In this document: piece after piece, positions 1 to 64,000 of the stretch
How the letters are laid out: each line of letters begins with the position of its first letter
Position numbering within the stretch: position 1 is the stretch's first letter
Source of the DNA: Candidatus Kapaibacterium sp.
Lineage (GTDB): Bacteria; Bacteroidota; Ignavibacteria; Kapaibacteriales; WFXC01
NCBI GenBank assembly: GCA_015490805.1
Contig: WFXC01000034.1
Location: 24,656 to 88,655 of the forward strand
Direction of reading: 5' to 3'
DNA: 64,000 bases
Made by a program: the position numbers and the translations under genes
The notes under the pieces: generated by a model
Told to the model about the DNA's origin: nothing
The model's input: only the letters and a program-made list of their open reading frames with translations
Database searches by the model: none

Positions 1-832
1 CGAGAACGTGGCTGGAATGATGCTCACCAATCCGAATACTGCTGGTATTTTTGAGCGGGAAGTGTACCAGATCCAGCAGTTGCTGCACGAGAAAGGAGCG
101 TTGTTTTATATGGATGGTGCCAATCTCAACGCACTGGTTGGACAGGTTAAACCAGCAGCGTTTGGTGTAGATTGTATACATATCAACCTGCATAAAACCT
201 TCTCTACTCCCCACGGCGGTGGTGGTCCAGGTTCTGGTCCAGTTTGTGTTCAATCCGAGCTGGAACCCTATTTACCCGTTCCACGCATAGAGCGCGCGCC
301 TGACGGTACGTACCAGCTCAACTGGGATTATCCTAAGAGCATTGGGAAGATTCACAGTTTCTGGGGAAATTTTGGAATGATGGTACGTGCCTATGCCTAT
401 ATTACCTTGATGGGCAATGAAGGGCTCAAAGAAATCAGTCGCGGGGCGGTGCTGAATGCGAACTATTTGTTTGTCAAATTGCGACATCTGTTTCAGGTAC
501 CTTTTAGTGAACAACCTATGCATGAATTCGTCATCAGCGGTAGCAACCTTAAACCGTACGGAATTAAAACCTTGGACGTTGCGAAGAGACTATTGGATTT
601 CGGTTTCCACGCTCCCACCATTTATTTCCCTCTCATTGTACCGGAAGCAATGCTGGTGGAGCCTACGGAAAGTGAAACAGCAGAAACCTTAGAAGCCTTT
701 GCTCAGGCAATGGAACAGATAGTTGGCGAGGCTCAGCAAGATCCTGAAAAACTCAAGAATGCACCATATACGACTCCTGTTCGTCGCCTCAATGAGGGTT
801 TAGCGTCTAGAAAGTTGATAGTGCGGCAATGA
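1..832 (+). CDS. gcvPB: glycine dehydrogenase (decarboxylating) subunit 2, C-terminal part; the 5' end lies upstream of the window
   Basis: The translation (...NLHKTFSTPHGGGGPGSGPV...) matches the conserved PLP-dependent GcvPB C-terminal half. The ORF runs off the window start. Its stop overlaps the next ATG (ATGA). Confidence 0.85.
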   Translation, partial: ENVAGMMLTNPNTAGIFEREVYQIQQLLHEKGALFYMDGANLNALVGQVKPAAFGVDCIHINLHKTFSTPHGGGGPGSGPVCVQSELEPYLPVPRIERAPDGTYQLNWDYPKSIGKIHSFWGNFGMMVRAYAYITLMGNEGLKEISRGAVLNANYLFVKLRHLFQVPFSEQPMHEFVISGSNLKPYGIKTLDVAKRLLDFGFHAPTIYFPLIVPEAMLVEPTESETAETLEAFAQAMEQIVGEAQQDPEKLKNAPYTTPVRRLNEGLASRKLIVRQ

Positions 833-3800
833 GAGTTTGGATCTTTAGTGGTGTTGTATGGATTGCCTGCGTCTTAGCAGGAGCAGCGCAGTACACGCAG
901 TTTGGTAAGAATAAGATCCAGTACCACACCGAAGATTGGGAAGTGTTAACCACTCCGCATTTTGATGTATATTACCCGAAGGGGTATGCCATTTTGGCAA
1001 AGTTTGCTGCCGCGACGGCTGAACAAGCTTTGCCACGAATTGAGCGCATAATGTTTTACACCATAGCCGATCGGATACCTATTATTGTCTATGAGTCCCA
1101 GAATGAGTTTCAGGAAACCAATGTAATTGCTCCAATTTTGCCAGAGGGGGTTGGAGGGTTTACGGAGATGCTGAAAAATCGTGTTGTTGTGCCGTATGAT
1201 GGTGATTGGGCACAGTTTCAACACGTTGTGGTCCACGAACTGGTTCACGGAATGATCAACCAGATGTTTTATGGAGGGTCGCTTCAAACAGTGCTTCTAC
1301 GGACCAATCTACCTGAACTTCCCCTATGGATGAATGAGGGATTGGCAGAGTATATCAGCTTGCAAGGATTGGATGTTGGGACGGATATGTTCTTGCGAGA
1401 TATTGTGATGAGTGAAGTTTTACCTCCTCTGCGAATGCTGGGAGGGTATTTTGCATACCGCGGGGGGCAGTCCTTTTACTGGTTTGTAGAACAGCGATAC
1501 GGACAGCGGAAGATAGGAGCCCTGCTGCAGCGACTGCTATTGGTAAAGCGTTTAGAGGATGCTTTTGAACTTACCTTTGGCAAATCCTTTGCAGACGTAG
1601 CGGAGGAATGGGAGAAATTTTTGAAGAAGCGGTATTGGCCCGACATAGACCGCTTTCAAGACATTGAGGAAGAAACTCAGCGCTTAACATCTCACCACAA
1701 GCAAGGAAATTTCTATAATTCTTCACCAGCGATTTCCCCAGATGGGAGTAAAGTCGCATTTCTTTCAGATCAAGGAGGAATTTTTGCCGTGTACGTGATG
1801 GACATTACTACTGATCCTCCCAGTGTCCATAAGATTGTAAGCAGTTACCGGGGACCAGACTTTGAAGAACTGAATATTCTGACACCGGGGATTAGCTGGG
1901 CACCCGATAACCAGCGTCTTGCAATTACGGCGAAGTATCAAAATGAAGATGTGCTCTATGTGTATGATCTGAAATCCGGAACCTATCAGCGCCATTCGTG
2001 GGGATTTGAAAAGCTACATTCAGCAGAGTGGTCACCGGATGGAAGGAAAATTGCTTTTGCTGGTACTCGGAATGCTCAGTCCGATATATTTGTGTGGGAC
2101 ATCGAACAGGATTTGCTTTATCAGCTAACGGATGATTGGTATACAGATGTGCAGCCAACGTGGCGTGGTGATGAAGGGGTGTTTTTTATCTCTGATCGAC
2201 AATCGAGAAGTCATCCAGATAAACCTTGGAAATGGAAACTACGACAGTGGGATATATTTTATGTTGATTTATCGGGGCGCAAGATAGTGCCGATTACGCA
2301 TTCTCCATCAGTGAGGGAATATGATCTTCACTATGTTGAGCATCAACGGAGTTTGTATTTTACCAGTGATTATAATGGCATTGCCAATATTTACCGGTAT
2401 GATTTGGAACGTGATTCTTTGTGGGCTATAACAGCGTTTTATTCTCCGGTATACCAATTTTCATTAACGCCGGATGGTGAGAAATTGGTTATGGCAGCGC
2501 AAAATGCAGGAGGATATGACCTATTTCTTATGCGTTTTCCACATGTGCAGCAAATAGCACTGGAACAACTTCCCATGGTTACTTTCAAAACAGAATCTCG
2601 GGACCGAACTTGGAAGGAGGAAGAGATAGCAACCAATATGCCGAGAAAATTTATTCCCTTAGCACGTGGCCAGGTTGCGATTCAGTTCCGGCGACAACGG
2701 TTGATTGCACCGATAGAAGAGTTGCCGGAGTCAGTATCAGCCCTCGACACATTAGCACAATGGAATCCGGACACGGTGCAACCGTACCTGTACAAGGTAA
2801 GGTTTTCACCGGATATCATCTTAGGAAGTGCTGGTTATGATGTATACTTTGGCGTTTTGGGACAGGTCTTTATGATGTTCAGTGATATGCTGGGCAATCA
2901 TCAGATTTTCTTGTCGGCGAATTTACTGTATGATGTGAACAATAGCGATTTCTGGCTGCAATATGCCTTGCTGCCGTACCGTAATGATTATTATTTTCAG
3001 GGGTTTCACACTGCTCGGTTTGTTATTCGAAACAATCGGCTTTATCGCTTCCGTTATTTAGGTGTTGGAGCAGCAGTCAGTATCCCTATCGACCGATTTA
3101 ATCGGATAGAAGTGCAGGGATTAGGTCTTGGAACTTTTACTGAGGATATTGATAATCCCAAGGAAGACATCCAGACCTATCATACTCTTTTGCAGAGCCG
3201 GTTTGTCCACGATGATGCTCTCTGGTCGCCAACGCTGGAGCCATATCGAGGAACAAGGTGGTCTGTAGGCATTGAGGGAATACCAGCATTTGCCAGTTCT
3301 TCTCTGGGCTTCTGGACCCTGCAAGGAGATTTTCGAGGATATTTGCCAGTCTGGAAAGATCTATATGTGATTGCTGCTCGCTTAGCGGGGGCAGGCAGTT
3401 GGGGACAAACGCCGCAGCGGTTTTATTTGTTGGGTATTGAGCAGTGGGTGAATCCAACTTTTTCTGGCAATACTTTACCGTTTCGTAACGCAGAAGATCT
3501 GTTCTTTTACTCTCCTATCTATCCAACCCGGGGAGCACTCGTGAACGAGAAAAATGGTCGGTATTTTCTCTTGTCTAATCTGGAGTTCCGATTCCCGCTG
3601 ATTCATCTTTTGGTACCCGGACCGCTCCCAGTGGCACTCTCCAATATTCGGGGAGCCTTCTTCGCTGACGTTGCAGGTGTTTGGGATACAGACTTTCAGT
3701 GGTTTACAGAAGTGGAAGGAAAGCGGGTAACACGCAATTTGTTTGCTTCTGTTGGTGTAGGGACCCGGTTTATTCTCTTTGGATTACCATTGCGGATTGA

Positions 3801-3873
3801 TGTGGCGTGGAAATATCTGGGAGAAAAGTTTTCTAAGCCATTCTGGCTGTTCTCCCTGGGTTTTGCTTACTGA
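829..3873 (+). CDS. large secreted/outer-membrane protein: N-terminal peptidase-MA-like domain (HELVHG zinc motif), TolB/PD40-type beta-propeller repeats, C-terminal Omp85-like beta-barrel
   Basis: Signal peptide MRVWIFSGVVWIACVLAGAAQ. HExxH in 'VVVHELVHGMIN'. Repeated 'SPDGSKVAF/SPDGRKIAFAG' PD40 motifs. The C-terminus (...GAFFADVAGVW...RIDVAWKY...SLGFAY) resembles Omp85/Bac_surface_Ag barrels. 1014 aa. Confidence 0.55.
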   Translation: MRVWIFSGVVWIACVLAGAAQYTQFGKNKIQYHTEDWEVLTTPHFDVYYPKGYAILAKFAAATAEQALPRIERIMFYTIADRIPIIVYESQNEFQETNVIAPILPEGVGGFTEMLKNRVVVPYDGDWAQFQHVVVHELVHGMINQMFYGGSLQTVLLRTNLPELPLWMNEGLAEYISLQGLDVGTDMFLRDIVMSEVLPPLRMLGGYFAYRGGQSFYWFVEQRYGQRKIGALLQRLLLVKRLEDAFELTFGKSFADVAEEWEKFLKKRYWPDIDRFQDIEEETQRLTSHHKQGNFYNSSPAISPDGSKVAFLSDQGGIFAVYVMDITTDPPSVHKIVSSYRGPDFEELNILTPGISWAPDNQRLAITAKYQNEDVLYVYDLKSGTYQRHSWGFEKLHSAEWSPDGRKIAFAGTRNAQSDIFVWDIEQDLLYQLTDDWYTDVQPTWRGDEGVFFISDRQSRSHPDKPWKWKLRQWDIFYVDLSGRKIVPITHSPSVREYDLHYVEHQRSLYFTSDYNGIANIYRYDLERDSLWAITAFYSPVYQFSLTPDGEKLVMAAQNAGGYDLFLMRFPHVQQIALEQLPMVTFKTESRDRTWKEEEIATNMPRKFIPLARGQVAIQFRRQRLIAPIEELPESVSALDTLAQWNPDTVQPYLYKVRFSPDIILGSAGYDVYFGVLGQVFMMFSDMLGNHQIFLSANLLYDVNNSDFWLQYALLPYRNDYYFQGFHTARFVIRNNRLYRFRYLGVGAAVSIPIDRFNRIEVQGLGLGTFTEDIDNPKEDIQTYHTLLQSRFVHDDALWSPTLEPYRGTRWSVGIEGIPAFASSSLGFWTLQGDFRGYLPVWKDLYVIAARLAGAGSWGQTPQRFYLLGIEQWVNPTFSGNTLPFRNAEDLFFYSPIYPTRGALVNEKNGRYFLLSNLEFRFPLIHLLVPGPLPVALSNIRGAFFADVAGVWDTDFQWFTEVEGKRVTRNLFASVGVGTRFILFGLPLRIDVAWKYLGEKFSKPFWLFSLGFAY

Positions 3874-3891
3874 TGGTTGAGGAGGTGAATA

Positions 3892-5085
3892 TCAACTTGT
3901 GCGAATGTAAATAGATCCAATCAAGGGATCGTGCACCACGTGATTTTGAATATGTTCAATTGCTTTGGCTGTTAAGACTGTTCCAGAGGCGGCAAGTTTC
4001 ATTCCTGCATTTGTAATGAGATCTCGTGCCAAGATCATTCCCTCACGTAGATCGGCTAAGCTAATCACTTGGATATGTCCCTGTAAGTCTTGTCGTAAAT
4101 TGGTCCAGATATATTCGTCTAAGAGCATTACAAGGCGGGGATCGTAAGCCTTTTTTGTATCACGTTGCATTTTCTCCATTGCTTCCAGGGGAGAAAGCGA
4201 GAAAGCGTAACGATACATTTGAAAGTCGTAAGCAATGCGTAGAATACGTGATTCTATGGGAATCAAGCCTTTTTCAATGCGGTCCGGGAAGCCTGTGCCG
4301 TCGTAATTTTCAAAGAGCGAATGAAGAATGGTACGAATGGGGTGGAGAAAAGGTATAGGTTCGAGAATTTTATCACTGCAGTAGGGAATTTGGTGCATCA
4401 GTTGGTGGGTCGCAATACCGTTGACAGTTGGAGGTTGGTGAAGCAGTTCATCAGGGAGGAAAATTTTGCCGATTAAAGCAATTCGAGCAGCAGCACCAAT
4501 TGCTTCAATTTGTTGGCGGTTCAGCTCTCCAAAGTGCTCAGCAATCCACTGAGCAATATGGCGCACTTTTTCTGTAATTTCCGTTGCTTCTGGCAGGACA
4601 GAGACCTGGACCTGTTCCAAGGTTTGGAGTATCTGTTCTTGAAAATTCTTAACGACTTCTCGGAGGTGGGAAAGTTCTGATTTGAGCTGCTGATTCTGGT
4701 TGTGCAGTGTATGAAAACGGCGGAGTCGACTGATGCGTAGATAAAAGTATTCGGGAGAATAGGGAAGAAGCAAAATGTCGTCGACTCCTAGTTCCATCGC
4801 TTGAAATCGTAATTCGGTTTCGGAAGGTTTTGTCAGAAGCATAATAATCGGAGAGGATATAGTATCTTCATGGATTTTTTTTAGTAGATCTAAAACGGGC
4901 AGATCCTGGAGATCTGAGGAGAGAATGAGTAAGACAGAGCTTTGAGCGGTCATTAGCATTTCGTAAGCAGTATAGCCGGCCGTCGTAGTTAAGATGCGAG
5001 CACGAGGATACAATTGAGCTAATAAATGTGCTGTCGATTGGAGTAATCGCGCATCTTGTATGGCAACGATGAATTGCATTGCCAT
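3892..5085 (-). CDS. response regulator with atypical receiver domain and degenerate HD-GYP-like domain
   Basis: N-terminal CheY-like fold with putative acceptor Asp ('ILSSDLQDLP'). The C-terminal HD-GYP-like region has the HD dyad replaced ('ARIALIGKIF' instead of 'LLHDIGK') and GYP replaced ('DGTGFPD'). Only 8 bp downstream of motB on the same strand. Confidence 0.65.
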   Translation of the reverse strand: MAMQFIVAIQDARLLQSTAHLLAQLYPRARILTTTAGYTAYEMLMTAQSSVLLILSSDLQDLPVLDLLKKIHEDTISSPIIMLLTKPSETELRFQAMELGVDDILLLPYSPEYFYLRISRLRRFHTLHNQNQQLKSELSHLREVVKNFQEQILQTLEQVQVSVLPEATEITEKVRHIAQWIAEHFGELNRQQIEAIGAAARIALIGKIFLPDELLHQPPTVNGIATHQLMHQIPYCSDKILEPIPFLHPIRTILHSLFENYDGTGFPDRIEKGLIPIESRILRIAYDFQMYRYAFSLSPLEAMEKMQRDTKKAYDPRLVMLLDEYIWTNLRQDLQGHIQVISLADLREGMILARDLITNAGMKLAASGTVLTAKAIEHIQNHVVHDPLIGSIYIRTS

Positions 5086-5092
5086 TGATTGC

Positions 5093-6034
5093 TTATTGCA
5101 AAGGTGTTTCTAAGAAACTAGAAGTTGGCAAGTATTCTACTAAGATACTGATACGGCGATTGCTGGAATCGAAGGGATTGTTAGGGTTTTTGAGCTTGCG
5201 ATCTGCATACCCGATCACGCTGGATACCTGTCCAGGCCATAAACCGTTTTCCTCCAGGAAGCGCCGAGCAGCATTGGCACGATCAGTGGATAGCTCCCAG
5301 TTCGTGTAGTTTTTGCCGGGGAATGGCCGGCTATCTGTATGCCCCTCAATTCGGATATGGTTGGGAAGTTTTCCTAATTCCTGCGCTAACATTCGCAAGA
5401 TCCGCTTTGCTTCGGGTGTCAGAGTTGCTTTCCCGACCTCGAAAAAGGCATTATTCTCTTTTTCGATTAACTCGATGCGAAGCCCTTCCTGGGTGATAGA
5501 GAGCTCAATATGCTTGAGGAGTTTCTGCAGGTTGGGACTTTGCTGGGCAACTTTTTGTAGAAGCTGGCGAAATTCTTTTTCTTTTGCTTTTAGTGCTTCA
5601 GCCGCTTTGGCACTGTCCTGGAGGGCAATAAAATATTTTTCCCGTTGCACACTGTCCAGACTCAATAACTTTTTGGGTAACTGGTTCGTGGTCTGTTCTG
5701 TAGGATCGTGGAAGTTGTCAATGAATTCTGGGTCATTTTTGTTAAAAATATACCGTGCTGGTTTCGCGTGGTCAATTCCCACAGGGAGAGCCTTGCCGGT
5801 GAGAAAACTAAAAGGTCCAGGTTCTCGAAAATATGCAGCAATATCCCGTTTTGCCGATTTGCTCAATCCCATAATCCACATTACCAAGAAGAACGCCATC
5901 ATTGCGGTAACAAAATCTGCATAGGCAACTTTCCACGCACCACCATGGTGCCCGTGCCCTGCTGTTTTCTTGATCTTCTTTATAACAACCGGCTCTTCCT
6001 GCTTCTGTTGCTGCTCTTCAGCCATCGAGCTCAA
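5093..6034 (-). CDS. motB: flagellar motor stator protein MotB (OmpA-like peptidoglycan-binding C-terminus)
   Basis: N-terminus 'GHGHHGGAWKVAYADFVTAMMAFFLVMW' is the canonical MotB plug/TM region. C-terminal OmpA-like 'GHTDSRPF...NWELSTDRANAARRFL'. Confidence 0.85.
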   Translation of the reverse strand: MSSMAEEQQQKQEEPVVIKKIKKTAGHGHHGGAWKVAYADFVTAMMAFFLVMWIMGLSKSAKRDIAAYFREPGPFSFLTGKALPVGIDHAKPARYIFNKNDPEFIDNFHDPTEQTTNQLPKKLLSLDSVQREKYFIALQDSAKAAEALKAKEKEFRQLLQKVAQQSPNLQKLLKHIELSITQEGLRIELIEKENNAFFEVGKATLTPEAKRILRMLAQELGKLPNHIRIEGHTDSRPFPGKNYTNWELSTDRANAARRFLEENGLWPGQVSSVIGYADRKLKNPNNPFDSSNRRISILVEYLPTSSFLETPLQ

Positions 6035-6886
6035 TTATCGTTGTTTAACGGTTTCTTCCATCTCCTGGAACGTTGGTCGATGGTCTGTTTCTATCGCTCG
6101 CCGGGCATATTCTACGGCAATTAATGGCGGCATGCCCTTGACAAAAGCTAAGATGCCGGCTTTCAGGACTTTTAAATATTCCATTCGTGCCGCGTTGCTG
6201 TGTTCGGTACTTTTTGCTATTGGGCCAACCATTCCGTATGAAAGAAGAATTCCCAGGAACGTACCAACCAATGCTGCTGCTACACTATGGCCGATAACAG
6301 CCGGTGGTTGGTCGATCTTTCCCATTGTAATAACTACTCCTAAGACAGCCGCAACGATCCCTAAGCCAGGGAAAGAGTCTGCCATAGTCGTAAGCGCAGA
6401 GGAGGGTTTTTCTTCTTCGTGATGCATGGTTTCCAGATCTAAGTCCATCAGGTCTTCCAGCTCGTTGGCTGGTACGCCACCATTTAGGACAACTTTGAAG
6501 GTATCAGCGACAAAACTAACGGCGTGGTGGTTTTTCAAAAAGAATTCATATTTCGTGAAAATGGAACTCCCTTCAGGGTTTTCGACGTGTGGTTCCAGTG
6601 CAATGAGTCCATCCTTCTTTGCCAACTGAAACAGTTCGTACAGCATCTTTAGCGTTTCCAGATACTGTTCCTTAGTAATTTTGAAGCCACCCTTGAGCGC
6701 TTCAATAGCCCCGCTGATCGCTTTTTTGACTACTGGCATTGGGTTTGCCAGCAAGAATCCTCCAAAGGCAGCTCCGCCAATAATAATGAATTCGTTGATC
6801 TGGAAGAGAATCGCAAAGTTTCCACCGTGGATAGCATATCCTAAGGCTACACAGGCAAATACGATGATTAAACCGACAATACCCAT
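6035..6886 (-). CDS. motA: flagellar motor stator protein MotA (MotA/TolQ/ExbB proton channel family)
   Basis: 283 aa with 4 TM segments. The start (MGIVGLIIVFA...GYAIHGG) and C-terminal TM3/4 region are typical MotA. The stop abuts the motB start. Confidence 0.85.
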   Translation of the reverse strand: MGIVGLIIVFACVALGYAIHGGNFAILFQINEFIIIGGAAFGGFLLANPMPVVKKAISGAIEALKGGFKITKEQYLETLKMLYELFQLAKKDGLIALEPHVENPEGSSIFTKYEFFLKNHHAVSFVADTFKVVLNGGVPANELEDLMDLDLETMHHEEEKPSSALTTMADSFPGLGIVAAVLGVVITMGKIDQPPAVIGHSVAAALVGTFLGILLSYGMVGPIAKSTEHSNAARMEYLKVLKAGILAFVKGMPPLIAVEYARRAIETDHRPTFQEMEETVKQR

Positions 6887-6986
6887 TCCCTAACGTTGGA
6901 CGCTATATTATTCCACACACTTTTTCGTTTCCACTTTTTCCAAATATATGGAAATTTTAAGCAGTACCAAAAGCCTAATAGAGATT

Positions 6987-7424
6987 ATGGTTTACATAAC
7001 ACGCAAAGCAACGTTTTCTGCCGCCCATCGATTGTATAACCCGAAGTTTTCAGATGAGGAAAATGAGCGGATTTTTGACAAATGTAACAATCCGCTCGGT
7101 CACGGTCATAACTACGTGCTGGAAGTTACGGTGGCAGGACATCCAGATCCGGATACCGGGTATGTGCTGGATTTGAAAGAGCTTAAAGCAATTATTGACC
7201 GGGAAATTATTGAGGCGGTTGACCACAAACACCTGAACTATGATGTCCCCTTTTTACGGGGAATAATTCCAACGGTGGAGAATTTAGTCGTGGTTTTTTG
7301 GCGTATTCTGGAATCGAAACTGCCGTCCGGGAAGTTGTACCGTATTCGCCTCTTTGAGTCTGATGCAAATTGGGCAGAATACTATGGAGAACCGGTCGAG
7401 GTGAAAGTGCAGGAGGAGGGATGA
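6987..7424 (+). CDS. queD: 6-carboxy-5,6,7,8-tetrahydropterin synthase / 6-pyruvoyl-tetrahydropterin synthase family (QueD-like)
   Basis: C-x5-HGH catalytic motif ('CNNPLGHGHNY'). A QueD-like N-terminus 'KATFSAAHRL' supports the ATG at 6987; the ORF track starts at 6948. Confidence 0.8.
   Translation: MVYITRKATFSAAHRLYNPKFSDEENERIFDKCNNPLGHGHNYVLEVTVAGHPDPDTGYVLDLKELKAIIDREIIEAVDHKHLNYDVPFLRGIIPTVENLVVVFWRILESKLPSGKLYRIRLFESDANWAEYYGEPVEVKVQEEG
7411..7420 (+). promoter_or_regulatory. Shine-Dalgarno AGGAGGAGGG immediately upstream of folE ATG (7421)
   Basis: Purine-rich SD directly 5' of the ATG; the folE start overlaps the queD stop (ATGA). Confidence 0.6.
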
Positions 7425-8092
7425 AAAAAGTGTGGTTACAGACGGGTGATGGGAACGGCGAAACAGCTATCACAAAACAGTCGTTTGATGCCAATGGATC
7501 AATGCCGCTGTCGGAAGAAGAGAAGGCGGAAATGTTGCAGCAAGCAGAACAGAAATTTGTAGAATTATTCCAGATTTTCCGTATCTCTTTGCAAGATCCC
7601 AATGCAGCCGAGACGCCGAAGCGGCTGGCAAAAATGTGGGTAGAAGAACTGTTCCGAGGGCGATTCTCTGGGCCACCAAAAATCACCATTTTTCCCAATC
7701 GCAAAGGAGTTGATGAACTGATTATCAGCAAAGGCATTAAAGTGATTTCCGTCTGTTCACACCACTGGCAACCGATCATCGGGGAGTGTAGCATTGGCTA
7801 TCTGCCCGGACAGTATATCATTGGGTTGTCGAAACTGACCCGTATTGTCGACTGGTTTGCCCGGCGAGCGCAGATTCAGGAGGAATTAGGGGAGCAAATT
7901 GCTGATTTTATCGAGGAATTGATACATCCGAAGGCATTGGGGGTTGTCATTACTGCCCGGCATTACTGTATGATTGCTCGTGGTGTAGAGGCAGATGATG
8001 AACGGTCGCAAATGGTAACTTCTGTGATGCGGGGATTGCTGGCAAAGGATATGAACTTGCGCAACGAGTTTTTACAGCTCATCCGGCAATAA
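7421..8092 (+). CDS. folE: GTP cyclohydrolase I
   Basis: Conserved 'CSHHWQPIIGECSIGYLPGQYIIGLSKL...ARHYCM' motifs. Translationally coupled to queD. Confidence 0.85.
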   Translation: MKKVWLQTGDGNGETAITKQSFDANGSMPLSEEEKAEMLQQAEQKFVELFQIFRISLQDPNAAETPKRLAKMWVEELFRGRFSGPPKITIFPNRKGVDELIISKGIKVISVCSHHWQPIIGECSIGYLPGQYIIGLSKLTRIVDWFARRAQIQEELGEQIADFIEELIHPKALGVVITARHYCMIARGVEADDERSQMVTSVMRGLLAKDMNLRNEFLQLIRQ

Positions 8093-8093
8093 T

Positions 8094-10757
8094 TTGATGA
8101 AGCTACTGGGAGTTTCACTCGCCTGGTGCACTGTGATTGCCATCAGCTTTGCACAGCCTAGTTCGTATTCTCCCCAGTATATTGCTGATCGGCAGACAGC
8201 GTTCTGGTTTAAACGAGCATTCCCTTTTGATACCATATCCGTCTATGCCATACGACAGGCAACACAGGTGCTCCACCAGTGGACCTTGAAAACGGCAGCG
8301 ACAGCGCAGGGGTATCGGTGGGTACCCATAGGACCTTTTACTGTTGCTGGACGCACTATTTCAGTGGTTGTCGATCCCAAAGATCATCAACAGTGGTACG
8401 TGGGAACGGCGGCTGGCGGCGTGTGGACAACTTCTGATGCAGGAAAATCGTGGATCCAGCTTCCAACCAATGGATTGCCTGTTTACGCCATCGGTGCATT
8501 GTCCCTGGTAGGGGATACGCTTTTTGCGGGCACCGGTGAACCGAATTTTGCCTATCGGAACTATCCGGGGGATGGGATTTATTGGATTCTGCGAAGTGAT
8601 CTGCACAGGGGGTGGCAGAAGCTTTCGGAAAGTGTCGGAGGAATAATTGCTGTTATTGCAAGCCAAAAAACCTCCACAACCAGAAACCACCCAACCGGAC
8701 TCTACCAGCGCATCTCCCACTCCACATTTACAAGAATTCTACCAGGAACAGTCACTGACTTTGCACCTCACCCTCTCGATTCCCAGCTCATTGTCGCCGT
8801 CATTGGAGAACCCTTTGGAAGTCCACAAAATGGCGTCTATAAAACCACCGATGGGGGAAAAACGTGGAAAAAAATCCAGCAGGGAGTACCGTCAGACTTT
8901 GGACGCGCTGAGATTGCGTGGGATGCTGATGGCAACGCATTATATCTGCTGGTTGCCAACACCCAGGGTGGCTGGGGAGGACTGTACCGCTCACTGGATC
9001 AGGGGGAAAGTTTCCAATCAATTTCCACAGCGCCATCACAGCTTTTTGGGCATAATGTCACTTCCGGTCAGGGGTGGTATGATATTACCTTAGGGATTTC
9101 ACCATATGATCCCCAGCAAATCTGGATTGGTGGTGTATGGCTGTATCGATCTACTGACGGGGGTACCAGTTGGAAAAAAATTTCAGATCTTCACGTCGAT
9201 CAGCACAACCTGGCTTTCATATCGAGAGACTCGATCCTCGTAGTGAACGACGGTGGCGTCTACTTGATCGTTGATACCGTTGCACTTTACCGGAGTACGG
9301 GATTGCTTTCAACACAGTTTTACGACGTTGACCTACACCCATCGCAGCCGATCGTGCTGGGGGGAACCCAGGATAATGGTGCTTTTCTGCTGACACAAAA
9401 AGGCTGGCGGCAGATCATTCAGGGAGATGTCACGCGGTGCATCATTCATAGCCAAAATCCCGATTTGTTTCTTCTCAATACGCCGTACGGCTATTTGTAT
9501 CGCACAACGTCTCAGGGACAGCAATGGCAGTTTTCTGGCACGGGTATTAACTACAATGAAGTTCGGTTTTGGGAAACACCGCTGATCCAGAGTCACAAAA
9601 AACCGAGGGTATTTTATACAGCGACCAGCCGCGTTTACCGATCGACCGATGACGGCGTTCGATGGACTCCCATTAGCCCGCCCTTAGGAGGATCTAACAT
9701 TCCTATTGTGGTATTGTCAGAATACGATACGCAAACTTTTGCAGCGGCAACCTTAGATGGCAGGGTGTTCCTTACCCGTAGTGGAGGATTGCGATGGTCA
9801 GAGATAACAGGCGATTCATTGCCACGTCGATTTCCTGCGACGATTGCCTTCCATCCTGCGACCGATCGCATTATGGTTGTTGGATATTCAGGTTATGGCA
9901 CAAAGCATCTATGGCTAACCCGTAACCGGGGATTTAGCTGGCACAGTATCGACGGAAATCTTCCGGATATTCCCGTTAACGTTTTTCGATTTGATCCCTA
10001 CCGTCCCGATTCACAGTGGTATGTAGGAACAGATTTTGGCATTTTTTACACCGCAGACGCAGGACAGCATTGGCAGCCTTTGTACAATGGGGTAGGCATA
10101 GCGCCGGTGACGGATATAGTCATTGATACAGTTCGACGGGAGATTTTGATTGCAACTTACGGGATGGGAATCTGGAAGGTCGGGCGAGATGCAGTACCTG
10201 TTGAGCTGGAACTGTTTGAAGCTCAACTGGTATCTTCTCGGACCGTTGAGCTATTTTGGAAAATGCAGGTGCAAGATGAAGTTGAACGGTTCCGTGTTAC
10301 CCGGTTGTGTAGTGGACAGCTACCCGTTATTGTAGAAGAGGTATTGCCGAGTTCGGCGAGTCTGTACACCGTGCGGGATTCTCTGCGATCCTTAGCGCTC
10401 CGATGTGATACGCTTCAGTATCGTCTGGAGGCAATTCTTGCCGATGGTACCCTCAAAGTGCTGGGAAATCGTACCGTGGTGTTGCGTCTGGAAAATTACG
10501 ATCTCAGTCTGGTAAAGGCGCAGTGGACGGGGGAGCAACTATTAGTCCATTATCGACTGCCGAAGCGCATGGCTGCCAGCTTAGATCTCGTTACGCTTGA
10601 TGGTCGGACCATTCCACTATTGCACCATCCCAGCCATCCCGGTGGAAATTTTGTGCTGACACTCTCATTGCGGTCCGATCAATATGCGCAGGGAATATTC
10701 TTTGTTCGTCTACGAACGCCGTCCAGGCAGGTTGTTTTGAGGGTGCAGAAGTTTTAA
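8094..10757 (+). CDS. secreted BNR/Asp-box repeat protein (sialidase/Ycf48-like beta-propeller) with T9SS-type C-terminal sorting domain
   Basis: Signal peptide MMKLLGVSLAWCTVIAISFAQP. Multiple S-x-D-x-G-x-T-W Asp-box repeats (TSDAGKSW, TDGGKTW, STDGGTSW, STDDGVRW, TADAGQHW). The C-terminal ~80 aa are a beta-sandwich CTD ending ...FFVRLRTPSRQVVLRVQKF. Confidence 0.6.
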   Translation: MMKLLGVSLAWCTVIAISFAQPSSYSPQYIADRQTAFWFKRAFPFDTISVYAIRQATQVLHQWTLKTAATAQGYRWVPIGPFTVAGRTISVVVDPKDHQQWYVGTAAGGVWTTSDAGKSWIQLPTNGLPVYAIGALSLVGDTLFAGTGEPNFAYRNYPGDGIYWILRSDLHRGWQKLSESVGGIIAVIASQKTSTTRNHPTGLYQRISHSTFTRILPGTVTDFAPHPLDSQLIVAVIGEPFGSPQNGVYKTTDGGKTWKKIQQGVPSDFGRAEIAWDADGNALYLLVANTQGGWGGLYRSLDQGESFQSISTAPSQLFGHNVTSGQGWYDITLGISPYDPQQIWIGGVWLYRSTDGGTSWKKISDLHVDQHNLAFISRDSILVVNDGGVYLIVDTVALYRSTGLLSTQFYDVDLHPSQPIVLGGTQDNGAFLLTQKGWRQIIQGDVTRCIIHSQNPDLFLLNTPYGYLYRTTSQGQQWQFSGTGINYNEVRFWETPLIQSHKKPRVFYTATSRVYRSTDDGVRWTPISPPLGGSNIPIVVLSEYDTQTFAAATLDGRVFLTRSGGLRWSEITGDSLPRRFPATIAFHPATDRIMVVGYSGYGTKHLWLTRNRGFSWHSIDGNLPDIPVNVFRFDPYRPDSQWYVGTDFGIFYTADAGQHWQPLYNGVGIAPVTDIVIDTVRREILIATYGMGIWKVGRDAVPVELELFEAQLVSSRTVELFWKMQVQDEVERFRVTRLCSGQLPVIVEEVLPSSASLYTVRDSLRSLALRCDTLQYRLEAILADGTLKVLGNRTVVLRLENYDLSLVKAQWTGEQLLVHYRLPKRMAASLDLVTLDGRTIPLLHHPSHPGGNFVLTLSLRSDQYAQGIFFVRLRTPSRQVVLRVQKF

Positions 10758-11386
10758 TGGGGAATCCCGATACAGAATATGAACAACGATATTGGGAGCA
10801 ACAGCAACTGGTTGCCGGTGTTGATGAGGCCGGGCGTGGGGCGCTGGCAGGACCCGTCGTTGCTGCCGCCGTGGTGTTGCAGCCCGATGACTATATCGAC
10901 GGGGTGAGAGACTCCAAACAGCTTCGACCTGCCCAGCGCGAGCAGTTGTTTGCACAAATCACTCAACAGACACGGGCGTGGGCGATAGGCTGGGCAGATG
11001 TCGAGGAAATCAACCGATGGAATATTCTACAGGCAACAATGGTAGCAATGCGGCGAGCAGTAGAGCGACTCACCGTACGACCTGATGTGCTTTTCGTTGA
11101 TGGCAACTACTTTGTCACTGATCTGCAGATCCCGGCTGTCACGATCCCTCAGGGCGACCAGCGGTCGTTATCCATTGCCGCTGCTTCGATTCTGGCAAAA
11201 GTCTGGCGGGATCGATGGATGGTGGAAATAGCCGATCCCCAGTTTCCGGAATATGGATTTGCCCGGCATAAGGGATATGGCACCCGGCAGCACCGGGACG
11301 CTATTCAGCAATTTGGCGTAACACCGTTACATCGAAAAAAGTTTGTTCAGCGAATTCTGGAGCAGTGCCGTGAATCTCTTTTTTAA
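10757..11386 (+). CDS. rnhB: ribonuclease HII
   Basis: 'VAGVDEAGRGALAGPVVAAAVVL' catalytic DEDD N-terminus; about 209 aa. Confidence 0.85.
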   Translation: MGNPDTEYEQRYWEQQQLVAGVDEAGRGALAGPVVAAAVVLQPDDYIDGVRDSKQLRPAQREQLFAQITQQTRAWAIGWADVEEINRWNILQATMVAMRRAVERLTVRPDVLFVDGNYFVTDLQIPAVTIPQGDQRSLSIAAASILAKVWRDRWMVEIADPQFPEYGFARHKGYGTRQHRDAIQQFGVTPLHRKKFVQRILEQCRESLF

Positions 11387-12659
11387 AAATATTCGGATTA
11401 TTAGTCCTGTAGATCATCTGGATGGAACGTATAATCTCTGGATTCGGGAAGGGCGCATCGAGTATATTGGGCAAGAAGTGCCATCCAGAGTTACCGATGC
11501 TCGCCCTAAGACTATCGAGGCACACCATTTAGCTGCTGTTCCGGGATTGTTTGATATGCACGTGCATTTCCGTGATCCAGGGGCTTTGCACAAAGAAGAT
11601 ACCCTCTCAGGCGTTGCGGCAGCAGCAAACGGTGGATTTACCGGAGTGCTGTGCATGCCCAATACAGAACCGCCCTTAGACAATGCTGCGACCATTCAGA
11701 TGCTCCAGGTTAAAGGTGATGGCAAACCCGTGGATGTTTTTTATAGTGCAACGATTACCAAAGGTCGGCGGGGACAGGAACTGGTAGATTTTGCGAGCTT
11801 GCTGGACGTTGGGGTCGTTTGTTTCACGGACGATGGAAGCTCTGTTCCGACTGCCGGGGTGTTGCAGCGAGCTTTCCGATCCTTGTCGCCATACGATGGA
11901 CTTATCGCTGAGCACTGCGAAGATACATCGTTGACTCAGGGATTCGACATCAATGAGGGAATTGTCTCAGCACGGCTGGGATTGCGCGGTTATCCGGCTA
12001 TAGCAGAAGAACTCATCATTGCCCGCGACATTTTGCTGGCAGCAGCTACGGGCAACCGACGACTTCATATTTGCCACCTGAGCACTCGCGGAGGCGTTGC
12101 GCTGGTGCAGCGGGCAAAAGAATCCGGACAACGGATTACTGCTGAGGTAACCCCGCATCATCTGACACTCACCGAGGAAGCAGTTGGGCACTTTCAGACC
12201 AATGCTAAAATGAGCCCTCCACTACGAACCGAAGCTGATATTGAGGCACTCATTACAGGCCTCAAATCGGGCATCATCGACTGCATTGCAACGGATCACG
12301 CCCCACATGCGTGGTGGGAAAAGGAAGTGCCATTTTCCGAAGCACCTTACGGGATCATTGGGTTAGAAACAGCGCTGGGACTGATTTTGACGTTTCTCCA
12401 TCACCGGCATCAAATCGGGCTGGAAAAAATCGTTGAATGGATGGCAGTCAATCCGAGAAAGATTCTGGGGCTGCCGCAGCCCCGAATACAGGTTGGGGAA
12501 GAGGCTAATTGTACCATCTTCGACCCGCTGGCGACGTGGGTTGTGGATGTTCATCGATTCCGCTCTAAGTCACGGAACACGCCTTATCATGGTATGCAGT
12601 TGAAAGGCAAACCCGTGATGATCATCAATAACCGACAGATTGTGGAATCGACGCTTTAA
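11343..12659 (+). CDS. pyrC: dihydroorotase (cyclic amidohydrolase family)
   Basis: 'DMHVHFRDPG' metal-binding motif, and 'CHLSTRGG' plus 'ATDHAPH' motifs typical of class I DHOase. The true start may be a GTG slightly downstream of 11343, reducing the overlap with rnhB. Confidence 0.75.
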   Translation: MFSEFWSSAVNLFFKNIRIISPVDHLDGTYNLWIREGRIEYIGQEVPSRVTDARPKTIEAHHLAAVPGLFDMHVHFRDPGALHKEDTLSGVAAAANGGFTGVLCMPNTEPPLDNAATIQMLQVKGDGKPVDVFYSATITKGRRGQELVDFASLLDVGVVCFTDDGSSVPTAGVLQRAFRSLSPYDGLIAEHCEDTSLTQGFDINEGIVSARLGLRGYPAIAEELIIARDILLAAATGNRRLHICHLSTRGGVALVQRAKESGQRITAEVTPHHLTLTEEAVGHFQTNAKMSPPLRTEADIEALITGLKSGIIDCIATDHAPHAWWEKEVPFSEAPYGIIGLETALGLILTFLHHRHQIGLEKIVEWMAVNPRKILGLPQPRIQVGEEANCTIFDPLATWVVDVHRFRSKSRNTPYHGMQLKGKPVMIINNRQIVESTL

Positions 12660-12748
12660 GCAATAAGATGTCAAACCTCAAGCAGCGAGGAAATTTAACC
12701 TTCCAGCAAAATAAGAAGTTCCGGAACAACGTTTATGGCATTTTCCAT

Positions 12749-12822
12749 CGGCGCGTAGCGCAGCCCGGTAGCGCACCACCTTGGGGTGGTGGGGGTCGCG
12801 GGTTCAAATCCCGCCGCGCCGA
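12749..12822 (+). tRNA. tRNA-Pro (anticodon GGG)
   Basis: Manual cloverleaf. Acceptor CGGCGCG/CGCGCCG, D-stem GCGC/GCGC, anticodon stem CCACC/GGTGG with loop TTGGGGT (anticodon GGG), T-stem GCGGG/CCCGC with loop TTCAAAT. Discriminator A, no encoded CCA. Confidence 0.85.
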
Positions 12823-12896
12823 CAGACAGACGATAGGACCATTGAGTTGGATGAAAGCACTGACGGCACAGCCTGAAGTTACAGGTACGCACAAGG

Positions 12897-14324
12897 ATGC
12901 GTTTTGAGAAACTGCGGGTCTTTTTTGTCCTTATTCTCCTCAGCACCTCTTTCTATTCCTTCCAATTCTTTGCTATTGGTACCTATGGGGTTAAGCTGAG
13001 CGATATCCTACTAATTGCTTTTTACGGCTGGTTAGCGTGGCGGGTAGCAACACGGGGAATAACTCTATCGCCTTTGCTCCATCCAATAACGCTGCTCTTA
13101 TTTTTCCCATTGTTGGCTGTTGCTTTCTCTGTTGTCACTCCCATTGTGTCGCTGGGACAGGGAACACAGTTTCTGAAAACCTTTTCGCATTTTCTGTTCT
13201 ACTACGGTTTTTTCCTGTGCGTCGTTCTCCTGGATCCAAGAGCTTCCTTTGCAACTTTTTTTATCCGGATCTTCCTCATCTGGGGCTTCCTTGTCAGTTT
13301 GTATGGCGTCTACCAACTGCCAGCAAGAGTTTTTGATCTACCACTGGGATGGTTGCCGGTCACGAACGTTTCCGTCTTTGCATCCCGTACGCCTGATCCG
13401 TACAAATTAACAAAAACAGCATCGCAGCTCAGTCTGCAATATTCCCAGTTCTTTCGTTCCACATCGCTGTTTAGCGAACCCTCGGTGTTGGGGCGAATGG
13501 CAGCAACAATGTTGCTGTTTGTGTTGGTGCCATATATCCAGAAGGAAAAGCCGTTCCTGCCAAAGGGATGGAGCATTGCGATTGGTATCACGCTCGTTTT
13601 GGCAATTTTTGCCAGTCTTTCGCTTACCGGAGTTGGAGGCGTCATTGTCTTGCTTGTGAGCATTGTCCTGCTGGAAGGCTTGCGTCGCAGCCGGGTGCTG
13701 TTTGGTTACCTTGTCGCTATGGTTCTGGTAATCGTCATTGCTGCGAAAATTCTGACACCAATTGTACAAATTGACATTCTGGATTTGTACTTTCAACGAA
13801 TATCGCGCATCTTGAAAATCGGCACTACCCCTTTTACAGAACATATCAGTGGAGAATCAACCTCCACGCGTTTGAAGGGAATGAAGGTTTCGCTGGAAGT
13901 GTGGGAAGAATATCCCGTGGTCGGAATCGGTGCGGGACATTTTTATCTGTCGGAAACAGCACAACGGGAAGGATTTGTGTTTTCTTCCACGATGTATACG
14001 GCGCTGCTTTCCGAGACAGGTGTTGTTGGTTTTACCCTCTTTATGGCATTCCTGCTGGGACTGTTCTTTGCTGCTTTACAGTTGTATTATCACCGGAAAC
14101 AATGGCAGGATGCAGAGTTGCGCCGCCTGGCTGGCGTGTTGCCATACCTGGTGATTCTGTATCTGTTTTTTAAGCTCAGTTCCACTGTCTACGTTTCGCT
14201 CTGGGTTGATCTTATCTTCGCTTTCCGGATGGTGATGGAGCTGGTTGGGCGTACGGGGTCCGTGCTATCTGCCCCGTTGCTGCTCCGTATACCTTCCCTG
14301 AAAACAGTGTTCAGCAGCAGATGA
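12897..14324 (+). CDS. O-antigen ligase / Wzy-like polymerase family polytopic membrane protein
   Basis: About 10-12 TM helices. The periplasmic loop motif 'EYPVVGIGAGHFY' is characteristic of the Wzy_C/O-antigen ligase family. Confidence 0.6.
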   Translation: MRFEKLRVFFVLILLSTSFYSFQFFAIGTYGVKLSDILLIAFYGWLAWRVATRGITLSPLLHPITLLLFFPLLAVAFSVVTPIVSLGQGTQFLKTFSHFLFYYGFFLCVVLLDPRASFATFFIRIFLIWGFLVSLYGVYQLPARVFDLPLGWLPVTNVSVFASRTPDPYKLTKTASQLSLQYSQFFRSTSLFSEPSVLGRMAATMLLFVLVPYIQKEKPFLPKGWSIAIGITLVLAIFASLSLTGVGGVIVLLVSIVLLEGLRRSRVLFGYLVAMVLVIVIAAKILTPIVQIDILDLYFQRISRILKIGTTPFTEHISGESTSTRLKGMKVSLEVWEEYPVVGIGAGHFYLSETAQREGFVFSSTMYTALLSETGVVGFTLFMAFLLGLFFAALQLYYHRKQWQDAELRRLAGVLPYLVILYLFFKLSSTVYVSLWVDLIFAFRMVMELVGRTGSVLSAPLLLRIPSLKTVFSSR

Positions 14325-15250
14325 GAATCAGCGTTATCATTGCAACCCTGAACCGTCGCGAGGATTTGTTAAAAACGCTGGCGGCGTATGAGCAGCAGAC
14401 ATATCCGGATAAAGAAATCATCGTGATTGACAATGGTTCGACTGACGGAACAGCCGAAGCTGTCCAAAAGCAATTCCCAGCGGTTCGGTATTTCTGGATT
14501 CCAGATAACATTGAAACGGTTGCGATCAACTACGGAATGAGCGTAGCAACAGGAGAGATTTTCTGGTTGTCGAACAACGATTCCTATCCGGAAGATCCAC
14601 GCGCCTTTGAGCAGATCGTCAAGATCTTTACCCGGTTTCCGCAGATTGACATCATTGGTACTGAAGATTTTGAGGTTCGCGATCAGGTGGTGTACAACTG
14701 GCATCGATTACCAGCACCAAAAGAGACAATGCCGCCGGACGGTTACCCGGCAGTATTGTTCCACGGTACGGGAGCGGCAGTCCGGCGACGGGTCATTGAA
14801 AAGATTGGCGGTTTTTGGGATCAATTTGTGTACGAAGAGCTGGATTTTTGCATCCGGGCTCTTCGGGCAGGATGTCAGATTCGGTATTTTCCCACCATCC
14901 GAACGCTGCACTTTGCCTCACCTGCTTCACGAGTATCTGCCTTTCGGTGGCGACGCGCTTATCTGCACACGCTACGCCTTTTGTGGAAATACGCTCCAGC
15001 AGCGATTGCACTCTGGCGGTCTCTCATAGCGGCAGCCTTCTTCTTCGTCACCGGAATTCGCAATCGCGTGCCGATAGGTACACTTTGCGAAACGTATCTG
15101 GAAGCGCTGCCAACGGTGCTGCGAACGATTCAGCAAGAGCGACAACCGCTGAGTCGGTCGGAACTTCGGCAGTACCGCTTTACACTTGGCAGTTTGCGAG
15201 ATTACTGGGCATACGCAAAGGCGATGTGGAATCGAATACGACGGCGGTAG
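14321..15250 (+). CDS. glycosyltransferase family 2
   Basis: 'ISVIIATLNRREDL...IIVIDNGSTDGT' GT-A fold DXD region. Overlaps the upstream gene by 4 bp. Confidence 0.75.
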   Translation: MRISVIIATLNRREDLLKTLAAYEQQTYPDKEIIVIDNGSTDGTAEAVQKQFPAVRYFWIPDNIETVAINYGMSVATGEIFWLSNNDSYPEDPRAFEQIVKIFTRFPQIDIIGTEDFEVRDQVVYNWHRLPAPKETMPPDGYPAVLFHGTGAAVRRRVIEKIGGFWDQFVYEELDFCIRALRAGCQIRYFPTIRTLHFASPASRVSAFRWRRAYLHTLRLLWKYAPAAIALWRSLIAAAFFFVTGIRNRVPIGTLCETYLEALPTVLRTIQQERQPLSRSELRQYRFTLGSLRDYWAYAKAMWNRIRRR

Positions 15251-15256
15251 ATAATA

Positions 15257-16492
15257 ATGCGGATTCTGCAAATATCTTCACGCTTTCCCTACCCTCCAGA
15301 TGATGGGGGACGCATTGGCGTGTGGAACATCACGCGACAATTCCGGGAACTGGGCAATGAGGTATGGCTGGTTACCTTTGCTGAAAAACAGACAACCCAG
15401 GAGCATATTCGATTTCTGGAACAGACCGTTTCCAGATTGACCGTCTTGCCGCCGCAACGATACTCTTTTTGGCAATACCTGATCTCTGCTGTGCATCCAG
15501 TGCCAATCCACATACGAAAGCGCACAACCACAGGCATTCTTCAAGCAGCGCGGGAAATTGCTCGGCAGGCATCGGATTGGGATTGTATCCACGTGGATGG
15601 AACAGGGATGATTCCTATGGGATTAACGATTGCACAGAGAGCGCAAAAGCCTGTGGCGGTGCGGATGCACAACGTTGAGTGGGTTATCTGGCAGCGCTTT
15701 GCACGGCGATTTCCCCGATGGCATCCTGCGCGCTGGTACCTGCTTCGCCAGGCGCGGCTGCTCCGACGGTGGGAACAAAAATTGCTTTCACAGGTGGATC
15801 TGATCATTCCCATTACAGAGCCTGACCGCCAGCGGATCGCCGAAGAATTTGGCATCCAGAAGCCCATCGTGGTCGTCCCGGCAGGCGTTGATCCCGATTA
15901 CTGGACTCCATTGCCTCCTGAGGAAGAGCGGCGTGACGGCATTTTAATCGCGAATTTTGAATGGAAGCCCAATATCGAGGGCGTAGAATGGTTCGTGCAG
16001 CAGGTGCTGCCTCTACTTCCGCCTTCTTACAGGTTCCACATTGCTGGCAAAGAAAGTCACCGAGCACTCCGGCATTTGCAGCACATTCCCAACCTTCAGA
16101 TCCACGGGTATGTTGAAGATGCACGCCAGCTTTATCAACGTGCTCAGTTTACTTTCGTGCCGCTACTCAGTGGCGGTGGGATTCGGATCAAGATTCTGGA
16201 AGCGATGGCGATGGAATTACCGGTTGTGACGACTTCCGTTGGGGCAGAAGGAATTGAGGCAGGGGAGCAGGATGGTGTCTTCCGTTGTGATGATCCTGCC
16301 ACCTTTGCCCGAACGATTCAGTATTTTTTTGAGCATCCTGATCGAACGGCTGCCCTGGGTAAAGCCGCACGGCAGCGAGTACTGGAACGATATACGTGGC
16401 GTGCGCTGGTGGGCACAATGCTGACAGCGTATCGCCAGTATCTTATCCGTAGACCAGATTTCGTTCCTTCTGAGAGCCGGGAACAGCGGTAG
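15257..16492 (+). CDS. glycosyltransferase family 4 (GT-B, retaining)
   Basis: N-terminal 'MRILQISSRFPYPPDDGGRIGV' and C-terminal 'EGIEA...' GT4 signature. 411 aa. Confidence 0.75.
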   Translation: MRILQISSRFPYPPDDGGRIGVWNITRQFRELGNEVWLVTFAEKQTTQEHIRFLEQTVSRLTVLPPQRYSFWQYLISAVHPVPIHIRKRTTTGILQAAREIARQASDWDCIHVDGTGMIPMGLTIAQRAQKPVAVRMHNVEWVIWQRFARRFPRWHPARWYLLRQARLLRRWEQKLLSQVDLIIPITEPDRQRIAEEFGIQKPIVVVPAGVDPDYWTPLPPEEERRDGILIANFEWKPNIEGVEWFVQQVLPLLPPSYRFHIAGKESHRALRHLQHIPNLQIHGYVEDARQLYQRAQFTFVPLLSGGGIRIKILEAMAMELPVVTTSVGAEGIEAGEQDGVFRCDDPATFARTIQYFFEHPDRTAALGKAARQRVLERYTWRALVGTMLTAYRQYLIRRPDFVPSESREQR

Positions 16493-16634
16493 CCACTCAG
16501 ATTACCACCAGAGATGGTTTATTGTCGAGCGGGATTACAATCTTCATTGCAGGGCTTGTTCCCGTTAATTGGAGGATTTTCGCTAAATTGAAATCGTGAA
16601 AGCGGCGATGTAGGATAGTGCAGAGTGGAAGCCA

Positions 16635-18806
16635 ATGAGTACGTGGCGACGTCGATTCCAGTCCTTCGGGGAAGTTTTTCGGGCAATGTGGCGTAACAAA
16701 GCGAGGCTACCCTACGCATTCCGTATTCTACAGGACGGTACATGCGACGGCTGCGCCCTCGGAACGTATGGGATGAAAGACTGGACGATGGATGGGATCC
16801 ACCTCTGCTGGATCCGATTACGCCTGCTGGAGTACAACACAATGTCTCCTTTTCGCCCATCGGATTTGCCGGATCTGGAAACTCTGCGTACGCTCAGCGA
16901 GCCGCAGCTTCGACAACTCGGACGCATTCCTCTACCGCTGGTATGGCAACCGGGAGATAAACAGTTGCACCCAATTTCGTGGTCTGAGGCAATTCAAACC
17001 ATTGCGGAGAAAATTGGCAGTACCGATCCCCGGCGCATTGCTTTTTACCTGGTTTCCCGCGGCACACCGAACGAGACGTACTACGTAGCGCAAAAGGTTG
17101 CCCGTTATCTCGGCACAAATAACATCGACAATTCTGCCCGGATCTGCCACGCCCCCAGCACTACAGCGCTAAAACAGAGCCTGGGTTATGCAGCGACAAC
17201 GTGCAGTTACAAAGACTTTTTTGATGCTGAATGGATCGTTTTTGTCGGCAGCAATGTGGCAAACAATCAGCCGGTGGTGATGAAGTATTTGCACATTGCG
17301 AAGAAAAAGGGGGTCAAAGTAGCGGTTGTTAATCCTTTCCTGGAACCGGGGATGGAGCGATACTGGGTTCCTTCCTCGGTTGATTCAGCAATATTTGGCA
17401 CGCGGATTGCCGATGAATTTTTCCAGATTAAGCCGGGTGGTGACATCGCCTTTTTCCACGGCGTGCTGAAATGGCTCATTGACATAGGTGGAATAAAGCA
17501 GGATATTGTTGAACGCTATACAGTTGGTTGGGAAGAACTGCGAGCGCTGATAGAACAGCTTTCGTGGGAAGCGATTGAACGGCATTCGGGGTTATCGCGG
17601 ACGCGGATTCGGGACTTTGCAGAATTCTACGCCCGGAGTGAGCGTGTTATCTTTGTCTGGTCGATGGGGGTCACAATGCACGAGTTCGGCGTGCAGAATG
17701 TTCGTGCTATTGCGAATGTTGCCTTAGCGCGAGGAATGGTGGGCAAACCGGGCACGGGACTGATGGCGATTCGAGGGCATTCGGGTGTGCAGGGAGGAGC
17801 AGAGATGGGGGCGGTTCCAACCCACTTTCCGGGTGGCGTGCCCATTGCAACGGAGACCGCTGAACGCTTTGCCAGCCAGTGGGGCTTTGCTGTGCCAGAT
17901 TGGCGAGGGCAATTTATTGTGGATACCATTGACGCTGCTGCCAACGGCGAAATCGATGTATTGTATGCTGCCGGCAGCAATCTGTTTGCCGTCTTGCCAG
18001 ATTCTCTCTATGTTCGGGATGCGCTGACAAAAATTCCTTTGCGAATTCATCACGATATCGTGCTCAACCCTCAGATGTTTGTCAATGCACGGGAAATGGT
18101 GCTGATTCTTCCTGCAACGACGCGATATGAAATGGCAGGAGGAAATACGGAAACCTCAACGGAACGTCGCGTTATTTTTAATCCGGAAATTCCAGGTCCA
18201 CGGGTACCCGAAGCGCGGGACGAATGGCGGGTACTGATCGAAATTGCACAGCAGGTCAAACCGGATGATGCAGAAAAAATTACCTTTGACTCCACACAGG
18301 CTATTCGTGAGGAGATTGCCCGTGTCATTCCATTGTACGATGGAATTCAGCATCTTCGAAAAAAGGGAGATTCCTTTCAATGGGGTGGAGAGCGACTGTG
18401 CGAGAACTATCAATTCGGAACACCCGATGGCAAAGCCCGCTTTGCCGCTATCGAGCTTCCAGATAACACCGTTCCGCCTGGCAAGTTCCGATTAACAACC
18501 CGCCGGGGAAAACAGTTTAACAGCATCATTTTTGATAACGTCGATACGTTGACGGGAACCGATCGACACACCATTTTAATGAATCCAGCCGACATAAAAG
18601 AACTGGGATTACGGGACGGGGATCGAATTCGATTGCGTTCCGCCACCGGTGAGCTTACAGGAATACTACGATCGGGCAACGTGTATCCACAGACAGTGGT
18701 CGCCTTTTGGCCCGAAGCCAACGTCCTTATCCAGCGGGGCAAAACAGATCCGCAATGCGGCATTCCAGCCTATCGGGATACCATCGTTGAAGTCCTGCGA
18801 GCGTGA
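16635..18806 (+). CDS. FdhF/YdeP-family molybdopterin (bis-MGD) oxidoreductase, formate-dehydrogenase-like alpha subunit
   Basis: N-terminal Cys cluster 'CDGCALGTYG', molybdopterin-binding domains and a C-terminal MopB_CT-like region. 723 aa. Followed immediately by fdhD. Confidence 0.7.
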   Translation: MSTWRRRFQSFGEVFRAMWRNKARLPYAFRILQDGTCDGCALGTYGMKDWTMDGIHLCWIRLRLLEYNTMSPFRPSDLPDLETLRTLSEPQLRQLGRIPLPLVWQPGDKQLHPISWSEAIQTIAEKIGSTDPRRIAFYLVSRGTPNETYYVAQKVARYLGTNNIDNSARICHAPSTTALKQSLGYAATTCSYKDFFDAEWIVFVGSNVANNQPVVMKYLHIAKKKGVKVAVVNPFLEPGMERYWVPSSVDSAIFGTRIADEFFQIKPGGDIAFFHGVLKWLIDIGGIKQDIVERYTVGWEELRALIEQLSWEAIERHSGLSRTRIRDFAEFYARSERVIFVWSMGVTMHEFGVQNVRAIANVALARGMVGKPGTGLMAIRGHSGVQGGAEMGAVPTHFPGGVPIATETAERFASQWGFAVPDWRGQFIVDTIDAAANGEIDVLYAAGSNLFAVLPDSLYVRDALTKIPLRIHHDIVLNPQMFVNAREMVLILPATTRYEMAGGNTETSTERRVIFNPEIPGPRVPEARDEWRVLIEIAQQVKPDDAEKITFDSTQAIREEIARVIPLYDGIQHLRKKGDSFQWGGERLCENYQFGTPDGKARFAAIELPDNTVPPGKFRLTTRRGKQFNSIIFDNVDTLTGTDRHTILMNPADIKELGLRDGDRIRLRSATGELTGILRSGNVYPQTVVAFWPEANVLIQRGKTDPQCGIPAYRDTIVEVLRA

Positions 18807-18818
18807 TGTCCAGAAACA

Positions 18819-19664
18819 ATGCAGCGGCAGCCGGTCATATCCGTTCACAAAGTGGTGGTATCGGAGCAAACAGTGGAGGAGGAAGACGATCGGATCGCCG
18901 TTGAAGAGCCACTGGAGATTCAGGTCCGATCCGGGAAGCAGCGTCGATCGCTGGGTATTACGATGCGCACGCCCGGCAATGACAGTGAACTCAGCCTGGG
19001 CTTGCTGTATTCAGAAGGGGTTATTACAGCGAAACAGGATGTCCATAGCATTACACAGGTTGAACCAAATCTGGTCGTTGTGGAACTTACAACTACCATC
19101 CCGGAACAACCGTGGCGGATGACACAGTACCGTTCTACTGCCTGTGGCATTTGCGGCAGCGACGTTATTGACCGGGTGTTTCGCTCAGTTCGTCATCAGT
19201 TGCCTCCCATTCTCCTGACACCCGATGTCATCCGCACTGCCGTTGCCGCTGCTGCTCATTATCAACCATTGTTTCAAGCAACGGGGGGAACGCACGCAGC
19301 GTCCCTGTTCACGGCGCACGCCCAACACATTGCGACCTTCGAGGACGTTGGACGACACAACGCTGTTGATAAATTGATCGGTTTTATGTTTCAGCGGGGA
19401 AATATTCCCAACACAGAACCGCTGCTCTTAGTGTTGAGTGGGCGGGCAGGTTTCGAGTTGATCCATAAAGCTGTTCGAGCGGGCATTCCTGCTGTCTGCG
19501 CCATTGGTGCTCCTTCTTCACTGGCAGTCCATCTGGCGCAAGAAGCCGGGCTACTGCTTATAGCTTTTTGTCGCCACAACCGGTTCAACATTTACGCTGG
19601 CGGAGAACGGTGCAGCATTCAGGAGCGGAATCCGGAAAAGAAAGATGAAGAAGGCTTTTTGTAA
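18819..19664 (+). CDS. fdhD: formate dehydrogenase accessory sulfurtransferase FdhD
   Basis: Conserved 'STACGICGS' cysteine loop and 'EDVGRHNAVDK' motif. Confidence 0.75.
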   Translation: MQRQPVISVHKVVVSEQTVEEEDDRIAVEEPLEIQVRSGKQRRSLGITMRTPGNDSELSLGLLYSEGVITAKQDVHSITQVEPNLVVVELTTTIPEQPWRMTQYRSTACGICGSDVIDRVFRSVRHQLPPILLTPDVIRTAVAAAAHYQPLFQATGGTHAASLFTAHAQHIATFEDVGRHNAVDKLIGFMFQRGNIPNTEPLLLVLSGRAGFELIHKAVRAGIPAVCAIGAPSSLAVHLAQEAGLLLIAFCRHNRFNIYAGGERCSIQERNPEKKDEEGFL

Positions 19665-19743
19665 TGTTGGGTGCTTATTTCCGCAAAGTTTTGTAAATTA
19701 TTTTAAGTTTTGCAGGCAAACGGAAGCAAAAGAGGGCGTGTGA

Positions 19744-20217
19744 ATGAGGATAACGGGGACGAAACTTCTTCCCGCCAGTCCAGCAAAAGTGTGGCAAATT
19801 CTCCACGATCCTTCCGTACTCACCCAGGCAACTCCCGGCATTCAGCGCCTTACCCCTCTTGAGAGCGAGAGTGGACAGAAGTATGAGGCGGAATATGCGG
19901 TCAAGATTGGTCCGTTGAGTGGTAAGTTTACGGGGACGGTCGAAGTGCTGGATGTCGAGCCGCCTAATGCAATGGAGCTGCGAATGAAAGTACGCAGTAG
20001 TATCGGGAATGTAAACGCCACAGCGCGGATCGAGTTAACAGCAGCCGGTGAGAATACAACGGAAGTCCGGTATGAAGGCAGCGCGCAGTTAGGGGGAATG
20101 TTAATGTCAGTAGGGCAGCGCTTTGCTTTGCCGACAGCTAAAAAAATGATCGATGAATTCTTTGACAACCTGGCAAATATGATAAAGGCAGAAAACACAG
20201 ATCGTTCAACAAAGTAG
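19744..20217 (+). CDS. coxG: SRPBCC-fold CoxG-like carbon monoxide dehydrogenase subunit G family protein
   Basis: 157 aa with a CoxG-type N-terminus 'MRITGTKLLPASPAKVWQIL'. Confidence 0.7.
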   Translation: MRITGTKLLPASPAKVWQILHDPSVLTQATPGIQRLTPLESESGQKYEAEYAVKIGPLSGKFTGTVEVLDVEPPNAMELRMKVRSSIGNVNATARIELTAAGENTTEVRYEGSAQLGGMLMSVGQRFALPTAKKMIDEFFDNLANMIKAENTDRSTK

Positions 20218-20226
20218 GAGCTGAGA

Positions 20227-20697
20227 ATGGGAGTTCCGATCAAGGTAACGGTCAATGGCAGGCAGTATGAGGCGGAAGTTGATCCGCGAATGCTGCTGGT
20301 CCATTTTCTGCGTGATGTCCTGGATCTTACCGGAACGCACGTTGGATGTGACACCAGCAGTTGTGGTGCGTGTACAGTTATCCTGAACGGCAAAGCGGTA
20401 AAATCCTGCACCCTTTTAGCGGTTCAGGCTGATGGCGCTGAGATTCTTACAGTTGAAGGGCTGGAGCAGAATGGCAAGCTCCATCCAATTCAGGAAGGCT
20501 TTCGTGAAGAACACGGGTTGCAGTGCGGTTTCTGTACGCCCGGAATGATTATGACCGCTTACGACCTGTTACAGCGCAATCCCAATCCTTCGGAGGCAGA
20601 AATTCGTCACGCGCTGGAAGGAAATTTCTGTCGATGCACTGGCTATCAAAATATCGTGAAAGCCGTTCAGTATGCAGCCGCGAAAATGAGCAGTTGA
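20227..20697 (+). CDS. coxS: xanthine dehydrogenase family small subunit, [2Fe-2S]-binding (CoxS/CutS-like)
   Basis: '[12 protein letters not shown]' and 'CGFCTPGM' motifs. Confidence 0.85.
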
Positions 20698-20714
20698 AAT
20701 AAACGAGGAGTGCA

Positions 20715-23096
20715 GTGATGACAACCTACGTCGGAAAACCCGTTCGGCGAGTTGAGGATCATCGGTTTATTACTGGTCGTGGACGCTACGTGGATGATAT
20801 CAAACTACCGGGAATGGTGTACGCTTATATTGTTCGCAGCCCATACGCTCACGCCAAAATTGTGTCCATTGATACCAGCCAGGCCAGCACAGCTCCCGGT
20901 GTTATTGCGGTGCTAACGGGGAAAGATCTGGAAGCGGACGGAATTGGTGGCTTACCCTGTGGCTGGCAGGTGAATTTCCGGGACGGAACGCAGATGAAAG
21001 AGCCCAGGCATCCGGTGATTGCTGTGGACAAGGTGCGACACGTTGGCGAACCCGTGGCGGTGATTATTGCTGAAACTCGCGAGCAGGCGAAAGATGCCGC
21101 TGAACTGTTGACGATTGAGTATGAAGAACTTCCTGCTGTGGTGGATCCCCAGAAAGCGGTAGAAGATGGTGCTCCCTTAGTGCACGATGATGCCCCGCGG
21201 AACTTAGCCTTTGACTGGGAAATTGGGGACAAGGCGAAGACGGAAGCGGCTTTTCAGGAAGCAGATCGAATTGTGGAATTAGAGCTGGAAAATCAGCGGT
21301 TAGTTCCCAATGCGATCGAGCCACGAGCAGCGATTGGGGATTATAATCCGGGAACAGATCATACGACCCTCTACACAACTTCCCAGAATCCACACCTGAT
21401 CCGGCTGCTGCTGTGCGCTTTTGTGATGGGATTGCCAGAGCATAAGGTTCGGGTCGTCTCCCCGGATGTTGGTGGTGGCTTTGGCAGCAAGATTTTCCAT
21501 TATAATGAAGAGGTCATCGTAACCTGGGCAGCGCGTAAGCTCAAGCGACCGGTCAAATGGACTGCCGAACGAAGTGAGAGTTTCGTTTCCGATCGACACG
21601 GTCGGGATCATCGAACAAAAGTGCAGTTGGCGTTGAAAAACGACGGGACGTTTCTTGGACTGAAAGTTCAAACTTATGCAAATCTTGGCGCGTATCTGTC
21701 GACCTTTGCGCCAGCTATTCCCACCTATCTGTACGGTACGCTGCTGCAGGGTGTTTACACCACACCGGCGATTTATTGCGAAGTTTATGGGGTGTTTACC
21801 CACACCGTTCCAGTCGACGCATACCGTGGCGCTGGTCGTCCCGAAGCCACCTATTTGCTGGAACGCATCGTCGATTTGGCAGCCCGGGAGCTCAATATGG
21901 ATCCTGCAGACATTCGCAAGAAGAATTTTATTCCGCCCTTTGATGGGATTGAACAGCCGGGATATCAAACGCAGGTTGCTTTGCAGTATGACAGTGGCAA
22001 TTATGAAGCGGCATTGAATCGGCTGCTGGAGATGGCGAATTACTCGGAGTGGCGGCGTAAGCAACAGGAGCTTCGTTCACAGGGACGATACATCGGACTG
22101 GGATTGGCGGCATATATTGAGGCGTGTGGTATCGCTCCGTCCGCTGTTGTCGGAGCGCTGGGAGCACGGGCAGGACTGTATGATAGCGCTACGGTGCGAG
22201 TGCATCCGACAGGAAAGGTTTCGGTATACGTTGGCGTCCACGCTCACGGGCAGGGGCACGAGACAACCTTTGCCCAGATAGTAGCTGACAAATTGGGTAT
22301 TGCACTGGAAGATGTTGAAATTGTGCACGGGGACACAGCAGAAATTCCCTTTGGAATGGGAACGTATGGTTCCCGCAGCCTGGCAGTCGGTGGCTCTGCT
22401 ATGGTGCGAGCGCTGGATAAAATTCTGGAAAAAGCGACGAAAATTGCGGCTCATCTGCTGGAAGCACCCGAAAGTGATCTGGAGTTTCGCGAAGGAAAGT
22501 GGTACGTGAAAGGAACCGAAAAATCCATTTCCTTCCCGGAGGTTGCGCTCGCCGCCTATGTTCCGCATAATTATCCTCCAGATCTGGAACCGGGATTGGA
22601 AGCGGAAAGTTTCTATGATCCTAAAAACTTTACTTTTCCCTTTGGCGCGCACTTAGCGGTAGTAGAAGTGGATCCAGAAACGGGTGAAGTGAAGTTGCTG
22701 GATTATTATGCCGTCGATGATTTCGGTAATGTCGTAAATCCGCTGGTTGTCGAAGGGCAAGTGCACGGTGGTATTGTCCAGGGTGTTGGACAGGCGCTGT
22801 ACGAGGAAGCCCGGTATGATGAAAACGGGCAATTGCTTACAGGAACGTTCCTGGAATACGCAATGCCGAGAGCGGATGAATTCCCGATGTTTAAGGTCGA
22901 TCATACGGTCACGCCGTGTCCGCATAACCCACTGGGCGCCAAAGGTGCTGGTGAAACCGGGACCATTGCAGCAACGGCTGCTGTTGCCAATGCAGTCGCA
23001 GATGCGTTGCAACCGTTTGGTGTGAAACACGTACCGATGCCAATGACGCCGCAGCGGGTGTGGACCGCTATTCAAGCCAGTCAGCAAGTATCATAA
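20715..23096 (+). CDS. coxL: xanthine dehydrogenase family molybdopterin-binding large subunit, form-II CoxL-like (AYRGAGR active-site loop)
   Basis: 793 aa; '[14 protein letters not shown]' distinguishes it from the form-I 'AYRCSFR' signature. Confidence 0.85.
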
Positions 23097-23113
23097 CTGG
23101 GGAGATAGAAGCA

Positions 23114-23971
23114 ATGTTTCCTGCATCCTTTGATTATCGCGTCGCTGAAAGCATCGATGAGGCTATCTCACTCTACCAGTCTGCCGATGGAGAAGCGCGA
23201 TACTTAGCCGGTGGCCACAGTCTCATCCCGGCGATGAAGCTTCGTCTGGCACGTCCCAGCCGACTGATTGACATCCGACCCATCGAGCAACTCCGGTATA
23301 TCCGCGTAGGCGACGATGGCGCTGTGCACATTGGCAGCCTGACCACGCACGCCGAGATCGCTGCCTCGGATGTGATTGCTCAGCACGCACCGTTGTTAGC
23401 GCAGGCTGCGAAGGTGATTGGTGATGTCCAGGTTCGCAATATGGGAACGATTGGTGGGAGTCTGGCACACAATGATCCGGGAGCGGATTATCCAGCAGCC
23501 GTTTTGGCTTTAGAGGCGACGATTACGGTGCAGGGTCCAAACGGAACACGGCGCATTGCAGCAGCGGATTTCTTGAAGGATATGTATGAAACCGCCTTAG
23601 AACCGGGCGAAATCATCGTGGATGTTGCTGTGCCTTCTTATTCGGGCTGGAAAAGCACGTACGTCAAATTCTTCCATCCGGCTTCTCGCTATGCAGTTGT
23701 CGGTGTTGCCATTCTGGCAAACGCCGATGGCAATCAGGTACAGGATATCCGGATTGCTTACAATGGCGTTGCCAGTTGTGCCTTCCGGGATACGGCTGCG
23801 GAAAATGTCCTGAAGGGGACAACTGTTACAGATACAGCGATCGCTGAGGCAGCAAATGCTGCATTGAATGGAGTCGATGCCTTATCCGACCATTTTGCCT
23901 CTGCTGAGTTTCGGAAGCACATTGGTCGCGTCTATCTGAAGCGAGCACTGCAAGGACTTTTTGCAGGATAA
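23114..23971 (+). CDS. coxM: xanthine dehydrogenase family FAD-binding medium subunit (CoxM/CutM-like)
   Basis: 'MFPASFDY...AGGHSLIP' FAD-binding domain. The start at 23114 has an upstream GGGGAGATAGAAG RBS; the ORF track gives 23060. Confidence 0.8.
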   Translation: MFPASFDYRVAESIDEAISLYQSADGEARYLAGGHSLIPAMKLRLARPSRLIDIRPIEQLRYIRVGDDGAVHIGSLTTHAEIAASDVIAQHAPLLAQAAKVIGDVQVRNMGTIGGSLAHNDPGADYPAAVLALEATITVQGPNGTRRIAAADFLKDMYETALEPGEIIVDVAVPSYSGWKSTYVKFFHPASRYAVVGVAILANADGNQVQDIRIAYNGVASCAFRDTAAENVLKGTTVTDTAIAEAANAALNGVDALSDHFASAEFRKHIGRVYLKRALQGLFAG

Positions 23972-23986
23972 GGGGCGCTTGGAATA

Positions 23987-24032
23987 GGGAAGGGAGTTCC
24001 GGCATCGGGCAGGGGTGTCGGAATTCCCTCCT
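23987..24032 (+). terminator. imperfect 14-bp-arm hairpin downstream of coxM (possible terminator/attenuator)
   Basis: GAAGGGAGTTCCGG ... TCGGAATTCCCTCC inverted repeat followed by CTTTGATAT; T-tract weak. Confidence 0.3.
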
Positions 24033-24045
24033 TTGATATGCACCG

Positions 24046-24717
24046 ATGATGGAATTTCCCCAGCCTGCGACGATCCAGGAAGCCATTGCCATTCAACAGC
24101 AGTTGCAACGGCAGGTTCGAATCTATGACGATTTTGCAACCCTCCTGCGGATTGGGGCAGTGGATGTAAGTTACAGCAAGAAAACGAACCGTGCGTATGC
24201 GACTTATGCCATTTTTCGCTTGCCCGCTTTAACCCTTGAGGCTGTCTACCGCCATTCGGCTGAGGTAACATTTCCGTACGTGCCGGGGCTTTTGTCATTC
24301 CGAGAAATTCCCGTTTTACTTCCCATTTTTCAACACGGAGCTTCCCTGCCAGATTTACTGCTGGTCGATGGACAGGGCATTGCCCATCCTCGATTCTTCG
24401 GTATCGCTGCCCATCTGGGCATTGTGCTGGATGTGCCTGCCATTGGATGTGCGAAAAGCCGATTGGTTGGTGTCCACAAGCCGGTTGGTGTCGTTCGGGG
24501 AAGTTATCAGTGGCTTTTTTACAAACATCGGATTGTCGGAGCCGTGCTCCGCAGTCGTACGAAGGTGCGCCCGTTGTATATCTCGCCGGGACATCGGGTG
24601 TCTATTCCTACTGCTGTCCAATTGGTCCAGCGGTGGATCAGCCGAACCCGATTGCCGGATCCAATCCGATTTGTGGACCAGCAAACCAGGCACTATCGGC
24701 AACAGTTAGAAGCATAG
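24046..24717 (+). CDS. nfi: endonuclease V (deoxyinosine 3'-endonuclease)
   Basis: 'GAVDVSY...LLVDGQGIAHPRFFGIAAHLG' catalytic core. Confidence 0.8.
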   Translation: MMEFPQPATIQEAIAIQQQLQRQVRIYDDFATLLRIGAVDVSYSKKTNRAYATYAIFRLPALTLEAVYRHSAEVTFPYVPGLLSFREIPVLLPIFQHGASLPDLLLVDGQGIAHPRFFGIAAHLGIVLDVPAIGCAKSRLVGVHKPVGVVRGSYQWLFYKHRIVGAVLRSRTKVRPLYISPGHRVSIPTAVQLVQRWISRTRLPDPIRFVDQQTRHYRQQLEA

Positions 24718-24812
24718 CCGGTATCTGAGGATTGCTTTTTGTGGAACTTTTTTCCGGGAAATTCGTATATTGGGCGAAGGTTGGCAGAATAATGAGAGGG
24801 ACATAGGTAGCG

Positions 24813-25673
24813 ATGGCAGAAATCTTAGGACTGGCACTGGTTCTGGCAGTGGTCGTTATCCTGAGTCGCGGCATTCGGATTGTCCCGCAGGGGAGTGAAT
24901 GGGTAGTGGAGCGATTGGGGAAATTCCACAAAGTCTTAAAGCCCGGATTTCATATCATTATCCCGATTGTAGACCGGGTGGCGTATAAAGTGCCTACCAA
25001 AGAACTGATTTTAGACATTCCATCGCAGGAGGTAATTACGAAGGACAACGCAGTTGTTCGGACAAATGCCGTTGTGTTTGTCAAAGTGACTGATCCAATC
25101 AAGGCGGTGTACAACATCGAAAATTTCCGGGCAGCGGCTGCCAATTTGACGATGACAACACTGCGGGCGGTCATCGGCGAAATGAATCTGGATGAGGCAT
25201 TGTATTCTCGCGAACGAATTAAAGGGGAGATCAAGCGACGAATTTCCGATGAATTTGCAACGTGGGGAATGACGCTGAACACAGTAGAAATTCAGGATAT
25301 TCTGCCGTCGGATGCATTGCAACGGGCAATGGATCAGCAGGCAGCAGCAGAACGGCAGCGGAAAGCGCTGGTGATCAAAGCAGAAGGAGAAAAGGAAGCT
25401 CACCGGTTGAAAGCGGAAGGGGAAATGCTGGCAGCAGAGCGGCAGGCGAAAGCTCAGATTGAGCTGGCAAAAGCCAGTAAGGAAGCCATTGAGCTGGTCG
25501 CAGCAGCGATTCAGAACAGGGGTACTGAACCGGTGGTATATTTATTGGGACAGAAATACATCGAAACGTTGACAGAGCTGACAAAGAGTTCCAACGGAAA
25601 GTTTATCCTTCTGCCAGCGGATATTATGGCAACGGTGCAGCGATTATTTGGTGGCACTCAACAGAAGTCTTAA
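24813..25673 (+). CDS. SPFH/band-7 (stomatin-prohibitin-like) membrane protein
   Basis: N-terminal TM helix, SPFH domain and an Ala/Glu-rich coiled coil 'AAERQRKALVIKAEGEKEA'. Confidence 0.8.
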   Translation: MAEILGLALVLAVVVILSRGIRIVPQGSEWVVERLGKFHKVLKPGFHIIIPIVDRVAYKVPTKELILDIPSQEVITKDNAVVRTNAVVFVKVTDPIKAVYNIENFRAAAANLTMTTLRAVIGEMNLDEALYSRERIKGEIKRRISDEFATWGMTLNTVEIQDILPSDALQRAMDQQAAAERQRKALVIKAEGEKEAHRLKAEGEMLAAERQAKAQIELAKASKEAIELVAAAIQNRGTEPVVYLLGQKYIETLTELTKSSNGKFILLPADIMATVQRLFGGTQQKS

Positions 25674-25676
25674 ACA

Positions 25677-26228
25677 ATGGTAGAACGATGGTTGATCTGG
25701 GTGGTCGCCGGCATTTTGCTGATTTTGCTGGAGATTTTTGCCCCTTCCTTCTTCCTGCTGTTTCTGGGCATTGCTGCTATTTTGACAGGGATTGTCAGTG
25801 GATTTCTGGACCTATCAGTGGCAGCAGAATTGATTATTTTCAGTATTCTGGCGGTGGTGAATACCCTTCTGTGGGCACTCTTCGTTCGACCCCGATTAAA
25901 GTATGCTGCGGGGACATCGCAAGATGAGTATATCGGTACGCCGGGGGTGGCGGTCACGGACATTGATTCCCAGGGCGGACAGGTAATGTTAGATACTCCA
26001 GCGGTCGGGAGTCGGTTGTGGGAAGCATTTGCCGATCAACCTATTTCCCGGGGAACCAAAGTGCTTCTGGTGCGTATCACTGGCAATCGGTTATATGTGA
26101 AACCCTATTCGCCGGAAGAAGCCGAACGCTTGCAGGCACAGTCGGAAACGGATCAGCATTTGCTCCCGCTACAACGCAAGTTTTCGGATTTGTTAAAAGA
26201 TTTTCTGGATGAGGTTTTCTCAAAGTGA
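25677..26228 (+). CDS. NfeD-family membrane protein (short form, partner of SPFH protein)
   Basis: Two N-terminal TM helices and a C-terminal OB-fold-like domain. Lies 3 bp after the SPFH gene. Confidence 0.65.
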   Translation: MVERWLIWVVAGILLILLEIFAPSFFLLFLGIAAILTGIVSGFLDLSVAAELIIFSILAVVNTLLWALFVRPRLKYAAGTSQDEYIGTPGVAVTDIDSQGGQVMLDTPAVGSRLWEAFADQPISRGTKVLLVRITGNRLYVKPYSPEEAERLQAQSETDQHLLPLQRKFSDLLKDFLDEVFSK

Positions 26229-26282
26229 TTTTTCTGTCGCTTCAGGATGACTCCGCTTTTTCGTGACGCTTTCAATCGGCAG

Positions 26283-27887
26283 CTAATTGGTAGCTCCATA
26301 ATCCCGGTGATCAGGAAACAAAGCGTGTAGTTTCGAGAAGAACGGCTGCGGCAGCGAACGCAGGGGTAATGGTCCAGTCAGTGCAGGCGGTGCTAAGGAC
26401 GGCGGTAAAGGGAGGAGGGCTAAGAAAGCAGTAATTTGATCTTCCAGGTCTTTGTAGTGGGAAATATGACGTCCACTAAAGAGAATGGTGAAAGCAAAGA
26501 CCGTCCCGCTTCGGTTCAGAATATAACCCGCTAAGCCGCTCACGTTACGCAATGTTCCGGTCTTCCCAAAAATGGCGCCAGCCGCCGGATGAAAGCGCAG
26601 CCGTTTGCGAAGTGTTCCGATTCTGCCAGCAACGCTGAGCGAGCGGATAAAGAGATCGGCGTACGGTTTCTGCGGAATCGTTGCCAATAAATCTGTTACT
26701 GCCCGTGCTGCTAACTGGTTGCGCCGTGAGAGTCCAGAACCATCGCGGAACTGGCATTGGGAACATACGATGTCGTTGGAACTGAGAAACTGCTGAAGGT
26801 ATAATCGAGCTTTCGCTGCATTCGTATGGAAGCGGAAGCTACTGAGGTAGCCACCGATCATTTTGAACAACTGTTCGGCGTAGTAATTGTCGCTTTCGTG
26901 GTTAATCGCTTCGATCAGCTTTGCCAGCGGGTGGTGGATATGAGCCAGAATCACGGCAGGATTTGTAAGCGATCGGCGCTGTACCACTCCTTCTATCCGG
27001 ATACCGCGCTGGTAACACGCCGTTTTCAGTAACTCACCTGCTATCAGATCTGGAAATTCCATATAAACCCGCTTACGAACCACCCGGCGGCGCGATATTT
27101 TCCCGTATACAATCAACTGCTGCCGTCCCGATGGCAGGATTCTGGACCGTACTTTGATCCGGCGGCTGCTGTACCGACCGGATCGAGTCACTGCCCGGTT
27201 GAGAACCTGCACCCGGTGGGTTGGGGGAAAAACGGCAACCTTCGGACGTCGTCCCGACCTGGAAGCACCCGTAATTTGCACAATGAAGGAGTTTCGTTCG
27301 ATGGGAAGCCCCGTGATTGGAGGCGTCGATTGCACAATTTCTCGATCGCCGCTATAGGCACGTCGCTGAACCAGCGAATCGAAGAAAGAGGCGTCCACGT
27401 AAAGGTTGCCAGTGACGTGGCGGATGCCTTTTGCCGCAAGTTGCCGCGCCAGAGAATCCAGGTCGGCGACAGTGAGTAAAGGATCACCACTGCCTACTAA
27501 GTAAAGATTGCCACGATAGATGGAGTCTCCAGACCAGAGGGTATCACCGTACAGCAAGGTTGGCATCTGGAAATCTTTTCCTAAGAGTTCCAGTGCCGCA
27601 GCGGTAATGAATAGCTTATTGATGGATGCCGGAACCATCGGTTCCTCAACATTGCGCTGATAGAGAGGAATATTCTCCGGTAGCAGGCGAATATCGAGAG
27701 CAAATCGAGCCGTTCGAGCGTATGGTGAATGGCGGAGAATGGAATCGATTCCTCGCTCAATCTGCTGCTGTAACTGCCGTAATGCATTGGGGCTCTGCTC
27801 ACGAGGCTGAGAGGGGGCAGTCCATTGGATGGCAGTAAACCAGCAAAGCAGTAGAATGCCCCATTGTATCCGGTACGGCCGCATCAC
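26283..27887 (-). CDS. dacB: D-alanyl-D-alanine carboxypeptidase/endopeptidase (PBP4, peptidase S13)
   Basis: 'SINKLF' (SxxK) and 'KTGTL' (KTG) motifs; signal peptide. Confidence 0.75.
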   Translation of the reverse strand: MMRPYRIQWGILLLCWFTAIQWTAPSQPREQSPNALRQLQQQIERGIDSILRHSPYARTARFALDIRLLPENIPLYQRNVEEPMVPASINKLFITAAALELLGKDFQMPTLLYGDTLWSGDSIYRGNLYLVGSGDPLLTVADLDSLARQLAAKGIRHVTGNLYVDASFFDSLVQRRAYSGDREIVQSTPPITGLPIERNSFIVQITGASRSGRRPKVAVFPPTHRVQVLNRAVTRSGRYSSRRIKVRSRILPSGRQQLIVYGKISRRRVVRKRVYMEFPDLIAGELLKTACYQRGIRIEGVVQRRSLTNPAVILAHIHHPLAKLIEAINHESDNYYAEQLFKMIGGYLSSFRFHTNAAKARLYLQQFLSSNDIVCSQCQFRDGSGLSRRNQLAARAVTDLLATIPQKPYADLFIRSLSVAGRIGTLRKRLRFHPAAGAIFGKTGTLRNVSGLAGYILNRSGTVFAFTILFSGRHISHYKDLEDQITAFLALLPLPPSLAPPALTGPLPLRSLPQPFFSKLHALFPDHRDYGATN

Positions 27888-28888
27888 GTCATCGGTTTTT
27901 GTTGAGTTTCCAGAATGCGAAAATACTGGTTTGCAATGATTTCTGCAATGGCATCTGGATCTTCACTTTCAATCCAGAAAGTAGAAGGGGCGTATTTTTT
28001 GAACCACGTCTGCTGCCGCTTTGCATACCGTCGCGTTGCCCGTTGAATTTGCGCAATAGCGGTTTCCAGAGAGATGCGATTCTCCAGGTAGTCGATGATC
28101 TCTTTGTAGCCCATCGTTTGCAGAGCAGGCAAAGCGGGATCGTAACCTCGGTTTAGAATGTCCTGAACTTCAGCGACCAGCCCCTGATCGATCATATCAT
28201 ACACCCGGTTATTGATTCGCTCATAGAGGCGTGATCGTTCAAGTTTGATGCCAAAATACAGCGGCTGAAAAGGGGGAGGCTGGCGACGTTGTTGCGCTCT
28301 GGACAGGGGAATGCCCGTAGCCAGATAGAATTCCAGGGCGCGGATAATGCGGCGTGGATTACGGTCTGCATACCGGCGTGCAGCGACCGGGTCGACCTGT
28401 TGGAGTTTTTCGTATAGCGGCATAATTCCCTGCTCGCGCCACTGTTTTTCAAGTTTCGCTCTATATTCAGCAATTTTTTTTCGTGGATACCGGGAAAAAT
28501 CGAAAATACCTTCACACAGAGCATAAATGTAAAGCCCTGAGCCACCAACGATAGCCGGGATCTTGCCGCGTTCCCGGAGACGAGGGATCAGGGTGCGAGC
28601 GGATGCTGCGAATTCTCCTGCACTATACTGGTCCGTGATCTCGATAATGTCAATGAAATGGTGAGGACACTGCTGTTGCTGCTGAGCTGTTGGTTTTGCT
28701 GTGCCGATGTCCATCAGGCGATAGATTTGCCGTGAGTCGGCAGAGATAACCTCGATCGGCAATCGGCGAGCCAGCGCGACGGCTGCTGCTGTCTTTCCGG
28801 AGGCTGTCGGACCCAGAAGCACGATGACGGGTGGGCGGTCGGGCAGTGGCATCAAACGGTTGAGGACCGAAGTGGGACGAAACTGCAC
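27884..28888 (-). CDS. miaA: tRNA dimethylallyltransferase
   Basis: 'VIVLLGPTASGKTAAAVALARRL...VISADSRQIYRLMDIGTAKP'. The true start is probably the internal Met (MPLPDRPP), about 36 nt downstream of the ORF-track start. Confidence 0.85.
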   Translation of the reverse strand: MQFRPTSVLNRLMPLPDRPPVIVLLGPTASGKTAAAVALARRLPIEVISADSRQIYRLMDIGTAKPTAQQQQQCPHHFIDIIEITDQYSAGEFAASARTLIPRLRERGKIPAIVGGSGLYIYALCEGIFDFSRYPRKKIAEYRAKLEKQWREQGIMPLYEKLQQVDPVAARRYADRNPRRIIRALEFYLATGIPLSRAQQRRQPPPFQPLYFGIKLERSRLYERINNRVYDMIDQGLVAEVQDILNRGYDPALPALQTMGYKEIIDYLENRISLETAIAQIQRATRRYAKRQQTWFKKYAPSTFWIESEDPDAIAEIIANQYFRILETQQKPMT

Positions 28889-29526
28889 TGATCAAAGAGT
28901 TCCGGGTCGGTAAAATGACCATCGGGATGTCGGTGAATTCTGGCAAGCCGCTGCTCACCGCTCTGATAGAGTGGAAAAACACAGAGTCCACCCGGACGCA
29001 GTTGCTGGAGGAGGGCATCTGTAGGCATTGCGGTTGCTGCGGTGATGAGAATGCGATCGTATGGCGCCTTTTGGAACCACCCATCTGTCCCATCCCGGTG
29101 GATGCATTGAATCGGTAACTGGAGTTCCCGGAAGCGCTTTCGTGCCTGCTGATACAACCGTCGATCTCGTTCGACTGTAAAGACCTGCATTCCCAGGGCT
29201 GCCAGCACCGCCGCCTGATAGCCGCTTCCCGTGCCAATTTCCAGCACGGTCAAACCTGCCGCTGGCTGCAAAAGCGCTGTCATTCGGGCAACGGTCAGCG
29301 GCTGTGAAATTGTCTGTCCCCATCCGATGGGTAGTGCCGTGTTTTCATACGCTAAGTGGCGCAGCGGTTCAGGGAGGAAGTACTCTCGAGGAACACGCTC
29401 CATTGCCTGCCGGATTTCTGCTGGAATGCCAGATGTTGCCAGCAGGTGAAAAAGTCGTTCTCGATCCTTCTGTAATTTGTACCCGTGCATATTACGGCAC
29501 TGCCAGCGGTTGTGTTTCTTCAACAA
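28852..29526 (-). CDS. pcm: protein-L-isoaspartate O-methyltransferase
   Basis: 'VLEIGTGSGYQAAVLAALG' SAM-binding motif. The true start is probably the internal Met (MHGYKLQ) at about 29490. Confidence 0.8.
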   Translation of the reverse strand: MLKKHNRWQCRNMHGYKLQKDRERLFHLLATSGIPAEIRQAMERVPREYFLPEPLRHLAYENTALPIGWGQTISQPLTVARMTALLQPAAGLTVLEIGTGSGYQAAVLAALGMQVFTVERDRRLYQQARKRFRELQLPIQCIHRDGTDGWFQKAPYDRILITAATAMPTDALLQQLRPGGLCVFPLYQSGEQRLARIHRHPDGHFTDPELFDQCSFVPLRSSTV

Positions 29527-30301
29527 CCCGGGGTTCTGATAAAAGCGCTGTTAGCAGCATATTCTCCAGCTCCTTGCGACTCAAGTCCATAATAAGATTG
29601 CCAGCTTCTGCCAGGGAAATTCGTCCGGTTTCCTCGGAGACCACGATGACGAGCGCGTCGGTTTGTTCCGATAATCCCAGCGCTGCCCGATGCCGGGTCC
29701 CTAAGGTTTTTCCCCGATACTTTGCAACGGAGCTGAGGGGAAGAATACAACCTGCGGCTTCGATGACATCATTGTAGATAACGACAGCGCCGTCGTGCAG
29801 CGGAGATCGGGGATGGAAGATCGTCAGAAGCAGTTCTTTGGTTACTTTGCCCTGAATAGGCACACCGGTTTCGATCGTCATTCGAATATCCTGATTGCGA
29901 CGAATTACAATGAGTGCCCCAATGTGCCGCTCTGACATTTCCTGGACTGCTTCGACGATTTCCGTAATAACCTGCCGAATGTCGGTACGGGTCAGGAAGG
30001 ACAGAAAGGGTGAGCGGGTAAGATTCAGCAGCAGGCGGCGCAGTTCCGGCTGAAAGAGAACGATAAAAGCGATGAACCATACGCTTACGACCACATCCAG
30101 AACCCAGTGAATCGCGCGTAATCCCAGCACTTCGGTGACAAAATACGCGCCGATCAAGCCTACAACCCATACCAGCACTTTGCCAGCGGCTGTGTTCTGG
30201 AGGAGTCGAACCAGGTATGCGATGAGGAGCGTTAGCAAAGCAATATCGATGAGATCCAGCAGCGTGATTTTCAGGAAACCGATGGAGACCAATTCCCACA
30301 T
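29492..30301 (-). CDS. cdaA: diadenylate cyclase CdaA (membrane-anchored DAC domain)
   Basis: Three N-terminal TM helices; DAC motifs 'LHDGAVVI' and 'GTRHRAALG'. Confidence 0.8.
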   Translation of the reverse strand: MWELVSIGFLKITLLDLIDIALLTLLIAYLVRLLQNTAAGKVLVWVVGLIGAYFVTEVLGLRAIHWVLDVVVSVWFIAFIVLFQPELRRLLLNLTRSPFLSFLTRTDIRQVITEIVEAVQEMSERHIGALIVIRRNQDIRMTIETGVPIQGKVTKELLLTIFHPRSPLHDGAVVIYNDVIEAAGCILPLSSVAKYRGKTLGTRHRAALGLSEQTDALVIVVSEETGRISLAEAGNLIMDLSRKELENMLLTALLSEPRVVEETQPLAVP

Positions 30302-31329
30302 TAAAGTCCTTGTTGCTCGTATGCTTCGATGATTTTGGCGACCAGGGCGTGACGCACAACGTGGGATTTATCGAAGTACATAAAGTCGATTCCTTCAATC
30401 CCTTTCAGGATTTTCTCCACTTCCACTAATCCTGAAGGGGTGTTTGAGCGAAGATCTATTTGCGTAATATCACCGGTAATGATCGCCTTGGAATTCTCAC
30501 CCAGCCGGGTTAGAAACATCTTCATTTGTCCCACGGTGGTGTTTTGCGCTTCGTCCAGGATAATAAATGCATTGTTCAAAGTACGACCACGCATATATGC
30601 CAGCGGGATAATTTCGACAGTCCGGTTTTCCAGCATATTTTTGAGTCGTTCCCCGCTGAGCATATCCAGCAGCGAATCCAGAAGTGGGCGGAGATAAGGA
30701 TCAATCTTTTCGTGGAGGTCACCGGGAAGAAATCCCAGCGATTCGCCGGCTTCAACGGCTGGACGGGTAAGAATGATGCGTTGCACGCGGCCGCGCTGGA
30801 GCGCATCCAGGGCAAAGGCAACGGCTAAATAGGTTTTGCCAGTGCCAGCAGGACCGATTGCAAACACAACATCATTATGGAGCACTTTGTCAGCGTACGT
30901 GATTTGCGCAGTGTTGCGCGCTTTGATGGTCTTTTTGGGTCCCGTGTACAAGATCGTCCCAACGCTCTGACGCTCGCTCTTCTGATCCACTGGATGGGAT
31001 TGATTAAGCCGCCGATCCGATTCCAGAATGTCAATAACGGTGACCACGTCGTTTGTCGATAACGATCCGGTTCGGCTGATAATCCGCTGAAGTTCCTGGA
31101 GGACTTGAATAGCTAATGCGACATTATCACCCTCACCTTTGATGTGAAGATTGTTGTCCTGGAGAGAAATGGTGACGTTGAATCGATTTTCCAAAAGCAG
31201 GACATTGGTGTCATTATAGCCCAGAAGGGTGAGAGGATCGACGTGTTTTTGTAGTGTTACCTGCTGTTCCGTATACTCCATACTCAATCCGATTATGCTC
31301 CGATAACTGTTCAACTTATTTCGCTTCAA
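30301..31329 (-). CDS. phoH: PhoH-family ATPase
   Basis: Walker A 'GPAGTGKTYLAV' and PhoH signature 'ILTRPAVEAGESLGFLPGDL'. Confidence 0.85.
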   Translation of the reverse strand: MKRNKLNSYRSIIGLSMEYTEQQVTLQKHVDPLTLLGYNDTNVLLLENRFNVTISLQDNNLHIKGEGDNVALAIQVLQELQRIISRTGSLSTNDVVTVIDILESDRRLNQSHPVDQKSERQSVGTILYTGPKKTIKARNTAQITYADKVLHNDVVFAIGPAGTGKTYLAVAFALDALQRGRVQRIILTRPAVEAGESLGFLPGDLHEKIDPYLRPLLDSLLDMLSGERLKNMLENRTVEIIPLAYMRGRTLNNAFIILDEAQNTTVGQMKMFLTRLGENSKAIITGDITQIDLRSNTPSGLVEVEKILKGIEGIDFMYFDKSHVVRHALVAKIIEAYEQQGL

Positions 31330-31461
31330 TGCAATGAGACGATACCGGTAGGCGGTTAGTGAAGAAATTTTCTCCCCCTTCAGTGAAAAAAAGGTGCAGG
31401 GGAGTGAAACGTCCTAAGGGACTTTGAAAATGGTGCAGATGGGAATGAGCAGGGGCAGTTA

Positions 31462-32616
31462 ATGCGGCATAAACTGGTGTTAGTAGGTCCAGCCTATCCA
31501 TATCGAGGGGGAAATGCTTTGTTTATGACGTCGGTGTACCAGATTTTAGCACCGAAATATGAGCTGGAATTTGTGAATTTTCGTGTCCTGTATCCCCAAT
31601 TGCTGTTCCCGGGAACGACGCAGTTTGATCAGTCGCAGTATCCCATTCCCAGGGTACCGAACCGGCGAGTTCTGCATTCCTATAATCCGCTCAACTGGAT
31701 GAAGGTGGGACGATTGATCGGTCATCTTGATCCAGATCTCATTTTGATGGATTGGTGGCATCCGTACTTTGGACCCTGCTACTGGGGCGTAACGACGGCG
31801 CTGCCTGGACCGTATCGACAAAGGGTGGTGATCATCACGGAGAATGTCATTTCGCACGAAGCAAATGCTGTGGATACGGTGTTAACCAGAATGGGATTGC
31901 GCCACGCACGCGCCTTCATCACGCTTTCCGAAGCTGTGCGGGATGCGCTGCAACCTTTTGCTGATCATCGTCCTATTTTCGTTGTGGGCCCTCCCATCCC
32001 GGATTTCTACTACAACATTGGCACCGTCCCGTCGCAGTCTGAGGCACGGCAGCATTTAGGGGTTCCATCTGATGCGGAGGTGCTGCTCTTTTTCGGCTAT
32101 GTGCGACGGTATAAAGGACTGGATGTGCTCATCGAAGCACTGGCAATTGCACGCCAGCGCCGACCCCGGTTGCGCCTTCTTGTCGCTGGTGAGTTTTATG
32201 AAGATGAACAAAAATATCGGGAGCAAATTGCGGCGCTGGGACTGGAGCTGTACGTGACGGTAGTTAATCAATACATTCCGAATGAGGCGGTCGGAATGTA
32301 CTACCGTGCCGCTGATGTTGTGGTTTTACCCTATCGGGAAGCAACGCAAAGCGGTATTTTAGCGACAGCCTACACGTTTCAGCGGCCAGTTATCGCCACC
32401 GCTGTTGGAGGACTCCAGGAACTGGTGGTAGAAGGCAAAACGGGACTTATCGTGCCACCGGAAGATCCCGCCGCACTGGCAGGAGCGATTGAGCAGTTTT
32501 TTGAAATCCGTACCTCCGTGGATTTTGATCGGCATATCCAGGAGTTCAAAGAGAAGCAAAATCCCTTTTTGCGGTTCCCTTCCATTGTTGCACAAATTCT
32601 TGAGGAAATAGAGTGA
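31462..32616 (+). CDS. glycosyltransferase family 4
   Basis: GT-B fold; 384 aa. Confidence 0.7.
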   Translation: MRHKLVLVGPAYPYRGGNALFMTSVYQILAPKYELEFVNFRVLYPQLLFPGTTQFDQSQYPIPRVPNRRVLHSYNPLNWMKVGRLIGHLDPDLILMDWWHPYFGPCYWGVTTALPGPYRQRVVIITENVISHEANAVDTVLTRMGLRHARAFITLSEAVRDALQPFADHRPIFVVGPPIPDFYYNIGTVPSQSEARQHLGVPSDAEVLLFFGYVRRYKGLDVLIEALAIARQRRPRLRLLVAGEFYEDEQKYREQIAALGLELYVTVVNQYIPNEAVGMYYRAADVVVLPYREATQSGILATAYTFQRPVIATAVGGLQELVVEGKTGLIVPPEDPAALAGAIEQFFEIRTSVDFDRHIQEFKEKQNPFLRFPSIVAQILEEIE

Positions 32617-34097
32617 AGCGGTTCCGGCAGACGACATCCGTTTATTTCATTGGGATCGGCGGTATTGCTATGAGCAGCGTGGCGGTTGCAATGCAGCATC
32701 AGGGATTTCGGGTTGGTGGTTCTGATCAGCAGATCTATCCACCAGCATCTGAACTGCTGGGCTCGACAGATGTCAAGCTGTATACGCCGTACTCGGAGCA
32801 CAATCTCCGGGATTTTGCTCCTGATCTGGTTGTCGTGGGTAACAGTGTGTCGCGGGGGAATCCGGAAGTGGAGTATGTGCTTTCCCACCGCTTGCCTTTT
32901 ATGTCGCTGCCGGAGCTGGTAAAGCGGGAAATCGTAGAGGGAGCGTTTTCGATCGTTGTGACGGGTACGCACGGGAAGACGACCACAACCGCTCTGATAG
33001 CGTGGATACTGGAGCGTGCAGGCTATGCTCCCGGCTTTTTAGTAGGTGGCATACCGGGCAATTTCTCCTCTGGTTTTCGCTATCCGCAGCGAACTGCTCT
33101 GGCTGATACACCCGTTGTGGTGCTGGAAGGGGATGAATACGACGCTGCCTTTTTCGATAAGCGCAGCAAATTTTTGCACTATTTGCCATCCGTTCTGGTG
33201 ATGAACAATCTGGAGTACGATCACGCCGACATTTTTCCCGATATGGCAGCACTCAAGCAGCAGTTTCGATGGTTACTCCGCCTGGTGCCTGCGGATGGGC
33301 TGCTGGTCGCTAATGGTGATGATGCCAACGTGATGGAGGTGCTGCGCACCGGTCCGGTGTATACTTCGAACATTCGCCGATTCAGTTTCAATGAACAGGG
33401 AGAGGTGCACATAACGATCCTTGAAACAACACCGCAGGGCAGTTTCTTTCAAATTCACGATCAGCAGAGCCGTACGGCACAGGAATTCTGGCTTCCCATA
33501 CCGGGAAGGCATATGGTATCGAATGCCGTTGCTGCCATTACTGCCGTCCAGCCACTTGCAATATCACATCAGGTACTGCAACACGCTCTGGAGACCTTTC
33601 GGCTGCCCCGCCGGCGTCTGGAGCGCAAAGTGACAGCAGGGGAGATAACTGTTTACGAGGATTTTGCTCACCATCCGACAGCGTTGCGAGCGACATTGCA
33701 GGCATTACGGCAGCAGCATCCTGAACAGCGACTGATCGCTGTAGTGGAACCCCGATCAAACACAATGGTACAGCGAATTTTTCAGCAGCCGATGGCAGAG
33801 GCATTACAGGGAGCCGACGTTGTGTTTTTTGCACCACCTTATCGCTATCAACGGTATGCACCGGAAGATCGGCTGGATATTGAACAATTAGCCAGGCAGT
33901 ATCGACAGCAGGGGAAGCAGGCAGAGGCGGTGCCACCGCAATGGTGGGATCGCCAGTGGAGCGACTGGTTACTGGAGAGACTGCAAAGTATAGTTGTCGC
34001 TGGTGATGTGGTGGTATTTTTCTCCAATGGTGCTTTCGATGGACTGGTGCAGAAATTTGTGGAACAACTGGAGCATTTAAAGCAGATCGATGAGTGA
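32613..34097 (+). CDS. mpl: UDP-N-acetylmuramate:L-alanyl-gamma-D-glutamyl-meso-diaminopimelate ligase (murein peptide ligase)
   Basis: 'YFIGIGGIAMSSVA' and 'GTHGKTTTT'. The 'EGDEYDAAFFDKRSKFLHY...NNLEYDHADIF' block is Mpl-type rather than MurC-type. Confidence 0.7.
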   Translation: MKRFRQTTSVYFIGIGGIAMSSVAVAMQHQGFRVGGSDQQIYPPASELLGSTDVKLYTPYSEHNLRDFAPDLVVVGNSVSRGNPEVEYVLSHRLPFMSLPELVKREIVEGAFSIVVTGTHGKTTTTALIAWILERAGYAPGFLVGGIPGNFSSGFRYPQRTALADTPVVVLEGDEYDAAFFDKRSKFLHYLPSVLVMNNLEYDHADIFPDMAALKQQFRWLLRLVPADGLLVANGDDANVMEVLRTGPVYTSNIRRFSFNEQGEVHITILETTPQGSFFQIHDQQSRTAQEFWLPIPGRHMVSNAVAAITAVQPLAISHQVLQHALETFRLPRRRLERKVTAGEITVYEDFAHHPTALRATLQALRQQHPEQRLIAVVEPRSNTMVQRIFQQPMAEALQGADVVFFAPPYRYQRYAPEDRLDIEQLARQYRQQGKQAEAVPPQWWDRQWSDWLLERLQSIVVAGDVVVFFSNGAFDGLVQKFVEQLEHLKQIDE

Positions 34098-34383
34098 GGA
34101 TCTACTCCAACTCCTGTGCCAACGCCGGGGTTTATCCTATGCTGCTGAACAGATGCGGGCTTTGCAGCAGTTTGTTATCTATATGGATCGCCATAGCTAT
34201 TGGTTGAACGATATTCTGGAACAGGATGGTCGTCGACTGTTCCGCTTCAGCGATGAAACCTCGCACATCGATTTGAGCGAGGAACAGATCTGGGCATTTA
34301 TACAGCAACTCCGGCAGGGAAAGCCGCTGCCGTGGGAGCAGTTGATTTTGGGAACAAAGCAGGGACATAAGTATGAAGAGTGA
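34090..34383 (+). CDS. hypothetical small protein (97 aa), translationally coupled between mpl and the DinG-like gene
   Basis: The ORF exactly fills the 275-bp gap, overlapping mpl by 8 bp and the downstream gene by 11 bp. No recognisable motif. Confidence 0.35.
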   Translation: MSEDLLQLLCQRRGLSYAAEQMRALQQFVIYMDRHSYWLNDILEQDGRRLFRFSDETSHIDLSEEQIWAFIQQLRQGKPLPWEQLILGTKQGHKYEE

Positions 34384-37093
34384 AACGCCGCTGCAATATC
34401 TTGGATCTTTTGTAGCGCTGGATTTTGAAACGACCGGGACAGATGTTGCAAACGATGCCATTATTGAAATTGGTGCATTGAAATATGAGAACGGCCACGA
34501 GGTGGATCGCTTTCATACACTGGTCAACCCGTTTATGCCGCTGCCACCCTACATTACGGAGTTGACAGGGATCACTGAAGAAGATCTGCAAGCTGCCCCG
34601 GCTTTTGCCCATATTATCGAGCCTTTCTGGCAGTTTATTGATGGTTATCCTTTGATGGCGCATAATGCCCGGTTTGAGCTCAAGTTTCTCCAGAAGTTTT
34701 TTGGCAGAGATTTTCAACCGCCGTTGCTGGACACCGTCCAACTATTTCAACTGCTTTTTCCAGAGCAGCATTCCCATTCGCTGGAACAGGTTGCTCGACA
34801 TCTTGGGCTTTCGTTGCCCGGCGGGCAGAGCCATCGCGCACTGGAAGATGCAACATTGATGGTGGAAGCGGTGCAACGCGCGATTCATCTGTTAATGCTG
34901 CCAGAACACCATCATCTGATTGCCACTATCGTGGCACTTCTCGAACGGCTGGATGGTACCCGATGGCAATGGCGGACGCTGTTTCAGAATCTGCATCAAG
35001 TGCTTGGATTGCCTGCTGCTTCGCTTGACCAGAACCCGCTGTATCATCCGGGACTTCCTGAGGAAGAGAATCGACAAAGGGAAAAAGGAGCACTGGATCC
35101 ACTCTTTTTCTATCTGCCCGTTGCTGTTCAGGACGTGCTGGCAGAGTGGATAGAGAGTGTTGTTGCTACCCCGGTGCATTTTGTTGAAACCAGTAAGCGA
35201 GCGCGGCGCGTGGGAGATTGGTTGGCACAGCAGAATGGGGAATCTCTTCTTATTGCCTCTGAACCTTCGTGGGAATGGCTGCTCAGCACACTGCTGGGAG
35301 CGCTTTCGTACGTGCAGGAGACCGGCAAAGCTGTATGTATCGTAGCACCCGGTGCCCAGAAGCGGGAGGATCTTGTGGAAATTGCTCACTCGTTGAAGCA
35401 GTATTTGCAGGCAGAAGAGTTGCAGATCGATCGAGTGTGGCAGCCAGTGCACTTTGTCTGTCCCCGTCGACTGCCAGCGCTGCTGGAAGGGTATTATCCG
35501 GAGGGTGATGATCCGGTTGCCTCGGAGTTTTTTGTCCGCCTCTTTTTAACCCTGTGGGGAATGCGGACAACAACGGGACGGGTGCAGGAATTACCGCCGC
35601 AATTACGCTCTCACGTCAAGATCAGTCAGTGGCTGGAAAAGCTGACTCACCACACAGAGGAATGTCTTCAGCAAAGCAGCCAGTGCTTCTATGGTCGATA
35701 TTATCAGACGGCACGGAACGCGCACCTGCTGTTTGCTGATTACGGCGCTCTGTTGAATGCGCAGCAGCCAGAACTGCAATTGCTGCCGTTGCTTCGCCCG
35801 GCGATAATCGGACTGGAAGCAGAAGTGCTGGAGGATCTGCTGATCGCACAGAATACCATCCGCATCCCACTCCACCAGGTGCTGTCGCTATTGCATCATC
35901 TGGAGGATCGGCTTACAGAGCAGGAGGCATTTCGGTCAGCACGGTATGCGGTGGAAGAACTGCTGGCAGAGCTGCGTCAGTCACAGCGGCAACAAATTGT
36001 AACCTATGTTCCACTGTCAGGGCACGAACAATCATCAGAATGGCTGGCGAAATTGCACGGTGTCGGGCAGCAACTGCAATTGGTTGTTGAGCAATTGAAC
36101 CGGCTCCCGGCGGACTTTCAGCAGGAGAGAGAGCGAATAACCACAGTGCTCCAGGAGTGGAGTCAATTGCTGGACCAGTTCAGCCGGGCGAATTACGTGA
36201 GCTATGGACAGTTGCATCGGGATGGCAACACTTTTTTGGTTTCCTCGCAATTGCAGCTTACAGATTCAGTGGAGCAATTGCTCTCTATATGGCAGAATGC
36301 TTCAACAGTTCTATTGAGTTCCTCATTGTTTTATCATCCCGAAGAGCGCCACCGTTTGAGCGAGCTTTTCTTTGGCACTACTGCTGTACCTTTTGTTGAT
36401 CTGCCACTGGAATCTGCACGACGGGGCAAGGTCATCTTTACGAAAGGACTGCCGCGATCATCCAGCGAATATTTCGGTGAGAAAATCGCTTTGATGCTCC
36501 ACAGATTGCTGCCGTTGCTACCAGCTAATGCCTGGATTGTTGCACACCAGCGGAACGTGCTGAGCCGGATCTACCAGTTGGTGCAGGAAATTTTGGGTGA
36601 TCGGCTGATATATTATGGCAAGACGCACCGCACGTTGACCGCACTACGGGAAGAGTTAGCACAGCGGGAAGATGCCGTTCTGCTTTCGCGGCCACTGGAT
36701 TTCCACGCTTTAGGTTATCGCTTTGGTCCATTCCGATGGATCATTTATGATCGGCTGCCATATATCATTCCAACCCCACGAACGCAGGCACTTCGCCAGC
36801 AGTGGCTGGATGCCGTAGAGGAATCAGGTGAGATGCCAGCGCTAAATGATTGGGAAGCAATTGAACAACCGATGATGTTTCGCAATTTCCGGAAATTATT
36901 CGATTTCGTCAGTTACGGCGTGCAGGATGCGTATACGGTTGCCGTGCTGGATCCAAACTTAAGCTCGACGACGCTCGCAAGCTATCACCGCCGAATGCTG
37001 GAATATGTGCCACACATTAAGCCCGTACTGGAACACTATGAACAAATCATCGCTGCTGCAACGGGTCCTGTTGCTGGCGTAGCACCTTCATAA
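34373..37093 (+). CDS. DinG-like protein: N-terminal DnaQ/DEDDh 3'-5' exonuclease domain fused to a helicase-like domain lacking Walker A and DEAH motifs
   Basis: Exo I 'ALDFETTG', Exo II 'AHNARFELKFL', Exo III 'HRALEDA'. C-terminal XPD/DinG-like motifs 'TVLLSSSLFY...FVDLP' and 'IIYDRLPYIIPTP'. No GxGKT anywhere in the 906 aa. Confidence 0.6.
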   Translation: MKSETPLQYLGSFVALDFETTGTDVANDAIIEIGALKYENGHEVDRFHTLVNPFMPLPPYITELTGITEEDLQAAPAFAHIIEPFWQFIDGYPLMAHNARFELKFLQKFFGRDFQPPLLDTVQLFQLLFPEQHSHSLEQVARHLGLSLPGGQSHRALEDATLMVEAVQRAIHLLMLPEHHHLIATIVALLERLDGTRWQWRTLFQNLHQVLGLPAASLDQNPLYHPGLPEEENRQREKGALDPLFFYLPVAVQDVLAEWIESVVATPVHFVETSKRARRVGDWLAQQNGESLLIASEPSWEWLLSTLLGALSYVQETGKAVCIVAPGAQKREDLVEIAHSLKQYLQAEELQIDRVWQPVHFVCPRRLPALLEGYYPEGDDPVASEFFVRLFLTLWGMRTTTGRVQELPPQLRSHVKISQWLEKLTHHTEECLQQSSQCFYGRYYQTARNAHLLFADYGALLNAQQPELQLLPLLRPAIIGLEAEVLEDLLIAQNTIRIPLHQVLSLLHHLEDRLTEQEAFRSARYAVEELLAELRQSQRQQIVTYVPLSGHEQSSEWLAKLHGVGQQLQLVVEQLNRLPADFQQERERITTVLQEWSQLLDQFSRANYVSYGQLHRDGNTFLVSSQLQLTDSVEQLLSIWQNASTVLLSSSLFYHPEERHRLSELFFGTTAVPFVDLPLESARRGKVIFTKGLPRSSSEYFGEKIALMLHRLLPLLPANAWIVAHQRNVLSRIYQLVQEILGDRLIYYGKTHRTLTALREELAQREDAVLLSRPLDFHALGYRFGPFRWIIYDRLPYIIPTPRTQALRQQWLDAVEESGEMPALNDWEAIEQPMMFRNFRKLFDFVSYGVQDAYTVAVLDPNLSSTTLASYHRRMLEYVPHIKPVLEHYEQIIAAATGPVAGVAPS

Positions 37094-37268
37094 AACGTCG
37101 ATGGTGCGAATTGTTAAAAAAATGACACTGCTGGCACTGCCTGTACAATACTTTGAAAAAGAAATTCGTTGTACGCTTTTGTAACCTTCTATGTGAAAAA
37201 TTTTTGGCGTGTCGCCCTCTTGATTTTTTATAACCGAATTGTTTAACAAATCGCGGGAGAACCAACAG

Positions 37269-37679
37269 ATGGCAAAACGAAAGAAAGCGGCTGAAGCAAC
37301 GGAGACAACCAGCGAAGCCACGAGTCAGGCAGAAAAGAAGCGCACTTATGCGAGCGAGTATTACCAGCGGAATCGTGAGCGGATCCTGGCATATCTCCGG
37401 AAGCGCTATCACGAAGATCCGGAGTATCGGGAAAAGGTAAAAAAGCGAGCGCTGGAACGGTATCACAACGATCCGGAGTATCGCCGGCGAACGATTGAGC
37501 GTGCCAAGCAGCGATATTACCGGATGCGGGAAGCGCTGATGATCCTGGAGCGTCAGCGGGCAGAAGAAGAAGCACGGAAGCAGAAGGAGCAAGAGGCGAA
37601 GAAAGCGGCAAAAAAGAGCGCAAAGTCCGCCAGTAGCACCAAGAAAACCAGCAGTTCAAAGAAGAAAAAGAAGAAGTAA
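37269..37679 (+). CDS. lysine/arginine-rich histone-H1-like (putative nucleoid-associated) protein with tandem YH-DPEYR repeats
   Basis: Start at 37269 behind a GGGAGAA RBS. 'YHEDPEYREKVKKRALERYHNDPEYRRRTIERAKQRYY' followed by a 'KKAAKKSAKSASSTKKTSSSKKKKKK' tail. The gene has its own AT-rich upstream region and terminator. Confidence 0.5.
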   Translation: MAKRKKAAEATETTSEATSQAEKKRTYASEYYQRNRERILAYLRKRYHEDPEYREKVKKRALERYHNDPEYRRRTIERAKQRYYRMREALMILERQRAEEEARKQKEQEAKKAAKKSAKSASSTKKTSSSKKKKKK

Positions 37680-37726
37680 CGACTCGGCAAGAAGAGCTTA
37701 GCAGACCAGAGGTGTGACTCAAGTGA

Positions 37727-37762
37727 GCGGGAAACTGCTGATAGCGGTTTCCCGCTTTTTTG
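37727..37762 (+). terminator. rho-independent terminator (stem AGCGGGAAAC/GTTTCCCGCT + T6)
   Basis: 10-bp GC-rich stem, 11-nt loop and a TTTTTTGTTG run, 48 nt after the stop of the basic protein gene. Confidence 0.6.
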
Positions 37763-37787
37763 TTGCATTTTTATAAGCAATGCTACT

Positions 37788-38747
37788 TTGCCGGAAATGA
37801 CGCGTCGTAGCACTCCATCGCAGCGCAAGCAGTTTTCGTTTCGTTTATTTCAACGATGGAGCGCGGAAGCAAAAGCATTAGGGGGATTTTCTCTTGTTGT
37901 GCTGTTCCTTTTGGCACTTATTCTCATATCGCGCTTATGGGAAACGCTCTGGCTACTACCATTGTTCATCTCCGCCGGCGCTGGTATTTATCTGGGTTAC
38001 CGACAGAAGCTGCGGCTGCGGACGAAAAGTCTGAGTCTGGTTATGAAAGATATTCTTACCGGGAATATCGAAGGGCTTTACGGATTGATTGCTATGCTGG
38101 TGTTTTTGATCTTGACGTCGTGGGTTGCTGATGATCTGCACGATCACCAGTATAGTTATGCAGTGCTGTCGCTACTGGCAATCTGGATCCTGGGAATGCT
38201 CTTTATTGTCTGGTATCCGCTCGAATCCCAATCTCCGGAGAAGGTGCCACCTAAGGTACTGGTTATGGCGTTGTCGGCTTTTTCGGGAGATGTGGAGCAG
38301 TTTCGACAGTCGTTGACCCATCTTCACCAGCAAAAACTTCCTGGCAACTGGGAATTGCCGCTTCGAGCAGTGCTCTCTAAACCCGGTTTGGAACATGTTT
38401 TCTTTTTAAGCAGTAAGAAATCCTGGGATCAGCGTCAGGAGTTTGAAAAATTGCTGGACGAAGCTCTATTGTTGAATGGTCACGAAGCTACGTCGCTGAA
38501 CGTGCAAGATTTGCCCAGGAAGCCACAATTGCACTTTAAGGGTCCGGTGGATTTTGACAGTTTTCAAGATATCAAGCAAAATCTTTTGAAGATTCTGGAG
38601 GAAATTCACTCGACCCGTGGCCGACGCTACCGTGATGAGGAAATTATTGTGAACATCAGTGGTGGAACCTCCGCAGTGACCTTAGCATTGACGCTCAAAG
38701 TAGCCAAGAAGCGGCGTTATAAGCAGGATTGCTACAACACATTATAA
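37788..38747 (+). CDS. 4-TM membrane protein with cytoplasmic Rossmann-like domain carrying CARF/Card1-like motifs (putative ligand-sensing membrane effector)
   Basis: Four hydrophobic helices in residues ~30-150. The C-terminal domain begins 'KVLVMALSAFSGD' (strand 1 plus Ser loop) and carries 'EIIVNISGGTSAVTLAL', which resembles the Card1/Can1 CARF motif 'NIIVNITGGTKIMSLAAF'. Confidence 0.4.
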   Translation: MPEMTRRSTPSQRKQFSFRLFQRWSAEAKALGGFSLVVLFLLALILISRLWETLWLLPLFISAGAGIYLGYRQKLRLRTKSLSLVMKDILTGNIEGLYGLIAMLVFLILTSWVADDLHDHQYSYAVLSLLAIWILGMLFIVWYPLESQSPEKVPPKVLVMALSAFSGDVEQFRQSLTHLHQQKLPGNWELPLRAVLSKPGLEHVFFLSSKKSWDQRQEFEKLLDEALLLNGHEATSLNVQDLPRKPQLHFKGPVDFDSFQDIKQNLLKILEEIHSTRGRRYRDEEIIVNISGGTSAVTLALTLKVAKKRRYKQDCYNTL

Positions 38748-38901
38748 GAACTCTTATGTTAAGTTCGGGTTTGCCGAGCTTCCTTGCGCTGATCGACCGC
38801 CACTGTTCTTACACATCCCTCGTAACATTCTCTCCGCAAAGGAGTTAATCTTGAGGTTGTGAGAGTAAGTTTGTATGTTTCACAGTTGAGGAGTCGGGCC
38901 T

Positions 38902-40188
38902 ATGCGGCGCGAGTTCCATCTTATCAGTATTTTCCTGTTCATAGTCACAGCCCTGTTTATCGCCTCTTCCTGCCAGAAACAACCGACAGTACCTGATGAT
39001 AAAGTGAGTGGTTGTTGCGGCGAGTTTCAGTTAACGGTTCGTGATTCTGCGGAGCATCCAGTAGCGGATCTGTATGTTGCGCTGCTCCAGAGCGGAGACA
39101 CCATTCACGTTGGGTGGACAACTGTCAGCGGGATTGTGTCCTTTGATTCCCTCTGCCCCGGTGACTACAGTTTTATTGTGGCTGACTCCTCCGATTTTCA
39201 TCCTGTTATTGCCTATGGGCACTTTACCATTGATTCCTGTGGGAAAGTACAGAAACATCTTACGCTGTCGCCCCGCCATGGTGATGGATACAGCAAGAGA
39301 GATTCCAGTGATTGCTGTCAGAGCATGCTCGTCGTGGAAGTACAGGATACCACAGAGGCAGGAACTCCCATTCACGGCGCTGCCGTTGTTTTGAAGTCTG
39401 TGCACGGGCAACCGCTGGATACCAAGTTGACCGATGTCGAGGGTCAGGTTGTTTTCACTTCTTTATGTTCCGGCACCTATATTGTTGTCGTAGAGGCAGA
39501 TGGCTATTACCGTTATGAAAATTCAGTCCATATTGGCTGTAATGACACGACTGAATACTCGGTGGAACTTGCAGCGGTCGTGGAATGTTGCGATAACCGG
39601 GTGTGGGTACAGGTGCAGGATCGAGAGCATCAGGCGGTTGAGGGAGCGTGGGTTGAGTTGCTGGATCTTGGCCACCGTCCCGTCCGGGTGATCCGCTCTG
39701 GATATACCAACGCCGATGGTGTCATTGTGTGGGAAGATCTTTGTACCGGTCGCTATCTGATACGAGCTACTTACACTATTGCTGGCGAACACGGTGACTC
39801 TTTGCTGATTGTAGCCAAGGAAGATTTCGAGCTCGAGTGTGAAGATAACAAAGAGATAGTTCTGACTCTCGAGCCACTCCGGGAATGCTGCAATCACCTG
39901 TTACACGTCGTTTTGCAGGACAATCGTACCTCCCCTCCCTCACCAATAGCTGATGCAGAAGTGCGATTGCGGTACCCCAACGGCGAAACCATCGAAACAG
40001 CCCATACAAACGATGATGGTGAGGCGTGGTTCGACGGAATTTGCCGTGGAACGTATGAGGTCCGGATTGCACATCCGGACTATCCGGTCCAGGAAATTGT
40101 CATAGAATTTCCCTGCAAGCGCCAGCAGCTTGATCTGGTTGTTGTGTTTACCGGTTCAACCGCACAGGTGCGTATCTCAACAGAGTAA
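38902..40188 (+). CDS. lipoprotein composed of four tandem Cys-rich ~95-aa transthyretin/carboxypeptidase-regulatory-like domains
   Basis: Lipobox 'FIASSC'. Four repeats each start with CC, have a central 'LC.G.Y' and a distal Cys; they begin at nt 39013, 39313, 39586 and 39886. Confidence 0.6.
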   Translation: MRREFHLISIFLFIVTALFIASSCQKQPTVPDDKVSGCCGEFQLTVRDSAEHPVADLYVALLQSGDTIHVGWTTVSGIVSFDSLCPGDYSFIVADSSDFHPVIAYGHFTIDSCGKVQKHLTLSPRHGDGYSKRDSSDCCQSMLVVEVQDTTEAGTPIHGAAVVLKSVHGQPLDTKLTDVEGQVVFTSLCSGTYIVVVEADGYYRYENSVHIGCNDTTEYSVELAAVVECCDNRVWVQVQDREHQAVEGAWVELLDLGHRPVRVIRSGYTNADGVIVWEDLCTGRYLIRATYTIAGEHGDSLLIVAKEDFELECEDNKEIVLTLEPLRECCNHLLHVVLQDNRTSPPSPIADAEVRLRYPNGETIETAHTNDDGEAWFDGICRGTYEVRIAHPDYPVQEIVIEFPCKRQQLDLVVVFTGSTAQVRISTE

Positions 40189-40234
40189 TTTGGTTTGGCG
40201 CATCGGATTTTCAGGAAGCATCGCAGCGTTTGAA

Positions 40235-40262
40235 GCGGGGCAGAATGCCCCGCTATTTTTTC
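40235..40262 (+). terminator. rho-independent terminator (GCGGGGC-AGAAT-GCCCCGC + T-run)
   Basis: Perfect 7-bp GC stem followed by TATTTTTTTCTG, 47 nt after the lipoprotein stop. Confidence 0.6.
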
Positions 40263-40515
40263 TGTGCCATCGGGATTCCGCAGGCAGATTGTACCCATAG
40301 TGTTTGTGCTCTGAAGAGATCGCTGTGCTTTGAGTTCTTGCTTGTTCAATTCACATTATCAGCCTCTTGTGCTCTCTTCTCTGGGCAAATTCTCTTGCGT
40401 AGGCTATTTTCTGACCACAGATTGGGCACCATCGGCGGAAGTTGGCTTTCTTCCCTGCTTTCCGTAACTTTGCAGTTGGTTTTATGTGAGGCAAGACAAC
40501 AGGGAAGCAAAAGCT

Positions 40516-41298
40516 ATGGAACGAACCTACCAATTTATTCGAGTTGCCAGACACGGTGACCACATTGGAACGATCCAGCTCAACCGACCGGAAGTGCTCA
40601 ATGCACTCAATCTTGCCACGATGGATGAGCTGGTCGATGCTTTTACAACGTATGACGCGGATCCAGCGATTCGGTGCATCGTGATTTATGGCAACGAAAA
40701 AGCTTTTGCGGCTGGCGCTGATATTACGGAAATGGCGGAGGCGGATTCTGTCGAAATGTTGCTCCGCGATCAGTTTCGCAAATGGGATGCGATCCGGCGG
40801 GTAAAAACTCCCATCATTGCGGCTGTCAGCGGTTATGCGCTGGGCGGTGGCTGCGAACTGGCAATGCTGTGTGATATGATTGTTGCCAGCGAAACGGCAC
40901 GGTTTGGACAGCCGGAAATTAAAATTGGGGTTATGCCCGGCGCTGGAGGAACGCAGCGGCTAACCCGCGCGGTCGGCAAAGCGCTGGCGATGGAGATGGT
41001 GCTGACAGGACGAATGATCTCTGCCTATGAAGCACTCCGTGCAGGATTGGTCAATAAAGTAGTTCCCGTCGAGGTGTATCTGGATGAAGCCTTAGCACTT
41101 GCTGATGAAGTTGCTTCAATGCCGCCAATTGCTGCCCGGCTGGCAAAGGAATCGGTGCTTCGCGCTTTTGATACGACGCTGGAAATTGGGCTGGAATATG
41201 AACGCAAAAACTTCTACCTCCTCTTTTCCACCGAGGATGCCCACGAAGGGATGAAAGCCTTTCTGGAAAAGCGACAACCCAAATGGCAGGGGCAATAA
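40516..41298 (+). CDS. enoyl-CoA hydratase (crotonase family)
   Basis: 'AAGADITEM', 'GYALGGGCELAM' and 'FGQPEIKIGVMPGAGGTQRL' crotonase motifs. Start chosen at MERTYQ (RBS AGGGAAG); the ORF track starts 30 nt earlier. Confidence 0.8.
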   Translation: MERTYQFIRVARHGDHIGTIQLNRPEVLNALNLATMDELVDAFTTYDADPAIRCIVIYGNEKAFAAGADITEMAEADSVEMLLRDQFRKWDAIRRVKTPIIAAVSGYALGGGCELAMLCDMIVASETARFGQPEIKIGVMPGAGGTQRLTRAVGKALAMEMVLTGRMISAYEALRAGLVNKVVPVEVYLDEALALADEVASMPPIAARLAKESVLRAFDTTLEIGLEYERKNFYLLFSTEDAHEGMKAFLEKRQPKWQGQ

Positions 41299-41315
41299 AG
41301 AAAGGAATTTGAGGA

Positions 41316-42116
41316 ATGAGCGAGCAGCAATACGAGACGATTCTTACAACCTTCGATGCGAAGGGCGTATTTACCATCACCCTGAACCGACCGGACGTTT
41401 ATAACGCAGTGAACGAGCAAATGACGACAGAGCTTCAGCAGGTTTTGAAGACAGCAGCGGAGCACGAAGGCGTTCGGTGTGTTGTAATCACCGGTGCCGG
41501 GAAGGCATTTTGTGCCGGTCAGGACCTCAAGGAAGCACCCAAACCAGGTGAAAAGCAGCGATCACTGGCAGATTCCTTGCGCCGACGGTATAATCCTATC
41601 ATTCGCCTGTTGACATCAATGCCAAAACCGGTCATTGCCGGGATCAATGGCGTGGCGGCTGGTGCCGGGCTTTCGCTGGCATTAGCCGCAGACATTCGTA
41701 TTATGAGCGAACGTGCCCGATTTGTTGAAGCTTTTATCGGCATTGCCCTGGTTCCCGATTCAGGTGCCAGTTTCTTCTATCCCCGGCTGATGGGATATCC
41801 GAAGGCGTTCGAATTCGCAACGTTGAATAAGCCCATCAGTGCGGAGGAAGCGCTGCGACTGGGATTGGTTAATGCCATAGTTTCCCCAAAGGTACTTCCC
41901 ACAGCCGTTCAGCGATGGGCTGAGCGATATGCGCAGGGACCGACAAAAACATATGGCTTCGTAAAGCAGATGCTCCAGCGAGGACTGGTTGCTTCCCTGG
42001 ATGAAATGCTCGAAATGGAAGTAGAATATCAGCAGAAAGCAGGCGAAACGGAGGATTATGCCGAAGGCGTAGCCGCTTTTCTGGAAAAACGGGAACCACA
42101 ATTTAAGGGACGATAA
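41316..42116 (+). CDS. enoyl-CoA hydratase/isomerase family protein (PaaG-like)
   Basis: Second crotonase paralogue: 'AGQDLKE', 'GVAAGAGLSLALAADIRIM', 'FIGIALVPDSGASF'. Confidence 0.8.
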   Translation: MSEQQYETILTTFDAKGVFTITLNRPDVYNAVNEQMTTELQQVLKTAAEHEGVRCVVITGAGKAFCAGQDLKEAPKPGEKQRSLADSLRRRYNPIIRLLTSMPKPVIAGINGVAAGAGLSLALAADIRIMSERARFVEAFIGIALVPDSGASFFYPRLMGYPKAFEFATLNKPISAEEALRLGLVNAIVSPKVLPTAVQRWAERYAQGPTKTYGFVKQMLQRGLVASLDEMLEMEVEYQQKAGETEDYAEGVAAFLEKREPQFKGR

Positions 42117-42119
42117 GCG

Positions 42120-43004
42120 ATGAAAGATGCTGTTACTTTCCAGATGCCGCAACAAATTGCGATCTGTGGTGCGGGTGTGATGGGGACGGGTATCGCGACT
42201 GCCCTCCTTCTCCACCAATTTCCCGTTACACTGTATGATCTGAGCGATGCCGTCCTGAAACGCGCACAACATCAGATAGCCAGAAATCTGGAGAAAGCGG
42301 TGCAGAAAGGCAAACTGGCTGCTGAATTGCTCCATCCTGTTTTGCAGGAGAAGATCTCCTTTACAACTCGTCTGGAAGATTGTGCTGCGGCAGACTGTGT
42401 GATCGAAGCTATCATCGAAGACCGCACAGCAAAAATCGATCTGTTACACCGATTGGAATCTTTGCTGCCATCACGGGCAATCATCGCGACCAATACTTCT
42501 TCCATTGCCATTTCTTCCCTTCAAAGCGAGCTTCAGCATCCTGGTCGTTTTCTGGGCTTACACTTTTTCAATCCTGCACACATTATGAAGCTGGTGGAAG
42601 TGGTCAAAGGGGCATTTACTCTTAATGCGGTTATCGAGATTATCAAAGATTTTTCCGAATCTATCGGCAAAATTCCTGTTATTGTAAAGGATGTTCCAGG
42701 GTTTATTGTCAATCGAGTTGCTCGAAACTTCTACAATGAGGCGCTGCGGATTGTGGAAGAAGGAACAGCTTCTGTGGAGCAGGTAGATCGATTGTTGCGA
42801 AGCTATGGTTTTCGAATGGGACCTTTTGAGCTGATGGATCTTATCGGTGTTGATACCAATTTCGCTGTGACCCTGTCTGTATGGCAGCAATACTTTTATG
42901 ATCCCCGCTTTGCCCCTTCCCTTTTGCAGAAGCAGTTGGTCGATGCAAAAAAGTGGGGACGGAAGACAGGCGAGGGTTTTTATCGGTACTCACAGCAAGA
43001 TTAA
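42120..43004 (+). CDS. 3-hydroxyacyl-CoA / 3-hydroxybutyryl-CoA dehydrogenase
   Basis: N-terminal NAD Rossmann 'IAICGAGVMGTGIA' and a 3HCDH C-terminal domain. Confidence 0.8.
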   Translation: MKDAVTFQMPQQIAICGAGVMGTGIATALLLHQFPVTLYDLSDAVLKRAQHQIARNLEKAVQKGKLAAELLHPVLQEKISFTTRLEDCAAADCVIEAIIEDRTAKIDLLHRLESLLPSRAIIATNTSSIAISSLQSELQHPGRFLGLHFFNPAHIMKLVEVVKGAFTLNAVIEIIKDFSESIGKIPVIVKDVPGFIVNRVARNFYNEALRIVEEGTASVEQVDRLLRSYGFRMGPFELMDLIGVDTNFAVTLSVWQQYFYDPRFAPSLLQKQLVDAKKWGRKTGEGFYRYSQQD

Positions 43005-44249
43005 GTGACGATGCGGTGGCTACTGCATCCGCTGCGGCGGATCTTTATCCAGAGATGGCTGTTTCCGAAATGGAGTGAAACTCGCCACATTGTGATTTTT
43101 AACACCATCGCCGTTGGAAGTGTTGCTTTAGGTACGGCAGCGGTGCTTCTGGCACTGGCAATCCTCCAGGGATTTGAAAATGCGATTTACCGCTATGTTA
43201 CCAGTTTTACGGCCCATATCGAAATTACCGGGCTTTTTAGTTTGCCCATTGAGCACTATGAAGATCCTCTGGAATATATCCAGAAAACTCCCAATGTTAC
43301 AGCGGTTGTTCCTTATCGCCTGGGAAATGCACTGATCAGACCGAAGCATTCTCAACAGTTCGATGGGGTTTTATGCAAAGGAATTCCACCCGATGCTGCT
43401 CTTCCCTATGTCTCCCCATTCGTGCAGCAGGGCAAAGCTCATTTCCGCTCGGATTCTGCACCAGAACTAATGATCGGGCGATTACTGGCTGAACGACTGG
43501 ATCTTCAGGTGAATGATACGGTATTTCTGCTGGCATTTAACGCTGCTGCGCAACAGCAGTCATTGCCCAGCATCGCAGCATTGCGCGTCATCGCCGTTTT
43601 TGAGACTGGCGCAACGCAGTTTGATGAGAATGTGGTTTTTCTGCCTTTTGAAACCGCCGGACGCTTATTGGGATTTTCGCGATATCAAGCGACCGGGTAT
43701 GACATTCAGGTTGCGGATTTACGGCAGTTGATTCCAACCGCTGAGCGACTCAATCAGGGATTGGGTTATCGATTCGTTGCCCGCACGATGTACGATCTGT
43801 ATAGTTCCCTCTTTGCCTGGATCGATCTGCAAAAACGCCCTATTCCCATTGTGCTGGGACTGATTGCCTTTGTGGCGCTGTTCAATGTTGTCTCAGCGCT
43901 GCTGACTTTAATGGTTGCTAAGTTACACGAAATAGCAGTCCTCCGGAGTCTGGGGATGCAGCGGCGTCAGTTGCGGCAAATCTTCCTTGCCGTCGGAATG
44001 GCACTGGTCATCGTCGGATGGATCATTGGTGCAGGACTTACCTTAGTGGCTGGATGGCTGCAGAATCAATTCCACGTTCTCCGGTTGCAAACGGATGTGT
44101 ACTTTTTCTCCTATCTCCCCATCACTTTTGAGCTACTCCACTTTCTAATTGTTGCCGCTCTTTTGCTGATCATCAGTTTCTTTACAATCTGGATCCCTGC
44201 AACGCTGGCAACGCGCATTCCACCATTGCAGGCGCTACGGTTTCGATAG
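43005..44249 (+). CDS. FtsX-like ABC transporter permease (LolC/E / MacB-type)
   Basis: N-terminal TM, large periplasmic MacB-PCD-like domain and three C-terminal TMs with an FtsX-type 'LRSLGMQRRQL' loop. Confidence 0.7.
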   Translation: MTMRWLLHPLRRIFIQRWLFPKWSETRHIVIFNTIAVGSVALGTAAVLLALAILQGFENAIYRYVTSFTAHIEITGLFSLPIEHYEDPLEYIQKTPNVTAVVPYRLGNALIRPKHSQQFDGVLCKGIPPDAALPYVSPFVQQGKAHFRSDSAPELMIGRLLAERLDLQVNDTVFLLAFNAAAQQQSLPSIAALRVIAVFETGATQFDENVVFLPFETAGRLLGFSRYQATGYDIQVADLRQLIPTAERLNQGLGYRFVARTMYDLYSSLFAWIDLQKRPIPIVLGLIAFVALFNVVSALLTLMVAKLHEIAVLRSLGMQRRQLRQIFLAVGMALVIVGWIIGAGLTLVAGWLQNQFHVLRLQTDVYFFSYLPITFELLHFLIVAALLLIISFFTIWIPATLATRIPPLQALRFR

Positions 44250-44395
44250 AAAACTTGATCCGCTCATCGGCGGATTTCCCTGACGCTTTTTCCCAGCAAT
44301 GGAACTCAGTGGAATGTCTCTGGTTCGGAGATACATTTCCGGCAAAACCGGTTCGTCTACAGTGGCAGAAGTGGAGAGAAAAAAGCACGATAGCA

Positions 44396-45550
44396 ATGAA
44401 ACGATCACCGAAAAGAGTCATTGTCGGAATGTCTGGAGGGCTGGATTCCTCAGTGGCGGCTGCCCTATTGGTGGAGCAAGGCTATGAGGTGATTGGGATT
44501 ACGATCAAAACGTACAACTACGAAGATGTTGGCGGCAACATTGTCAACGAATCCAACTGTTGCTCCATCGAAGGAATTAACGATGCTCGCCGGGTGTGCC
44601 TACAACTGGGTATTCCCCATTACGTCGTAGACTTCACCGTTCCATTCCGGAAGCATATCATTGATCACTTTATCGATAGCTATATCTCCGGTGAAACACC
44701 CAATCCATGTGTCCGATGTAATCGATTGATCAAATGGGGCGAAATGCTGAAGAAAGCAGACGCGCTGGGCGCTACTTATGTGGCAATGGGGCATTATGCA
44801 CGGGTTCGACGCTCCGGCGATCGGTATTTCATTACCCGTGGGGTTGATCGCTCCAAGGACCAATCGTATGCGCTGTGGACATTGACACAGGATGCATTGG
44901 CCCGTACCCTTTTCCCACTGGGTGAGTATACCAAAGCAGAAGTGCGAGCTATTGCCGAACGGCTGGGACTGAGTGTTGCGCGTAAAGGAGAATCTTTCGA
45001 TCTTTGCTTCATTCCAGACAACAATTATCACCGCTTCCTCAAAGAGCAACAGCCGGAGCTGAAGGATCTGGAGGGTGGTCCCATCATCTTTAATGGTGAA
45101 GTTGTTGGACATCACCGCGGCTATCCATTTTATACGGTCGGGCAACGGCGGGGTCTGGGCATTTCTTATCGTCAACCGCTGTATGTGCTCAATGTCATTC
45201 CTGAAGAAAATGCGGTGGTTGTGGGAACAAAGGATCAACTGTTGCATCGAGGCTTAATTGCCCACTCCGTAAACCTGATGAAGTATGCTGCTTTGCCGCA
45301 GCCACGCCGTGTGATGGCAAAAATTCGGTACAAGGATCCGGGGGCACCGGCGTATGCGTGGACCGATGAGGATCGACTCTATGTGGAATTTCTGGAGCCT
45401 CGACGGGCAATCACCCCCGGACAGTCGGTTGTGCTGTATGAAGGCGATGATCTGATTGGGGGAGGCGTAATTGCCCAATGGTATGATCATTCCCGGCTGC
45501 CCGATGAAACAGCCGAAGTGGCAGCCGAAATTGAAGATGGCAACGGTTAA
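44396..45550 (+). CDS. mnmA: tRNA-specific 2-thiouridylase MnmA
   Basis: PP-loop 'VIVGMSGGLDSSVAA' and catalytic cysteines (CVRCN..., 'DLCFI'). Start set at MKRSPKRVIVG; the ORF track begins 141 nt earlier. Confidence 0.85.
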   Translation: MKRSPKRVIVGMSGGLDSSVAAALLVEQGYEVIGITIKTYNYEDVGGNIVNESNCCSIEGINDARRVCLQLGIPHYVVDFTVPFRKHIIDHFIDSYISGETPNPCVRCNRLIKWGEMLKKADALGATYVAMGHYARVRRSGDRYFITRGVDRSKDQSYALWTLTQDALARTLFPLGEYTKAEVRAIAERLGLSVARKGESFDLCFIPDNNYHRFLKEQQPELKDLEGGPIIFNGEVVGHHRGYPFYTVGQRRGLGISYRQPLYVLNVIPEENAVVVGTKDQLLHRGLIAHSVNLMKYAALPQPRRVMAKIRYKDPGAPAYAWTDEDRLYVEFLEPRRAITPGQSVVLYEGDDLIGGGVIAQWYDHSRLPDETAEVAAEIEDGNG

Positions 45551-45566
45551 CAGCGTGAAATAATCG

Positions 45567-46523
45567 ATGAAAGTAGTTTTTGCTTATCATCCCGAGATGC
45601 TGGAACACGACACCGGTCCGTATCATCCGGAGCGTCCCGATCGGCTGCGAGCTATTGTGGAACACCTGCATACAACCGGACTGTGGGACCAACTGGAGCA
45701 CATCGATGTACCGCTGGCAACGGAGGAGCATCTCCAATTGATCCACCCTCCCTCCTACATTGATCGCATTCGGAAAGCGGCAGACAGTGGTGCGCAGTAT
45801 CTGGATCCTGATACTTTCGTTTCCACACATTCGTATGCGGCAGCTCTCCGGGCGGTAGGAGCAATCCTCCGTTGTTGCGACGTAGTGCTCCAGACAAACC
45901 ATCGGACATCCGCTTTTGCAGCAGTCCGCCCTCCTGGCCATCACGCAGAACCGCAGCGCGCGATGGGATTCTGCCTGTTTAACAATGTTGCCATTGCCGC
46001 ACGATATGCGCAGCAACAGTACCAGTTGTCCAGAATAGCCATTGTCGATTGGGATGTCCATCACGGCAACGGGACGCAAGCAGCATTCTATAGCGATCCA
46101 TCGGTGCTCTACATCAGCCTCCACCAGTACCCGCTCTATCCGGGAACTGGATCGGAAGTTGAGCAGGGTGAAGGTCCGGGATACGGAACGACGTTGAACA
46201 TTCCCCTTCCCCCGGCATCTGGTGGTGGTGTCTATCGTCAGGCGTTTGAACAAAAAGTATTGCCAAAGTTGCGGGATTTCCAACCAGACTTTCTGCTGGT
46301 CTCCGCAGGTTACGATGCCCACCGGAATGATCCTTTAGCCTCGATGTTGCTGGAAGCTTCGGATTTCGGATGGATGACCCGGCAGTTGGTGACATTTGCC
46401 AAAAATCACACTGAGTATGGCATTGCCCTGGTACTGGAAGGTGGTTATCACCTGGAAGCCCTTGCCCGGAGCGTTGCTCTGACGCTGGAAACCCTCCTGC
46501 ACGTTGAAGCGCCGCGCGCGTAG
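45567..46523 (+). CDS. histone deacetylase / acetoin utilization AcuC family (arginase-deacetylase fold)
   Basis: 'PPGHHAEPQRAMGFCLFNNVAIAA' and 'DWDVHHGNGTQ' zinc-site motifs. Confidence 0.75.
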   Translation: MKVVFAYHPEMLEHDTGPYHPERPDRLRAIVEHLHTTGLWDQLEHIDVPLATEEHLQLIHPPSYIDRIRKAADSGAQYLDPDTFVSTHSYAAALRAVGAILRCCDVVLQTNHRTSAFAAVRPPGHHAEPQRAMGFCLFNNVAIAARYAQQQYQLSRIAIVDWDVHHGNGTQAAFYSDPSVLYISLHQYPLYPGTGSEVEQGEGPGYGTTLNIPLPPASGGGVYRQAFEQKVLPKLRDFQPDFLLVSAGYDAHRNDPLASMLLEASDFGWMTRQLVTFAKNHTEYGIALVLEGGYHLEALARSVALTLETLLHVEAPRA

Positions 46524-46690
46524 CAAAGTAGTACGGCAAAGCTGATTGTCCGTGACTTCCAGAGGTCATATGTGCTCCTCAGAACACACCCTTACTCTGC
46601 TGGGAGGTGCGGCTGCAAGCCGTGAGGCTTCGGAATTTTTTCCCTGCTGGATCGTCTACGAAACATTTTGTTAAGCTCGTGAGGAGATTG

Positions 46691-48928
46691 ATGACGGAAG
46701 AACTGTACTCAGAAATTCCAGTCTCCGAAGCCTTAGCGCTGGAATTGGGATTAACGGCTGAAGAGTATCAGCGGATCTTAGAGCTTTTGGGGCGAACGCC
46801 GACCTATACAGAGCTGGGGATGTTCAGTGTGATGTGGAGTGAGCATTGCAGCTATAAAAATTCCCTCCTGTTGCTAAAAACGTTACCCCGCTCTGGTGGA
46901 CGATCGTTGAAAGCGGCAGGAGAAGAAAATGCAGGGCTGATTGATCTGGGAGGTGGCTACGCTCTGGCATTTAAGATCGAAAGTCACAACCATCCATCTG
47001 CAGTCGAACCGTATCAGGGAGCAGCTACAGGTGTCGGAGGCATTCTCCGCGATGTCTTCACCTTAGGTGCGCGCCCCATCGCTGCCTTGAATTCTTTACG
47101 ATTCGGGAGTCCGGATCATCCGCGGACGCCGTATCTCCTGCGTGGCGTTGTCAAAGGCATTGGTGATTACGGAAACTCTTTCGGCGTTCCGACCGTTGCC
47201 GGCGAAGTTTTTTTCGAGGAATGCTACAATGACAATCCCCTGGTCAACGCAATGGCAGTCGGCATTGTGCCCACGGATCGACTGGTCTCTGCCATTGCCA
47301 GAGGTCCGGGCAATCCGGTGATGATTATGGGAAATAGCACGGGTAGAGATGGGATTCACGGAGCTTCCCTCCTTGCATCTCGCGAGTTCGGCGATGCAGC
47401 GGAGGATATGCGGCCCACCGTTCAGGTTGGGGATCCCTTTATGGAGAAGAAGTTGCTGGAGGCAACGCTGGAGTTGATCGATGCTGGCATTGTCGTTGGT
47501 ATGCAGGATATGGGTGCGGCGGGTATTTGTAGTTCTACGGCAGAAACGGCTGCTCGTGGTGGCGTTGGTATGCGACTGGATCTGGACGAAGTACCACTGC
47601 GAGAACCGGATATGTCAGCCTACGAAATTATGCTCTCTGAGTCTCAGGAGCGAATGCTGGTAATTCTCAAAGCCGGCACAGAGGATATTGCGCAGCGAAT
47701 TTGTGAGAAATGGGATATACCCATCGTCCAGTTTGGCACTGTGACGGATGACGGAATGCTGCGCGTCTATCGACACGGGCGATGCGTTGCTTTGCTCCCG
47801 GCAACGGCACTGGCAGCAGGCTATGGCGCACCGGTGTATCAGCGCGAGCAGAAGGTGGCTTCTTATTTTGCTAAAACTTCCACTTACGACCCCTCCTCGC
47901 TGCCAGAACCAGCATCGTACGAAGAGGTGTTCTGGCAACTCCTCAGTTCACCGAACATCGCCAGTAAACGGTGGGTGTTCGAGCAATACGATTCGCAGGT
48001 TGGAACGAACACCGTGCAGAAGGCGCTACTGGACAGCGCAGTGATCCGGTTGAAAGAGCGTCCACCAATGGCAATTGCGTTGACAACCGATTGTAACAGC
48101 CGATATGTGTATCTCCACCCGCGTCGAGGAGCTCAAATTGCCGTTGCTGAGGCAGCTCGGAACGTTGCCTGTGCTGGTGCTGAGCCAGTAGGTATTACGA
48201 ATTGCCTGAACTTTGGTAATCCGTACGATCCAGAAATTTACTGGCAGTTTGCGGAAGCAATTGCTGGAATGGCAGAAGCCTGCCGGGCATTTGAAATTCC
48301 AGTGACTGGAGGCAATGTGAGTTTTCACAACGAGTCACAGAACTATGCTGTTTTCCCCACCCCGACCATCGGAATGGTCGGCATTCTGCCGGATGTTGAT
48401 AAAGTCGTCGGTGGAGCTTTTCTTGTAGAAGGAGACCTCATTGCCCTGGTGGGACCAGACCGTCGGGAACTGGGTGGATCGGAGTATCTGTTCCTGCGGA
48501 CAGGAAAAGTCACCGGTTTGCCTCCAACCATTGATTGCGAAGAAGAACGGCGGCTGCAAAAGTTTCTGTTTGATGCGGCACAGCAACAGTTTCTCCACTC
48601 CGCCCACGATTGTGCAGAAGGCGGATTGGCAGTTGCGCTGGCGGAAAAGAGCATCGCATCGCCAACTGATATGGGAGCAATTGTGCAGTTGCACGACAAT
48701 CCTTCTGCGGCGTTGCTGTTCGGAGAGTCCCAAACGCGAGTGCTGCTCAGCTTTGACCCGCAGTATCTGGAACCGCTGCAACAATTAGCCCGGCAGTATG
48801 CGCTCCCCTTTCGACTCCTTGGAACGGTCGTCCCGGAAGTTTTTGAGATCAAAGGAGTGTTGAAAACGTCTATAAAAAAACTGCGGCAGGTGTATGAATC
48901 CACCCTACCGGCAATTGCAAAATCGTAG
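46691..48928 (+). CDS. purL: phosphoribosylformylglycinamidine synthase subunit PurL
   Basis: Start at MTEELYSE behind a GAGGAG RBS. PurM-like domains '[25 protein letters not shown]'. Confidence 0.85.
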
Positions 48929-48962
48929 AGAAGTGAGTACGACAAATTTGATCTGAGCAAAA

Positions 48963-51536
48963 ATGATGAGTTCCGAGGAAGTTCGATCTTCGTTTCTGGA
49001 ATTTTTCCGTGAAAAAGGGCACACCATCGTTCCCAGTGCTCCGGTCATTCCCCACGGAGATCCGACCCTTTTGTTCACCAACGCCGGGATGAATCAATTC
49101 AAGGATGTCTTTTTGGGAACGGGAACCCGTCCCTATACCCGGGCGGCGGACACGCAGAAGTGTATTCGTGTAAGCGGCAAGCACAACGATCTGGAAGAAG
49201 TCGGGTATGACACTTACCACCACACCTTCTTTGAAATGTTGGGCAACTGGAGTTTCGGGGATTACTACAAGGAAGAAGCTATTGCTTATGCGTGGGAATT
49301 GCTGGTAGACCGGTGGAAGCTTCCGGTCGAACGACTGCATGCCACTGTATTTCGCACTGATGACGAAGCCTATCAGATCTGGCTGCGGTATCTGCCACCG
49401 GAACGAATTCATCGGTTCGATGAGAAAGATAACTTCTGGGAGATGGGTGACACCGGTCCCTGCGGACCATCAACGGAGATCCACTTTGACCGTACTCCTG
49501 ACCTATCGGGAGCAGCATTGGTGAACGCTGGTACCCCCGATGTCATTGAAATCTGGAATCTGGTCTTCATTCAGTTCAATCGCCTGCCGGACGGGACGCT
49601 TCAGCCACTGCAGAAAAAACACGTTGATACCGGAATGGGCCTGGAGCGGATCGTTGCCATTTTGCAGAATAAGTGGTCCAATTACGATACAGACTTATTC
49701 CAGCCTCTGATCCGGGCACTGGAGGAGCTCAGCGGACGCCCCTACCCTGCTGATCCGGAGCAACTGCTCCATCCGGATGGAGTTGCAATGCGGGTTATCG
49801 CTGATCACGTTCGTGCGCTTTCCTTTGCTATTGCGGACGGCGCCTTGCCGGGTAACGAAGGGCGAGGATATGTGCTCCGACGGATTCTCCGCCGCGCCGC
49901 TCGCTATGCCCGGAACCTGGGTTTCCATACTCCGGTAATTTATCAGTTAGTTCCGGTGCTGGTTGACAAAATGGGCAAGGTGTTCCCTGAATTGCAGGAG
50001 CAACAATCCACGATTGAGCGTACTATTCGGTCGGAAGAAGAAGTGTTCCTGGCAACGCTGGACCGTGGTATTGCCCACTTCGAGACGGTAGTGGCGCAAT
50101 TGGAAAAAGAGGGCAAAAAGGTCATTCCGGGCGAGGCAGCCTTTCTGCTGTACGATACTTTTGGCTTCCCCCTGGATTTGACCCAATTGATGGCACGTGA
50201 GCGTGGACTGAGGGTCGATACAGAGCGATTTGAGCAGTTGATGCAGGAACAACGGGAGCGGTCCCGGCAAGCCCGGAAGGTCGAGCAGGTGGAAGTAATT
50301 ACGCCGCAGGACACGGCGGAGTCAGAGTTCATTGGTTACGAAACCTTAGAAGGTGAAAGTCGCATTGTCTGGGTCGAGGATAATAAAGTGGCGCTGGCAG
50401 CGACGCCGTTTTACGCAGAAGCCGGTGGACAGGTTGCTGACACGGGCACACTGGAAATTGAGGGAGAACGCTATCGGGTGAAGGATGTACAGCGCGTCGG
50501 CAATTTGATAGTCCACTTTGTAGATCGCCCGGTGACTGCTTCGGCTGGTGCGCGCGTTCTTGCAAAGGTCGATGCTCGGCGGCGGCAGGAAATTCGCACC
50601 CATCATTCTGCAACGCATATTTTGCACGAAGCTCTCCGCCGGGTGCTGGGAAGTCACGTAAAACAAGCAGGATCGCTGGTGGCTCCCGATCACCTCCGCT
50701 TCGACTTTTCCCATTACGAAAAGCTAACGCCGGAACAACTCCGGGAAATTGAAGAGATAGTCAACGAGAAGATCCGGGAAAACATCGAGGTGTACACAGA
50801 GGTGATGCCGTTAGAGAAAGCACAGAAAATTCCCAATGTAAAGATGTTTTTCGGTGATAAATACGGCGACATCGTGCGGGTAGTCTTTATCGATGAGAAA
50901 TTTTCCGTTGAGTTGTGCGGCGGCACGCATGTGGGGAGAACGCCGGAGATTGGGCTGGTAAAAATTGTGGAGGAATCTTCTGTTGCCGCCGGTGTGCGAC
51001 GTGTTGTCGCCGTTTCTTCCGAGGCGGCGGAGGCGTATGTGCGGCAGCTTGAGGATCAACTGGAACAGGCAGCCGAACGGGAGCGGGAGCTGATGGAAAA
51101 AATTCGGAAGCTGGAAAAGCAACTGGAAAATTTCAAGGTGGAATCAATGAAACGCCAATTAGAAGAGGTAACTGCACAATCACAGCCTGTAAATGGAATC
51201 CGGGTGGTGACGCGTATTTTTGAAGATGTAACGGTAGATCAGTTGAAGCAGCTGGCAGATTTTTTCCGTGCCACGGTGAAGAAACAGGGGATTGTGTTGC
51301 TGGCAACAATCCGCAAAGACAAAGTGCAATTGGTGTGTGCTGTAACTGATGATCTGCGCGAGCGCCTCCCTGCCGGAACCTTAGTGCGTGAAGTTGCCCG
51401 GCAGTTAGGCGGTGGTGGCGGTGGGCAATCGCATATGGCGACTGCCGGTGGTCGGGATGTTGCCAGCTTGCCAGCGGTACTGGAGGCTTTTCCCGCGCTG
51501 GTGCAGTCAAAACTTGAAACTCCTGCCTCCTCATAA
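48963..51536 (+). CDS. alaS: alanine--tRNA ligase
   Basis: 'FLEFFREKGHTIVPSAPV', 'FTNAGMNQFK', 'WSFGDYYKEEAI' and a C-terminal 'GGGGGQSHMATAGG' DHHA1 motif. 857 aa. Confidence 0.9.
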   Translation: MMSSEEVRSSFLEFFREKGHTIVPSAPVIPHGDPTLLFTNAGMNQFKDVFLGTGTRPYTRAADTQKCIRVSGKHNDLEEVGYDTYHHTFFEMLGNWSFGDYYKEEAIAYAWELLVDRWKLPVERLHATVFRTDDEAYQIWLRYLPPERIHRFDEKDNFWEMGDTGPCGPSTEIHFDRTPDLSGAALVNAGTPDVIEIWNLVFIQFNRLPDGTLQPLQKKHVDTGMGLERIVAILQNKWSNYDTDLFQPLIRALEELSGRPYPADPEQLLHPDGVAMRVIADHVRALSFAIADGALPGNEGRGYVLRRILRRAARYARNLGFHTPVIYQLVPVLVDKMGKVFPELQEQQSTIERTIRSEEEVFLATLDRGIAHFETVVAQLEKEGKKVIPGEAAFLLYDTFGFPLDLTQLMARERGLRVDTERFEQLMQEQRERSRQARKVEQVEVITPQDTAESEFIGYETLEGESRIVWVEDNKVALAATPFYAEAGGQVADTGTLEIEGERYRVKDVQRVGNLIVHFVDRPVTASAGARVLAKVDARRRQEIRTHHSATHILHEALRRVLGSHVKQAGSLVAPDHLRFDFSHYEKLTPEQLREIEEIVNEKIRENIEVYTEVMPLEKAQKIPNVKMFFGDKYGDIVRVVFIDEKFSVELCGGTHVGRTPEIGLVKIVEESSVAAGVRRVVAVSSEAAEAYVRQLEDQLEQAAERERELMEKIRKLEKQLENFKVESMKRQLEEVTAQSQPVNGIRVVTRIFEDVTVDQLKQLADFFRATVKKQGIVLLATIRKDKVQLVCAVTDDLRERLPAGTLVREVARQLGGGGGGQSHMATAGGRDVASLPAVLEAFPALVQSKLETPASS

Positions 51537-51569
51537 AGTGGTCGTTTGTTGCGTTAAGGTGCTCGAAAG

Positions 51570-52853
51570 ATGAAGGTTTTGGTGCTTGGAAAAGGTGGTC
51601 GGGAACACGCTTTAGCGTATGCCCTATCTCAATCCCCGACCGTTGAGCGTTTGTATGCTATCCCTGGCAATCCGGGCATAGCACGCCTTGGTGATATTCA
51701 TCTGGAAATTTCCATCAATGATTACGACCAGATCCTTGCGTTCTGCAAAACCCACGATCTGGATTTCGTGGTTGTTGGACCGGAAGATCCGCTTGCCGGT
51801 GGTATTGCTGATGTTCTGGAAGCAGCCGGTATACCCGTGTTTGGACCGCAGAAAGCAGCGGCACAATTAGAAGCCTCCAAGGCATTTGCGAAAAAGGTTA
51901 TGCAGCAAGCAGGGATTCCCACCGCAGCGTATCAGGTGTTCACCGAAGATCAGCTTGCAGCCGCACTCCAGTTTGTGGAAACGCTGAGTCTTCCAGTCGT
52001 GATCAAAGCTGATGGATTGGCAGCCGGTAAAGGAGTTATTATTGCGGAAACGTTGCCTGAGGCGGAATCGACGCTCCGGAGTTTCTTTGCAGGAAAGTTC
52101 GGCCGCGCCAGTCAACGTGTCGTTGTTGAAGAATTTCTCCAGGGGTATGAAGCGTCTGTCTTTGCTATCGCAGACGGTTTCGATTTTCTATTGCTGGCTC
52201 CTGCCCAGGATCACAAGCGAGCGTACGATGGTGATCAGGGACCCAATACCGGTGGTATGGGAGCGTATGCTCCAACGCCGTTGGTGGATGCAGCACTGCT
52301 AAGGAAAGTGTCCGAGCGGATTGTCCAACCGCTGCTTCAGTATATGAGGGATCAGGGAACTCCTTACAGGGGATGCCTGTACTGCGGATTGATGATTGTG
52401 GATGGTGATCCGTACGTGCTGGAATTCAATGTGCGGTTCGGGGATCCAGAGGCTCAGGTGGTGCTCCCAATTATTCAGGGAGATGTTGCGCAACTGCTGT
52501 ACTCTGCTGCTACTGGGATACTGATCCCTGAAAGTGTCACAGAAGTTGCGGCGCAGTATGCGTGCTGTGTGGTCTTGGCTTCAGAAGGATACCCGGGTTC
52601 GGTAGAAACCGGAAAGGTAATTACCGGGATTGAGGCAGCAGAGGAACTTGGCGCTATTGTGTTCCACGCCGGTACGAAGCGGAATGACCGAGGACAGCTT
52701 GTCACAGCGGGTGGTCGGGTTCTGGGTGTCACCGGACTGGGAACGACCTTAGAAGCAGCTCGCGATTTAGCCTATCGCGCTGCAGACCAAATTCACTTCG
52801 AGGGCAAATGGTATCGATCCGATATTGCCTGGCAAGCCGTGCAATCTTCGTGA
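51570..52853 (+). CDS. purD: phosphoribosylamine--glycine ligase
   Basis: 'MKVLVLGKGGREHALA' and ATP-grasp motifs. 427 aa. Confidence 0.9.
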   Translation: MKVLVLGKGGREHALAYALSQSPTVERLYAIPGNPGIARLGDIHLEISINDYDQILAFCKTHDLDFVVVGPEDPLAGGIADVLEAAGIPVFGPQKAAAQLEASKAFAKKVMQQAGIPTAAYQVFTEDQLAAALQFVETLSLPVVIKADGLAAGKGVIIAETLPEAESTLRSFFAGKFGRASQRVVVEEFLQGYEASVFAIADGFDFLLLAPAQDHKRAYDGDQGPNTGGMGAYAPTPLVDAALLRKVSERIVQPLLQYMRDQGTPYRGCLYCGLMIVDGDPYVLEFNVRFGDPEAQVVLPIIQGDVAQLLYSAATGILIPESVTEVAAQYACCVVLASEGYPGSVETGKVITGIEAAEELGAIVFHAGTKRNDRGQLVTAGGRVLGVTGLGTTLEAARDLAYRAADQIHFEGKWYRSDIAWQAVQSS

Positions 52854-52910
52854 AAAAACCTTTTTACTTTGTACAGGCAAGAAAAATCTTTCTCACCGCA
52901 GGGAACGACG

Positions 52911-52940
52911 CGTGCGGAGGGATTGTACCCCTACCGCACG
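52911..52940. terminator. GC-rich hairpin between convergent purD and phosphoesterase-like genes (candidate bidirectional terminator)
   Basis: CGTGCGGAGGG ... CCCCTACCGCACG inverted repeat. It overlaps the minus-strand stop codon. Confidence 0.4.
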
Positions 52941-53659
52941 TCACCTGTTTCCACCTTCCGGCGGCGAAGATCTATTACAGCATAATCCCCTTCGGCGAGT
53001 TTACCGGGTGATACCACCAGGGTAGTGCCGAGAAACTCGTGATAGAATTCTTTGTCATCCACGATAGCTGCAACGGGAGCGAAAGTCTTGATCAGTTCCT
53101 CTAAGGTTGTTGATCCATCTCGATTCATCCCTTTGTGCGAAGGTGGAGTCGAGAACAGGAAAACTTTGACGTAATCTTTGAGCTCATTGAGAATTTTGAG
53201 CTCGTACTCCACCATCCAGCCAGGATATCGCAGTTCCTCGTGCTCCTCAGGTGTTACGTGTTCATCATCCAGTATATGTCCCCCCATCCCGACGAAAGCA
53301 ATATGTCCGGGCCCAAAAGCGACTTTTCCGTGGACTCCCTTGAGCATTGGGAAAACCAACTCGATATTATAAGCCTCTCGCAAATATTGATATAGGGGGA
53401 CATCCTGCGGTCCCGGAATGTAAAACACAGGAACGTGGAAATGCCCGGCGATCTTGAAAATAGCTTTGTACTGTGCTACTTTGTCTTGGGTATTTGGGTC
53501 AGCCAGATTCCCGATCAACGCCACCGCATCAATATCGGCAGAATCTACTACTTCGGTTAAGCGGTTTAGGTACTCCGTATTTCCTGTAACATTCGTTGTG
53601 GCCAGCACACGTCGCACGTGTTTTCGCATTTCTCTCCCCTTTCTTTTGTTCGACAGCAC
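52931..53659 (-). CDS. calcineurin-like metallophosphoesterase-fold protein with non-canonical metal-site motifs
   Basis: MPP-fold layout, but motif I reads 'ATTNVTGN', motif II 'IGNLAD' and motif III 'IPGPQD'. The start is possibly the internal Met (MRKHVRR) at about 53629. Confidence 0.45.
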   Translation of the reverse strand: MLSNKRKGREMRKHVRRVLATTNVTGNTEYLNRLTEVVDSADIDAVALIGNLADPNTQDKVAQYKAIFKIAGHFHVPVFYIPGPQDVPLYQYLREAYNIELVFPMLKGVHGKVAFGPGHIAFVGMGGHILDDEHVTPEEHEELRYPGWMVEYELKILNELKDYVKVFLFSTPPSHKGMNRDGSTTLEELIKTFAPVAAIVDDKEFYHEFLGTTLVVSPGKLAEGDYAVIDLRRRKVETGDVR

Positions 53660-53735
53660 TTTAATTTTTTAGTTAAAGACGATTTTATCAAAAACTCATT
53701 GAGACGCCAAATAGTGGAAGCATTACCGGAGGAAG

Positions 53736-54932
53736 CTATGGGACTGGGAGCACGAAACAGATATCGCCAGGGTTGAGTCCAACCTCAAAGGTGAATTTAG
53801 GAGCTGATTGATTTGGTGCAAAGATCAGAATTTCCCCTGGAGAGACGAAATCCCTGGCGTCAGCAATCCAGATTGATCCATCGACAGGAGAAATAGCCAT
53901 AGCGTACCAGTGGTGGTATGGAGAGGATCGTCGGCTGAGCACCGTCGAAAGCGAGTCCTGAATGACATATAAGGCGGTGTCACTGAGAACGAAACATCGT
54001 TGAGATAAAGAATCCCACCACAGTTGAACAGGTTCCGCAATTTTCCAGTGTCCTGTGACCTGCAGGGTGTGTCGATCCAGTGCCACAACCCCTCCAATGG
54101 AATCTTTGAGCGATGGAAGATGGTAGTATCCCACAAAAATCGTGTTGTTCCCTACCGTTACCATTGTGGGATTGGGCGGGAGTGGAATTTTCTGAATTTC
54201 TGTCATTGTTACCGGGTCAATCACAGAGAGCGTATTGGCACCTGGCTCAGTGGTTCGGAAATCTCCATAGCCGGAGTTTACAACATAGAGGTAACGACCA
54301 TCGGTGGCAATTTCTTCGGGCGCAGGTCCAACCGCGACCTCCCGGCCGGTTACCTGCATCGTCGCAGGATTGAATTCGATGACTTTGTCCTGGTTCAGGA
54401 TAGTCACATACCCACGAGCGGAGTCCAGAATGCACAGGTGACGCGGTTGTGCCTCGCCCAGTTCGAGACGATTAATCCATTGGCCGGTCCGGGCATTGAG
54501 CTGCTCAATCGTCCGGGATTCCGTGACGGCGATGAATAGTGTATCACCTTGTAACGCCATATCATTGCCTGTATCCCCTAAGCGGAGCTGGCAGTTCTGC
54601 TTCCGGAAAAATTCGTTGTACACCGTTGCTGTTGTAAGATCAAACCGGCTCAGCGTTGAATTATCGTATTTCCATAGCCCCTCACAGAGAATGTAAGCAG
54701 CAGGCAGATGGAGTTGTTCCTGAGCAATTTGATTGCATTGCGGGACCTGCTCAGAAGTGCAACCAAATAGCCCGAATCCCAGTAGTAATAGACCCAACCA
54801 CCAGATGTAAGTTCCGGATCGGTGAATTTTCTTCAGAGAGTAAACTTCTGCAGCAATCGGTAATCGCATATTTTTCCGGATTGCATTTCCGATATGCGGT
54901 GTGTGACCAGTTGATCGGTTTTGTACATCCAT
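53736..54932 (-). CDS. YVTN-family beta-propeller repeat lipoprotein
   Basis: 'GRYLYVVNSGYGDF...NTLSVIDPVT' YVTN repeats. Probable lipobox LFGC after an internal Met (MRLPIA...). Confidence 0.6.
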   Translation of the reverse strand: MDVQNRSTGHTPHIGNAIRKNMRLPIAAEVYSLKKIHRSGTYIWWLGLLLLGFGLFGCTSEQVPQCNQIAQEQLHLPAAYILCEGLWKYDNSTLSRFDLTTATVYNEFFRKQNCQLRLGDTGNDMALQGDTLFIAVTESRTIEQLNARTGQWINRLELGEAQPRHLCILDSARGYVTILNQDKVIEFNPATMQVTGREVAVGPAPEEIATDGRYLYVVNSGYGDFRTTEPGANTLSVIDPVTMTEIQKIPLPPNPTMVTVGNNTIFVGYYHLPSLKDSIGGVVALDRHTLQVTGHWKIAEPVQLWWDSLSQRCFVLSDTALYVIQDSLSTVLSRRSSPYHHWYAMAISPVDGSIWIADARDFVSPGEILIFAPNQSAPKFTFEVGLNPGDICFVLPVP

Positions 54933-55078
54933 TGCATTCGCAGAGCATTTGATGGTACGCTACGGGTATATGTACAAAAGCAAAATTTTGTTTTGAAAAT
55001 TTTTCATTTCTTTGCTCGTCACAAAGAAAGTGCAAATTTACGGAAAATGGTGTTGCGCAACAAAGAAGGGATTGCACA

Positions 55079-55657
55079 ATGCAAGGGATGAAGCAAGCGG
55101 TACGATCGTGGCACTATGGGTTCTTTGTGCTGGGCATTGGATTGCTGGCGGTAGTCACCCGACTGCTTCCCCATCCACCGAATTTTGCACCAATGACTGC
55201 TTTGGCCTTGTTTTCGGGAGTAGCTTTTCGATCTCGATGGCTGGGCATTGGATATGTGCTCGGGTTGATGTTCCTGAGTGATGTGTTGTTAGAACTTGCT
55301 TTTGGTTTTGGATTTCACTCTGGAATGCCCGTTGTGTATGGATCCTTGCTGCTGATTGCCCTGCTGGGTGGAACACTCCGAAAGCGATTCCATTTCCTGG
55401 CGATTACGGGAATGACTCTCCTGAGTTCAGTTCTTTTCTTTGCCTTGACAAATCTTGGCGTATGGCTGTTCAGCGGAATGTATCCACATACGCTGGATGG
55501 GCTGGTTTTGTGCTATACGCTGGCAATTCCGTTTTTCCATAATGCGCTGGCAGGTGATATTGTCTACGCTGCTTTGCTCTTTGGAAGCTATGCCTATGCT
55601 CTCGCCCACTTCCCGGCACTTCGGGTATCGCCTAATGCTGTTCGCCTTGCCCACTAA
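55079..55657 (+). CDS. hypothetical polytopic membrane protein (5-6 TM, 'PHPPNFAP' N-terminal motif)
   Basis: Hydrophobic throughout; directly upstream of the ABC exporter. Confidence 0.5.
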   Translation: MQGMKQAVRSWHYGFFVLGIGLLAVVTRLLPHPPNFAPMTALALFSGVAFRSRWLGIGYVLGLMFLSDVLLELAFGFGFHSGMPVVYGSLLLIALLGGTLRKRFHFLAITGMTLLSSVLFFALTNLGVWLFSGMYPHTLDGLVLCYTLAIPFFHNALAGDIVYAALLFGSYAYALAHFPALRVSPNAVRLAH

Positions 55658-55670
55658 GTTGTTGCATTGA

Positions 55671-57521
55671 TTGAAGCTGCTGCTTAGAGCAGTGAGTAGT
55701 GTTGCTGTGCATAAGGATGAAGTCACTGCGCAAGCGGTTAACTGGCGCCTCCTGCGGTGGTTACTCCGATTTTTGAAACCGGAGTGGCAAAAGGTAACCT
55801 TCGCCCTTGCTTTGACCCTGGTAACAACCGTACTGGGTCCGTTGCGTCCGTGGCTGGTGAAGGAAACCATCGATGGGCCCATAGCGGCTGGTGATACCAC
55901 TGGTATTTTTCAGATGGTAGCGCTCGTTCTTGGGGTACTGGTGTTGCACGGTGCTTTGCAATACCTGCTGACGGTGTTGATGGAAAGTATCGGGCAGAGG
56001 ACGATTTACAACATTCGGATGCAGGTGTATGAGCACTTGCTCCGGCTCAATCAACGGTTCTTTGACCTCCATCCCGTAGGTCGCCTGCTAACGCGAGTGA
56101 CAAATGATGTTGAAGCCCTGAATCAGCTTTTCTCCTCCGGATTCGTGATGATGATTGCTGATACTCTGGTGCTGGCCTGGATCGTTGCCTTTATGTTCGC
56201 AACGCATACAATGCTGGCGCTTTTGATGCTGGCAACGCTGCCACTCTTGATGCTGATCTCCTTTGTCTTCCGCCGCCACGTCCGCAGAGCGTACCAGCAA
56301 ATTCGGCAGTTTTTAGCCCGGATGAATGCGTTTTTGAATGAGTTACTCACTGGTATAGCCATCGTGAAGATCTTTACGCAGGAGTGGCGGATGTTTCAAA
56401 AGTTCGATCGGATCAATCAGCAGTACGCTCAGGCGCAGATCCGATCTATCTTTTACTATGCTTTGTTCTTCCCGCTTATCCAGATTGTGAGCTATAGTGC
56501 TATCGGGGCAATGTTGTGGTATGCTTCAGGAGAAGTTCTGGCGGGAACGATGACGATTGGCACCCTGATTGCCTTTGCACAGTATGTGGAAATGATGTTT
56601 CGCCCTATCCGGGATTTGTCTGAAAAATACAATATGCTGCAAAGTGCAATGGTGTCTTCAGAACGGATTTTTGATCTCCTGGAGCAGAAAGCTTTTGTTC
56701 AGCAGAGCGGGAAAGCTGTACCTTTCACCCGGTTACGGGAAAAGATTCGGCTGGATCACGTATGGTTTAGTTATGATGGTCAGCAGTTCGTGCTCCAGGA
56801 TGTGACTTTTGAGATCCCTCGGGGAACAATGGTAGCGTTGGTTGGACATACAGGTGCTGGAAAAACCAGCATTTTTAATCTGCTCCTCCGGTATTATGAG
56901 TTTCAAAAAGGTGATATTCTGATCGATGGGCAGAGCATTCGAGACTATGACATCGCAACGTTGCGAGCGCGCATAGCGCTGGTGATGCAGGATGTGTGGC
57001 TGTTTTCTCGGACCATCCGGGAGAATATTACGCTGGGAGATCCTGCGTACACTGATGAAGACATTATTGCAGCAGCACAGGCTACGGGTGCACATACCTT
57101 CATTCAGCAATTGCCACAGGGATATGATACAGTGCTCACAGAGCGCGGATCTACCCTTTCAACAGGGCAAAAGCAACTCATCGCATTGACGCGGGCATTG
57201 TTGCGAAACCCGGAAATTTTACTGCTGGATGAAGCAACGGCAAATGTTGACTCGCTGACAGAAAAGTTGATCGAGCAGGCACTGGATCGGTTGCTGGAAA
57301 ATCGCACGGCTATTGTCATTGCTCACCGCCTTTCAACCATTCGCCGGGCAGATCAAATCGTTGTTTTGCACAAAGGAAGGGTAGTAGAAATTGGAACGCA
57401 CGAAGCGTTGATGGCAGCAGACCAGTTGTATGCCAAACTCTATCGCCTCCAGTACAAAGAACAGCTCCTGACGAGCGTAAACAATCCGGGAGCTGTGAAA
57501 CTTCCAGAAACGCTACAGTAA
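55671..57521 (+). CDS. ABC transporter, fused permease/ATP-binding exporter (MsbA/type I exporter-like)
   Basis: Six TM helices; Walker A 'GHTGAGKTS', signature 'LSTGQKQLIALTRAL', Walker B 'LLLDEAT'. Confidence 0.8.
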   Translation: MKLLLRAVSSVAVHKDEVTAQAVNWRLLRWLLRFLKPEWQKVTFALALTLVTTVLGPLRPWLVKETIDGPIAAGDTTGIFQMVALVLGVLVLHGALQYLLTVLMESIGQRTIYNIRMQVYEHLLRLNQRFFDLHPVGRLLTRVTNDVEALNQLFSSGFVMMIADTLVLAWIVAFMFATHTMLALLMLATLPLLMLISFVFRRHVRRAYQQIRQFLARMNAFLNELLTGIAIVKIFTQEWRMFQKFDRINQQYAQAQIRSIFYYALFFPLIQIVSYSAIGAMLWYASGEVLAGTMTIGTLIAFAQYVEMMFRPIRDLSEKYNMLQSAMVSSERIFDLLEQKAFVQQSGKAVPFTRLREKIRLDHVWFSYDGQQFVLQDVTFEIPRGTMVALVGHTGAGKTSIFNLLLRYYEFQKGDILIDGQSIRDYDIATLRARIALVMQDVWLFSRTIRENITLGDPAYTDEDIIAAAQATGAHTFIQQLPQGYDTVLTERGSTLSTGQKQLIALTRALLRNPEILLLDEATANVDSLTEKLIEQALDRLLENRTAIVIAHRLSTIRRADQIVVLHKGRVVEIGTHEALMAADQLYAKLYRLQYKEQLLTSVNNPGAVKLPETLQ

Positions 57522-57654
57522 GTATCGCTTGCCTTTCCTGAAGAATTTCCTCTGGGATGTCTCTACTCACACGGGATGCTGCGCGATAAGTGCCGGGTAT
57601 TTCGTATTTTCGCTCCTTCGGTGGAATGAGTAAACGGTATAATTGTGAATCTGG

Positions 57655-59448
57655 ATGCACGCAGGCAATTTCGTTCTTCTGCTTCACGCTCACTTACCCT
57701 ATGTGCTGGGTCACGGCACATGGCCCCACGGAAGTGACTGGTTGTGTGAGGCAGTTGCTGAAAGCTACATCCCGTTGCTGAATCTTTGTTATGAGCTTTT
57801 AGAGGAGGACATTCTGCCGAACATTACCATCGACCTCTCCCCTGTGCTCTGTGAGCAACTCAGTGACGAGCAGTTTTCGGATCTGTTTGCTACCTACTGC
57901 TTGCAGTTTGCCGAAGCAGCACGGGAAGATGCTCGGTATTTTGAACAGAAGGTCGAGGAGAAACACTTCGCTCCCATAGCCCGATTCTGGGCAGAGTGGT
58001 ACGAGCAGCGATTGCAGGATTTTCAGGAGCGATACAAAGGCTCTATGCTTGGCGCGCTCCGCCAATTACAGGAACAGGGCGCTATTGAGATCCTGACCTG
58101 TGCTGCGACTCATCCCTATCTCCCGCTACTGGCGCTGGATGAGAGTATTGAATTTCAGCTTCGGACGGCAAAAGCAAATTATGTTCGACACTTCCAGATA
58201 GAGCCGCGGGGTATCTGGTTGCCAGAATGTGGCTATCGCCCATCGTATGCCTGGATGCCCTTTTTCCCTATCCCTGAATATCCTGAGCCTCAGGTGCGTC
58301 CGGGGTTGGAGCAATTCTTAGCACGACATCATCTGGATTTCTTTTTTGTCGATCAGCATATTACAGAGAAAGCGGTACCATTGGGGGTATTGCGCCCGGT
58401 GGATCATCACGTGGAATTGCTGTCGGTCCACAGTCCTGAGTATATTCACTTTCCCTACAATTTTGATCGCTCTCCTTTGAATCTCTACCACGTGTGCTCT
58501 ACTGGTGACATTCAAAGTGGTACCGCCGTGGCGTTTACCCGCCATCGGGACATTGCGTTGCAGGTATGGAGTGGTGAGATGGGTTATCCAGGCGATCCGG
58601 ATTATTTAGATTTCCATAAGCGGCATTATCGTTCCAACCTCCGATACTGGCGCGTGACCGATCCCAAGCTGGATATGATGTACAAGCAGCCGTATGTGCT
58701 GGAAAATGCTACTCGGAAAACAGATCTCCACGCTTATCACTTTAATCAGATGTTGGAACATACTGCCCGGTTCTATCACACCCAGACGAAGAAGTTTGCG
58801 ACGCTCTGCACGATGTTTGATGCAGAACTCTTCGGTCACTGGTGGTTCGAGGGTCCGCAGTTTCTGAAAAATGTTCTTCGAGGGCTTTCTCACTCTCCTT
58901 ACGTGCGGGTCACGAAAGCATCAGAGCAGATTGACTATGTTCAGCCGCACGAGGTGATGGCAATCCCTGAAGGTTCCTGGGGTGATGGAGGTGACCATCG
59001 AGTCTGGTTTAATGAGCAAACGCACTGGATGTGGTATGCTATCTATCAGGCAGAACACCACTTTCATCAGATGATGCAGGTAATAGAAACTTCAGATCCG
59101 CTACCGCTTCTGGAACGGATTCTCCGGCAGGCAGGACGTGAACTACTTCTTTTACAGGCTTCGGATTGGGAATTCCTGGTAACCACGCAGTCGGCTAAGG
59201 ATTACGCTGAACAGCGATTTTTTACTCATCATTCTAACTTTTTGCGATTGATGACCATGGCACAGGAGTACCGCGAGACCCGGCAGATTGCAGAATTCCA
59301 TCTGGAGTTTCTCACAGCGCTGGAGCGCTTGAATCGGGTGTTTCCTGACCTTTCTCTGCAGTGGTGGTCGCTGGAGAACCATTCTATGAACAGTGAGGAA
59401 CCCTCCTCTGCGAAGGCTTTTGATCAGGACAAGTCAGTCGATCGGTAA
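57655..59448 (+). CDS. glycoside hydrolase family 57 (1,4-alpha-glucan branching enzyme-type)
   Basis: 'FVLLLHAHLPYV' GH57 N-terminal motif and 'WLPECGY' catalytic region. 597 aa. Confidence 0.75.
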   Translation: MHAGNFVLLLHAHLPYVLGHGTWPHGSDWLCEAVAESYIPLLNLCYELLEEDILPNITIDLSPVLCEQLSDEQFSDLFATYCLQFAEAAREDARYFEQKVEEKHFAPIARFWAEWYEQRLQDFQERYKGSMLGALRQLQEQGAIEILTCAATHPYLPLLALDESIEFQLRTAKANYVRHFQIEPRGIWLPECGYRPSYAWMPFFPIPEYPEPQVRPGLEQFLARHHLDFFFVDQHITEKAVPLGVLRPVDHHVELLSVHSPEYIHFPYNFDRSPLNLYHVCSTGDIQSGTAVAFTRHRDIALQVWSGEMGYPGDPDYLDFHKRHYRSNLRYWRVTDPKLDMMYKQPYVLENATRKTDLHAYHFNQMLEHTARFYHTQTKKFATLCTMFDAELFGHWWFEGPQFLKNVLRGLSHSPYVRVTKASEQIDYVQPHEVMAIPEGSWGDGGDHRVWFNEQTHWMWYAIYQAEHHFHQMMQVIETSDPLPLLERILRQAGRELLLLQASDWEFLVTTQSAKDYAEQRFFTHHSNFLRLMTMAQEYRETRQIAEFHLEFLTALERLNRVFPDLSLQWWSLENHSMNSEEPSSAKAFDQDKSVDR

Positions 59449-59469
59449 GGGTAACTTAACGATCGATCC
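59438..59469. terminator. hairpin spanning the stops of convergent GH57 and nhaC-like genes
   Basis: GTCGATCGGTAAG-GGTAA-CTTAACGATCGATC; 11-bp arms with 1 mismatch. Confidence 0.35.
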
Positions 59470-61333
59470 GATATTCCGGTACAGGTTTTCCAAGCAGGCG
59501 AACAACTCCCAGCAGTATGACTGTCGCAATGCCAAGTGCTATCCACCAGGGAATGCCCATAGCTGTTGGCAGTAAGCCGAAGAAGATGGCGACAACGCCT
59601 GCTAATAAGGCGTAGGGAAGCTGCGTTCGAACGTGCTCGATGTGATCACAGCCAGAAGCTAAGGAGGATAAAATAGTTGTGTCTGAAATCGGTGAGCAGT
59701 GATCTCCCCAGACCGATCCTGCTAAGACACTCCCGACTGTTGCGTAAAAAATGCTGAGCGCAGTTGAGGTTCCCGTTAAGTGATACGCTTCAAGCACTGA
59801 CCACGTGAGTGGAATAACCAGCGGCATCAAAATTGCCATCACCCCCCAACTGGATCCGGTGGCAAAAGAAGCGAAAGCAGCCAGTACGAAGACGGCTGTG
59901 GGAAGCCATATTGGTTCAATGGTATCGCTGAGCAGCGAGGTAAGATAAGTCGCAGTGTGCAGAGTATGGTTAACTTCCGCTAAGCCCCAGGCAAGTACCA
60001 GAATCACAACGGCAACCATCATCTGCTGCACTCCTGCCATCCACGCTTTCATCGACTGAGTAATGGAAAAGTTGCGGAGCAATACTCCCATTGCAATGGC
60101 GGCAATGCAGCCTGCTATTGATGCCCAGAGCATAGCCTGATAAGAATTTGCACTGCCCAGAATCTGAGAAAGGGTATCTCCTGAGCCGGTAGTGAGTAAT
60201 CCCCAAAAAAGAACGCCAAGCAGGACTGCCAGAGGAATCAAAGCACTTGAGGCATAGTGTTTGTGAGTACTCGCTGATGAGTGTGCTGCGGCGGTCTCTC
60301 GATCTCCCGGAGCATCATATGCAGCCTGCTCCGCCTGCTGCCGGGCTTTGATTTCTGCTTTCCACATTGGTCCAATGTCCCGTCGCAACAGGATGAGGAT
60401 GAAAAGGAGCACCAACGCCAGAATAGGATAAAAACGGTAGGCTAAAGAGGCGATGAAAATTTCGTATCCTGACTGGTGGATCTCCGGAATCTTTGCGACA
60501 GCGTCCTGAATGAGTCCAATTTCAAACCCAATCCAGGTTGTCATAATCATCAGGCTGGCGACCGGTGCTGAGGTGGAATCCACCAGATAGGCTAATTTCT
60601 CGCGAGAAATTCGCAGACGATCTGTGATGGGACGCATCACGTTCCCAATGACCAAGGCGTTAGCGTAGTCATCGAAGAAAAAGAGAATACCCAGAAAGGA
60701 AGTGGTCAATTGCCCAGAAGTGGCTGATCTTGCGAATCGCCGGAATCGCTCAACTAATCCATAGGCTCCCCCATTTTTGGTGATGATTCCTACAAATCCA
60801 CCGATGAGCAGTGTAAAGAGAAGGACGGCTGCGTGGTCACTGTTCCCACTGGGCGGAGCAATGGCGTGGAGCGTAAAGCGACTGACGACATCCAGGACAC
60901 CAAGCCAGATGCCCTCAAAGGAAAAGGCGTGGAGTAACCACGCTCCTAGCCAGATCCCCGCGAAAAGGGAAAGGATAACCTGTCGGGTTGCCAAAGCTAA
61001 TCCGATGGCGAGGAGTGCTGGGAGGGTAGTGGTCCATCCGGGGAGGGTTGTGGTTTTTTGGATTGCAATAACGTCATTAAAAAACCGCACTTCTACCTCC
61101 GTCACACCACTCTCATCCAGCAATACCTGCCACACTAAGGTATCTCCCTGCAATCGTTGTTCTGCCCGCTTTCCCCCGACCCATACCTGTATCTCTGCTC
61201 CCTGCGCTGCCGAATCCAGCTTTACCACGCCTTTCAAAGGAATCCGGGTAAAACTCACCGGCGGCACCTGCAACTGCGGTGCCGCCCATCCGTAGGCAGG
61301 ACAAAAAAGGAGCAGAATCAGCAATAGCGCCAT
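59456..61333 (-). CDS. Na+/H+ antiporter NhaC-family transporter with ~100-aa N-terminal periplasmic extension
   Basis: Signal peptide, then a soluble segment (LKGVVKLDSAAQGAEIQVWVGG...), then a ~500-aa polytopic NhaC-like core. Confidence 0.65.
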   Translation of the reverse strand: MALLLILLLFCPAYGWAAPQLQVPPVSFTRIPLKGVVKLDSAAQGAEIQVWVGGKRAEQRLQGDTLVWQVLLDESGVTEVEVRFFNDVIAIQKTTTLPGWTTTLPALLAIGLALATRQVILSLFAGIWLGAWLLHAFSFEGIWLGVLDVVSRFTLHAIAPPSGNSDHAAVLLFTLLIGGFVGIITKNGGAYGLVERFRRFARSATSGQLTTSFLGILFFFDDYANALVIGNVMRPITDRLRISREKLAYLVDSTSAPVASLMIMTTWIGFEIGLIQDAVAKIPEIHQSGYEIFIASLAYRFYPILALVLLFILILLRRDIGPMWKAEIKARQQAEQAAYDAPGDRETAAAHSSASTHKHYASSALIPLAVLLGVLFWGLLTTGSGDTLSQILGSANSYQAMLWASIAGCIAAIAMGVLLRNFSITQSMKAWMAGVQQMMVAVVILVLAWGLAEVNHTLHTATYLTSLLSDTIEPIWLPTAVFVLAAFASFATGSSWGVMAILMPLVIPLTWSVLEAYHLTGTSTALSIFYATVGSVLAGSVWGDHCSPISDTTILSSLASGCDHIEHVRTQLPYALLAGVVAIFFGLLPTAMGIPWWIALGIATVILLGVVRLLGKPVPEYRIDR

Positions 61334-61352
61334 TGATCTGTTAAGCTATCGC

Positions 61353-63500
61353 CTATTCCTTCACAACCAGTTGGGATCCCACCTTTTGATCTCCCTGCCA
61401 TACCTGAAACACATAGACGCCAGAAGGCAGGTTCGGTAGTGTTAAACGATAGCGGTGCGCACCATAAGGCAGAATTCCCAAAGAATGCGTCGCTACAGTT
61501 CGTCCCTGCACATCATTGATTACGACTCGTGTCTCACCAGAGCGATGCAACCAGAAATCCGCGATTACCTGGTTTCTAACCGGGTTCGGGAAAATCCGCA
61601 ATTGAGCGAAGAAATCCGGAACTTCCTCTACAGCGGTCACCACCAATTCGTAATCTGAATCTTTGCGGGGTACCAGTTTATAATTACCGAAGCTGTAATA
61701 CATAATCCCCCGGAGAAAGGAAAACTTCGACCCAATAGGCGGAATTATCCGATCCGGCATATCCTTGTATGTCGTTAGAGAAGTGTTCCCATCATCGGTT
61801 TCAACCCGCATCCACGCTCTTGGATCCTGAGCACGGTCTAAGTCGGCAACTAAAAATTCTCCAAAGTTCCGACCACGCGCTTTATCAGCATTCGTATCAA
61901 CCACGACCACATTCCGGAATTCTATCAGCATACTCTCCCATTGCTCCGCCGGCAATTCCCCCGCACTTTTCATAGCAAAATCAGCAGTCGATAACACCAC
62001 GGGCGTCACCTCATTGCCGGAAGACAAAACCTCCACATTTTCATCAATATTGGTCAGGATTGTCACGCGAAACATTTCATCCACTTCCCCTGTAACGCGG
62101 ATCCGATCCCCCCGATGGACCCCTCGCAGCGGATGGTCTGGATTGGTTGTGTAAAGAAAAATACCCGAATAAGGAGCAGTGGAATCCTGAATGTAGATGC
62201 GCGGATTATTACGCCCCGGAATATCAGAGGTATCTGCAGTCACGACGCCTTCCAGCGTTACAACAAATCCTTCATATGCTGAATAACCACCGGGTAAAAT
62301 TGGCTCCCGAACATCAGCAATCCGAGCCGGGCGGTCCAGCACCCGATAATAATGGTAACCATCGGGTGGATAGTTAAACTCGTAGCCACTGGTGTCGGCG
62401 ATATGGCAAAAATACTGGACTAAGGTTTCAGCACTTTGCGGAGGAATCATCCCCACAAAAGTAGAATCATCCACCTGTGTAGCAGCCACTGTATCAAAAG
62501 TACTTCCCCCATCAGTGCTGTAAATAATCCAGGCGGTTGCCGGATCCAAAGGAGCATCTCCAGGATAGGCAATAAACTGCACAGGAACACTATCGCTGGG
62601 AGCAGGAAAAGCCAGGGTTTTGGGTCTTCCGGCCGAGGTAATCTGCGGTGGCGTGATCGATATTTCAACGTCCTCAGGATACACTGGCGTAATCATAAAG
62701 GATGCCGGCTCTCCACCGATGCGAGCAGAAGTAATAAAACCGCGCACCCGAGAAAGCCGTTGCCCAATTTTGAATCCCTCCCATTCTCGCAATGCCGGTT
62801 TTCGACCGCCAATGTCCTCTTTTTTCGTGAAATATGTGGATTGCGTTCGTAAATACATCTGATTTCCTTCGGCATCGGCAATAACATAATCATAGCGAGT
62901 TGCTGCTACGACAGTTACATCCGTCAATTCGACCAGCATTCCGGCATACCGCGATCCACTTTCATAATGAACTGTCTGGTTTCCAATTGGTCCTGTATAA
63001 AAGTCCGAAATCTGAACGTGGACAGGCGTACCAACCGGACGATCAGAATCCAGAAACTCCACCTGATTACCATCGGCTGTAATAACTTCCAGTTGCGTCA
63101 GTCCCTGCGGTCCCGGTGGATAGTTTGCGACCCGGCATAAAACCCGGATAACGTCACCCGGTCGAATGCGATCAAAAAAGGTGGAAGTAATTGTCGTGTC
63201 AAACTGGAGAATGTTAACACCAGCGTACTCCTGCAAACCTTCGGTCGTATCATACAAGAAGGAAACCCATCGATTTCCTGCCCACAGAATGACGGTACGA
63301 TTGTTCAGCGGATCCACCACTGGCGGCACCATTACTTTTCCTGTCACATAGACGGTATCCCCAAAGTAGGCAGAACGCAAACTGCCCACCTGCAATGAAT
63401 CCTGCGGAATGGTCATCAGTTCGTGAATACTCACTTCCGGATAATCCTGTGCCCATAACAGCACCGGCAACACGAAGAGCGTCACAAATACTCGCTTCAT
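61353..63500 (-). CDS. large secreted hypothetical protein with T9SS-type C-terminal sorting domain
   Basis: Signal peptide MKRVFVTLFVLPVLLWAQD. The C-terminal ~85 aa ('RIFPNPVRNQ...GVYVFQVW...LVVKE') match the Por_Secre_tail pattern. 715 aa. Confidence 0.6.
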   Translation of the reverse strand: MKRVFVTLFVLPVLLWAQDYPEVSIHELMTIPQDSLQVGSLRSAYFGDTVYVTGKVMVPPVVDPLNNRTVILWAGNRWVSFLYDTTEGLQEYAGVNILQFDTTITSTFFDRIRPGDVIRVLCRVANYPPGPQGLTQLEVITADGNQVEFLDSDRPVGTPVHVQISDFYTGPIGNQTVHYESGSRYAGMLVELTDVTVVAATRYDYVIADAEGNQMYLRTQSTYFTKKEDIGGRKPALREWEGFKIGQRLSRVRGFITSARIGGEPASFMITPVYPEDVEISITPPQITSAGRPKTLAFPAPSDSVPVQFIAYPGDAPLDPATAWIIYSTDGGSTFDTVAATQVDDSTFVGMIPPQSAETLVQYFCHIADTSGYEFNYPPDGYHYYRVLDRPARIADVREPILPGGYSAYEGFVVTLEGVVTADTSDIPGRNNPRIYIQDSTAPYSGIFLYTTNPDHPLRGVHRGDRIRVTGEVDEMFRVTILTNIDENVEVLSSGNEVTPVVLSTADFAMKSAGELPAEQWESMLIEFRNVVVVDTNADKARGRNFGEFLVADLDRAQDPRAWMRVETDDGNTSLTTYKDMPDRIIPPIGSKFSFLRGIMYYSFGNYKLVPRKDSDYELVVTAVEEVPDFFAQLRIFPNPVRNQVIADFWLHRSGETRVVINDVQGRTVATHSLGILPYGAHRYRLTLPNLPSGVYVFQVWQGDQKVGSQLVVKE

Positions 63501-63548
63501 TTACTGTTTCCTCTCACGATTGTGAAACATCATTTTATCACCGTTGTT

Positions 63549-64000
63549 TCATTTCACGATCAAAAACTTCCCATACCGCCGTATACCGGTATCCAGATCT
63601 CGAACAACAACGAAATATAAGCCAGTTGCCAGTTCCAGATCCCCTTCTGTAATTAGATCCCAGCAATGGAGACTCCCTGCCATCTGGAGCGGAATTTCTG
63701 CTGTGATACCGATCTGGGTCAGCCATTCCCCCATATCTGCCTGCTGCAATCCTGCTTGATGTTCCAGCCGTTTCACAAGATCACCCGAAGGAGCATAAAT
63801 CAAAATCTCTGCTCGCTGCGGAAGATTATAGAAACACAGTCGCTTTGCTCGCGGTGAAGAAAAAGACCGATCCCAGACCGCGGACAGATAATAGGGATTT
63901 GGGAAAATTCCGATTTCTTCCACCGTATCCAGTGCCACCGGTGGTTGTCCCGGAATGATCAACACCTCCGTAGCCAGGGTACTGGATTCCAGCGATGGTA
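63549..64000 (-). CDS. 3' end of another secreted protein with T9SS/FlgD-Ig-like C-terminal sorting domain (5' part beyond window end)
   Basis: C-terminus '...GIFPNPYY...GLYFVVVRDLDTGIRRYGKFLIVK'. A sorting domain alone cannot be a complete protein, so the ORF must continue upstream. Confidence 0.5.
   Translation of the reverse strand, partial: PSLESSTLATEVLIIPGQPPVALDTVEEIGIFPNPYYLSAVWDRSFSSPRAKRLCFYNLPQRAEILIYAPSGDLVKRLEHQAGLQQADMGEWLTQIGITAEIPLQMAGSLHCWDLITEGDLELATGLYFVVVRDLDTGIRRYGKFLIVK

Follow-up and report, generated by a model that had tools for sequence, protein, structure and literature searches.

HnoD of Shewanella oneidensis (SO_2541) and NosR of Burkholderia join a receiver (REC) domain to a catalytically dead HD-GYP domain, and their action, where it has been shown or proposed, goes through protein contacts instead of hydrolysis. 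The regulator described here is built in the same way, and in the case of NosR the alignment covers the HD-GYP domain and continues into the C-terminal region. However, HnoD and NosR keep a phosphorylatable receiver, whereas that of our regulator is degenerate. Their genes are found beside H-NOX or NosP sensors and a kinase, whereas ours is found beside motA and motB, and their target, known or proposed, is another c-di-GMP enzyme. DvhD of Desulfovibrio vulgaris (PDB 9RBZ) has the same fold as our regulator, was among the top Foldseek matches and likewise is without the HD and HH metal ligands. It has kept its nucleotide contacts and binds c-di-GMP, whereas these contacts are lost in the clade of our regulator; and, unlike our protein, DvhD sits in the membrane as a dCache-PAS receptor, with an adhesin protease under its control. 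RpfG of Xanthomonas shares the REC/HD-GYP architecture (COG3437), but its HD and GYP residues are intact and its gene belongs to the rpf quorum-sensing cluster. The GYP motif of RpfG is said to be a protein-interaction surface for GGDEF proteins and to control motility. PA2572 of Pseudomonas aeruginosa is reportedly a non-catalytic REC/HD-GYP protein that has a sensor of the chemotaxis type as its partner and affects behaviour related to motility. It is said not to be encoded with stator genes, and its reported residue pattern, YN-GYP, differs from that of our regulator. RpfG has been cited as working through interactions.

On the side of the motor, YcgR, MotI (DgrA) and FlgZ are possible functional analogues. 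They are cytoplasmic and act on the stator or the rotor so that the motor slows or is disengaged, but they carry a PilZ domain, and neither PilZ nor PilZN was detected in our regulator by Pfam at E <= 0.1. ECA3548, which combines a PilZN-PilZ part with an inactivated HD-GYP domain, is grouped with these brakes. To our knowledge, the PilZ-type brakes are generally encoded outside the motAB operon. Another precedent comes from type IX secretion in the superphylum to which our organism belongs, where the response regulator PorX, with a phosphodiesterase-type output, binds the cytoplasmic part of the MotA-like subunit PorL (PMC5005315, PMC10951265). However, the output fold of PorX is PglZ, its motor is PorLM/GldLM and the genes do not form a stator operon, unlike the trio studied here. 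In the literature we found no description of an HD-GYP regulator linked to motAB.

The motA-motB-regulator operon

The window, by which we mean the whole stretch of 64,000 nucleotides that was analysed, comes from a Candidatus Kapaibacterium MAG, and motA, motB and the regulator gene all lie on its minus strand (Table 1). An earlier note on this DNA had read the three genes as contiguous parts of one operon, and the open reading frames, as well as the few-nucleotide or overlapping gaps across relatives, bear this out. The junctions are slightly different from those given before. The motA stop was said to abut the motB start, which is true of an alternative TTG start at 6034, directly next to the motA TAA, and not of the ATG, which lies 9 nt downstream. 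The gap between motB and the regulator gene had been given as 8 bp and is 7 nt in the sequence. The neighbours of the regulator gene are motAB and an Omp85-type gene. A scan of 3500-7400 for promoters and terminators returned sites that were not enriched relative to shuffled sequence, and the scan therefore says nothing on transcription units. Rfam gave no riboswitch or other element in the region between motA and queD, and a tRNA was its only match.

Table 1. Positions of the genes, domains and spacers of the operon in the window
Feature	Position	Strand	Description
motA	6035..6886	-	283 aa, E. coli-like (MotA1-type) stator channel subunit
motB	5093..6025	-	310 aa from ATG at 6025, the start in public gene calls
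motB-regulator spacer	5086..5092	-	7 nt, read from sequence
Regulator gene	3892..5085	-	397 aa, ATG at 5085; REC/HD-GYP protein
Receiver-fold domain	4756..5085	-	aa 1-110; Mg-binding acidic pair and Lys missing
Long connecting helix	4591..4755	-	aa 111-165, S-helix-like
Degenerate HD-GYP domain	4084..4590	-	aa 166-334
C-terminal beta/alpha domain	3895..4083	-	aa 335-397, ~60 aa, family unassigned
Divergent intergenic region motA/queD	6887..6947	.	61 bp; sole non-coding space upstream of the operon

The order motA-motB-regulator was kept in about 50 of 80 related genome loci from species-level genomes. The gap between motB and the regulator gene had a median of 4 nt over 51 loci; it did not exceed 30 nt in 46 of them, and the two genes overlapped in 22. 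All of the homologues linked to motAB fell in sequence clusters apart from a clade of unlinked paralogues. A profile search with the alignment of the family, among no more than 8000 candidates, contributed next to nothing more. In Kapabacteria, a PorX-like gene adjoins the unlinked paralogue. Order and spacing were constant in every linked homologue, even between groups with only 25-35% identity, a constancy that would be difficult to account for if there were no selection for coupling. Purifying selection on the three genes is strong: dN/dS is 0.003-0.03 overall, with values of 0.003-0.004 for motA (against loci L004 and L005), 0.015-0.028 for motB and 0.027-0.032 for the regulator gene. On the evidence of gene order and sequence, the trio is one operon and a conserved module of long standing in the Kapabacteria/Ignavibacteria/Chlorobi-related branch. 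The same evidence ties the regulator to the stator, so that the previous description of a stator-associated regulator is upheld by synteny in about 50 species-level genomes. Such tight linkage in an operon means co-expression and not physical contact.

The two stator proteins have the features expected from their names. MotA passed the equivalog threshold of TIGR03818 (355.5 bits, cutoff 303.8) and contains the Pfam domains MotA_N and MotA_ExbB. Both MotB_plug and OmpA are clearly there in MotB, which scored narrowly under the cutoff of equivalog NF006548 (254.7 against 277 bits). In MotA, E98, P173 and P222 are identical and R90 is replaced by Lys, R90 and E98 being the charges that face FliG. 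The proton-binding Asp of MotB (D32 in E. coli) is retained.

Architecture of the regulator

The regulator is laid out as a pseudo-receiver, a long helix, a degenerate HD-GYP domain and a small C-terminal domain, and its AF2 model has a mean pLDDT of 92.6. Foldseek matched the model to PA4781, DvhD and PmGH, plus REC domains, and the entries 4r8z, 9rbz and 4mcw, found with a probability of 1.00, point to the HD-GYP fold. Pfam HD_5 was matched at E 5e-24. The best match in NCBIfam was the NosR family NF053512, with 134 bits over aa 125-384 and a family cutoff of 400. The receiver is modelled as a (beta-alpha)5 fold, and it scored only 24.2 bits against Pfam Response_reg, for which the gathering score is 30.2. 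Several of its positions had been called atypical and indeed are: the acidic pair reads I9/Q10, the Lys is replaced by L107, and Ser stands in the acceptor column and is followed at one or two residues by an Asp (D58), while T85 is retained. The features of a phosphorylatable receiver are incomplete in this protein and complete in most orthologues, and the phospho-acceptor Asp is present in at least 90% of the 50 linked homologues. The connecting region is given by AF2 as one helix across 111-163. An S-helix often precedes C-terminal HD-GYP domains (Galperin and Chou).

The residues of the HD-GYP domain were mapped against PmGH, DvhD, PA4781 and V-cGAP3. The site of HDxGK is occupied by RIALIGKIF (201-209) and that of DGxGYP by DGTGFP. 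Seven of the eight metal ligands of PmGH are lost (H189 to I170, H221 to A203, D222 to L204, H250 to I233, H276 to L257, H277 to F258 and D305 to Y286), and only E185 is retained, as E166; at non-ligand positions, D308 has become Q289 and Y285 has become F266. The loss of the metal-binding HD dyad (A203/L204) and the inactivation of the domain, both of which the earlier note had reported, agree with this mapping. Judged by its residues, the domain is catalytically dead and the regulator is a pseudoenzyme. The motif also reads GFP in place of GYP, as had been reported, but PA4781, which is active, carries GFP, and so do HD-intact homologues; we therefore rejected the change as a sign of inactivation. 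The Ignavibacteria-type regulators read HE..K and QLE. K207, E259, D262 and R280 are retained in our protein and might yet make up a ligand site of a non-canonical kind.

Over the 50 linked homologues, the GYP loop and the C-terminal domain are the most conserved parts of the regulator. The scaffold of the loop (E259, N260, D262, G263, G265, P267, I275, R280, I281 and R283) is present in at least 90% of them, and the C-terminal domain has the top mean column conservation of the four regions, with a mean majority fraction of 0.53. This small domain was modelled separately by AF2 with a pLDDT of 91. Alone, it had no match in Pfam even at E <= 10 and, by Foldseek, nothing below E 0.1 in the PDB. 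Its profile found 4004 cluster representatives, in which it is mostly C-terminal in proteins of about 400 aa, and the longer proteins that were checked in Pfam contained HD_5 in six of six cases, together with a receiver in four. We do not claim a likeness to DUF3391 (motif 'L..GM'); a sub-threshold DUF3391 match in one protein (P0201) is a weak and indirect hint.

Flagellar context and rival explanations

The earlier note had seen no other flagellar genes in the 64 kb. A search by phmmer, for which the queries were 40 proteins of flagella and chemotaxis from E. coli, and the Pfam tables likewise showed no further flagellar or chemotaxis genes there or in about 6-10 kb beyond either end; the 10 kb past the right end contained nothing flagellar. 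The trio is detached from flagellar genes in Kapabacteria. In Ignavibacteria-type genomes it lies within a flagellar cluster with flgH-I-J-K-L, motA2B2, fliW, motAB and the regulator, which was seen at no fewer than 15 loci. A FlgI query from an Ignavibacteria-type locus gave at least 120 matches; those listed were all of the Ignavibacteria type with at least 68% identity, and none of them was tied to GCA_026997895.1, GCA_015491775.1 or GCA_027071715.1. The phylum had been said often to lack flagella, which the flagellar and chemotaxis genes in published Kapabacteria MAGs do not support. In the published table of Ca. Thermonerobacter (Kapabacteria), MotA, MotB and a REC/HD-GYP regulator are the consecutive genes 615-617, and FliG, FliM, FlgE, FlgI, FlhB and others are listed as well, together with a second MotA and MotB. 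Because the trio lies in flagellar clusters and, in a published Kapabacterium, beside a flagellar set, the stator of the window is most likely flagellar, and the idea of a non-flagellar machine is weakened.

In one form of that idea, which the earlier note had raised in general terms, the trio would power gliding or another envelope motor, and any flagellum would use the second stator. The detachment of the trio in Kapabacteria would fit, and so would the second MotA of Ca. Thermonerobacter, which is numbered close to FlgE, FlgI and FlgG. The trio is also present in MAGs labelled Chloroherpeton (L037, L039 and L048), and cultured C. thalassium glides, reportedly without flagellar genes, although the assignment of these MAGs is a label only. 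We consider such a machine very unlikely, since MotA exceeds the TIGR03818 cutoff and retains its FliG-facing charges and Pro residues, the functional residues of MotA and MotB are kept, and the orthologous trio occurs within flagellar clusters of Ignavibacteria-type genomes. Still less probable, in our opinion, is co-transcription without functional coupling, in which the regulator would be an ordinary orphan signalling protein carried on the motAB transcript. An unlinked paralogue clade does exist in the same genomes, but the order and spacing of the linked genes do not vary despite the 25-35% identity between groups.

The other two explanations bring in c-di-GMP. The dead HD-GYP domain was previously put forward as a possible receptor for c-di-GMP or cGAMP, and the nucleotide-loaded form would brake the stator as YcgR does, with another fold. 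Degenerate DvhD (HD to SQ, HH to MN) binds c-di-GMP at ~0.1 uM without metals, ECA3548 is a YcgR-like PilZN-PilZ module fused to an inactivated HD-GYP domain, and the window protein retains K207, E259, D262, the G-x-G-x-P loop and R280. However, DvhD keeps KPGxL, the GYP Tyr, M646, RxYR and E668, and the window protein has none of these, reading QPPTV, F266, Y, a 4-residue deletion and T in their places. None of these five replacements is conserved over the 50 linked homologues. Both the window protein and its clade have substitutions or a deletion at the canonical-site contacts of DvhD (the L577/K582 loop, Y621, M646, R650, Y652, R653 and E668), and the same is true of the dinucleotide contacts defined from DvhD and PmGH together, which are the KPGxL loop with K235 of PmGH, the hydroxyl of the GYP Tyr, the RxY(R/K) loop and E668 of DvhD. 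The c-di-GMP-binding Lys of PmGH, K235, is Q217. With the contact residues replaced or deleted throughout the clade, the receptor is weakened as an explanation, and we find it improbable. The regulator might alternatively work away from the motor in the way of HnoD and NosR, binding and modulating a genuine c-di-GMP cyclase or phosphodiesterase, so that the expression of the stator would be coupled to the pool of c-di-GMP. HnoD is an inhibitor of HnoB, an EAL enzyme, and NosR has been proposed to act likewise; the NosR family is the best NCBIfam match of our regulator, and the QLE of the Ignavibacteria-type members resembles the QLE of HnoD. The score for that family is, however, far under the cutoff, at a third of it. 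None of H-NOX, NosP, GGDEF and EAL is a conserved neighbour of the linked regulators, and it is motA and motB that are always present as partners, with codons that overlap. Action on a c-di-GMP enzyme thus appears unlikely.

Proposed role at the motor

We suggest that the operon encodes a MotA1-type stator and a dead RpfG-family regulator that acts on the motor via protein contacts, and we give this reading a probability of roughly 0.55. MotAB would be a stator with a proton channel, as in E. coli (MotA1 type), most likely driving a flagellar rotor. The regulator would be a pseudoenzyme of the RpfG family in which catalytic metal binding is abolished and most of the residues that hold c-di-GMP are missing. 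Its conserved GYP-loop face and C-terminal domain may dock on the motor, either at the cytoplasmic domain of MotA or at FliG, and the docking would alter stator engagement or torque, so that the regulator could serve as a brake or clutch, or could select one of the two stator types of related genomes. Both the partner that is bound and the consequence for the motor are our inference. Precedents are HnoD, an inactive RpfG-family regulator that acts through protein contacts, and PorX, a response regulator that binds MotA-like PorL (PMC5005315). Since the receiver keeps all phosphorylation residues in most members, a histidine kinase would be expected to switch the regulator; a search of the neighbourhood for a conserved histidine kinase found one in a single subclade only. 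In the window lineage the degenerate receiver would imply constitutive action, or control by abundance or by a partner.

A wider form of this proposal is more tentative, and we doubt it at present. The regulators may make up a new stator-dedicated class of pseudoenzymes, derived from response regulators, that docks on one of two stator types by the GYP-loop face and the C-terminal domain, and the same MotAB-regulator unit was possibly kept for a non-flagellar motor in flagellum-less, Chloroherpeton-like gliders.

Most of the controls of flagellar stators that are known to act after assembly are c-di-GMP effectors of the PilZ type, or clutch proteins whose genes lie away from the stator genes. 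In the present case, the stator operon of a class-level clade has, as a fixed member, a response-regulator scaffold that is dead as an enzyme, and a second stator pair is often found next to it. The domain name alone is insufficient to annotate such genes as c-di-GMP phosphodiesterases or receptors. If stator-dedicated docking is true, a two-component system would reach the stator directly, by a route that depends neither on CheY-FliM nor on PilZ/c-di-GMP. If the regulator binds MotA or FliG, these bacteria would have a phosphorylation-driven control point at the stator and a means of choosing between stator types, and the regulator would clearly exemplify how an HD-GYP domain can be turned into an interaction module.

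Organization and conservation of the stator operon

The motA, motB and regulator genes are head-to-tail ORFs on the minus strand of the window (see table). The contiguity described in the earlier note held for motB, whose possible TTG start abuts the motA stop, with the ATG 9 nt downstream, while the gap between the motB stop and the regulator ATG was 7 nt rather than 8 bp. MotA scored above the cutoff of the NCBIfam equivalog TIGR03818 (355 bits vs 304), MotB contained plug and OmpA-like domains, and the regulator matched Pfam HD_5 (E 5e-24), with a receiver domain match below threshold. A promoter scan around the operon gave no evidence for a separate regulator promoter. A gene for a 1014-aa protein converges on the regulator gene with 18 nt between the stops; its Peptidase_MA_2, Tricorn-like and PD40 beta-propeller regions followed by a C-terminal Omp85 domain form an unusual architecture for the Omp85 family. 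Elsewhere in the window lie housekeeping genes and a gene whose product carries a type IX secretion sorting domain, consistent with an FCB-group host. No sorting domain was recorded for a large Sortilin/BNR-repeat protein, and a single tRNA gene was the only Rfam match of the window.

Features of the window, parts of the regulator and groups of related loci
Feature	Position or loci	Strand	Size	Basis or content
motA	6886..6035	minus	283 aa	ORF call and sequence
motB	start ATG 6025 or TTG 6034	minus	310 aa from ATG	public gene calls give 310 aa
Regulator gene	5085..3892	minus	397 aa	ORF call and sequence
Regulator, receiver fold, (beta-alpha)5	aa 1-110			AlphaFold2 model
Regulator, single long helix	aa 111-163			AlphaFold2 model
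Regulator, helical HD-GYP domain	ends about aa 334			AlphaFold2 model
Regulator, small C-terminal beta/alpha domain	aa 338-395			AlphaFold2 model
C-terminal domain in the window	3895-4083	minus	roughly 60 aa
Omp85-domain protein	829-3873	plus	1014 aa
Sortilin/BNR-repeat protein	8094-10757	plus
tRNA gene	12749-12822	plus
Oxidoreductase genes	16635-23971	plus		molybdopterin oxidoreductase, FdhD, CoxG, aerobic-type CO/xanthine-dehydrogenase set (Fer2_2, MoCoBD, FAD_binding_5)
CdaA-type diadenylate cyclase	29492-30301	minus		CdaA_N and DAC domains
Type IX C-terminal sorting domain protein	61353-63500	minus
Two-stator loci	L055, L058-L060, L062-L066, L068, L069, L072, L075-L077			example L058 5971-9915
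Hybrid histidine kinase of L058	11365-13104	minus		CBS-HisKA-HATPase-REC
Paralogue clade	L018, L020, L022, L023, L029-L031, L033, L035, L038, L042-L046, L049, L052, L054, L056, L057, L073

The exact regulator sequence was present in three NCBI/ENA assemblies, and the closest species representatives, labelled Candidatus Kapaibacterium sp., were 92-93% identical to it. Scanning a single genome for each species yielded 352 relatives; among the best 80 of these, which were fetched, motA and motB lay immediately upstream on the same strand in about 50 loci, wherever upstream DNA was present. When the regulator start was taken as the most downstream start codon that the alignment allows (n=51 loci), the gap to motB had a median of 4 nt, with 46 loci at 30 nt or less and overlaps in 22. 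Such short or overlapping gaps argue for co-transcription of motB and the regulator, often with translational coupling. Compared with two species (dS about 0.7-1.3), dN/dS was 0.003 (motA), 0.02 (motB) and 0.03 (regulator), low values which indicate that all three genes are functional. In one 1794-nt Logan contig, a 302-aa protein (P0010) joined the first ~75 MotA residues in frame to the receiver end and HD-GYP domain of a regulator family member, by misassembly or by natural deletion across motA-motB-REC.

By sequence, the motAB-linked regulators clustered apart from a clade of 21 paralogues, none of which adjoins motAB, and five MAGs carried one locus of each kind. The paralogues are also degenerate REC/HD-GYP proteins, many with Asn in the acceptor column ('EK..N..T..K'); in L022 and L029 the genes flanking the paralogue are a Clp_N/AAA gene and one for a PorX-like REC-PglZ regulator.

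Loss of catalytic and nucleotide-contact residues

AlphaFold2, run on a 17-sequence alignment, gave a confident four-part model of the regulator (mean pLDDT 92.6). Foldseek matched its first domain to many receivers and its middle domain to PA4781, DvhD and PmGH. Mapping to the active enzyme PmGH bore out the proposed inactivation: 7/8 metal ligands are lost (H189 to I170, H221/D222 to A203/L204, H250 to I233, H276/H277 to L257/F258, D305 to Y286) and only E185 remains, as E166. With this loss, hydrolysis by the known mechanism is excluded. The motifs had also been read correctly, 'IALIGK' standing for 'HDxGK' and 'GFP' for 'GYP', but GFP by itself is no sign of inactivation because active PA4781 reads GFP too. 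The receiver is atypical as had been noticed, without the acidic pair (I9, Q10) or the lysine (L107), and with Ser in the acceptor column, an Asp following one or two residues later. The metal ligands were missing in all members of the motAB-linked clade, whereas most had a canonical receiver, with the acceptor Asp in at least 90%. This pattern indicates that the ancestral regulator was phosphorylatable with a dead output domain, and that the window lineage later lost the receiver chemistry too.

The earlier note also proposed a c-di-GMP or cGAMP receptor, and DvhD provides a precedent: its 2026 structure shows a degenerate HD-GYP domain (HD to SQ, HH to MN) as a true c-di-GMP receptor, in which metal-free binding relies on L577, K582, the GYP tyrosine Y621, M646, R650, Y652, R653 and E668. 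We placed these positions by working out their numbers anew along the aligned sequence. L577 and K582 belong to the conserved 'KPGxL' loop and the stretch directly behind it, the lysine of this loop being a recognised c-di-GMP contact (K235 in PmGH); Y621 is the tyrosine of GYP; M646, R650, Y652 and R653 lie in the 'RxY(R/K)' loop or just ahead of it; and E668 sits in a later helix. The same motifs occur in PmGH, V-cGAP3 and the HD-intact homologues P0017 and P0021, with near variants (NPGL, HxYR) in PA4781. In the window regulator, KPGxL is replaced by QPPTV, the GYP tyrosine by Phe and the E668 position by Thr, with four residues deleted from the RxYR loop, and none of the contact positions is conserved among 50 motAB-linked homologues. 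The canonical c-di-GMP binding mode is thus predicted not to be retained, which weighs against the receptor proposal. Because K207, E259, D262 and R280 persist, the regulator might still bind a nucleotide by a new, non-canonical mode. No gene of GGDEF or EAL type was seen in the window; the CdaA-type cyclase shows that c-di-AMP signalling exists in this genome.

Conservation within the regulator was highest in the GYP loop and in the C-terminal domain. For the latter, neither a Pfam model nor a PDB match by Foldseek was found, and a profile search placed it in a large family (4004 cluster representatives), where it is usually C-terminal in proteins of ~400 aa; the longer ones checked were HD-GYP proteins, mostly with a receiver. 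Other arrangements of the domain were seen among P0201, P0188 and P0271: it is N-terminal alongside a cNMP-binding domain in P0201, and some proteins carry 3-6 tandem copies.

Flagellar context and possible role of the regulator

A phmmer search using 40 proteins of the E. coli flagellar and chemotaxis systems, together with the Pfam tables, agreed with the earlier observation that the window has no further flagellar gene, and detected no chemotaxis gene. The suggestion that the phylum often lacks flagella does not apply here, as genes for flagella and chemotaxis, in scattered positions, have been reported from published MAGs of Kapabacteria. In the one paper found to contain the motA-motB-regulator trio, on Ca. 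Thermonerobacter thiotrophicus, the three genes are listed by COG only; its supplementary table numbers MotA, MotB and a 'REC + HD-GYP response regulator' consecutively (genes 615-617), and also gives FliG, FliM, FlgE, FlgI, FlgG, FlhB, FliR and a second MotA and MotB. At least 15 Ignavibacteria-type loci have the order flgH-I-J-K-L, a second motAB, fliW (Pfam score 103 bits) and motA-motB-regulator; fliW separates the E. coli-like MotA1-type pair from the more distant one, whose MotA and MotB have about 258 and 251 aa. The window MotA keeps E98, P173 and P222, with Lys at R90, and MotB keeps D32. This context in relatives and the kept residues make a flagellar stator most likely, against the non-flagellar machine proposed earlier. 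One lead toward such a machine is the occurrence of the trio in MAGs with the unverified label Chloroherpeton; C. thalassium in culture moves by gliding and reportedly has no flagellar genes.

Degenerate REC/HD-GYP regulators are already known; in the literature searched, we found no described REC/HD-GYP clade fixed in a stator operon with metal and nucleotide contacts both lost. Precedents for action by contact include the inactive RpfG-family regulators HnoD and, as proposed, NosR, which work by interactions; ECA3548, an inactivated HD-GYP fused to a YcgR-like module; and PorX, a response regulator of the same superphylum that binds the MotA-like PorL. No histidine kinase was found as a conserved neighbour in the related loci. 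Just downstream of the regulator in L058, and also in L060, L075 and L076, a convergent hybrid kinase gene is a candidate for the cognate kinase in one Ignavibacteria-type subclade and is not conserved elsewhere.

The best-supported reading is that the regulator is a stator-dedicated, non-enzymatic protein that would act on the stator through protein contact, its partner and effect being inferred. In most clade members phosphorylation would switch it, and in the window it may be constitutive or partner-controlled. Since relatives have a second stator pair, and it is always the MotA1-type pair that the regulator accompanies, selection between stator types is a plausible sub-function.

Follow-up and report, generated by a model that had tools for sequence, protein, structure and literature searches.

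A Kapaibacterium ExoDinG with a complete DEDDh exonuclease motif set and an erased helicase ATPase site

The closest described relatives of the protein presented here are the ExoDinGs of Firmicutes (S. aureus, structures 8zef/9ii8; B. subtilis; L. monocytogenes), in which a DEDDh exonuclease is followed by MD1, an Fe-S or pseudo-Fe-S insertion, Arch and a motor-domain-2-like lobe (MD2). Those that have been characterised contain all SF2 helicase motifs and hydrolyse ATP. There is no agreement on what the helicase body does in such exonuclease-DinG fusions. The protein of S. aureus (SaDinG) was at first described as a helicase-dead nuclease with all motifs in place and ATPase activity (PMC3270479); in 2025 it was reported to be a coupled helicase-nuclease that unwinds DNA 5'-3' (PMC12345164). 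Its nuclease is modulated by ATP/ADP binding, and the exonuclease of its Walker A mutant K304A is more active and less inhibited by ATP (PMC3270479). Listeria DinG works in rRNA quality control as an RNase that does not require its ATPase motif in vitro, and prominent exonuclease activity persists in the E465A mutant (PMC12774634). The two mutants set a precedent for an ExoDinG exonuclease that works without ATPase. A review of the DinG-like superfamily distinguishes ten subgroups, none of which pairs a live exonuclease with an erased ATPase (PMC11981726).

The window analysed is a 64,000-nucleotide stretch of a Candidatus Kapaibacterium sp. contig (WFXC01000034.1); its relevant features are collected in Table 1. 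A first-pass annotation of the sequence had proposed that one gene, here called dinG-like, combines a DinG/XPD fold and a complete DEDDh head with an erased ATPase, and alignments, hhalign and Foldseek uphold this central claim. The open reading frame was given correctly in coordinates, start codon and length, and the strings quoted from it are all found in the protein: DFETTG (aa 17-22), HNARFE (97-102) and HRALEDA (154-160) in the exonuclease, and VLLSSSLFY (646-654), FVDLP and IIYDRLPYIIPTP (790-802) in the late helicase region. The likeness drawn to a helicase-inactive Staphylococcus DinG is outdated, since SaDinG has the motifs, ATPase and unwinding activity (PMC3270479, PMC12345164); the Kapaibacterium protein thus differs from it in kind, rather than showing the same condition more plainly.

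Table 1. Features of the dinG-like locus (positions in the window)
Feature	Position	Strand	Basis and remarks
Group-1 glycosyltransferase	31462..32616	+	Pfam; first gene of same-strand run
mpl (UDP-N-acetylmuramate:L-Ala-gamma-D-Glu-meso-DAP ligase)	32613..34097	+	TIGR01081; upstream neighbour
orf97, 97-aa orphan ORF	34090..34383	+	ORF, dN/dS; overlaps mpl stop and dinG-like start
dinG-like gene	34373..37093	+	ATG start, 906 aa; ExoDinG-type, erased ATPase site (exonuclease and pseudo-helicase)
DEDDh (DnaQ/RNase T-type) 3'-5' exonuclease domain, aa 12-170	34406..34882	+	Pfam RNase_T 3e-30
Exo I, catalytic D17-x-E19	34421..34429	+	Aligned with SaDinG D10/E12; invariant across homologs
Exo II, H97...E102	34661..34678	+	Aligned with SaDinG H90/D95; Glu for usual Asp (DEEDh)
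Exo III, H154...D159	34832..34849	+	Aligned with SaDinG H149/D154; invariant
Motif I (Walker A) remnant ASEPSWEWLL, replacing EAGTGxGK(S/T)LA	35255..35284	+	MAFFT and hhalign agree
Motif Ia remnant VAPGAQKREDL, replacing STxTxxLQxQL	35342..35374	+	Alignment, hhalign
Fe-S-type domain, aa 361-450	35453..35722	+	Alignment
Motif II (Walker B/DEAH) remnant G-LEAE, aa 480-484	35810..35824	+	Alignments, hhalign
Arch-like helical insertion, ~aa 501-640	35873..36292	+	Helical in AlphaFold model
MD2-like lobe, aa 641-895	36293..37057	+	Alignment
Motif V remnant LDFHALGYRF, replacing SFWEGVDIPG	36695..36724	+	Alignment
Motif Va, retained (YDRLPYIIPTPRT)	36746..36784	+	Holds ssDNA-contact equivalents R794, Y797
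Motif VI remnant FRNFRKLFDFVSY, replacing FRQGFGRLIRxxx	36878..36916	+	Alignment, hhalign
Small Lys/Arg/Glu-rich ORF, repeated RYHxDPEYR motif	37239..37679	+	ORF; directly downstream
Strong terminator-like hairpin, 15-bp stem and T tract	37725..37757	+	Consensus scan only; ends same-strand run

The complete DnaQ-type motif set claimed for the head is borne out by alignment to SaDinG: all five DEDDh catalytic residues are kept (D17, E19, E102, H154, D159), the third acidic one as Glu. By sequence, the domain matches the PolC exonuclease (2p1j, 9e-30) and SaDinG (8zef, 8.5e-22) in the PDB. The Glu-for-Asp change flagged in HNARFE is present but not peculiar to this protein, as ATPase-intact relatives (P0121-P0124, P0128, P0017, L011) have it too. 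With E102 in place of the canonical Asp, the whole protein could be catalytically dead and serve for binding only. We consider this most improbable, because Glu keeps the carboxylate and occurs in those helicase-intact relatives, the remaining catalytic residues are invariant, and dN/dS reaches its minimum in the exonuclease domain (0.03-0.06; here and below, a simple Nei-Gojobori count among closely related strains). The coronavirus nsp14 ExoN is also catalytically active with a D-E-E-D-h arrangement. As an exchange of one metal ligand at ExoII, Glu for Asp is conservative, and the Glu form is predicted to be active in this family.

In the helicase-like body, every ATP-contacting residue of SF2 motifs I, II and VI is replaced in three orthologs. 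The Walker A residues G-G-K-S/T have become S299, E301, W302 and L303, identically in ortholog L009 and as D, E, F, L in the more diverged P0003. At motif II the Mg-binding Walker B Asp is L481, with E482 and A483 retained (IEAE in L009, LEAD in P0003), and at motif VI Q-G-R-R is K841, D844, F845 and Y848 in all three, so that both arginines are gone. The first-pass annotation had claimed the loss of motifs I and II, which profile alignment confirms; motifs Ia, III, IV, V and VI are lost as well. Its placement of IASEPS (aa 294-299) at the DEAH box was wrong: three independent alignments (MAFFT; profile-profile hhalign) concur in putting ASEPSWEWL at Walker A (EAGTGxGKT/S-L), and the DEAH position reads LEAE. 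The helicase body is predicted from these replacements to be unable to bind or hydrolyse ATP, and hence to be devoid of ATPase activity. Five replacement residues at motif I (E297, P298, W300, E301, L303) are invariant across the three orthologs, which indicates that the remodelled site is under constraint. Together with the retained E482 and A483, and with the modulation of SaDinG nuclease by ATP/ADP binding (PMC3270479), this would fit a cleft in which a nucleotide or some other small molecule is bound through non-canonical residues, making the body an allosteric sensor for the exonuclease. Such a sensor is nonetheless very unlikely: the P-loop glycines, Lys and Ser/Thr, the Walker B Asp and the motif VI Gln and arginines have given way to bulky or acidic residues, and of the motor regions, MD1 round the site is conserved least, with the two most divergent orthologs 27% identical there.

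Despite these losses the helicase fold is recognisable. The C-terminal profile aligns to canonical ExoDinG by hhalign with a probability of 99.9% (E 1.2e-33, 597 columns). An AlphaFold model (pLDDT 85.8, pTM 0.86), which leans to the DinG fold because canonical DinGs dominate its input alignment, finds by Foldseek as best matches the S. aureus ExoDinG structures 8zef/9ii8 over the full length (E 4e-34, TM 0.62-0.66), followed by E. coli DinG and XPD. The possibility of a non-helicase fold, raised in the first-pass annotation, was thus checked by both methods, and a helicase fold was found. Family models respond faintly: NCBIfam YoaA matches aa 393-802 at 2.7e-13, TIGR01407 (dinG_rel) scores 161.2 bits, far under its cut-off of 547.7, and PRK08074 scores 139.1 bits against a cut-off of 789. 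Pfam at E <= 0.1 gives no helicase domain (DEAD_2 or Helicase_C_2) in the protein. Domain databases report just RNase_T for such proteins, so automated annotation overlooks their DinG ancestry. On the combined alignments and model, descent and fold both place the protein in the ExoDinG family.

The missing Pfam helicase domains, and a reading frame interrupted within Arch in one metagenome contig (L008), could suggest a decaying relic, an incipient pseudogene or an assembly or frameshift artefact. That reading is effectively refuted. Neither G.GK[ST] nor [AG]xxxxGK[ST] occurs in the protein or in the gene's other frames, as claimed earlier, and a scan of the gene with 300 nt on either side gave a sole P-loop match, stop-flanked and 3' of the stop codon. 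The frame is unbroken and collinear with canonical DinG across every motif. No P-loop or DEAH box is hidden by a frameshift; five independent, near-identical assemblies (L002, L004, L005, L008, L010) and two diverged orthologs (L009, 59% identity; P0003, 40%) share the motif-loss pattern, which is therefore neither chance nor sequencing error. The dN/dS is 0.09 over the whole gene, ~0.08 over the helicase-like region (aa 271-906) and 0.05-0.06 over MD2. The value of ~0.08 indicates a conserved pseudo-helicase rather than gene decay or a frameshift, and on these counts the body is under purifying selection, which is most intense in the Fe-S domain and the MD2-like lobe. The protein thus has the marks by which we would call it a pseudo-helicase: its fold is that of a helicase, the catalytic ATPase residues are lost, and selection continues.

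The four-domain XPD/DinG body is present (MD1, Fe-S/pseudo-Fe-S insertion, Arch, MD2). Three of the four Fe-S ligand cysteines are kept (C363, C431, C438), out of four cysteines in the whole protein; the third canonical Cys is deleted and H427 is invariant. A domain with three or four cysteines counts as an Fe-S domain in the review cited above (PMC11981726), whereas Bacillales ExoDinGs have zero or one. Identity in this domain is 42.7% between the query and P0003, no lower than the 39.2% among ATPase-intact sisters. The Arch-like insertion is the least conserved part (17% between query and P0003; dN/dS 0.10-0.13). MD2 is 51.2% identical between query and P0003 against 21.1% to the intact sisters, even though its motor motifs are lost. 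Three of five MD2 contacts with ssDNA are kept: R794, Y797 and W827 stand where SaDinG has K801, F804 and F823, and K801/F804 are essential for DNA binding in SaDinG (PMC12345164). The MD1 contact lysines K336/K338 of SaDinG are lost here (W356/P358), and ssDNA may therefore lack an unbroken path through the body.

This loss, and an MD2 re-fixed as a lineage-specific surface (51% within, 21% to sisters), would also suit a body that is mainly a protein-protein docking or regulatory platform, with orf97 protein, the small basic protein, SSB, the replisome or the ribosome as possible partners. The gene lies between two small conserved ORFs, of which orf97 overlaps its start codon, and the DinG relative YoaA acts through a partner, HolC (review PMC11981726). 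We regard a docking platform as rather unlikely, given that MD2 retains the equivalents of SaDinG ssDNA contacts, that the P0003 locus also shows the motif erasure but has no orf97, and that orf97 has no recognisable fold relatives, the interactions being conjectural.

The preferred reading, to which we give a probability of about 0.68, is that this chromosomal Kapaibacterium ExoDinG is a working 3'-5' exonuclease whose ATP-dead body is kept by selection as a passive scaffold that binds nucleic acid and probably carries a metal cluster. The protein would digest single-stranded DNA, RNA or both, starting at the 3' end and free of control by nucleotides, and the dead motor would hold or select the substrate strand rather than translocate. 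Its substrate could be DNA of R-loops or flaps, or else unprocessed rRNA, on which Listeria DinG acts. Firmicutes ExoDinGs share with it the domain order, the exonuclease catalytic residues and the MD2 K/R-L-P-F/Y ssDNA contact motif; the characterised ones differ in having the ATP-contacting residues. Within the superfamily, pExoDinG and sDinG (PMC11981726) likewise keep the fold with one catalytic module degenerate. The former is a mirror image, with the exonuclease dead and the helicase live; the latter is without conserved ATP-binding residues and, unlike the dinG-like protein, has neither exonuclease nor Fe-S domain (PMC11981726). The pseudo-helicases Deinococcus radiodurans PriA and AddB of AddAB resemble it in working principle only, since AddB belongs to SF1 and PriA to another SF2 branch, with different partner nucleases and no detailed homology. 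Both are helicase folds without motor function, kept for DNA binding or recognition beside an active partner activity.

The exhaustive search used a profile built from two sequences only. The nearest outgroup is an uncultured sister clade (P0121-P0124; 933-981 aa). It shares with the dinG-like protein the markers ALDFETTG, HNAxFE, W827, MFxxFR and LDPxL and, following motif Va, an inserted PYxxPxP(Y/R)T, and groups with the Kapaibacterium-type clade in 69/100 bootstraps of an exonuclease-domain tree. Unlike the dinG-like protein, it scores with the Pfam domains DEAD and Helicase_C_2, is intact at GTGKT, DEAD, SAT, LFTS, WKGVDIPG and QxFGRLIR, has the full set of four Fe-S cysteines, and is not adjacent to mpl. 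Identity of the query and P0003 to these sisters is 45.5% in the exonuclease domain (51.3% among sisters), 12.3% in MD1 (57.4%) and 21.1% in MD2 (51.6%). These comparisons indicate that ATPase loss is a derived state and that the ancestors were ATPase-competent ExoDinGs.

Other eroded ExoDinGs (P0005/P0009/P0012, P0075, P0136, P0066) have an intact DEDDh set and motifs I, II and VI lost or damaged. They still score on Pfam Helicase_C_2 and lie in a different gene context. In the exonuclease-domain tree the Kapaibacterium-type clade joins P0005/P0009/P0012 in 0/100 bootstraps and the dead forms are monophyletic in 0/100; on this tree the other eroded lineages arose independently of the Kapaibacterium type. 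Independent erosion in several lineages suggests that the pattern is general. It is possible, though we put it forward tentatively, that ATPase-dead ExoDinGs are a recurrent class, distinct in function, with several independent origins from motor-competent ancestors, the XPD-like shell serving as an ATP-independent clamp that chooses DEDDh substrates, in the Kapaibacterium type maybe with a 3Cys(+His) iron-sulfur cluster. If so, the ancestral and principal job of the ExoDinG body would be capture of substrates (unprocessed rRNA 3' ends, R-loop or flap strands), not unwinding. With its ATP contacts replaced and its body strongly selected, the Kapaibacterium lineage looks like a natural separation-of-function variant. 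It would imply a selectable, ATP-independent role of the XPD-like scaffold, candidates being strand binding, substrate choice and a motor-free metal-cluster function, and offers a clean protein with which to define that role.

The start/stop overlaps behind the translational coupling proposed for mpl, orf97 and the dinG-like gene are real. orf97 begins (34090) before mpl ends (stop 34095-34097), the dinG-like gene begins (34373) before orf97 ends (stop 34381-34383), and upstream mpl begins (32613) before the end of the glycosyltransferase ORF (32616). The mpl product scores 394.5 bits, above the TIGR01081 equivalog cut-off of 388.7, and has Mur_ligase, Mur_ligase_M and Mur_ligase_C domains; its ortholog at the same position in L001, the P0003 locus, is 47% identical. 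The mpl partnership stands only in part. The order glycosyltransferase, mpl, (orf97), exoDinG, small basic ORF does recur in three genomes, but within a broadly syntenic block: the glycosyltransferase keeps its position in L001, L002 and L009, at least 4-6 genes of the opposite-strand flank are co-conserved (phoH, cdaA, PCMT and miaA in 3/3, S13 peptidase in 2/3), the ATPase-intact sister genes do not adjoin mpl, and orf97 is missing at L001, the most diverged ortholog locus. On these grounds the link to mpl is weak evidence of shared function. For orf97 itself no fold match was found, nor any database relative outside its own cluster; its dN/dS is 0.11 against L008, and the L009 ortholog, at the same position, is 64% identical. 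The small basic ORF downstream has a dN/dS of 0.03 and is 87% identical to its L001 counterpart, the dinG-like proteins of the two loci being 40% identical.

The 906-aa DinG-like protein (the query) matches Pfam only as an exonuclease (RNase_T, aa 14-165, 3e-30), with no Pfam helicase domain at E <= 0.1. The nearest NCBIfam model, dinG_rel (TIGR01407), gives 161 bits, below its cut-off of 547.7, and aa 393-802 match the model for the DinG paralog YoaA at 2.7e-13. A two-sequence profile of the C-terminal 707 aa, combining the query with P0003, an ortholog 40% identical to it, was compared by hhalign with 13 canonical ExoDinGs (fusions of a DnaQ-family exonuclease to a DinG-family helicase), yielding a probability of 99.9% and E 1.2e-33 over 597 columns. 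The best PDB matches of the AlphaFold2 model (pLDDT 85.8, pTM 0.86) are crystal structures of the Staphylococcus aureus ExoDinG (SaDinG; 8zef and 9ii8) over the full length (E 4e-34, TM 0.62-0.66), followed by Escherichia coli DinG, archaeal and eukaryotic XPD, and CasDinG; canonical DinGs were present in the model's alignment, so that the fold result depends partly on the sequence result, and the two agree. The DinG fold is retained. The first-pass annotation had proposed a profile search of the C-terminal region, and that search assigns it to the DinG helicase fold; together with the structure match it rules out a non-helicase fold. Alignment and predicted structure thus identify the query as an ExoDinG by descent and fold. 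As a helicase it does not qualify, since it lacks the defining ATPase motifs and scores below the curated cut-offs. We class it as an exonuclease with a pseudo-helicase, a variant of ExoDinG.

Residues were mapped onto a SaDinG sequence rebuilt from the alignment, after its numbering had been compared with that of 18 residues given in the structural paper. Exonuclease residues D17, E19, H97, E102, H154 and D159 (SaDinG D10, E12, H90, D95, H149 and D154) are all present, so the DnaQ-type head is complete as annotated, with Glu as the ExoII acidic residue. The same Asp to Glu change (HNAxFE) occurs in the ATPase-intact proteins P0121-P0124, P0128 and P0017 and at locus L011, and Glu as third acidic residue (the DEEDh variant) marks a subset of ExoDinGs that includes L011-L014. 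Since helicase-intact relatives share it, the change is a trait of the subfamily, separate from the degeneration.

In the helicase body, Walker A G-G-K-S/T has become S299, E301, W302 and L303, the Walker B Asp is L481 (E482 and A483 are kept), and motif VI Q-G-R-R is K841, D844, F845 and Y848. Replacements extend to motifs Ia, III (SAT to SSS), IV (LFTS to VAHQ) and V (FWEGVDIPG to DFHALGYRF). Every string quoted in the first-pass annotation is found in the protein, and alignment bears out the loss of motifs I and II, with no P-loop in the protein. One string was mislabelled: 'IASEPS', given as the DEAH-box position, sits at Walker A, where MAFFT and profile-profile alignments both set 'ASEPSWEWL' against 'EAGTGxGK(S/T)L'; what stands in place of the DEAH box is 'G-LEAE' (aa 480-484). 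The annotation had named an intact P-loop and DEAH box behind a frameshift as its refutation; a P-loop was looked for in every frame of the gene and not found. A frameshift is itself ruled out, the frame being collinear with canonical DinG and the sequence identical in independent assemblies.

Motif Va (RLPY..P) and the aromatic residues W827 and Y871 are kept. Mutagenesis of SaDinG identified ssDNA-binding residues K801, F804, F823, R858 and Y864 in the second motor domain, MD2 (PMC12345164). Three of these five are conserved in kind in the query (R794, Y797, W827), and the other two positions (N862, H872) are close to the Q and H of its ATPase-intact sisters; lysines K336 and K338 of the first motor domain (MD1) are not conserved. 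Three of the four cysteines (C363, C431, C438) occupy Fe-S ligand positions and are invariant in orthologs, as is H427; the third canonical ligand is deleted. Judged by its residues, the query combines an intact exonuclease site with an erased ATP site, and the central reading of the annotation, of an exonuclease head kept and helicase ATPase motifs erased, holds with these corrections.

The gene was found in two MAGs of the host genus Kapaibacterium (Bacteroidota) at 96-97% amino-acid identity, the only genomes with the lineage in a GTDB scan. When 1.84 billion representative proteins were searched exhaustively (HMMER) with the profile of the C-terminal region, 19 hits passed E <= 1e-3; only two clusters, P0003 and that of the query itself (P0002), belong to the family, and the other 17 hits are distant. 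A third ortholog, reached via a neighbouring small ORF (L009:6106-8838, 910 aa, 59% identical), has the same replacements at every motif. A metagenome scan added one lineage fragment (L010); most of the other 79 kept loci matched via the exonuclease domain only, and the 16 of them inspected comprised four intact 960-aa ExoDinGs and otherwise short or truncated exonuclease-domain ORFs. No intermediate with partly intact motifs was found in the protein, GTDB genome or metagenome searches.

In comparisons with strains sharing 95% and 87% nucleotide identity, the exonuclease domain has a dN/dS (Nei-Gojobori) of 0.06, aa 271-906 one of 0.08, and MD2 values of 0.05-0.06. These values and the conservation among orthologs rule out pseudogene decay of the helicase body. 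The nearest outgroup, sister proteins P0121-P0124, carries lineage-specific markers also seen in the Kapaibacterium-type proteins, yet is intact where the query has lost its motifs (GTGKT, DEAD, SAT, LFTS, WKGVDIPG, QxFGRLIR and all four cysteines). Identity between the lineage (query and P0003) and the sisters is 45.5% in the exonuclease domain (51.3% among sisters), but only 12.3% in MD1 around motifs I-Ia (57.4%) and 21.1% in MD2 (51.6%). Within the lineage the two most distant orthologs retain 51.2% in MD2, 42.7% in the Fe-S domain, 26-27% in MD1 and 17% in the Arch, a helical insertion. Together with dN/dS, these identities indicate that the helicase body changed rapidly on one branch and was then strongly constrained in its new state, a pattern that marks a functional change rather than decay.

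One 87%-identical metagenome contig, L008 (JGI Ga0062600_1004031), has a frame break at ~2955-2972 that drops aa 566-593 of the Arch. Purifying selection still acts on the segment beyond the break, which makes a fault of assembly or a very recent lesion likely. Similarity of this contig to the window starts only at the very end of mpl, with a tRNA-synthetase fragment upstream of 935.

Other sequences that keep the DEDDh motifs without the ATPase motifs exist among the ~45 ExoDinG-like sequences collected for comparison. The P0005/P0009/P0012 lineage has lost motifs I, Ia, II, III, V and VI, and P0075, P0136 and P0066 are partly eroded. The other dead forms compared still score on Pfam Helicase_C_2, which makes the Kapaibacterium-type proteins the most eroded. 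A neighbour-joining tree (100 bootstraps) was built on the exonuclease domain alone, which is unaffected by motif erosion. The Kapaibacterium-type clade was recovered in 100/100 replicates (69/100 with P0121-P0124 added), as was the P0005/P0009/P0012 clade (100/100), beside intact P0006. The two dead clades were never joined (0/100), nor were all dead forms (0/100), so the ATPase was lost in at least two independent events, and probably in more. The cluster of P0012 numbers 26 members, found on contigs of 2.5-2.9 Mb; at its locus (L003:8001-10574), ruvC and ruvA lie upstream at a distance of a few genes, and a DinB_2 gene lies two genes downstream.

Selection on the query is concentrated on MD2 and the Fe-S domain, and the strand-contact residues of MD2 are kept. 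The query is probably an ATP-independent 3'-5' exo(ribo)nuclease whose dead motor would bind or select the substrate strand, DNA or RNA; the main rival is that the remodelled helicase body is a protein-docking platform. Listeria DinG E465A, its DEAH box disrupted, keeps prominent exonuclease activity (PMC12774634), and in S. aureus DinG the Walker A mutation K304A speeds up the exonuclease and lessens its inhibition by ATP (PMC3270479). These experiments make such a reading plausible, and by analogy with both mutants the natural variant would work as a nuclease constitutively, no longer under the control of nucleotides.

The annotation's comparison with an 'inactive' Staphylococcus DinG is outdated: SaDinG keeps all motifs and hydrolyses ATP (PMC3270479), and its unwinding of DNA was shown in 2025 (PMC12345164). 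A 2025 review recognizes ten subgroups of DinG-like proteins, including ExoDinG, pExoDinG and sDinG, none of which has a live exonuclease with an erased ATPase (PMC11981726). In pExoDinG the exonuclease is dead and the helicase live, the reverse of the query by motifs; sDinG is without an exonuclease and its ATPase is doubtful (PMC11981726). We regard the query as a tidy case, not a new kind of system. Deinococcus PriA and AddB are pseudo-helicases analogous to it in principle.

Features of the locus and of the window end
Feature	Position	Strand	Remarks
Glycosyltransferase ORF	31462..32616	+	overlaps mpl start
mpl	32613..34097	+	start overlapped by glycosyltransferase ORF
orf97 (97 aa)	34090..34383	+	start/stop overlaps with mpl and dinG-like gene
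dinG-like ORF (906 aa)	34373..37093	+	uninterrupted; ATG start
ExoII motif HNAxFE	34661-34678		within dinG-like ORF
Small Lys/Arg/Glu-rich (basic) ORF (146 aa)	37239-37679	+	repeated RYH(E/N)DPEYR(E/R)K motif
Terminator-like hairpin	37725-37757		strong; after small basic ORF
319-aa ORF	37788-38747	+	N-terminal membrane-like segments
Long gene	59456-61333	-
Long gene	61353-63500	-

The start/stop overlaps along mpl, orf97 and the dinG-like gene, reported at first pass, are real. Three genomes share the layout of phoH (opposite strand), glycosyltransferase, mpl, dinG-like gene and small basic ORF. On the opposite strand they have cdaA, a PCMT methyltransferase and miaA in common as well (with an S13 peptidase in two of the three), so the conserved layout is the general synteny of a related group. 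The ATPase-intact sister genes (P0121-P0124) are not adjacent to mpl. Functional coupling to mpl, which the annotation called an unusual operon partner, is therefore unsupported; comparison of the three neighbourhoods and the sister genes gave no evidence linking peptidoglycan recycling to the nuclease. The remainder of the window holds ordinary chromosomal housekeeping genes.

The ORF between mpl and the dinG-like gene, orf97, is a real gene under constraint: its dN/dS is 0.11, and in a second lineage at genus level its ortholog (L009:5823-6119, 64% identical) overlaps both neighbours. It is missing from the P0003 locus, and so is not required for the ATPase-dead state. It has no Pfam or NCBIfam family, and its database relatives are confined to its own cluster. 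AlphaFold gave a confident model from the single sequence (pLDDT 81.7; helix-helix-three strands-helix), with no significant fold match in the PDB.

The small basic ORF is always directly downstream of the dinG-like gene (also at L001:12808-13107 and L009:9001-9357). Genomes that share 40% identity in the DinG-like protein and 47% in Mpl share 87% in this ORF, whose dN/dS is 0.03. No Pfam or NCBIfam family was assigned, and just seven relatives are known from the database, two of which carry a fused GNAT acetyltransferase domain (PF13302). The 319-aa ORF beyond the hairpin occupies the most variable stretch of the locus (dN/dS 0.27; 72-78% amino-acid identity between strains, neighbouring genes >=95%), and its C-terminus weakly resembles CARF domains (Csm6 CARF 0.003; Card1 CARF 0.05).

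A sigma-70 promoter scan, uninformative for a Bacteroidota-type organism, gave six sites against seven expected. GC skew is positive over the first 60 kb of the window and negative in the last 4 kb (60001-64000); the switch coincides with the two long minus-strand genes, and so probably reflects gene orientation, not a replication landmark.

Follow-up and report, generated by a model that had tools for sequence, protein, structure and literature searches.

The locus described here comes from a hydrothermal-vent Candidatus Kapaibacterium (Bacteroidota). We analysed a stretch of 64,000 nucleotides from this organism (hereafter the window, whose positions are used throughout). Our focus is an ORF on its forward strand, at 37788..38747, that was previously unannotated: it has no Pfam match above threshold and carries no name in the source. 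[quoted passage not shown] The ORF is indeed present, but translation almost certainly begins at the ATG of 37797, for a product of 316 aa, because all orthologues begin with MTRRS or MMRRS and the public gene call (P0001) is also 316 aa. The TTG at 37788, three codons 5' of this ATG, is probably not used as a start. In what follows, we refer to this gene as the TM-CARF gene. Its features are collected in Table 1.

The gene sits in a fixed neighbourhood, common to the window and to three orthologues (72-78% identity, 350-360 aa). In order, the shared genes encode a Mpl-type Mur ligase, a 97-aa protein, a DnaQ/DinG-like 906-aa protein, a 136-aa basic protein and the TM-CARF protein, followed by a 428-aa CarboxypepD_reg lipoprotein, two enoyl-CoA hydratases, a 3-hydroxyacyl-CoA dehydrogenase and a LolE-type permease. 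The terminator that the earlier note had placed ahead of the gene is a strong intrinsic one: it ends the gene for the basic protein about 30 nt 5' of the TM-CARF ATG, separates the two genes and is identical in the orthologous loci. Two further ORFs of the window encode Band7 and NfeD proteins. The earlier note had also described the surroundings as free of CRISPR-Cas, and we agree. No CRISPR array was found in the 64-kb window by Tandem Repeats Finder, Rfam or a spaced-repeat scan, tblastn with the full Cmr protein set gave no match in it, and Pfam annotation of matching contigs (covering ~2.9-62.8 kb of the window) returned housekeeping genes only. The same holds for the Kapaibacterium loci in general, where no cas genes lie within 10 kb of the TM-CARF gene.

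Table 1. Features of the TM-CARF locus, in window coordinates.
Feature	Position	Strand	Basis
Intrinsic terminator of the upstream 136-aa basic-protein gene	37725..37767	+	15-bp stem (37725-37757) and T-run
TM-CARF CDS, truncated allele, 316 aa from ATG	37797..38747	+	PADLOC CARF8--CARF_TM, E=3.5e-15
Basic N-terminal segment, aa 1-26, 7 Arg/Lys	37797..37874	+	Read from sequence; helical in models
TM1 (aa 27-48) and TM2 (aa 51-72)	37875..38012	+	Hydropathy, model, DNA alignment
Short amphipathic helix between TM2 and TM3, aa 79-88	38031..38060	+	AlphaFold models
TM3 (aa 94-115) and TM4 (aa 119-139)	38076..38213	+	Hydropathy, alignments, model
CARF strand 1 and Ser loop (motif I), KVLVMALSAFSGD, aa 153-165	38253..38291	+	Family alignments
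CARF strand 4 and motif II, EIIVNISGGTSAVTLALTL	38640..38696	+	Family alignments
Deletion junction	38696..38697	+	DNA alignment with three orthologues
Non-homologous tail KVAKKRRYKQDCYNTL (16 residues) and stop codon	38697..38747	+	DNA alignment, model

The four N-terminal TM helices are borne out by hydropathy and structure prediction. In the window copy, three segments are strong on the Kyte-Doolittle scale (cut-off 1.6). TM2 is weaker and stays under this threshold; the orthologues show it clearly, and it forms a helix in both AlphaFold models, that of the window protein and that of a full-length orthologue (P0002). TM3 ends in a near-invariant SWxAD motif, whose window version is TSWVADDL (38115-38138). 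The basic segment ahead of TM1 is predicted by the positive-inside rule to lie on the cytoplasmic side. With a basic N-terminus and an even number of helices, the same rule would also place the C-terminal domain in the cytoplasm.

The soluble part of the protein had been called a ~170-aa cytoplasmic CARF domain on the strength of two motifs, and both are where they were said to be: motif I (Table 1) and EIIVNISGGTSAVTLAL, which begins at aa 282 in the 316-aa numbering. The Ser of motif I is invariant in the family alignments, as are the Gly and Thr of motif II, which is the last segment of the window protein that is homologous to the family. The window protein also retains ALS and ISGGTS, two short stretches that vary little or not at all within the family. 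The Ser that occupies the R/K position of the CARF signature [DN]x[ST]xxx[RK], already pointed out in the earlier note, recurs throughout the family alignments. Further conserved blocks of the family are KKVLIxALS, NWxxPLR, LVSxES, DFNDY, DEDISVNISGGTSAVT and EGRQxEYxxQ, in addition to the SWxAD that closes TM3.

Pfam and NCBIfam returned sub-threshold CARF matches only for the window protein. PADLOC models were far more informative: we used two 'CARF8--CARF_TM' models (PDLC01944 and PDLC01947) and a 'TM+CARF' Csx1 model (PDLC01053). The CARF8--CARF_TM match spans residues 36-308 of the protein and positions 10-291 of 339 in the profile, and the Csx1 model matches at E=7e-14; both run across the membrane and soluble parts. 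The orthologues and relatives score 1e-17 to 1e-22 against these models. Alignments of full-length relatives extend to 317/339, 209/212 and 197/200 of the models, whereas those of the window protein stop at 291/339 in the CARF8--CARF_TM model, ~45 profile positions early, and at 191/212 in the Csx1 model. We are therefore very confident that the gene belongs to the family modelled in PADLOC as CARF8--CARF_TM/TM+CARF. An exhaustive profile search gave 383 representatives of this family at 50% clustering, 33 of them below 1e-30. The model names with the CARF8 label follow the CARF classification of Makarova et al. 2020. The family is thus already catalogued and mainly CRISPR-linked (see below), and it is not a new non-CRISPR sensor. 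Experimental studies of this clade are not known to us.

Structure prediction leads to the same domain. The AlphaFold2 model of the orthologue P0002, which is 78% identical to the window protein, has a pLDDT of 86.3 and a pTM of 0.75. It displays, in order, TM1, TM2, the short amphipathic helix, TM3, TM4, a six-stranded Rossmann-like beta-alpha domain and a C-terminal helix. In a Foldseek search against the PDB, the CARF domain of Cam1 ranked first (8T65, E=2e-5, target-normalised TM-score of 0.66-0.68); behind it came Csm6, Can2, ring nucleases, Csa3 and Cad1. As the Rossmann-like model agrees better with solved CARF domains than with other Rossmann folds, we assign the soluble domain to CARF; neither a non-Rossmann fold nor an unrelated family, the outcomes that would have spoken against the earlier call, was seen. 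Sequence searches of PDB chains, whether started from the protein or from the family profile, produced no meaningful match (the best was to a coiled region of Cas12m, E=0.007).

The company kept by relatives points to type III CRISPR-Cas. A word-indexed search yielded a single distant relative, P0005 (32% identity), in an Aquificaceae MAG. There the gene closes a SAVED-Cas6-Cmr1-Cas10-Cmr3-Cmr4-Cmr5-Cmr6 operon, its start lying one base past cmr6. We then scanned one genome per species with a 14-sequence alignment as the query and obtained 12 loci, of which one belongs to Candidatus Kapaibacterium and 11 to Aquificaceae, Hydrogenothermaceae, Thermotogota and WOR-3. At 8 of these 11 the family gene lies in or beside type III cas genes (six strong full-operon matches and two weaker ones, to Cas10 or Cas6), and four of the 11 have CRISPR arrays in their flanks. 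At the remaining three loci (L015, L021 and L023), PADLOC found no cas genes within the available flanks. A metagenome scan for the family added one short locus, and a scan of viral contigs gave no family member. A second protein-database search with the family profile, over a capped set of candidates, contributed no further members. With cas genes at most loci and none at three, the family is primarily one of type III ancillary effectors with occasional orphans.

In Kapaibacterium, the gene is such an orphan. Among the intact orthologues its dN/dS is 0.26-0.30, compared to 0.01-0.13 for the housekeeping neighbours and 0.15-0.26 for the lipoprotein gene, which indicates that the intact gene is under real but relaxed (moderate) purifying selection. 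One reading would be that the intact orthologues, and ancestrally the window gene, sense a housekeeping nucleotide such as c-di-AMP rather than a CRISPR cOA. A gene for CdaA (CdaA_N and DAC domains), the sole nucleotide cyclase in the window and a source of c-di-AMP, lies 7.5 kb upstream in every syntenic locus, and the family has Ser where motif II canonically carries R/K. We regard this as very improbable. CdaA is encoded on the opposite strand, with five unrelated genes in between, and is a common housekeeping gene; we found neither co-variation nor an operon link between it and the TM-CARF gene. Moreover, the type III-linked relatives have the same Ser, so it is not special to orphans. No gene for mCpol or another cyclase adjoins the TM-CARF gene.

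What sets the window copy apart from its relatives is its 3' end. Relative to all three orthologues, the DNA alignment displays a clean 163-bp deletion, which removes 46 codons, the stop codon and 22 nt of spacer. Inspection of the alignment revealed no microhomology at the junction. The window protein diverges from the orthologues straight after ...SAVTLALTL and stops ~40 residues early, with a 16-residue tail encoded by sequence that falls between genes in the orthologues. This tail is mostly disordered in the model of the window protein (pLDDT <50 for residues 305-316). The CARF domain of the earlier note is thus real but incomplete: the window allele keeps the first ~147 aa of a domain of ~195 aa, to which the 16 unrelated residues are joined. 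We also considered a frameshift, as the +1-frame peptide 3' of the stop codon (ADRPPLFLHIPRNILSAKELILRL) resembles the orthologue C-terminus. That stretch is intergenic in the orthologues too, and the frameshift was rejected.

The window allele differs from that of locus L001 in a second way. Outside the gene the two are 100% identical for ~680 bp upstream (37081-37760) and ~400 bp downstream (38793-39192), and the neighbouring genes have a dS of 0.00-0.04. Inside the TM-CARF gene identity drops to 42-98%, with an overall dS of 0.32. The TM1-TM2 tract in particular is a strongly diverged mosaic (dS 1.25 against L001, dN/dS ~0.36), with a loop that is 42 nt (14 codons) shorter and a 6-nt CTGCGG duplication. 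While the L001 allele fits the species tree together with L003 and L005, the window allele is an outlier. Identical flanks around a tract with a dS of 1.25 lead us to reject decay of this tract in situ and favour import of a diverged allele by recombination, which is our best reading of the sequences.

Sharp changes in one gene invite the suspicion that the deletion and the mosaic tract are metagenome-assembly artefacts (e.g. strain chimeras or a collapsed assembly). All the sequences do come from metagenome assemblies, and the divergence is sharply confined to the TM-CARF gene. However, 6 contigs that come from several samples and were built by different assemblers (NCBI MAG, ENA and Logan) encode the identical 316-aa product. 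Among the assemblies, GCA_015491775.1 has the truncated allele, while GCA_015487135.1, GCA_027082775.1 and GCA_026996895.1 have intact ones. Recovery of one product from three assembly sources argues for a real allele; an artefact is hardly credible, and that the 163-bp deletion is genuine we hold to be practically certain.

The deletion removes the C-terminal motif that is most strongly conserved in the family. Mapped on the P0002 model, it begins at F315, within the helix 306-320, and takes the second half of this helix, strand 5 (322-326), strand 6 (339-342) and the helix 346-359. Consistent with this, the model of the window protein has strands 1-4 only, and the complete CARF domain, with strands 5-6 that contribute to the dimer and the ligand pocket, is present in the orthologues and absent in the window allele. 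The deleted block also holds R321, Y325 and Q328, three positions that do not vary in the 14-sequence alignment and are part of the near-invariant RQxEYxxQ. We compared 99 representatives in which motif II is recognisable. A median of 50 residues follows the Thr of this motif, and an aromatic-x-x-Q occurs at the expected distance in 84. Fewer than 35 residues follow the Thr in just two of the 99: the window allele (25) and one apparent fragment (23). Because the distant type III-linked relatives have the C-terminal block, the window state is the derived one.

These losses bear on the function proposed in the earlier note, a stand-alone nucleotide-gated membrane effector. Such a protein would work with a messenger made elsewhere in the genome, or with a different ligand. 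It could draw on intact CARF motifs I and II and an intact TM domain, on a gene that is its own terminator-bounded unit and on an allele that persists in several samples. The three family loci elsewhere that are also without nearby cas genes demonstrate that orphans exist. Yet two of the six core strands, the C-terminal helix and RQxEYxxQ are deleted, essentially no other family member is without this block, and the lost Gln matches, by spacing, a residue that is essential for the cA4 response of Chp1 (discussed below). We consider a working stand-alone effector unlikely. The earlier note was right about the CARF domain at the level of motifs, but its functional inference does not hold for this copy, because the sensor domain is incomplete.

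A truncated protein need not be an idle one. In the retained part all family-invariant residues are kept, without a frameshift or an internal stop codon, and the CARF portion has a dN/dS of ~0.3 relative to the orthologues. Beyond the deletion itself, then, there is no positive signature of decay, although the statistical power of this comparison is low. Present in several samples, the allele is evidently tolerated and may even be maintained. It could therefore be asked whether selection keeps the truncated protein in a new, ligand-independent role, such as an ungated membrane protein or a dominant-negative or regulatory partner. The open frame and the conserved residues 5' of the junction, a dN/dS of ~0.3-0.4 and the persistence of the allele would all fit, as would an allele-replacement hotspot in an otherwise clonal background, which is typical of diversifying selection. 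On the other hand, the new tail is unconserved, formerly intergenic sequence that is predicted to be disordered, and the dN/dS signal may reflect history before a recent deletion. To our minds, a new role of this type is improbable.

A broader scheme would make the intact Kapaibacterium orthologues a domesticated, CRISPR-independent 4TM-CARF channel, retained in its fixed neighbourhood and gated by the cOA of a distant type III system or by a non-CRISPR nucleotide (e.g. c-di-AMP). The gene would then serve as a hotspot of allele replacement, where truncated alleles that are blind to ligand, such as that of the window, segregate, for example because they escape the cost of self-intoxication. 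We offer this scheme as a doubtful, rather speculative one.

The reading we prefer is that the window gene is a 3'-truncated, orphaned allele of a 4TM-CARF effector, likely crippled and probably non-functional, that segregates in the population. By analogy with Cam1 and Chp1, intact family members would act as ancillary effectors of type III CRISPR-Cas. Their cytoplasmic CARF domains may form dimers that bind a Cas10-made cyclic oligoadenylate. The bound ligand would gate a pore lined by TM3, or otherwise perturb the membrane through the four-helix TM domain, and the change in the membrane would depolarise the cell and arrest its growth. In the Kapaibacterium lineage, the gene appears to have parted from nearby cas genes while being kept in its housekeeping neighbourhood. 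In the window strain, the deletion would then have left a membrane domain with a four-stranded CARF stump. A CARF domain truncated in this manner most likely has no ligand pocket or dimer, and hence no nucleotide gating. Conservation within the family, together with the spacing relative to Chp1, likewise suggests that the window allele has probably lost ligand sensing.

Several points follow for the field. A previously unannotated ORF now has a place in a recognised class of CRISPR-linked membrane effectors, whose intact 4TM-CARF module occurs both in type III-B operons of thermophiles and as a conserved orphan. Localised allele replacement and a segregating truncation in near-clonal strains provide a small natural example of the turnover/loss of abortive-infection-type effectors. 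The finding leaves the current understanding of CARF signalling unchanged.

How, then, does the TM-CARF family relate to characterised effectors? Its relatives in PADLOC's CARF8--CARF_TM class sit in type III-B loci, a cas neighbourhood that the window copy does not share. Can2/Card1 have a similar 'N-I-[ST]-G-G-T' motif II, but are soluble CARF-nuclease fusions without TM helices, and the R/K of their motif II is Ser in the TM-CARF family. Cap1 differs: it combines two TM helices with a non-canonical CARF-like domain and DUF4579. Outside CRISPR-Cas, the Panoptes type II effector also fuses CARF to TM helices; it is encoded adjacent to mCpol and held inactive by cA3 (PMC13577387). Its order is the reverse of that in the TM-CARF family (CARF N-terminal, TM C-terminal) and mCpol is absent in the window. 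Panoptes type II does illustrate that CARF membrane effectors can work with a cyclase other than Cas10.

Cam1 is the protein to which the earlier note had likened the architecture. Cam1 from Nitrosococcus halophilus is a cA4-activated, membrane-depolarising effector of 206 aa, with one TM helix and a conserved pore-lining Asp17 (PMC10808066; PDB 8T64-8T66). The likeness holds for the general class, as an N-terminal TM part followed by a C-terminal CARF domain is a logic common to both. It does not extend further: the TM-CARF family has four TM helices in 310-365 aa, identity to Cam1 is 12-16% and the fold alone is similar (Foldseek). Neither phmmer nor the family profile matched the Cam1 chains among the PDB sequences. 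The TM-CARF protein is thus not Cam1 in the strict sense of Baca et al. 2024. In their census, Hoikkala et al. 2024 (PMC11229360) took a TM domain as the criterion that tells Cam1 apart from Csx1 cross-annotations, and under this criterion CARF+TM proteins like TM-CARF would probably be typed as 'Cam1'.

The closest architecture is that of Chp1/BbChp (Chp stands for CRISPR-associated HAD phosphatase), which joins a HAD domain to four TM helices and a CARF domain. It forms a tetrameric pore that is gated by cA4 and has lipid fenestrations (PMC12715507; bioRxiv 10.64898/2026.08.05.743128). After the HAD domain, the order in Chp1 is TM1-TM2, a cytosolic segment J, TM3-TM4, a linker and CARF, just as in the TM-CARF family, and segment J takes the position of our amphipathic helix, to which it may be analogous. 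Pfam found no HAD domain in the window protein or in the longer family members. Single residues can be compared by published residue numbers only, and on this basis the parallels extend from the membrane to the ligand site. W263/N266 in TM3 of Chp1 would correspond to W123/D126 (a Trp, then Asn/Asp at +3), and S357-x-F359 after strand 1 to S174-x-F176. The distance T472-Q495, 23 residues, equals that of T305-Q328 in the TM-CARF family, and Y492 (three before Q495) matches Y325 in spacing (three before Q328), with the Tyr at +20 from the Thr. Of the ligand-contact mutants tested in Chp1, only T472A and Q495A abolish function (bioRxiv 10.64898/2026.08.05.743128). If T472/Q495 do correspond to T305/Q328, as the numbering suggests, the window deletion takes out an essential phosphate-contacting Gln; the Tyr/Gln block is absent altogether from the window allele. 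Intact sister alleles are the better experimental targets; they offer a compact 4TM-CARF module, much like Chp1 without its HAD domain.

The gene for TM-CARF, the four-helix membrane protein with a CARF domain, looks like the product of a single-gene recombination that replaced the resident allele in the window's strain. When the window is compared with L001 (the syntenic locus of a near-clonal strain, with an intact orthologue), divergence is restricted exactly to this gene and the flanks are 100% identical. In the tract encoding the first two membrane helices (TM1-TM2), dS between the two reaches 1.25, the window's TM1-TM2 loop is 42 nt shorter and a CTGCGG duplication is present.

Coordinates of the divergent tract and of genes discussed in the text
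Feature	Location	Strand	Remarks
Divergent tract, TM1-TM2	window 37875-38035		part of a broader zone of divergence, about 37761-38792
Lys/Arg/Glu-rich protein, 136 aa	window 37269-37679	+	ORF from 37239
DnaQ-exonuclease/DinG-like helicase fusion, 906 aa	window 34373-37093	+	
CdaA-type diadenylate cyclase	window 29492-30301	-	CdaA_N + DAC domains
Predicted lipoprotein, 428 aa	window 38902-40188	+	directly downstream of TM-CARF gene
Conserved gene 3' of TM-CARF gene, ~284-298 aa	L007 10815-11666		also L017, L020, L022, L024
SAVED-domain protein, 480 aa	L007 1790-3232		upstream of cas6; homologous positions in L017, L020, L022

The basic upstream protein carries recurring RYHxDPEYR motifs, matches no family in Pfam, NCBIfam or PADLOC and is extremely conserved across Kapaibacterium loci (dN/dS about 0.04). 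The DnaQ/DinG-like fusion has a sub-cutoff match to TIGR01407; in PADLOC it hits DEDDh at 3e-38, with a weak hit (2e-10) to the DinG model associated with type IV-A. Since it is conserved (dN/dS about 0.1), its most likely role is in housekeeping repair rather than in defence. Downstream, the predicted lipoprotein has four CarboxypepD_reg/SdrD_B-type repeats, each with conserved Cys pairs, and its synteny is kept in all Kapaibacterium loci.

The cyclase is worth recording because the earlier note listed c-di-AMP among its candidate ligands. All syntenic loci have its gene 7.5 kb upstream of the one for TM-CARF, a proximity that is probably a housekeeping coincidence.

In Aquificales type III-B (Cmr) loci, the conserved gene that follows TM-CARF encodes a product with 73-90% identity from locus to locus, which could be an additional ancillary component of these systems. 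The SAVED-domain protein and TM-CARF are encoded in the same Cmr operons (L007, L017, L020, L022), and each such locus therefore has two different cyclic-nucleotide sensor effectors.
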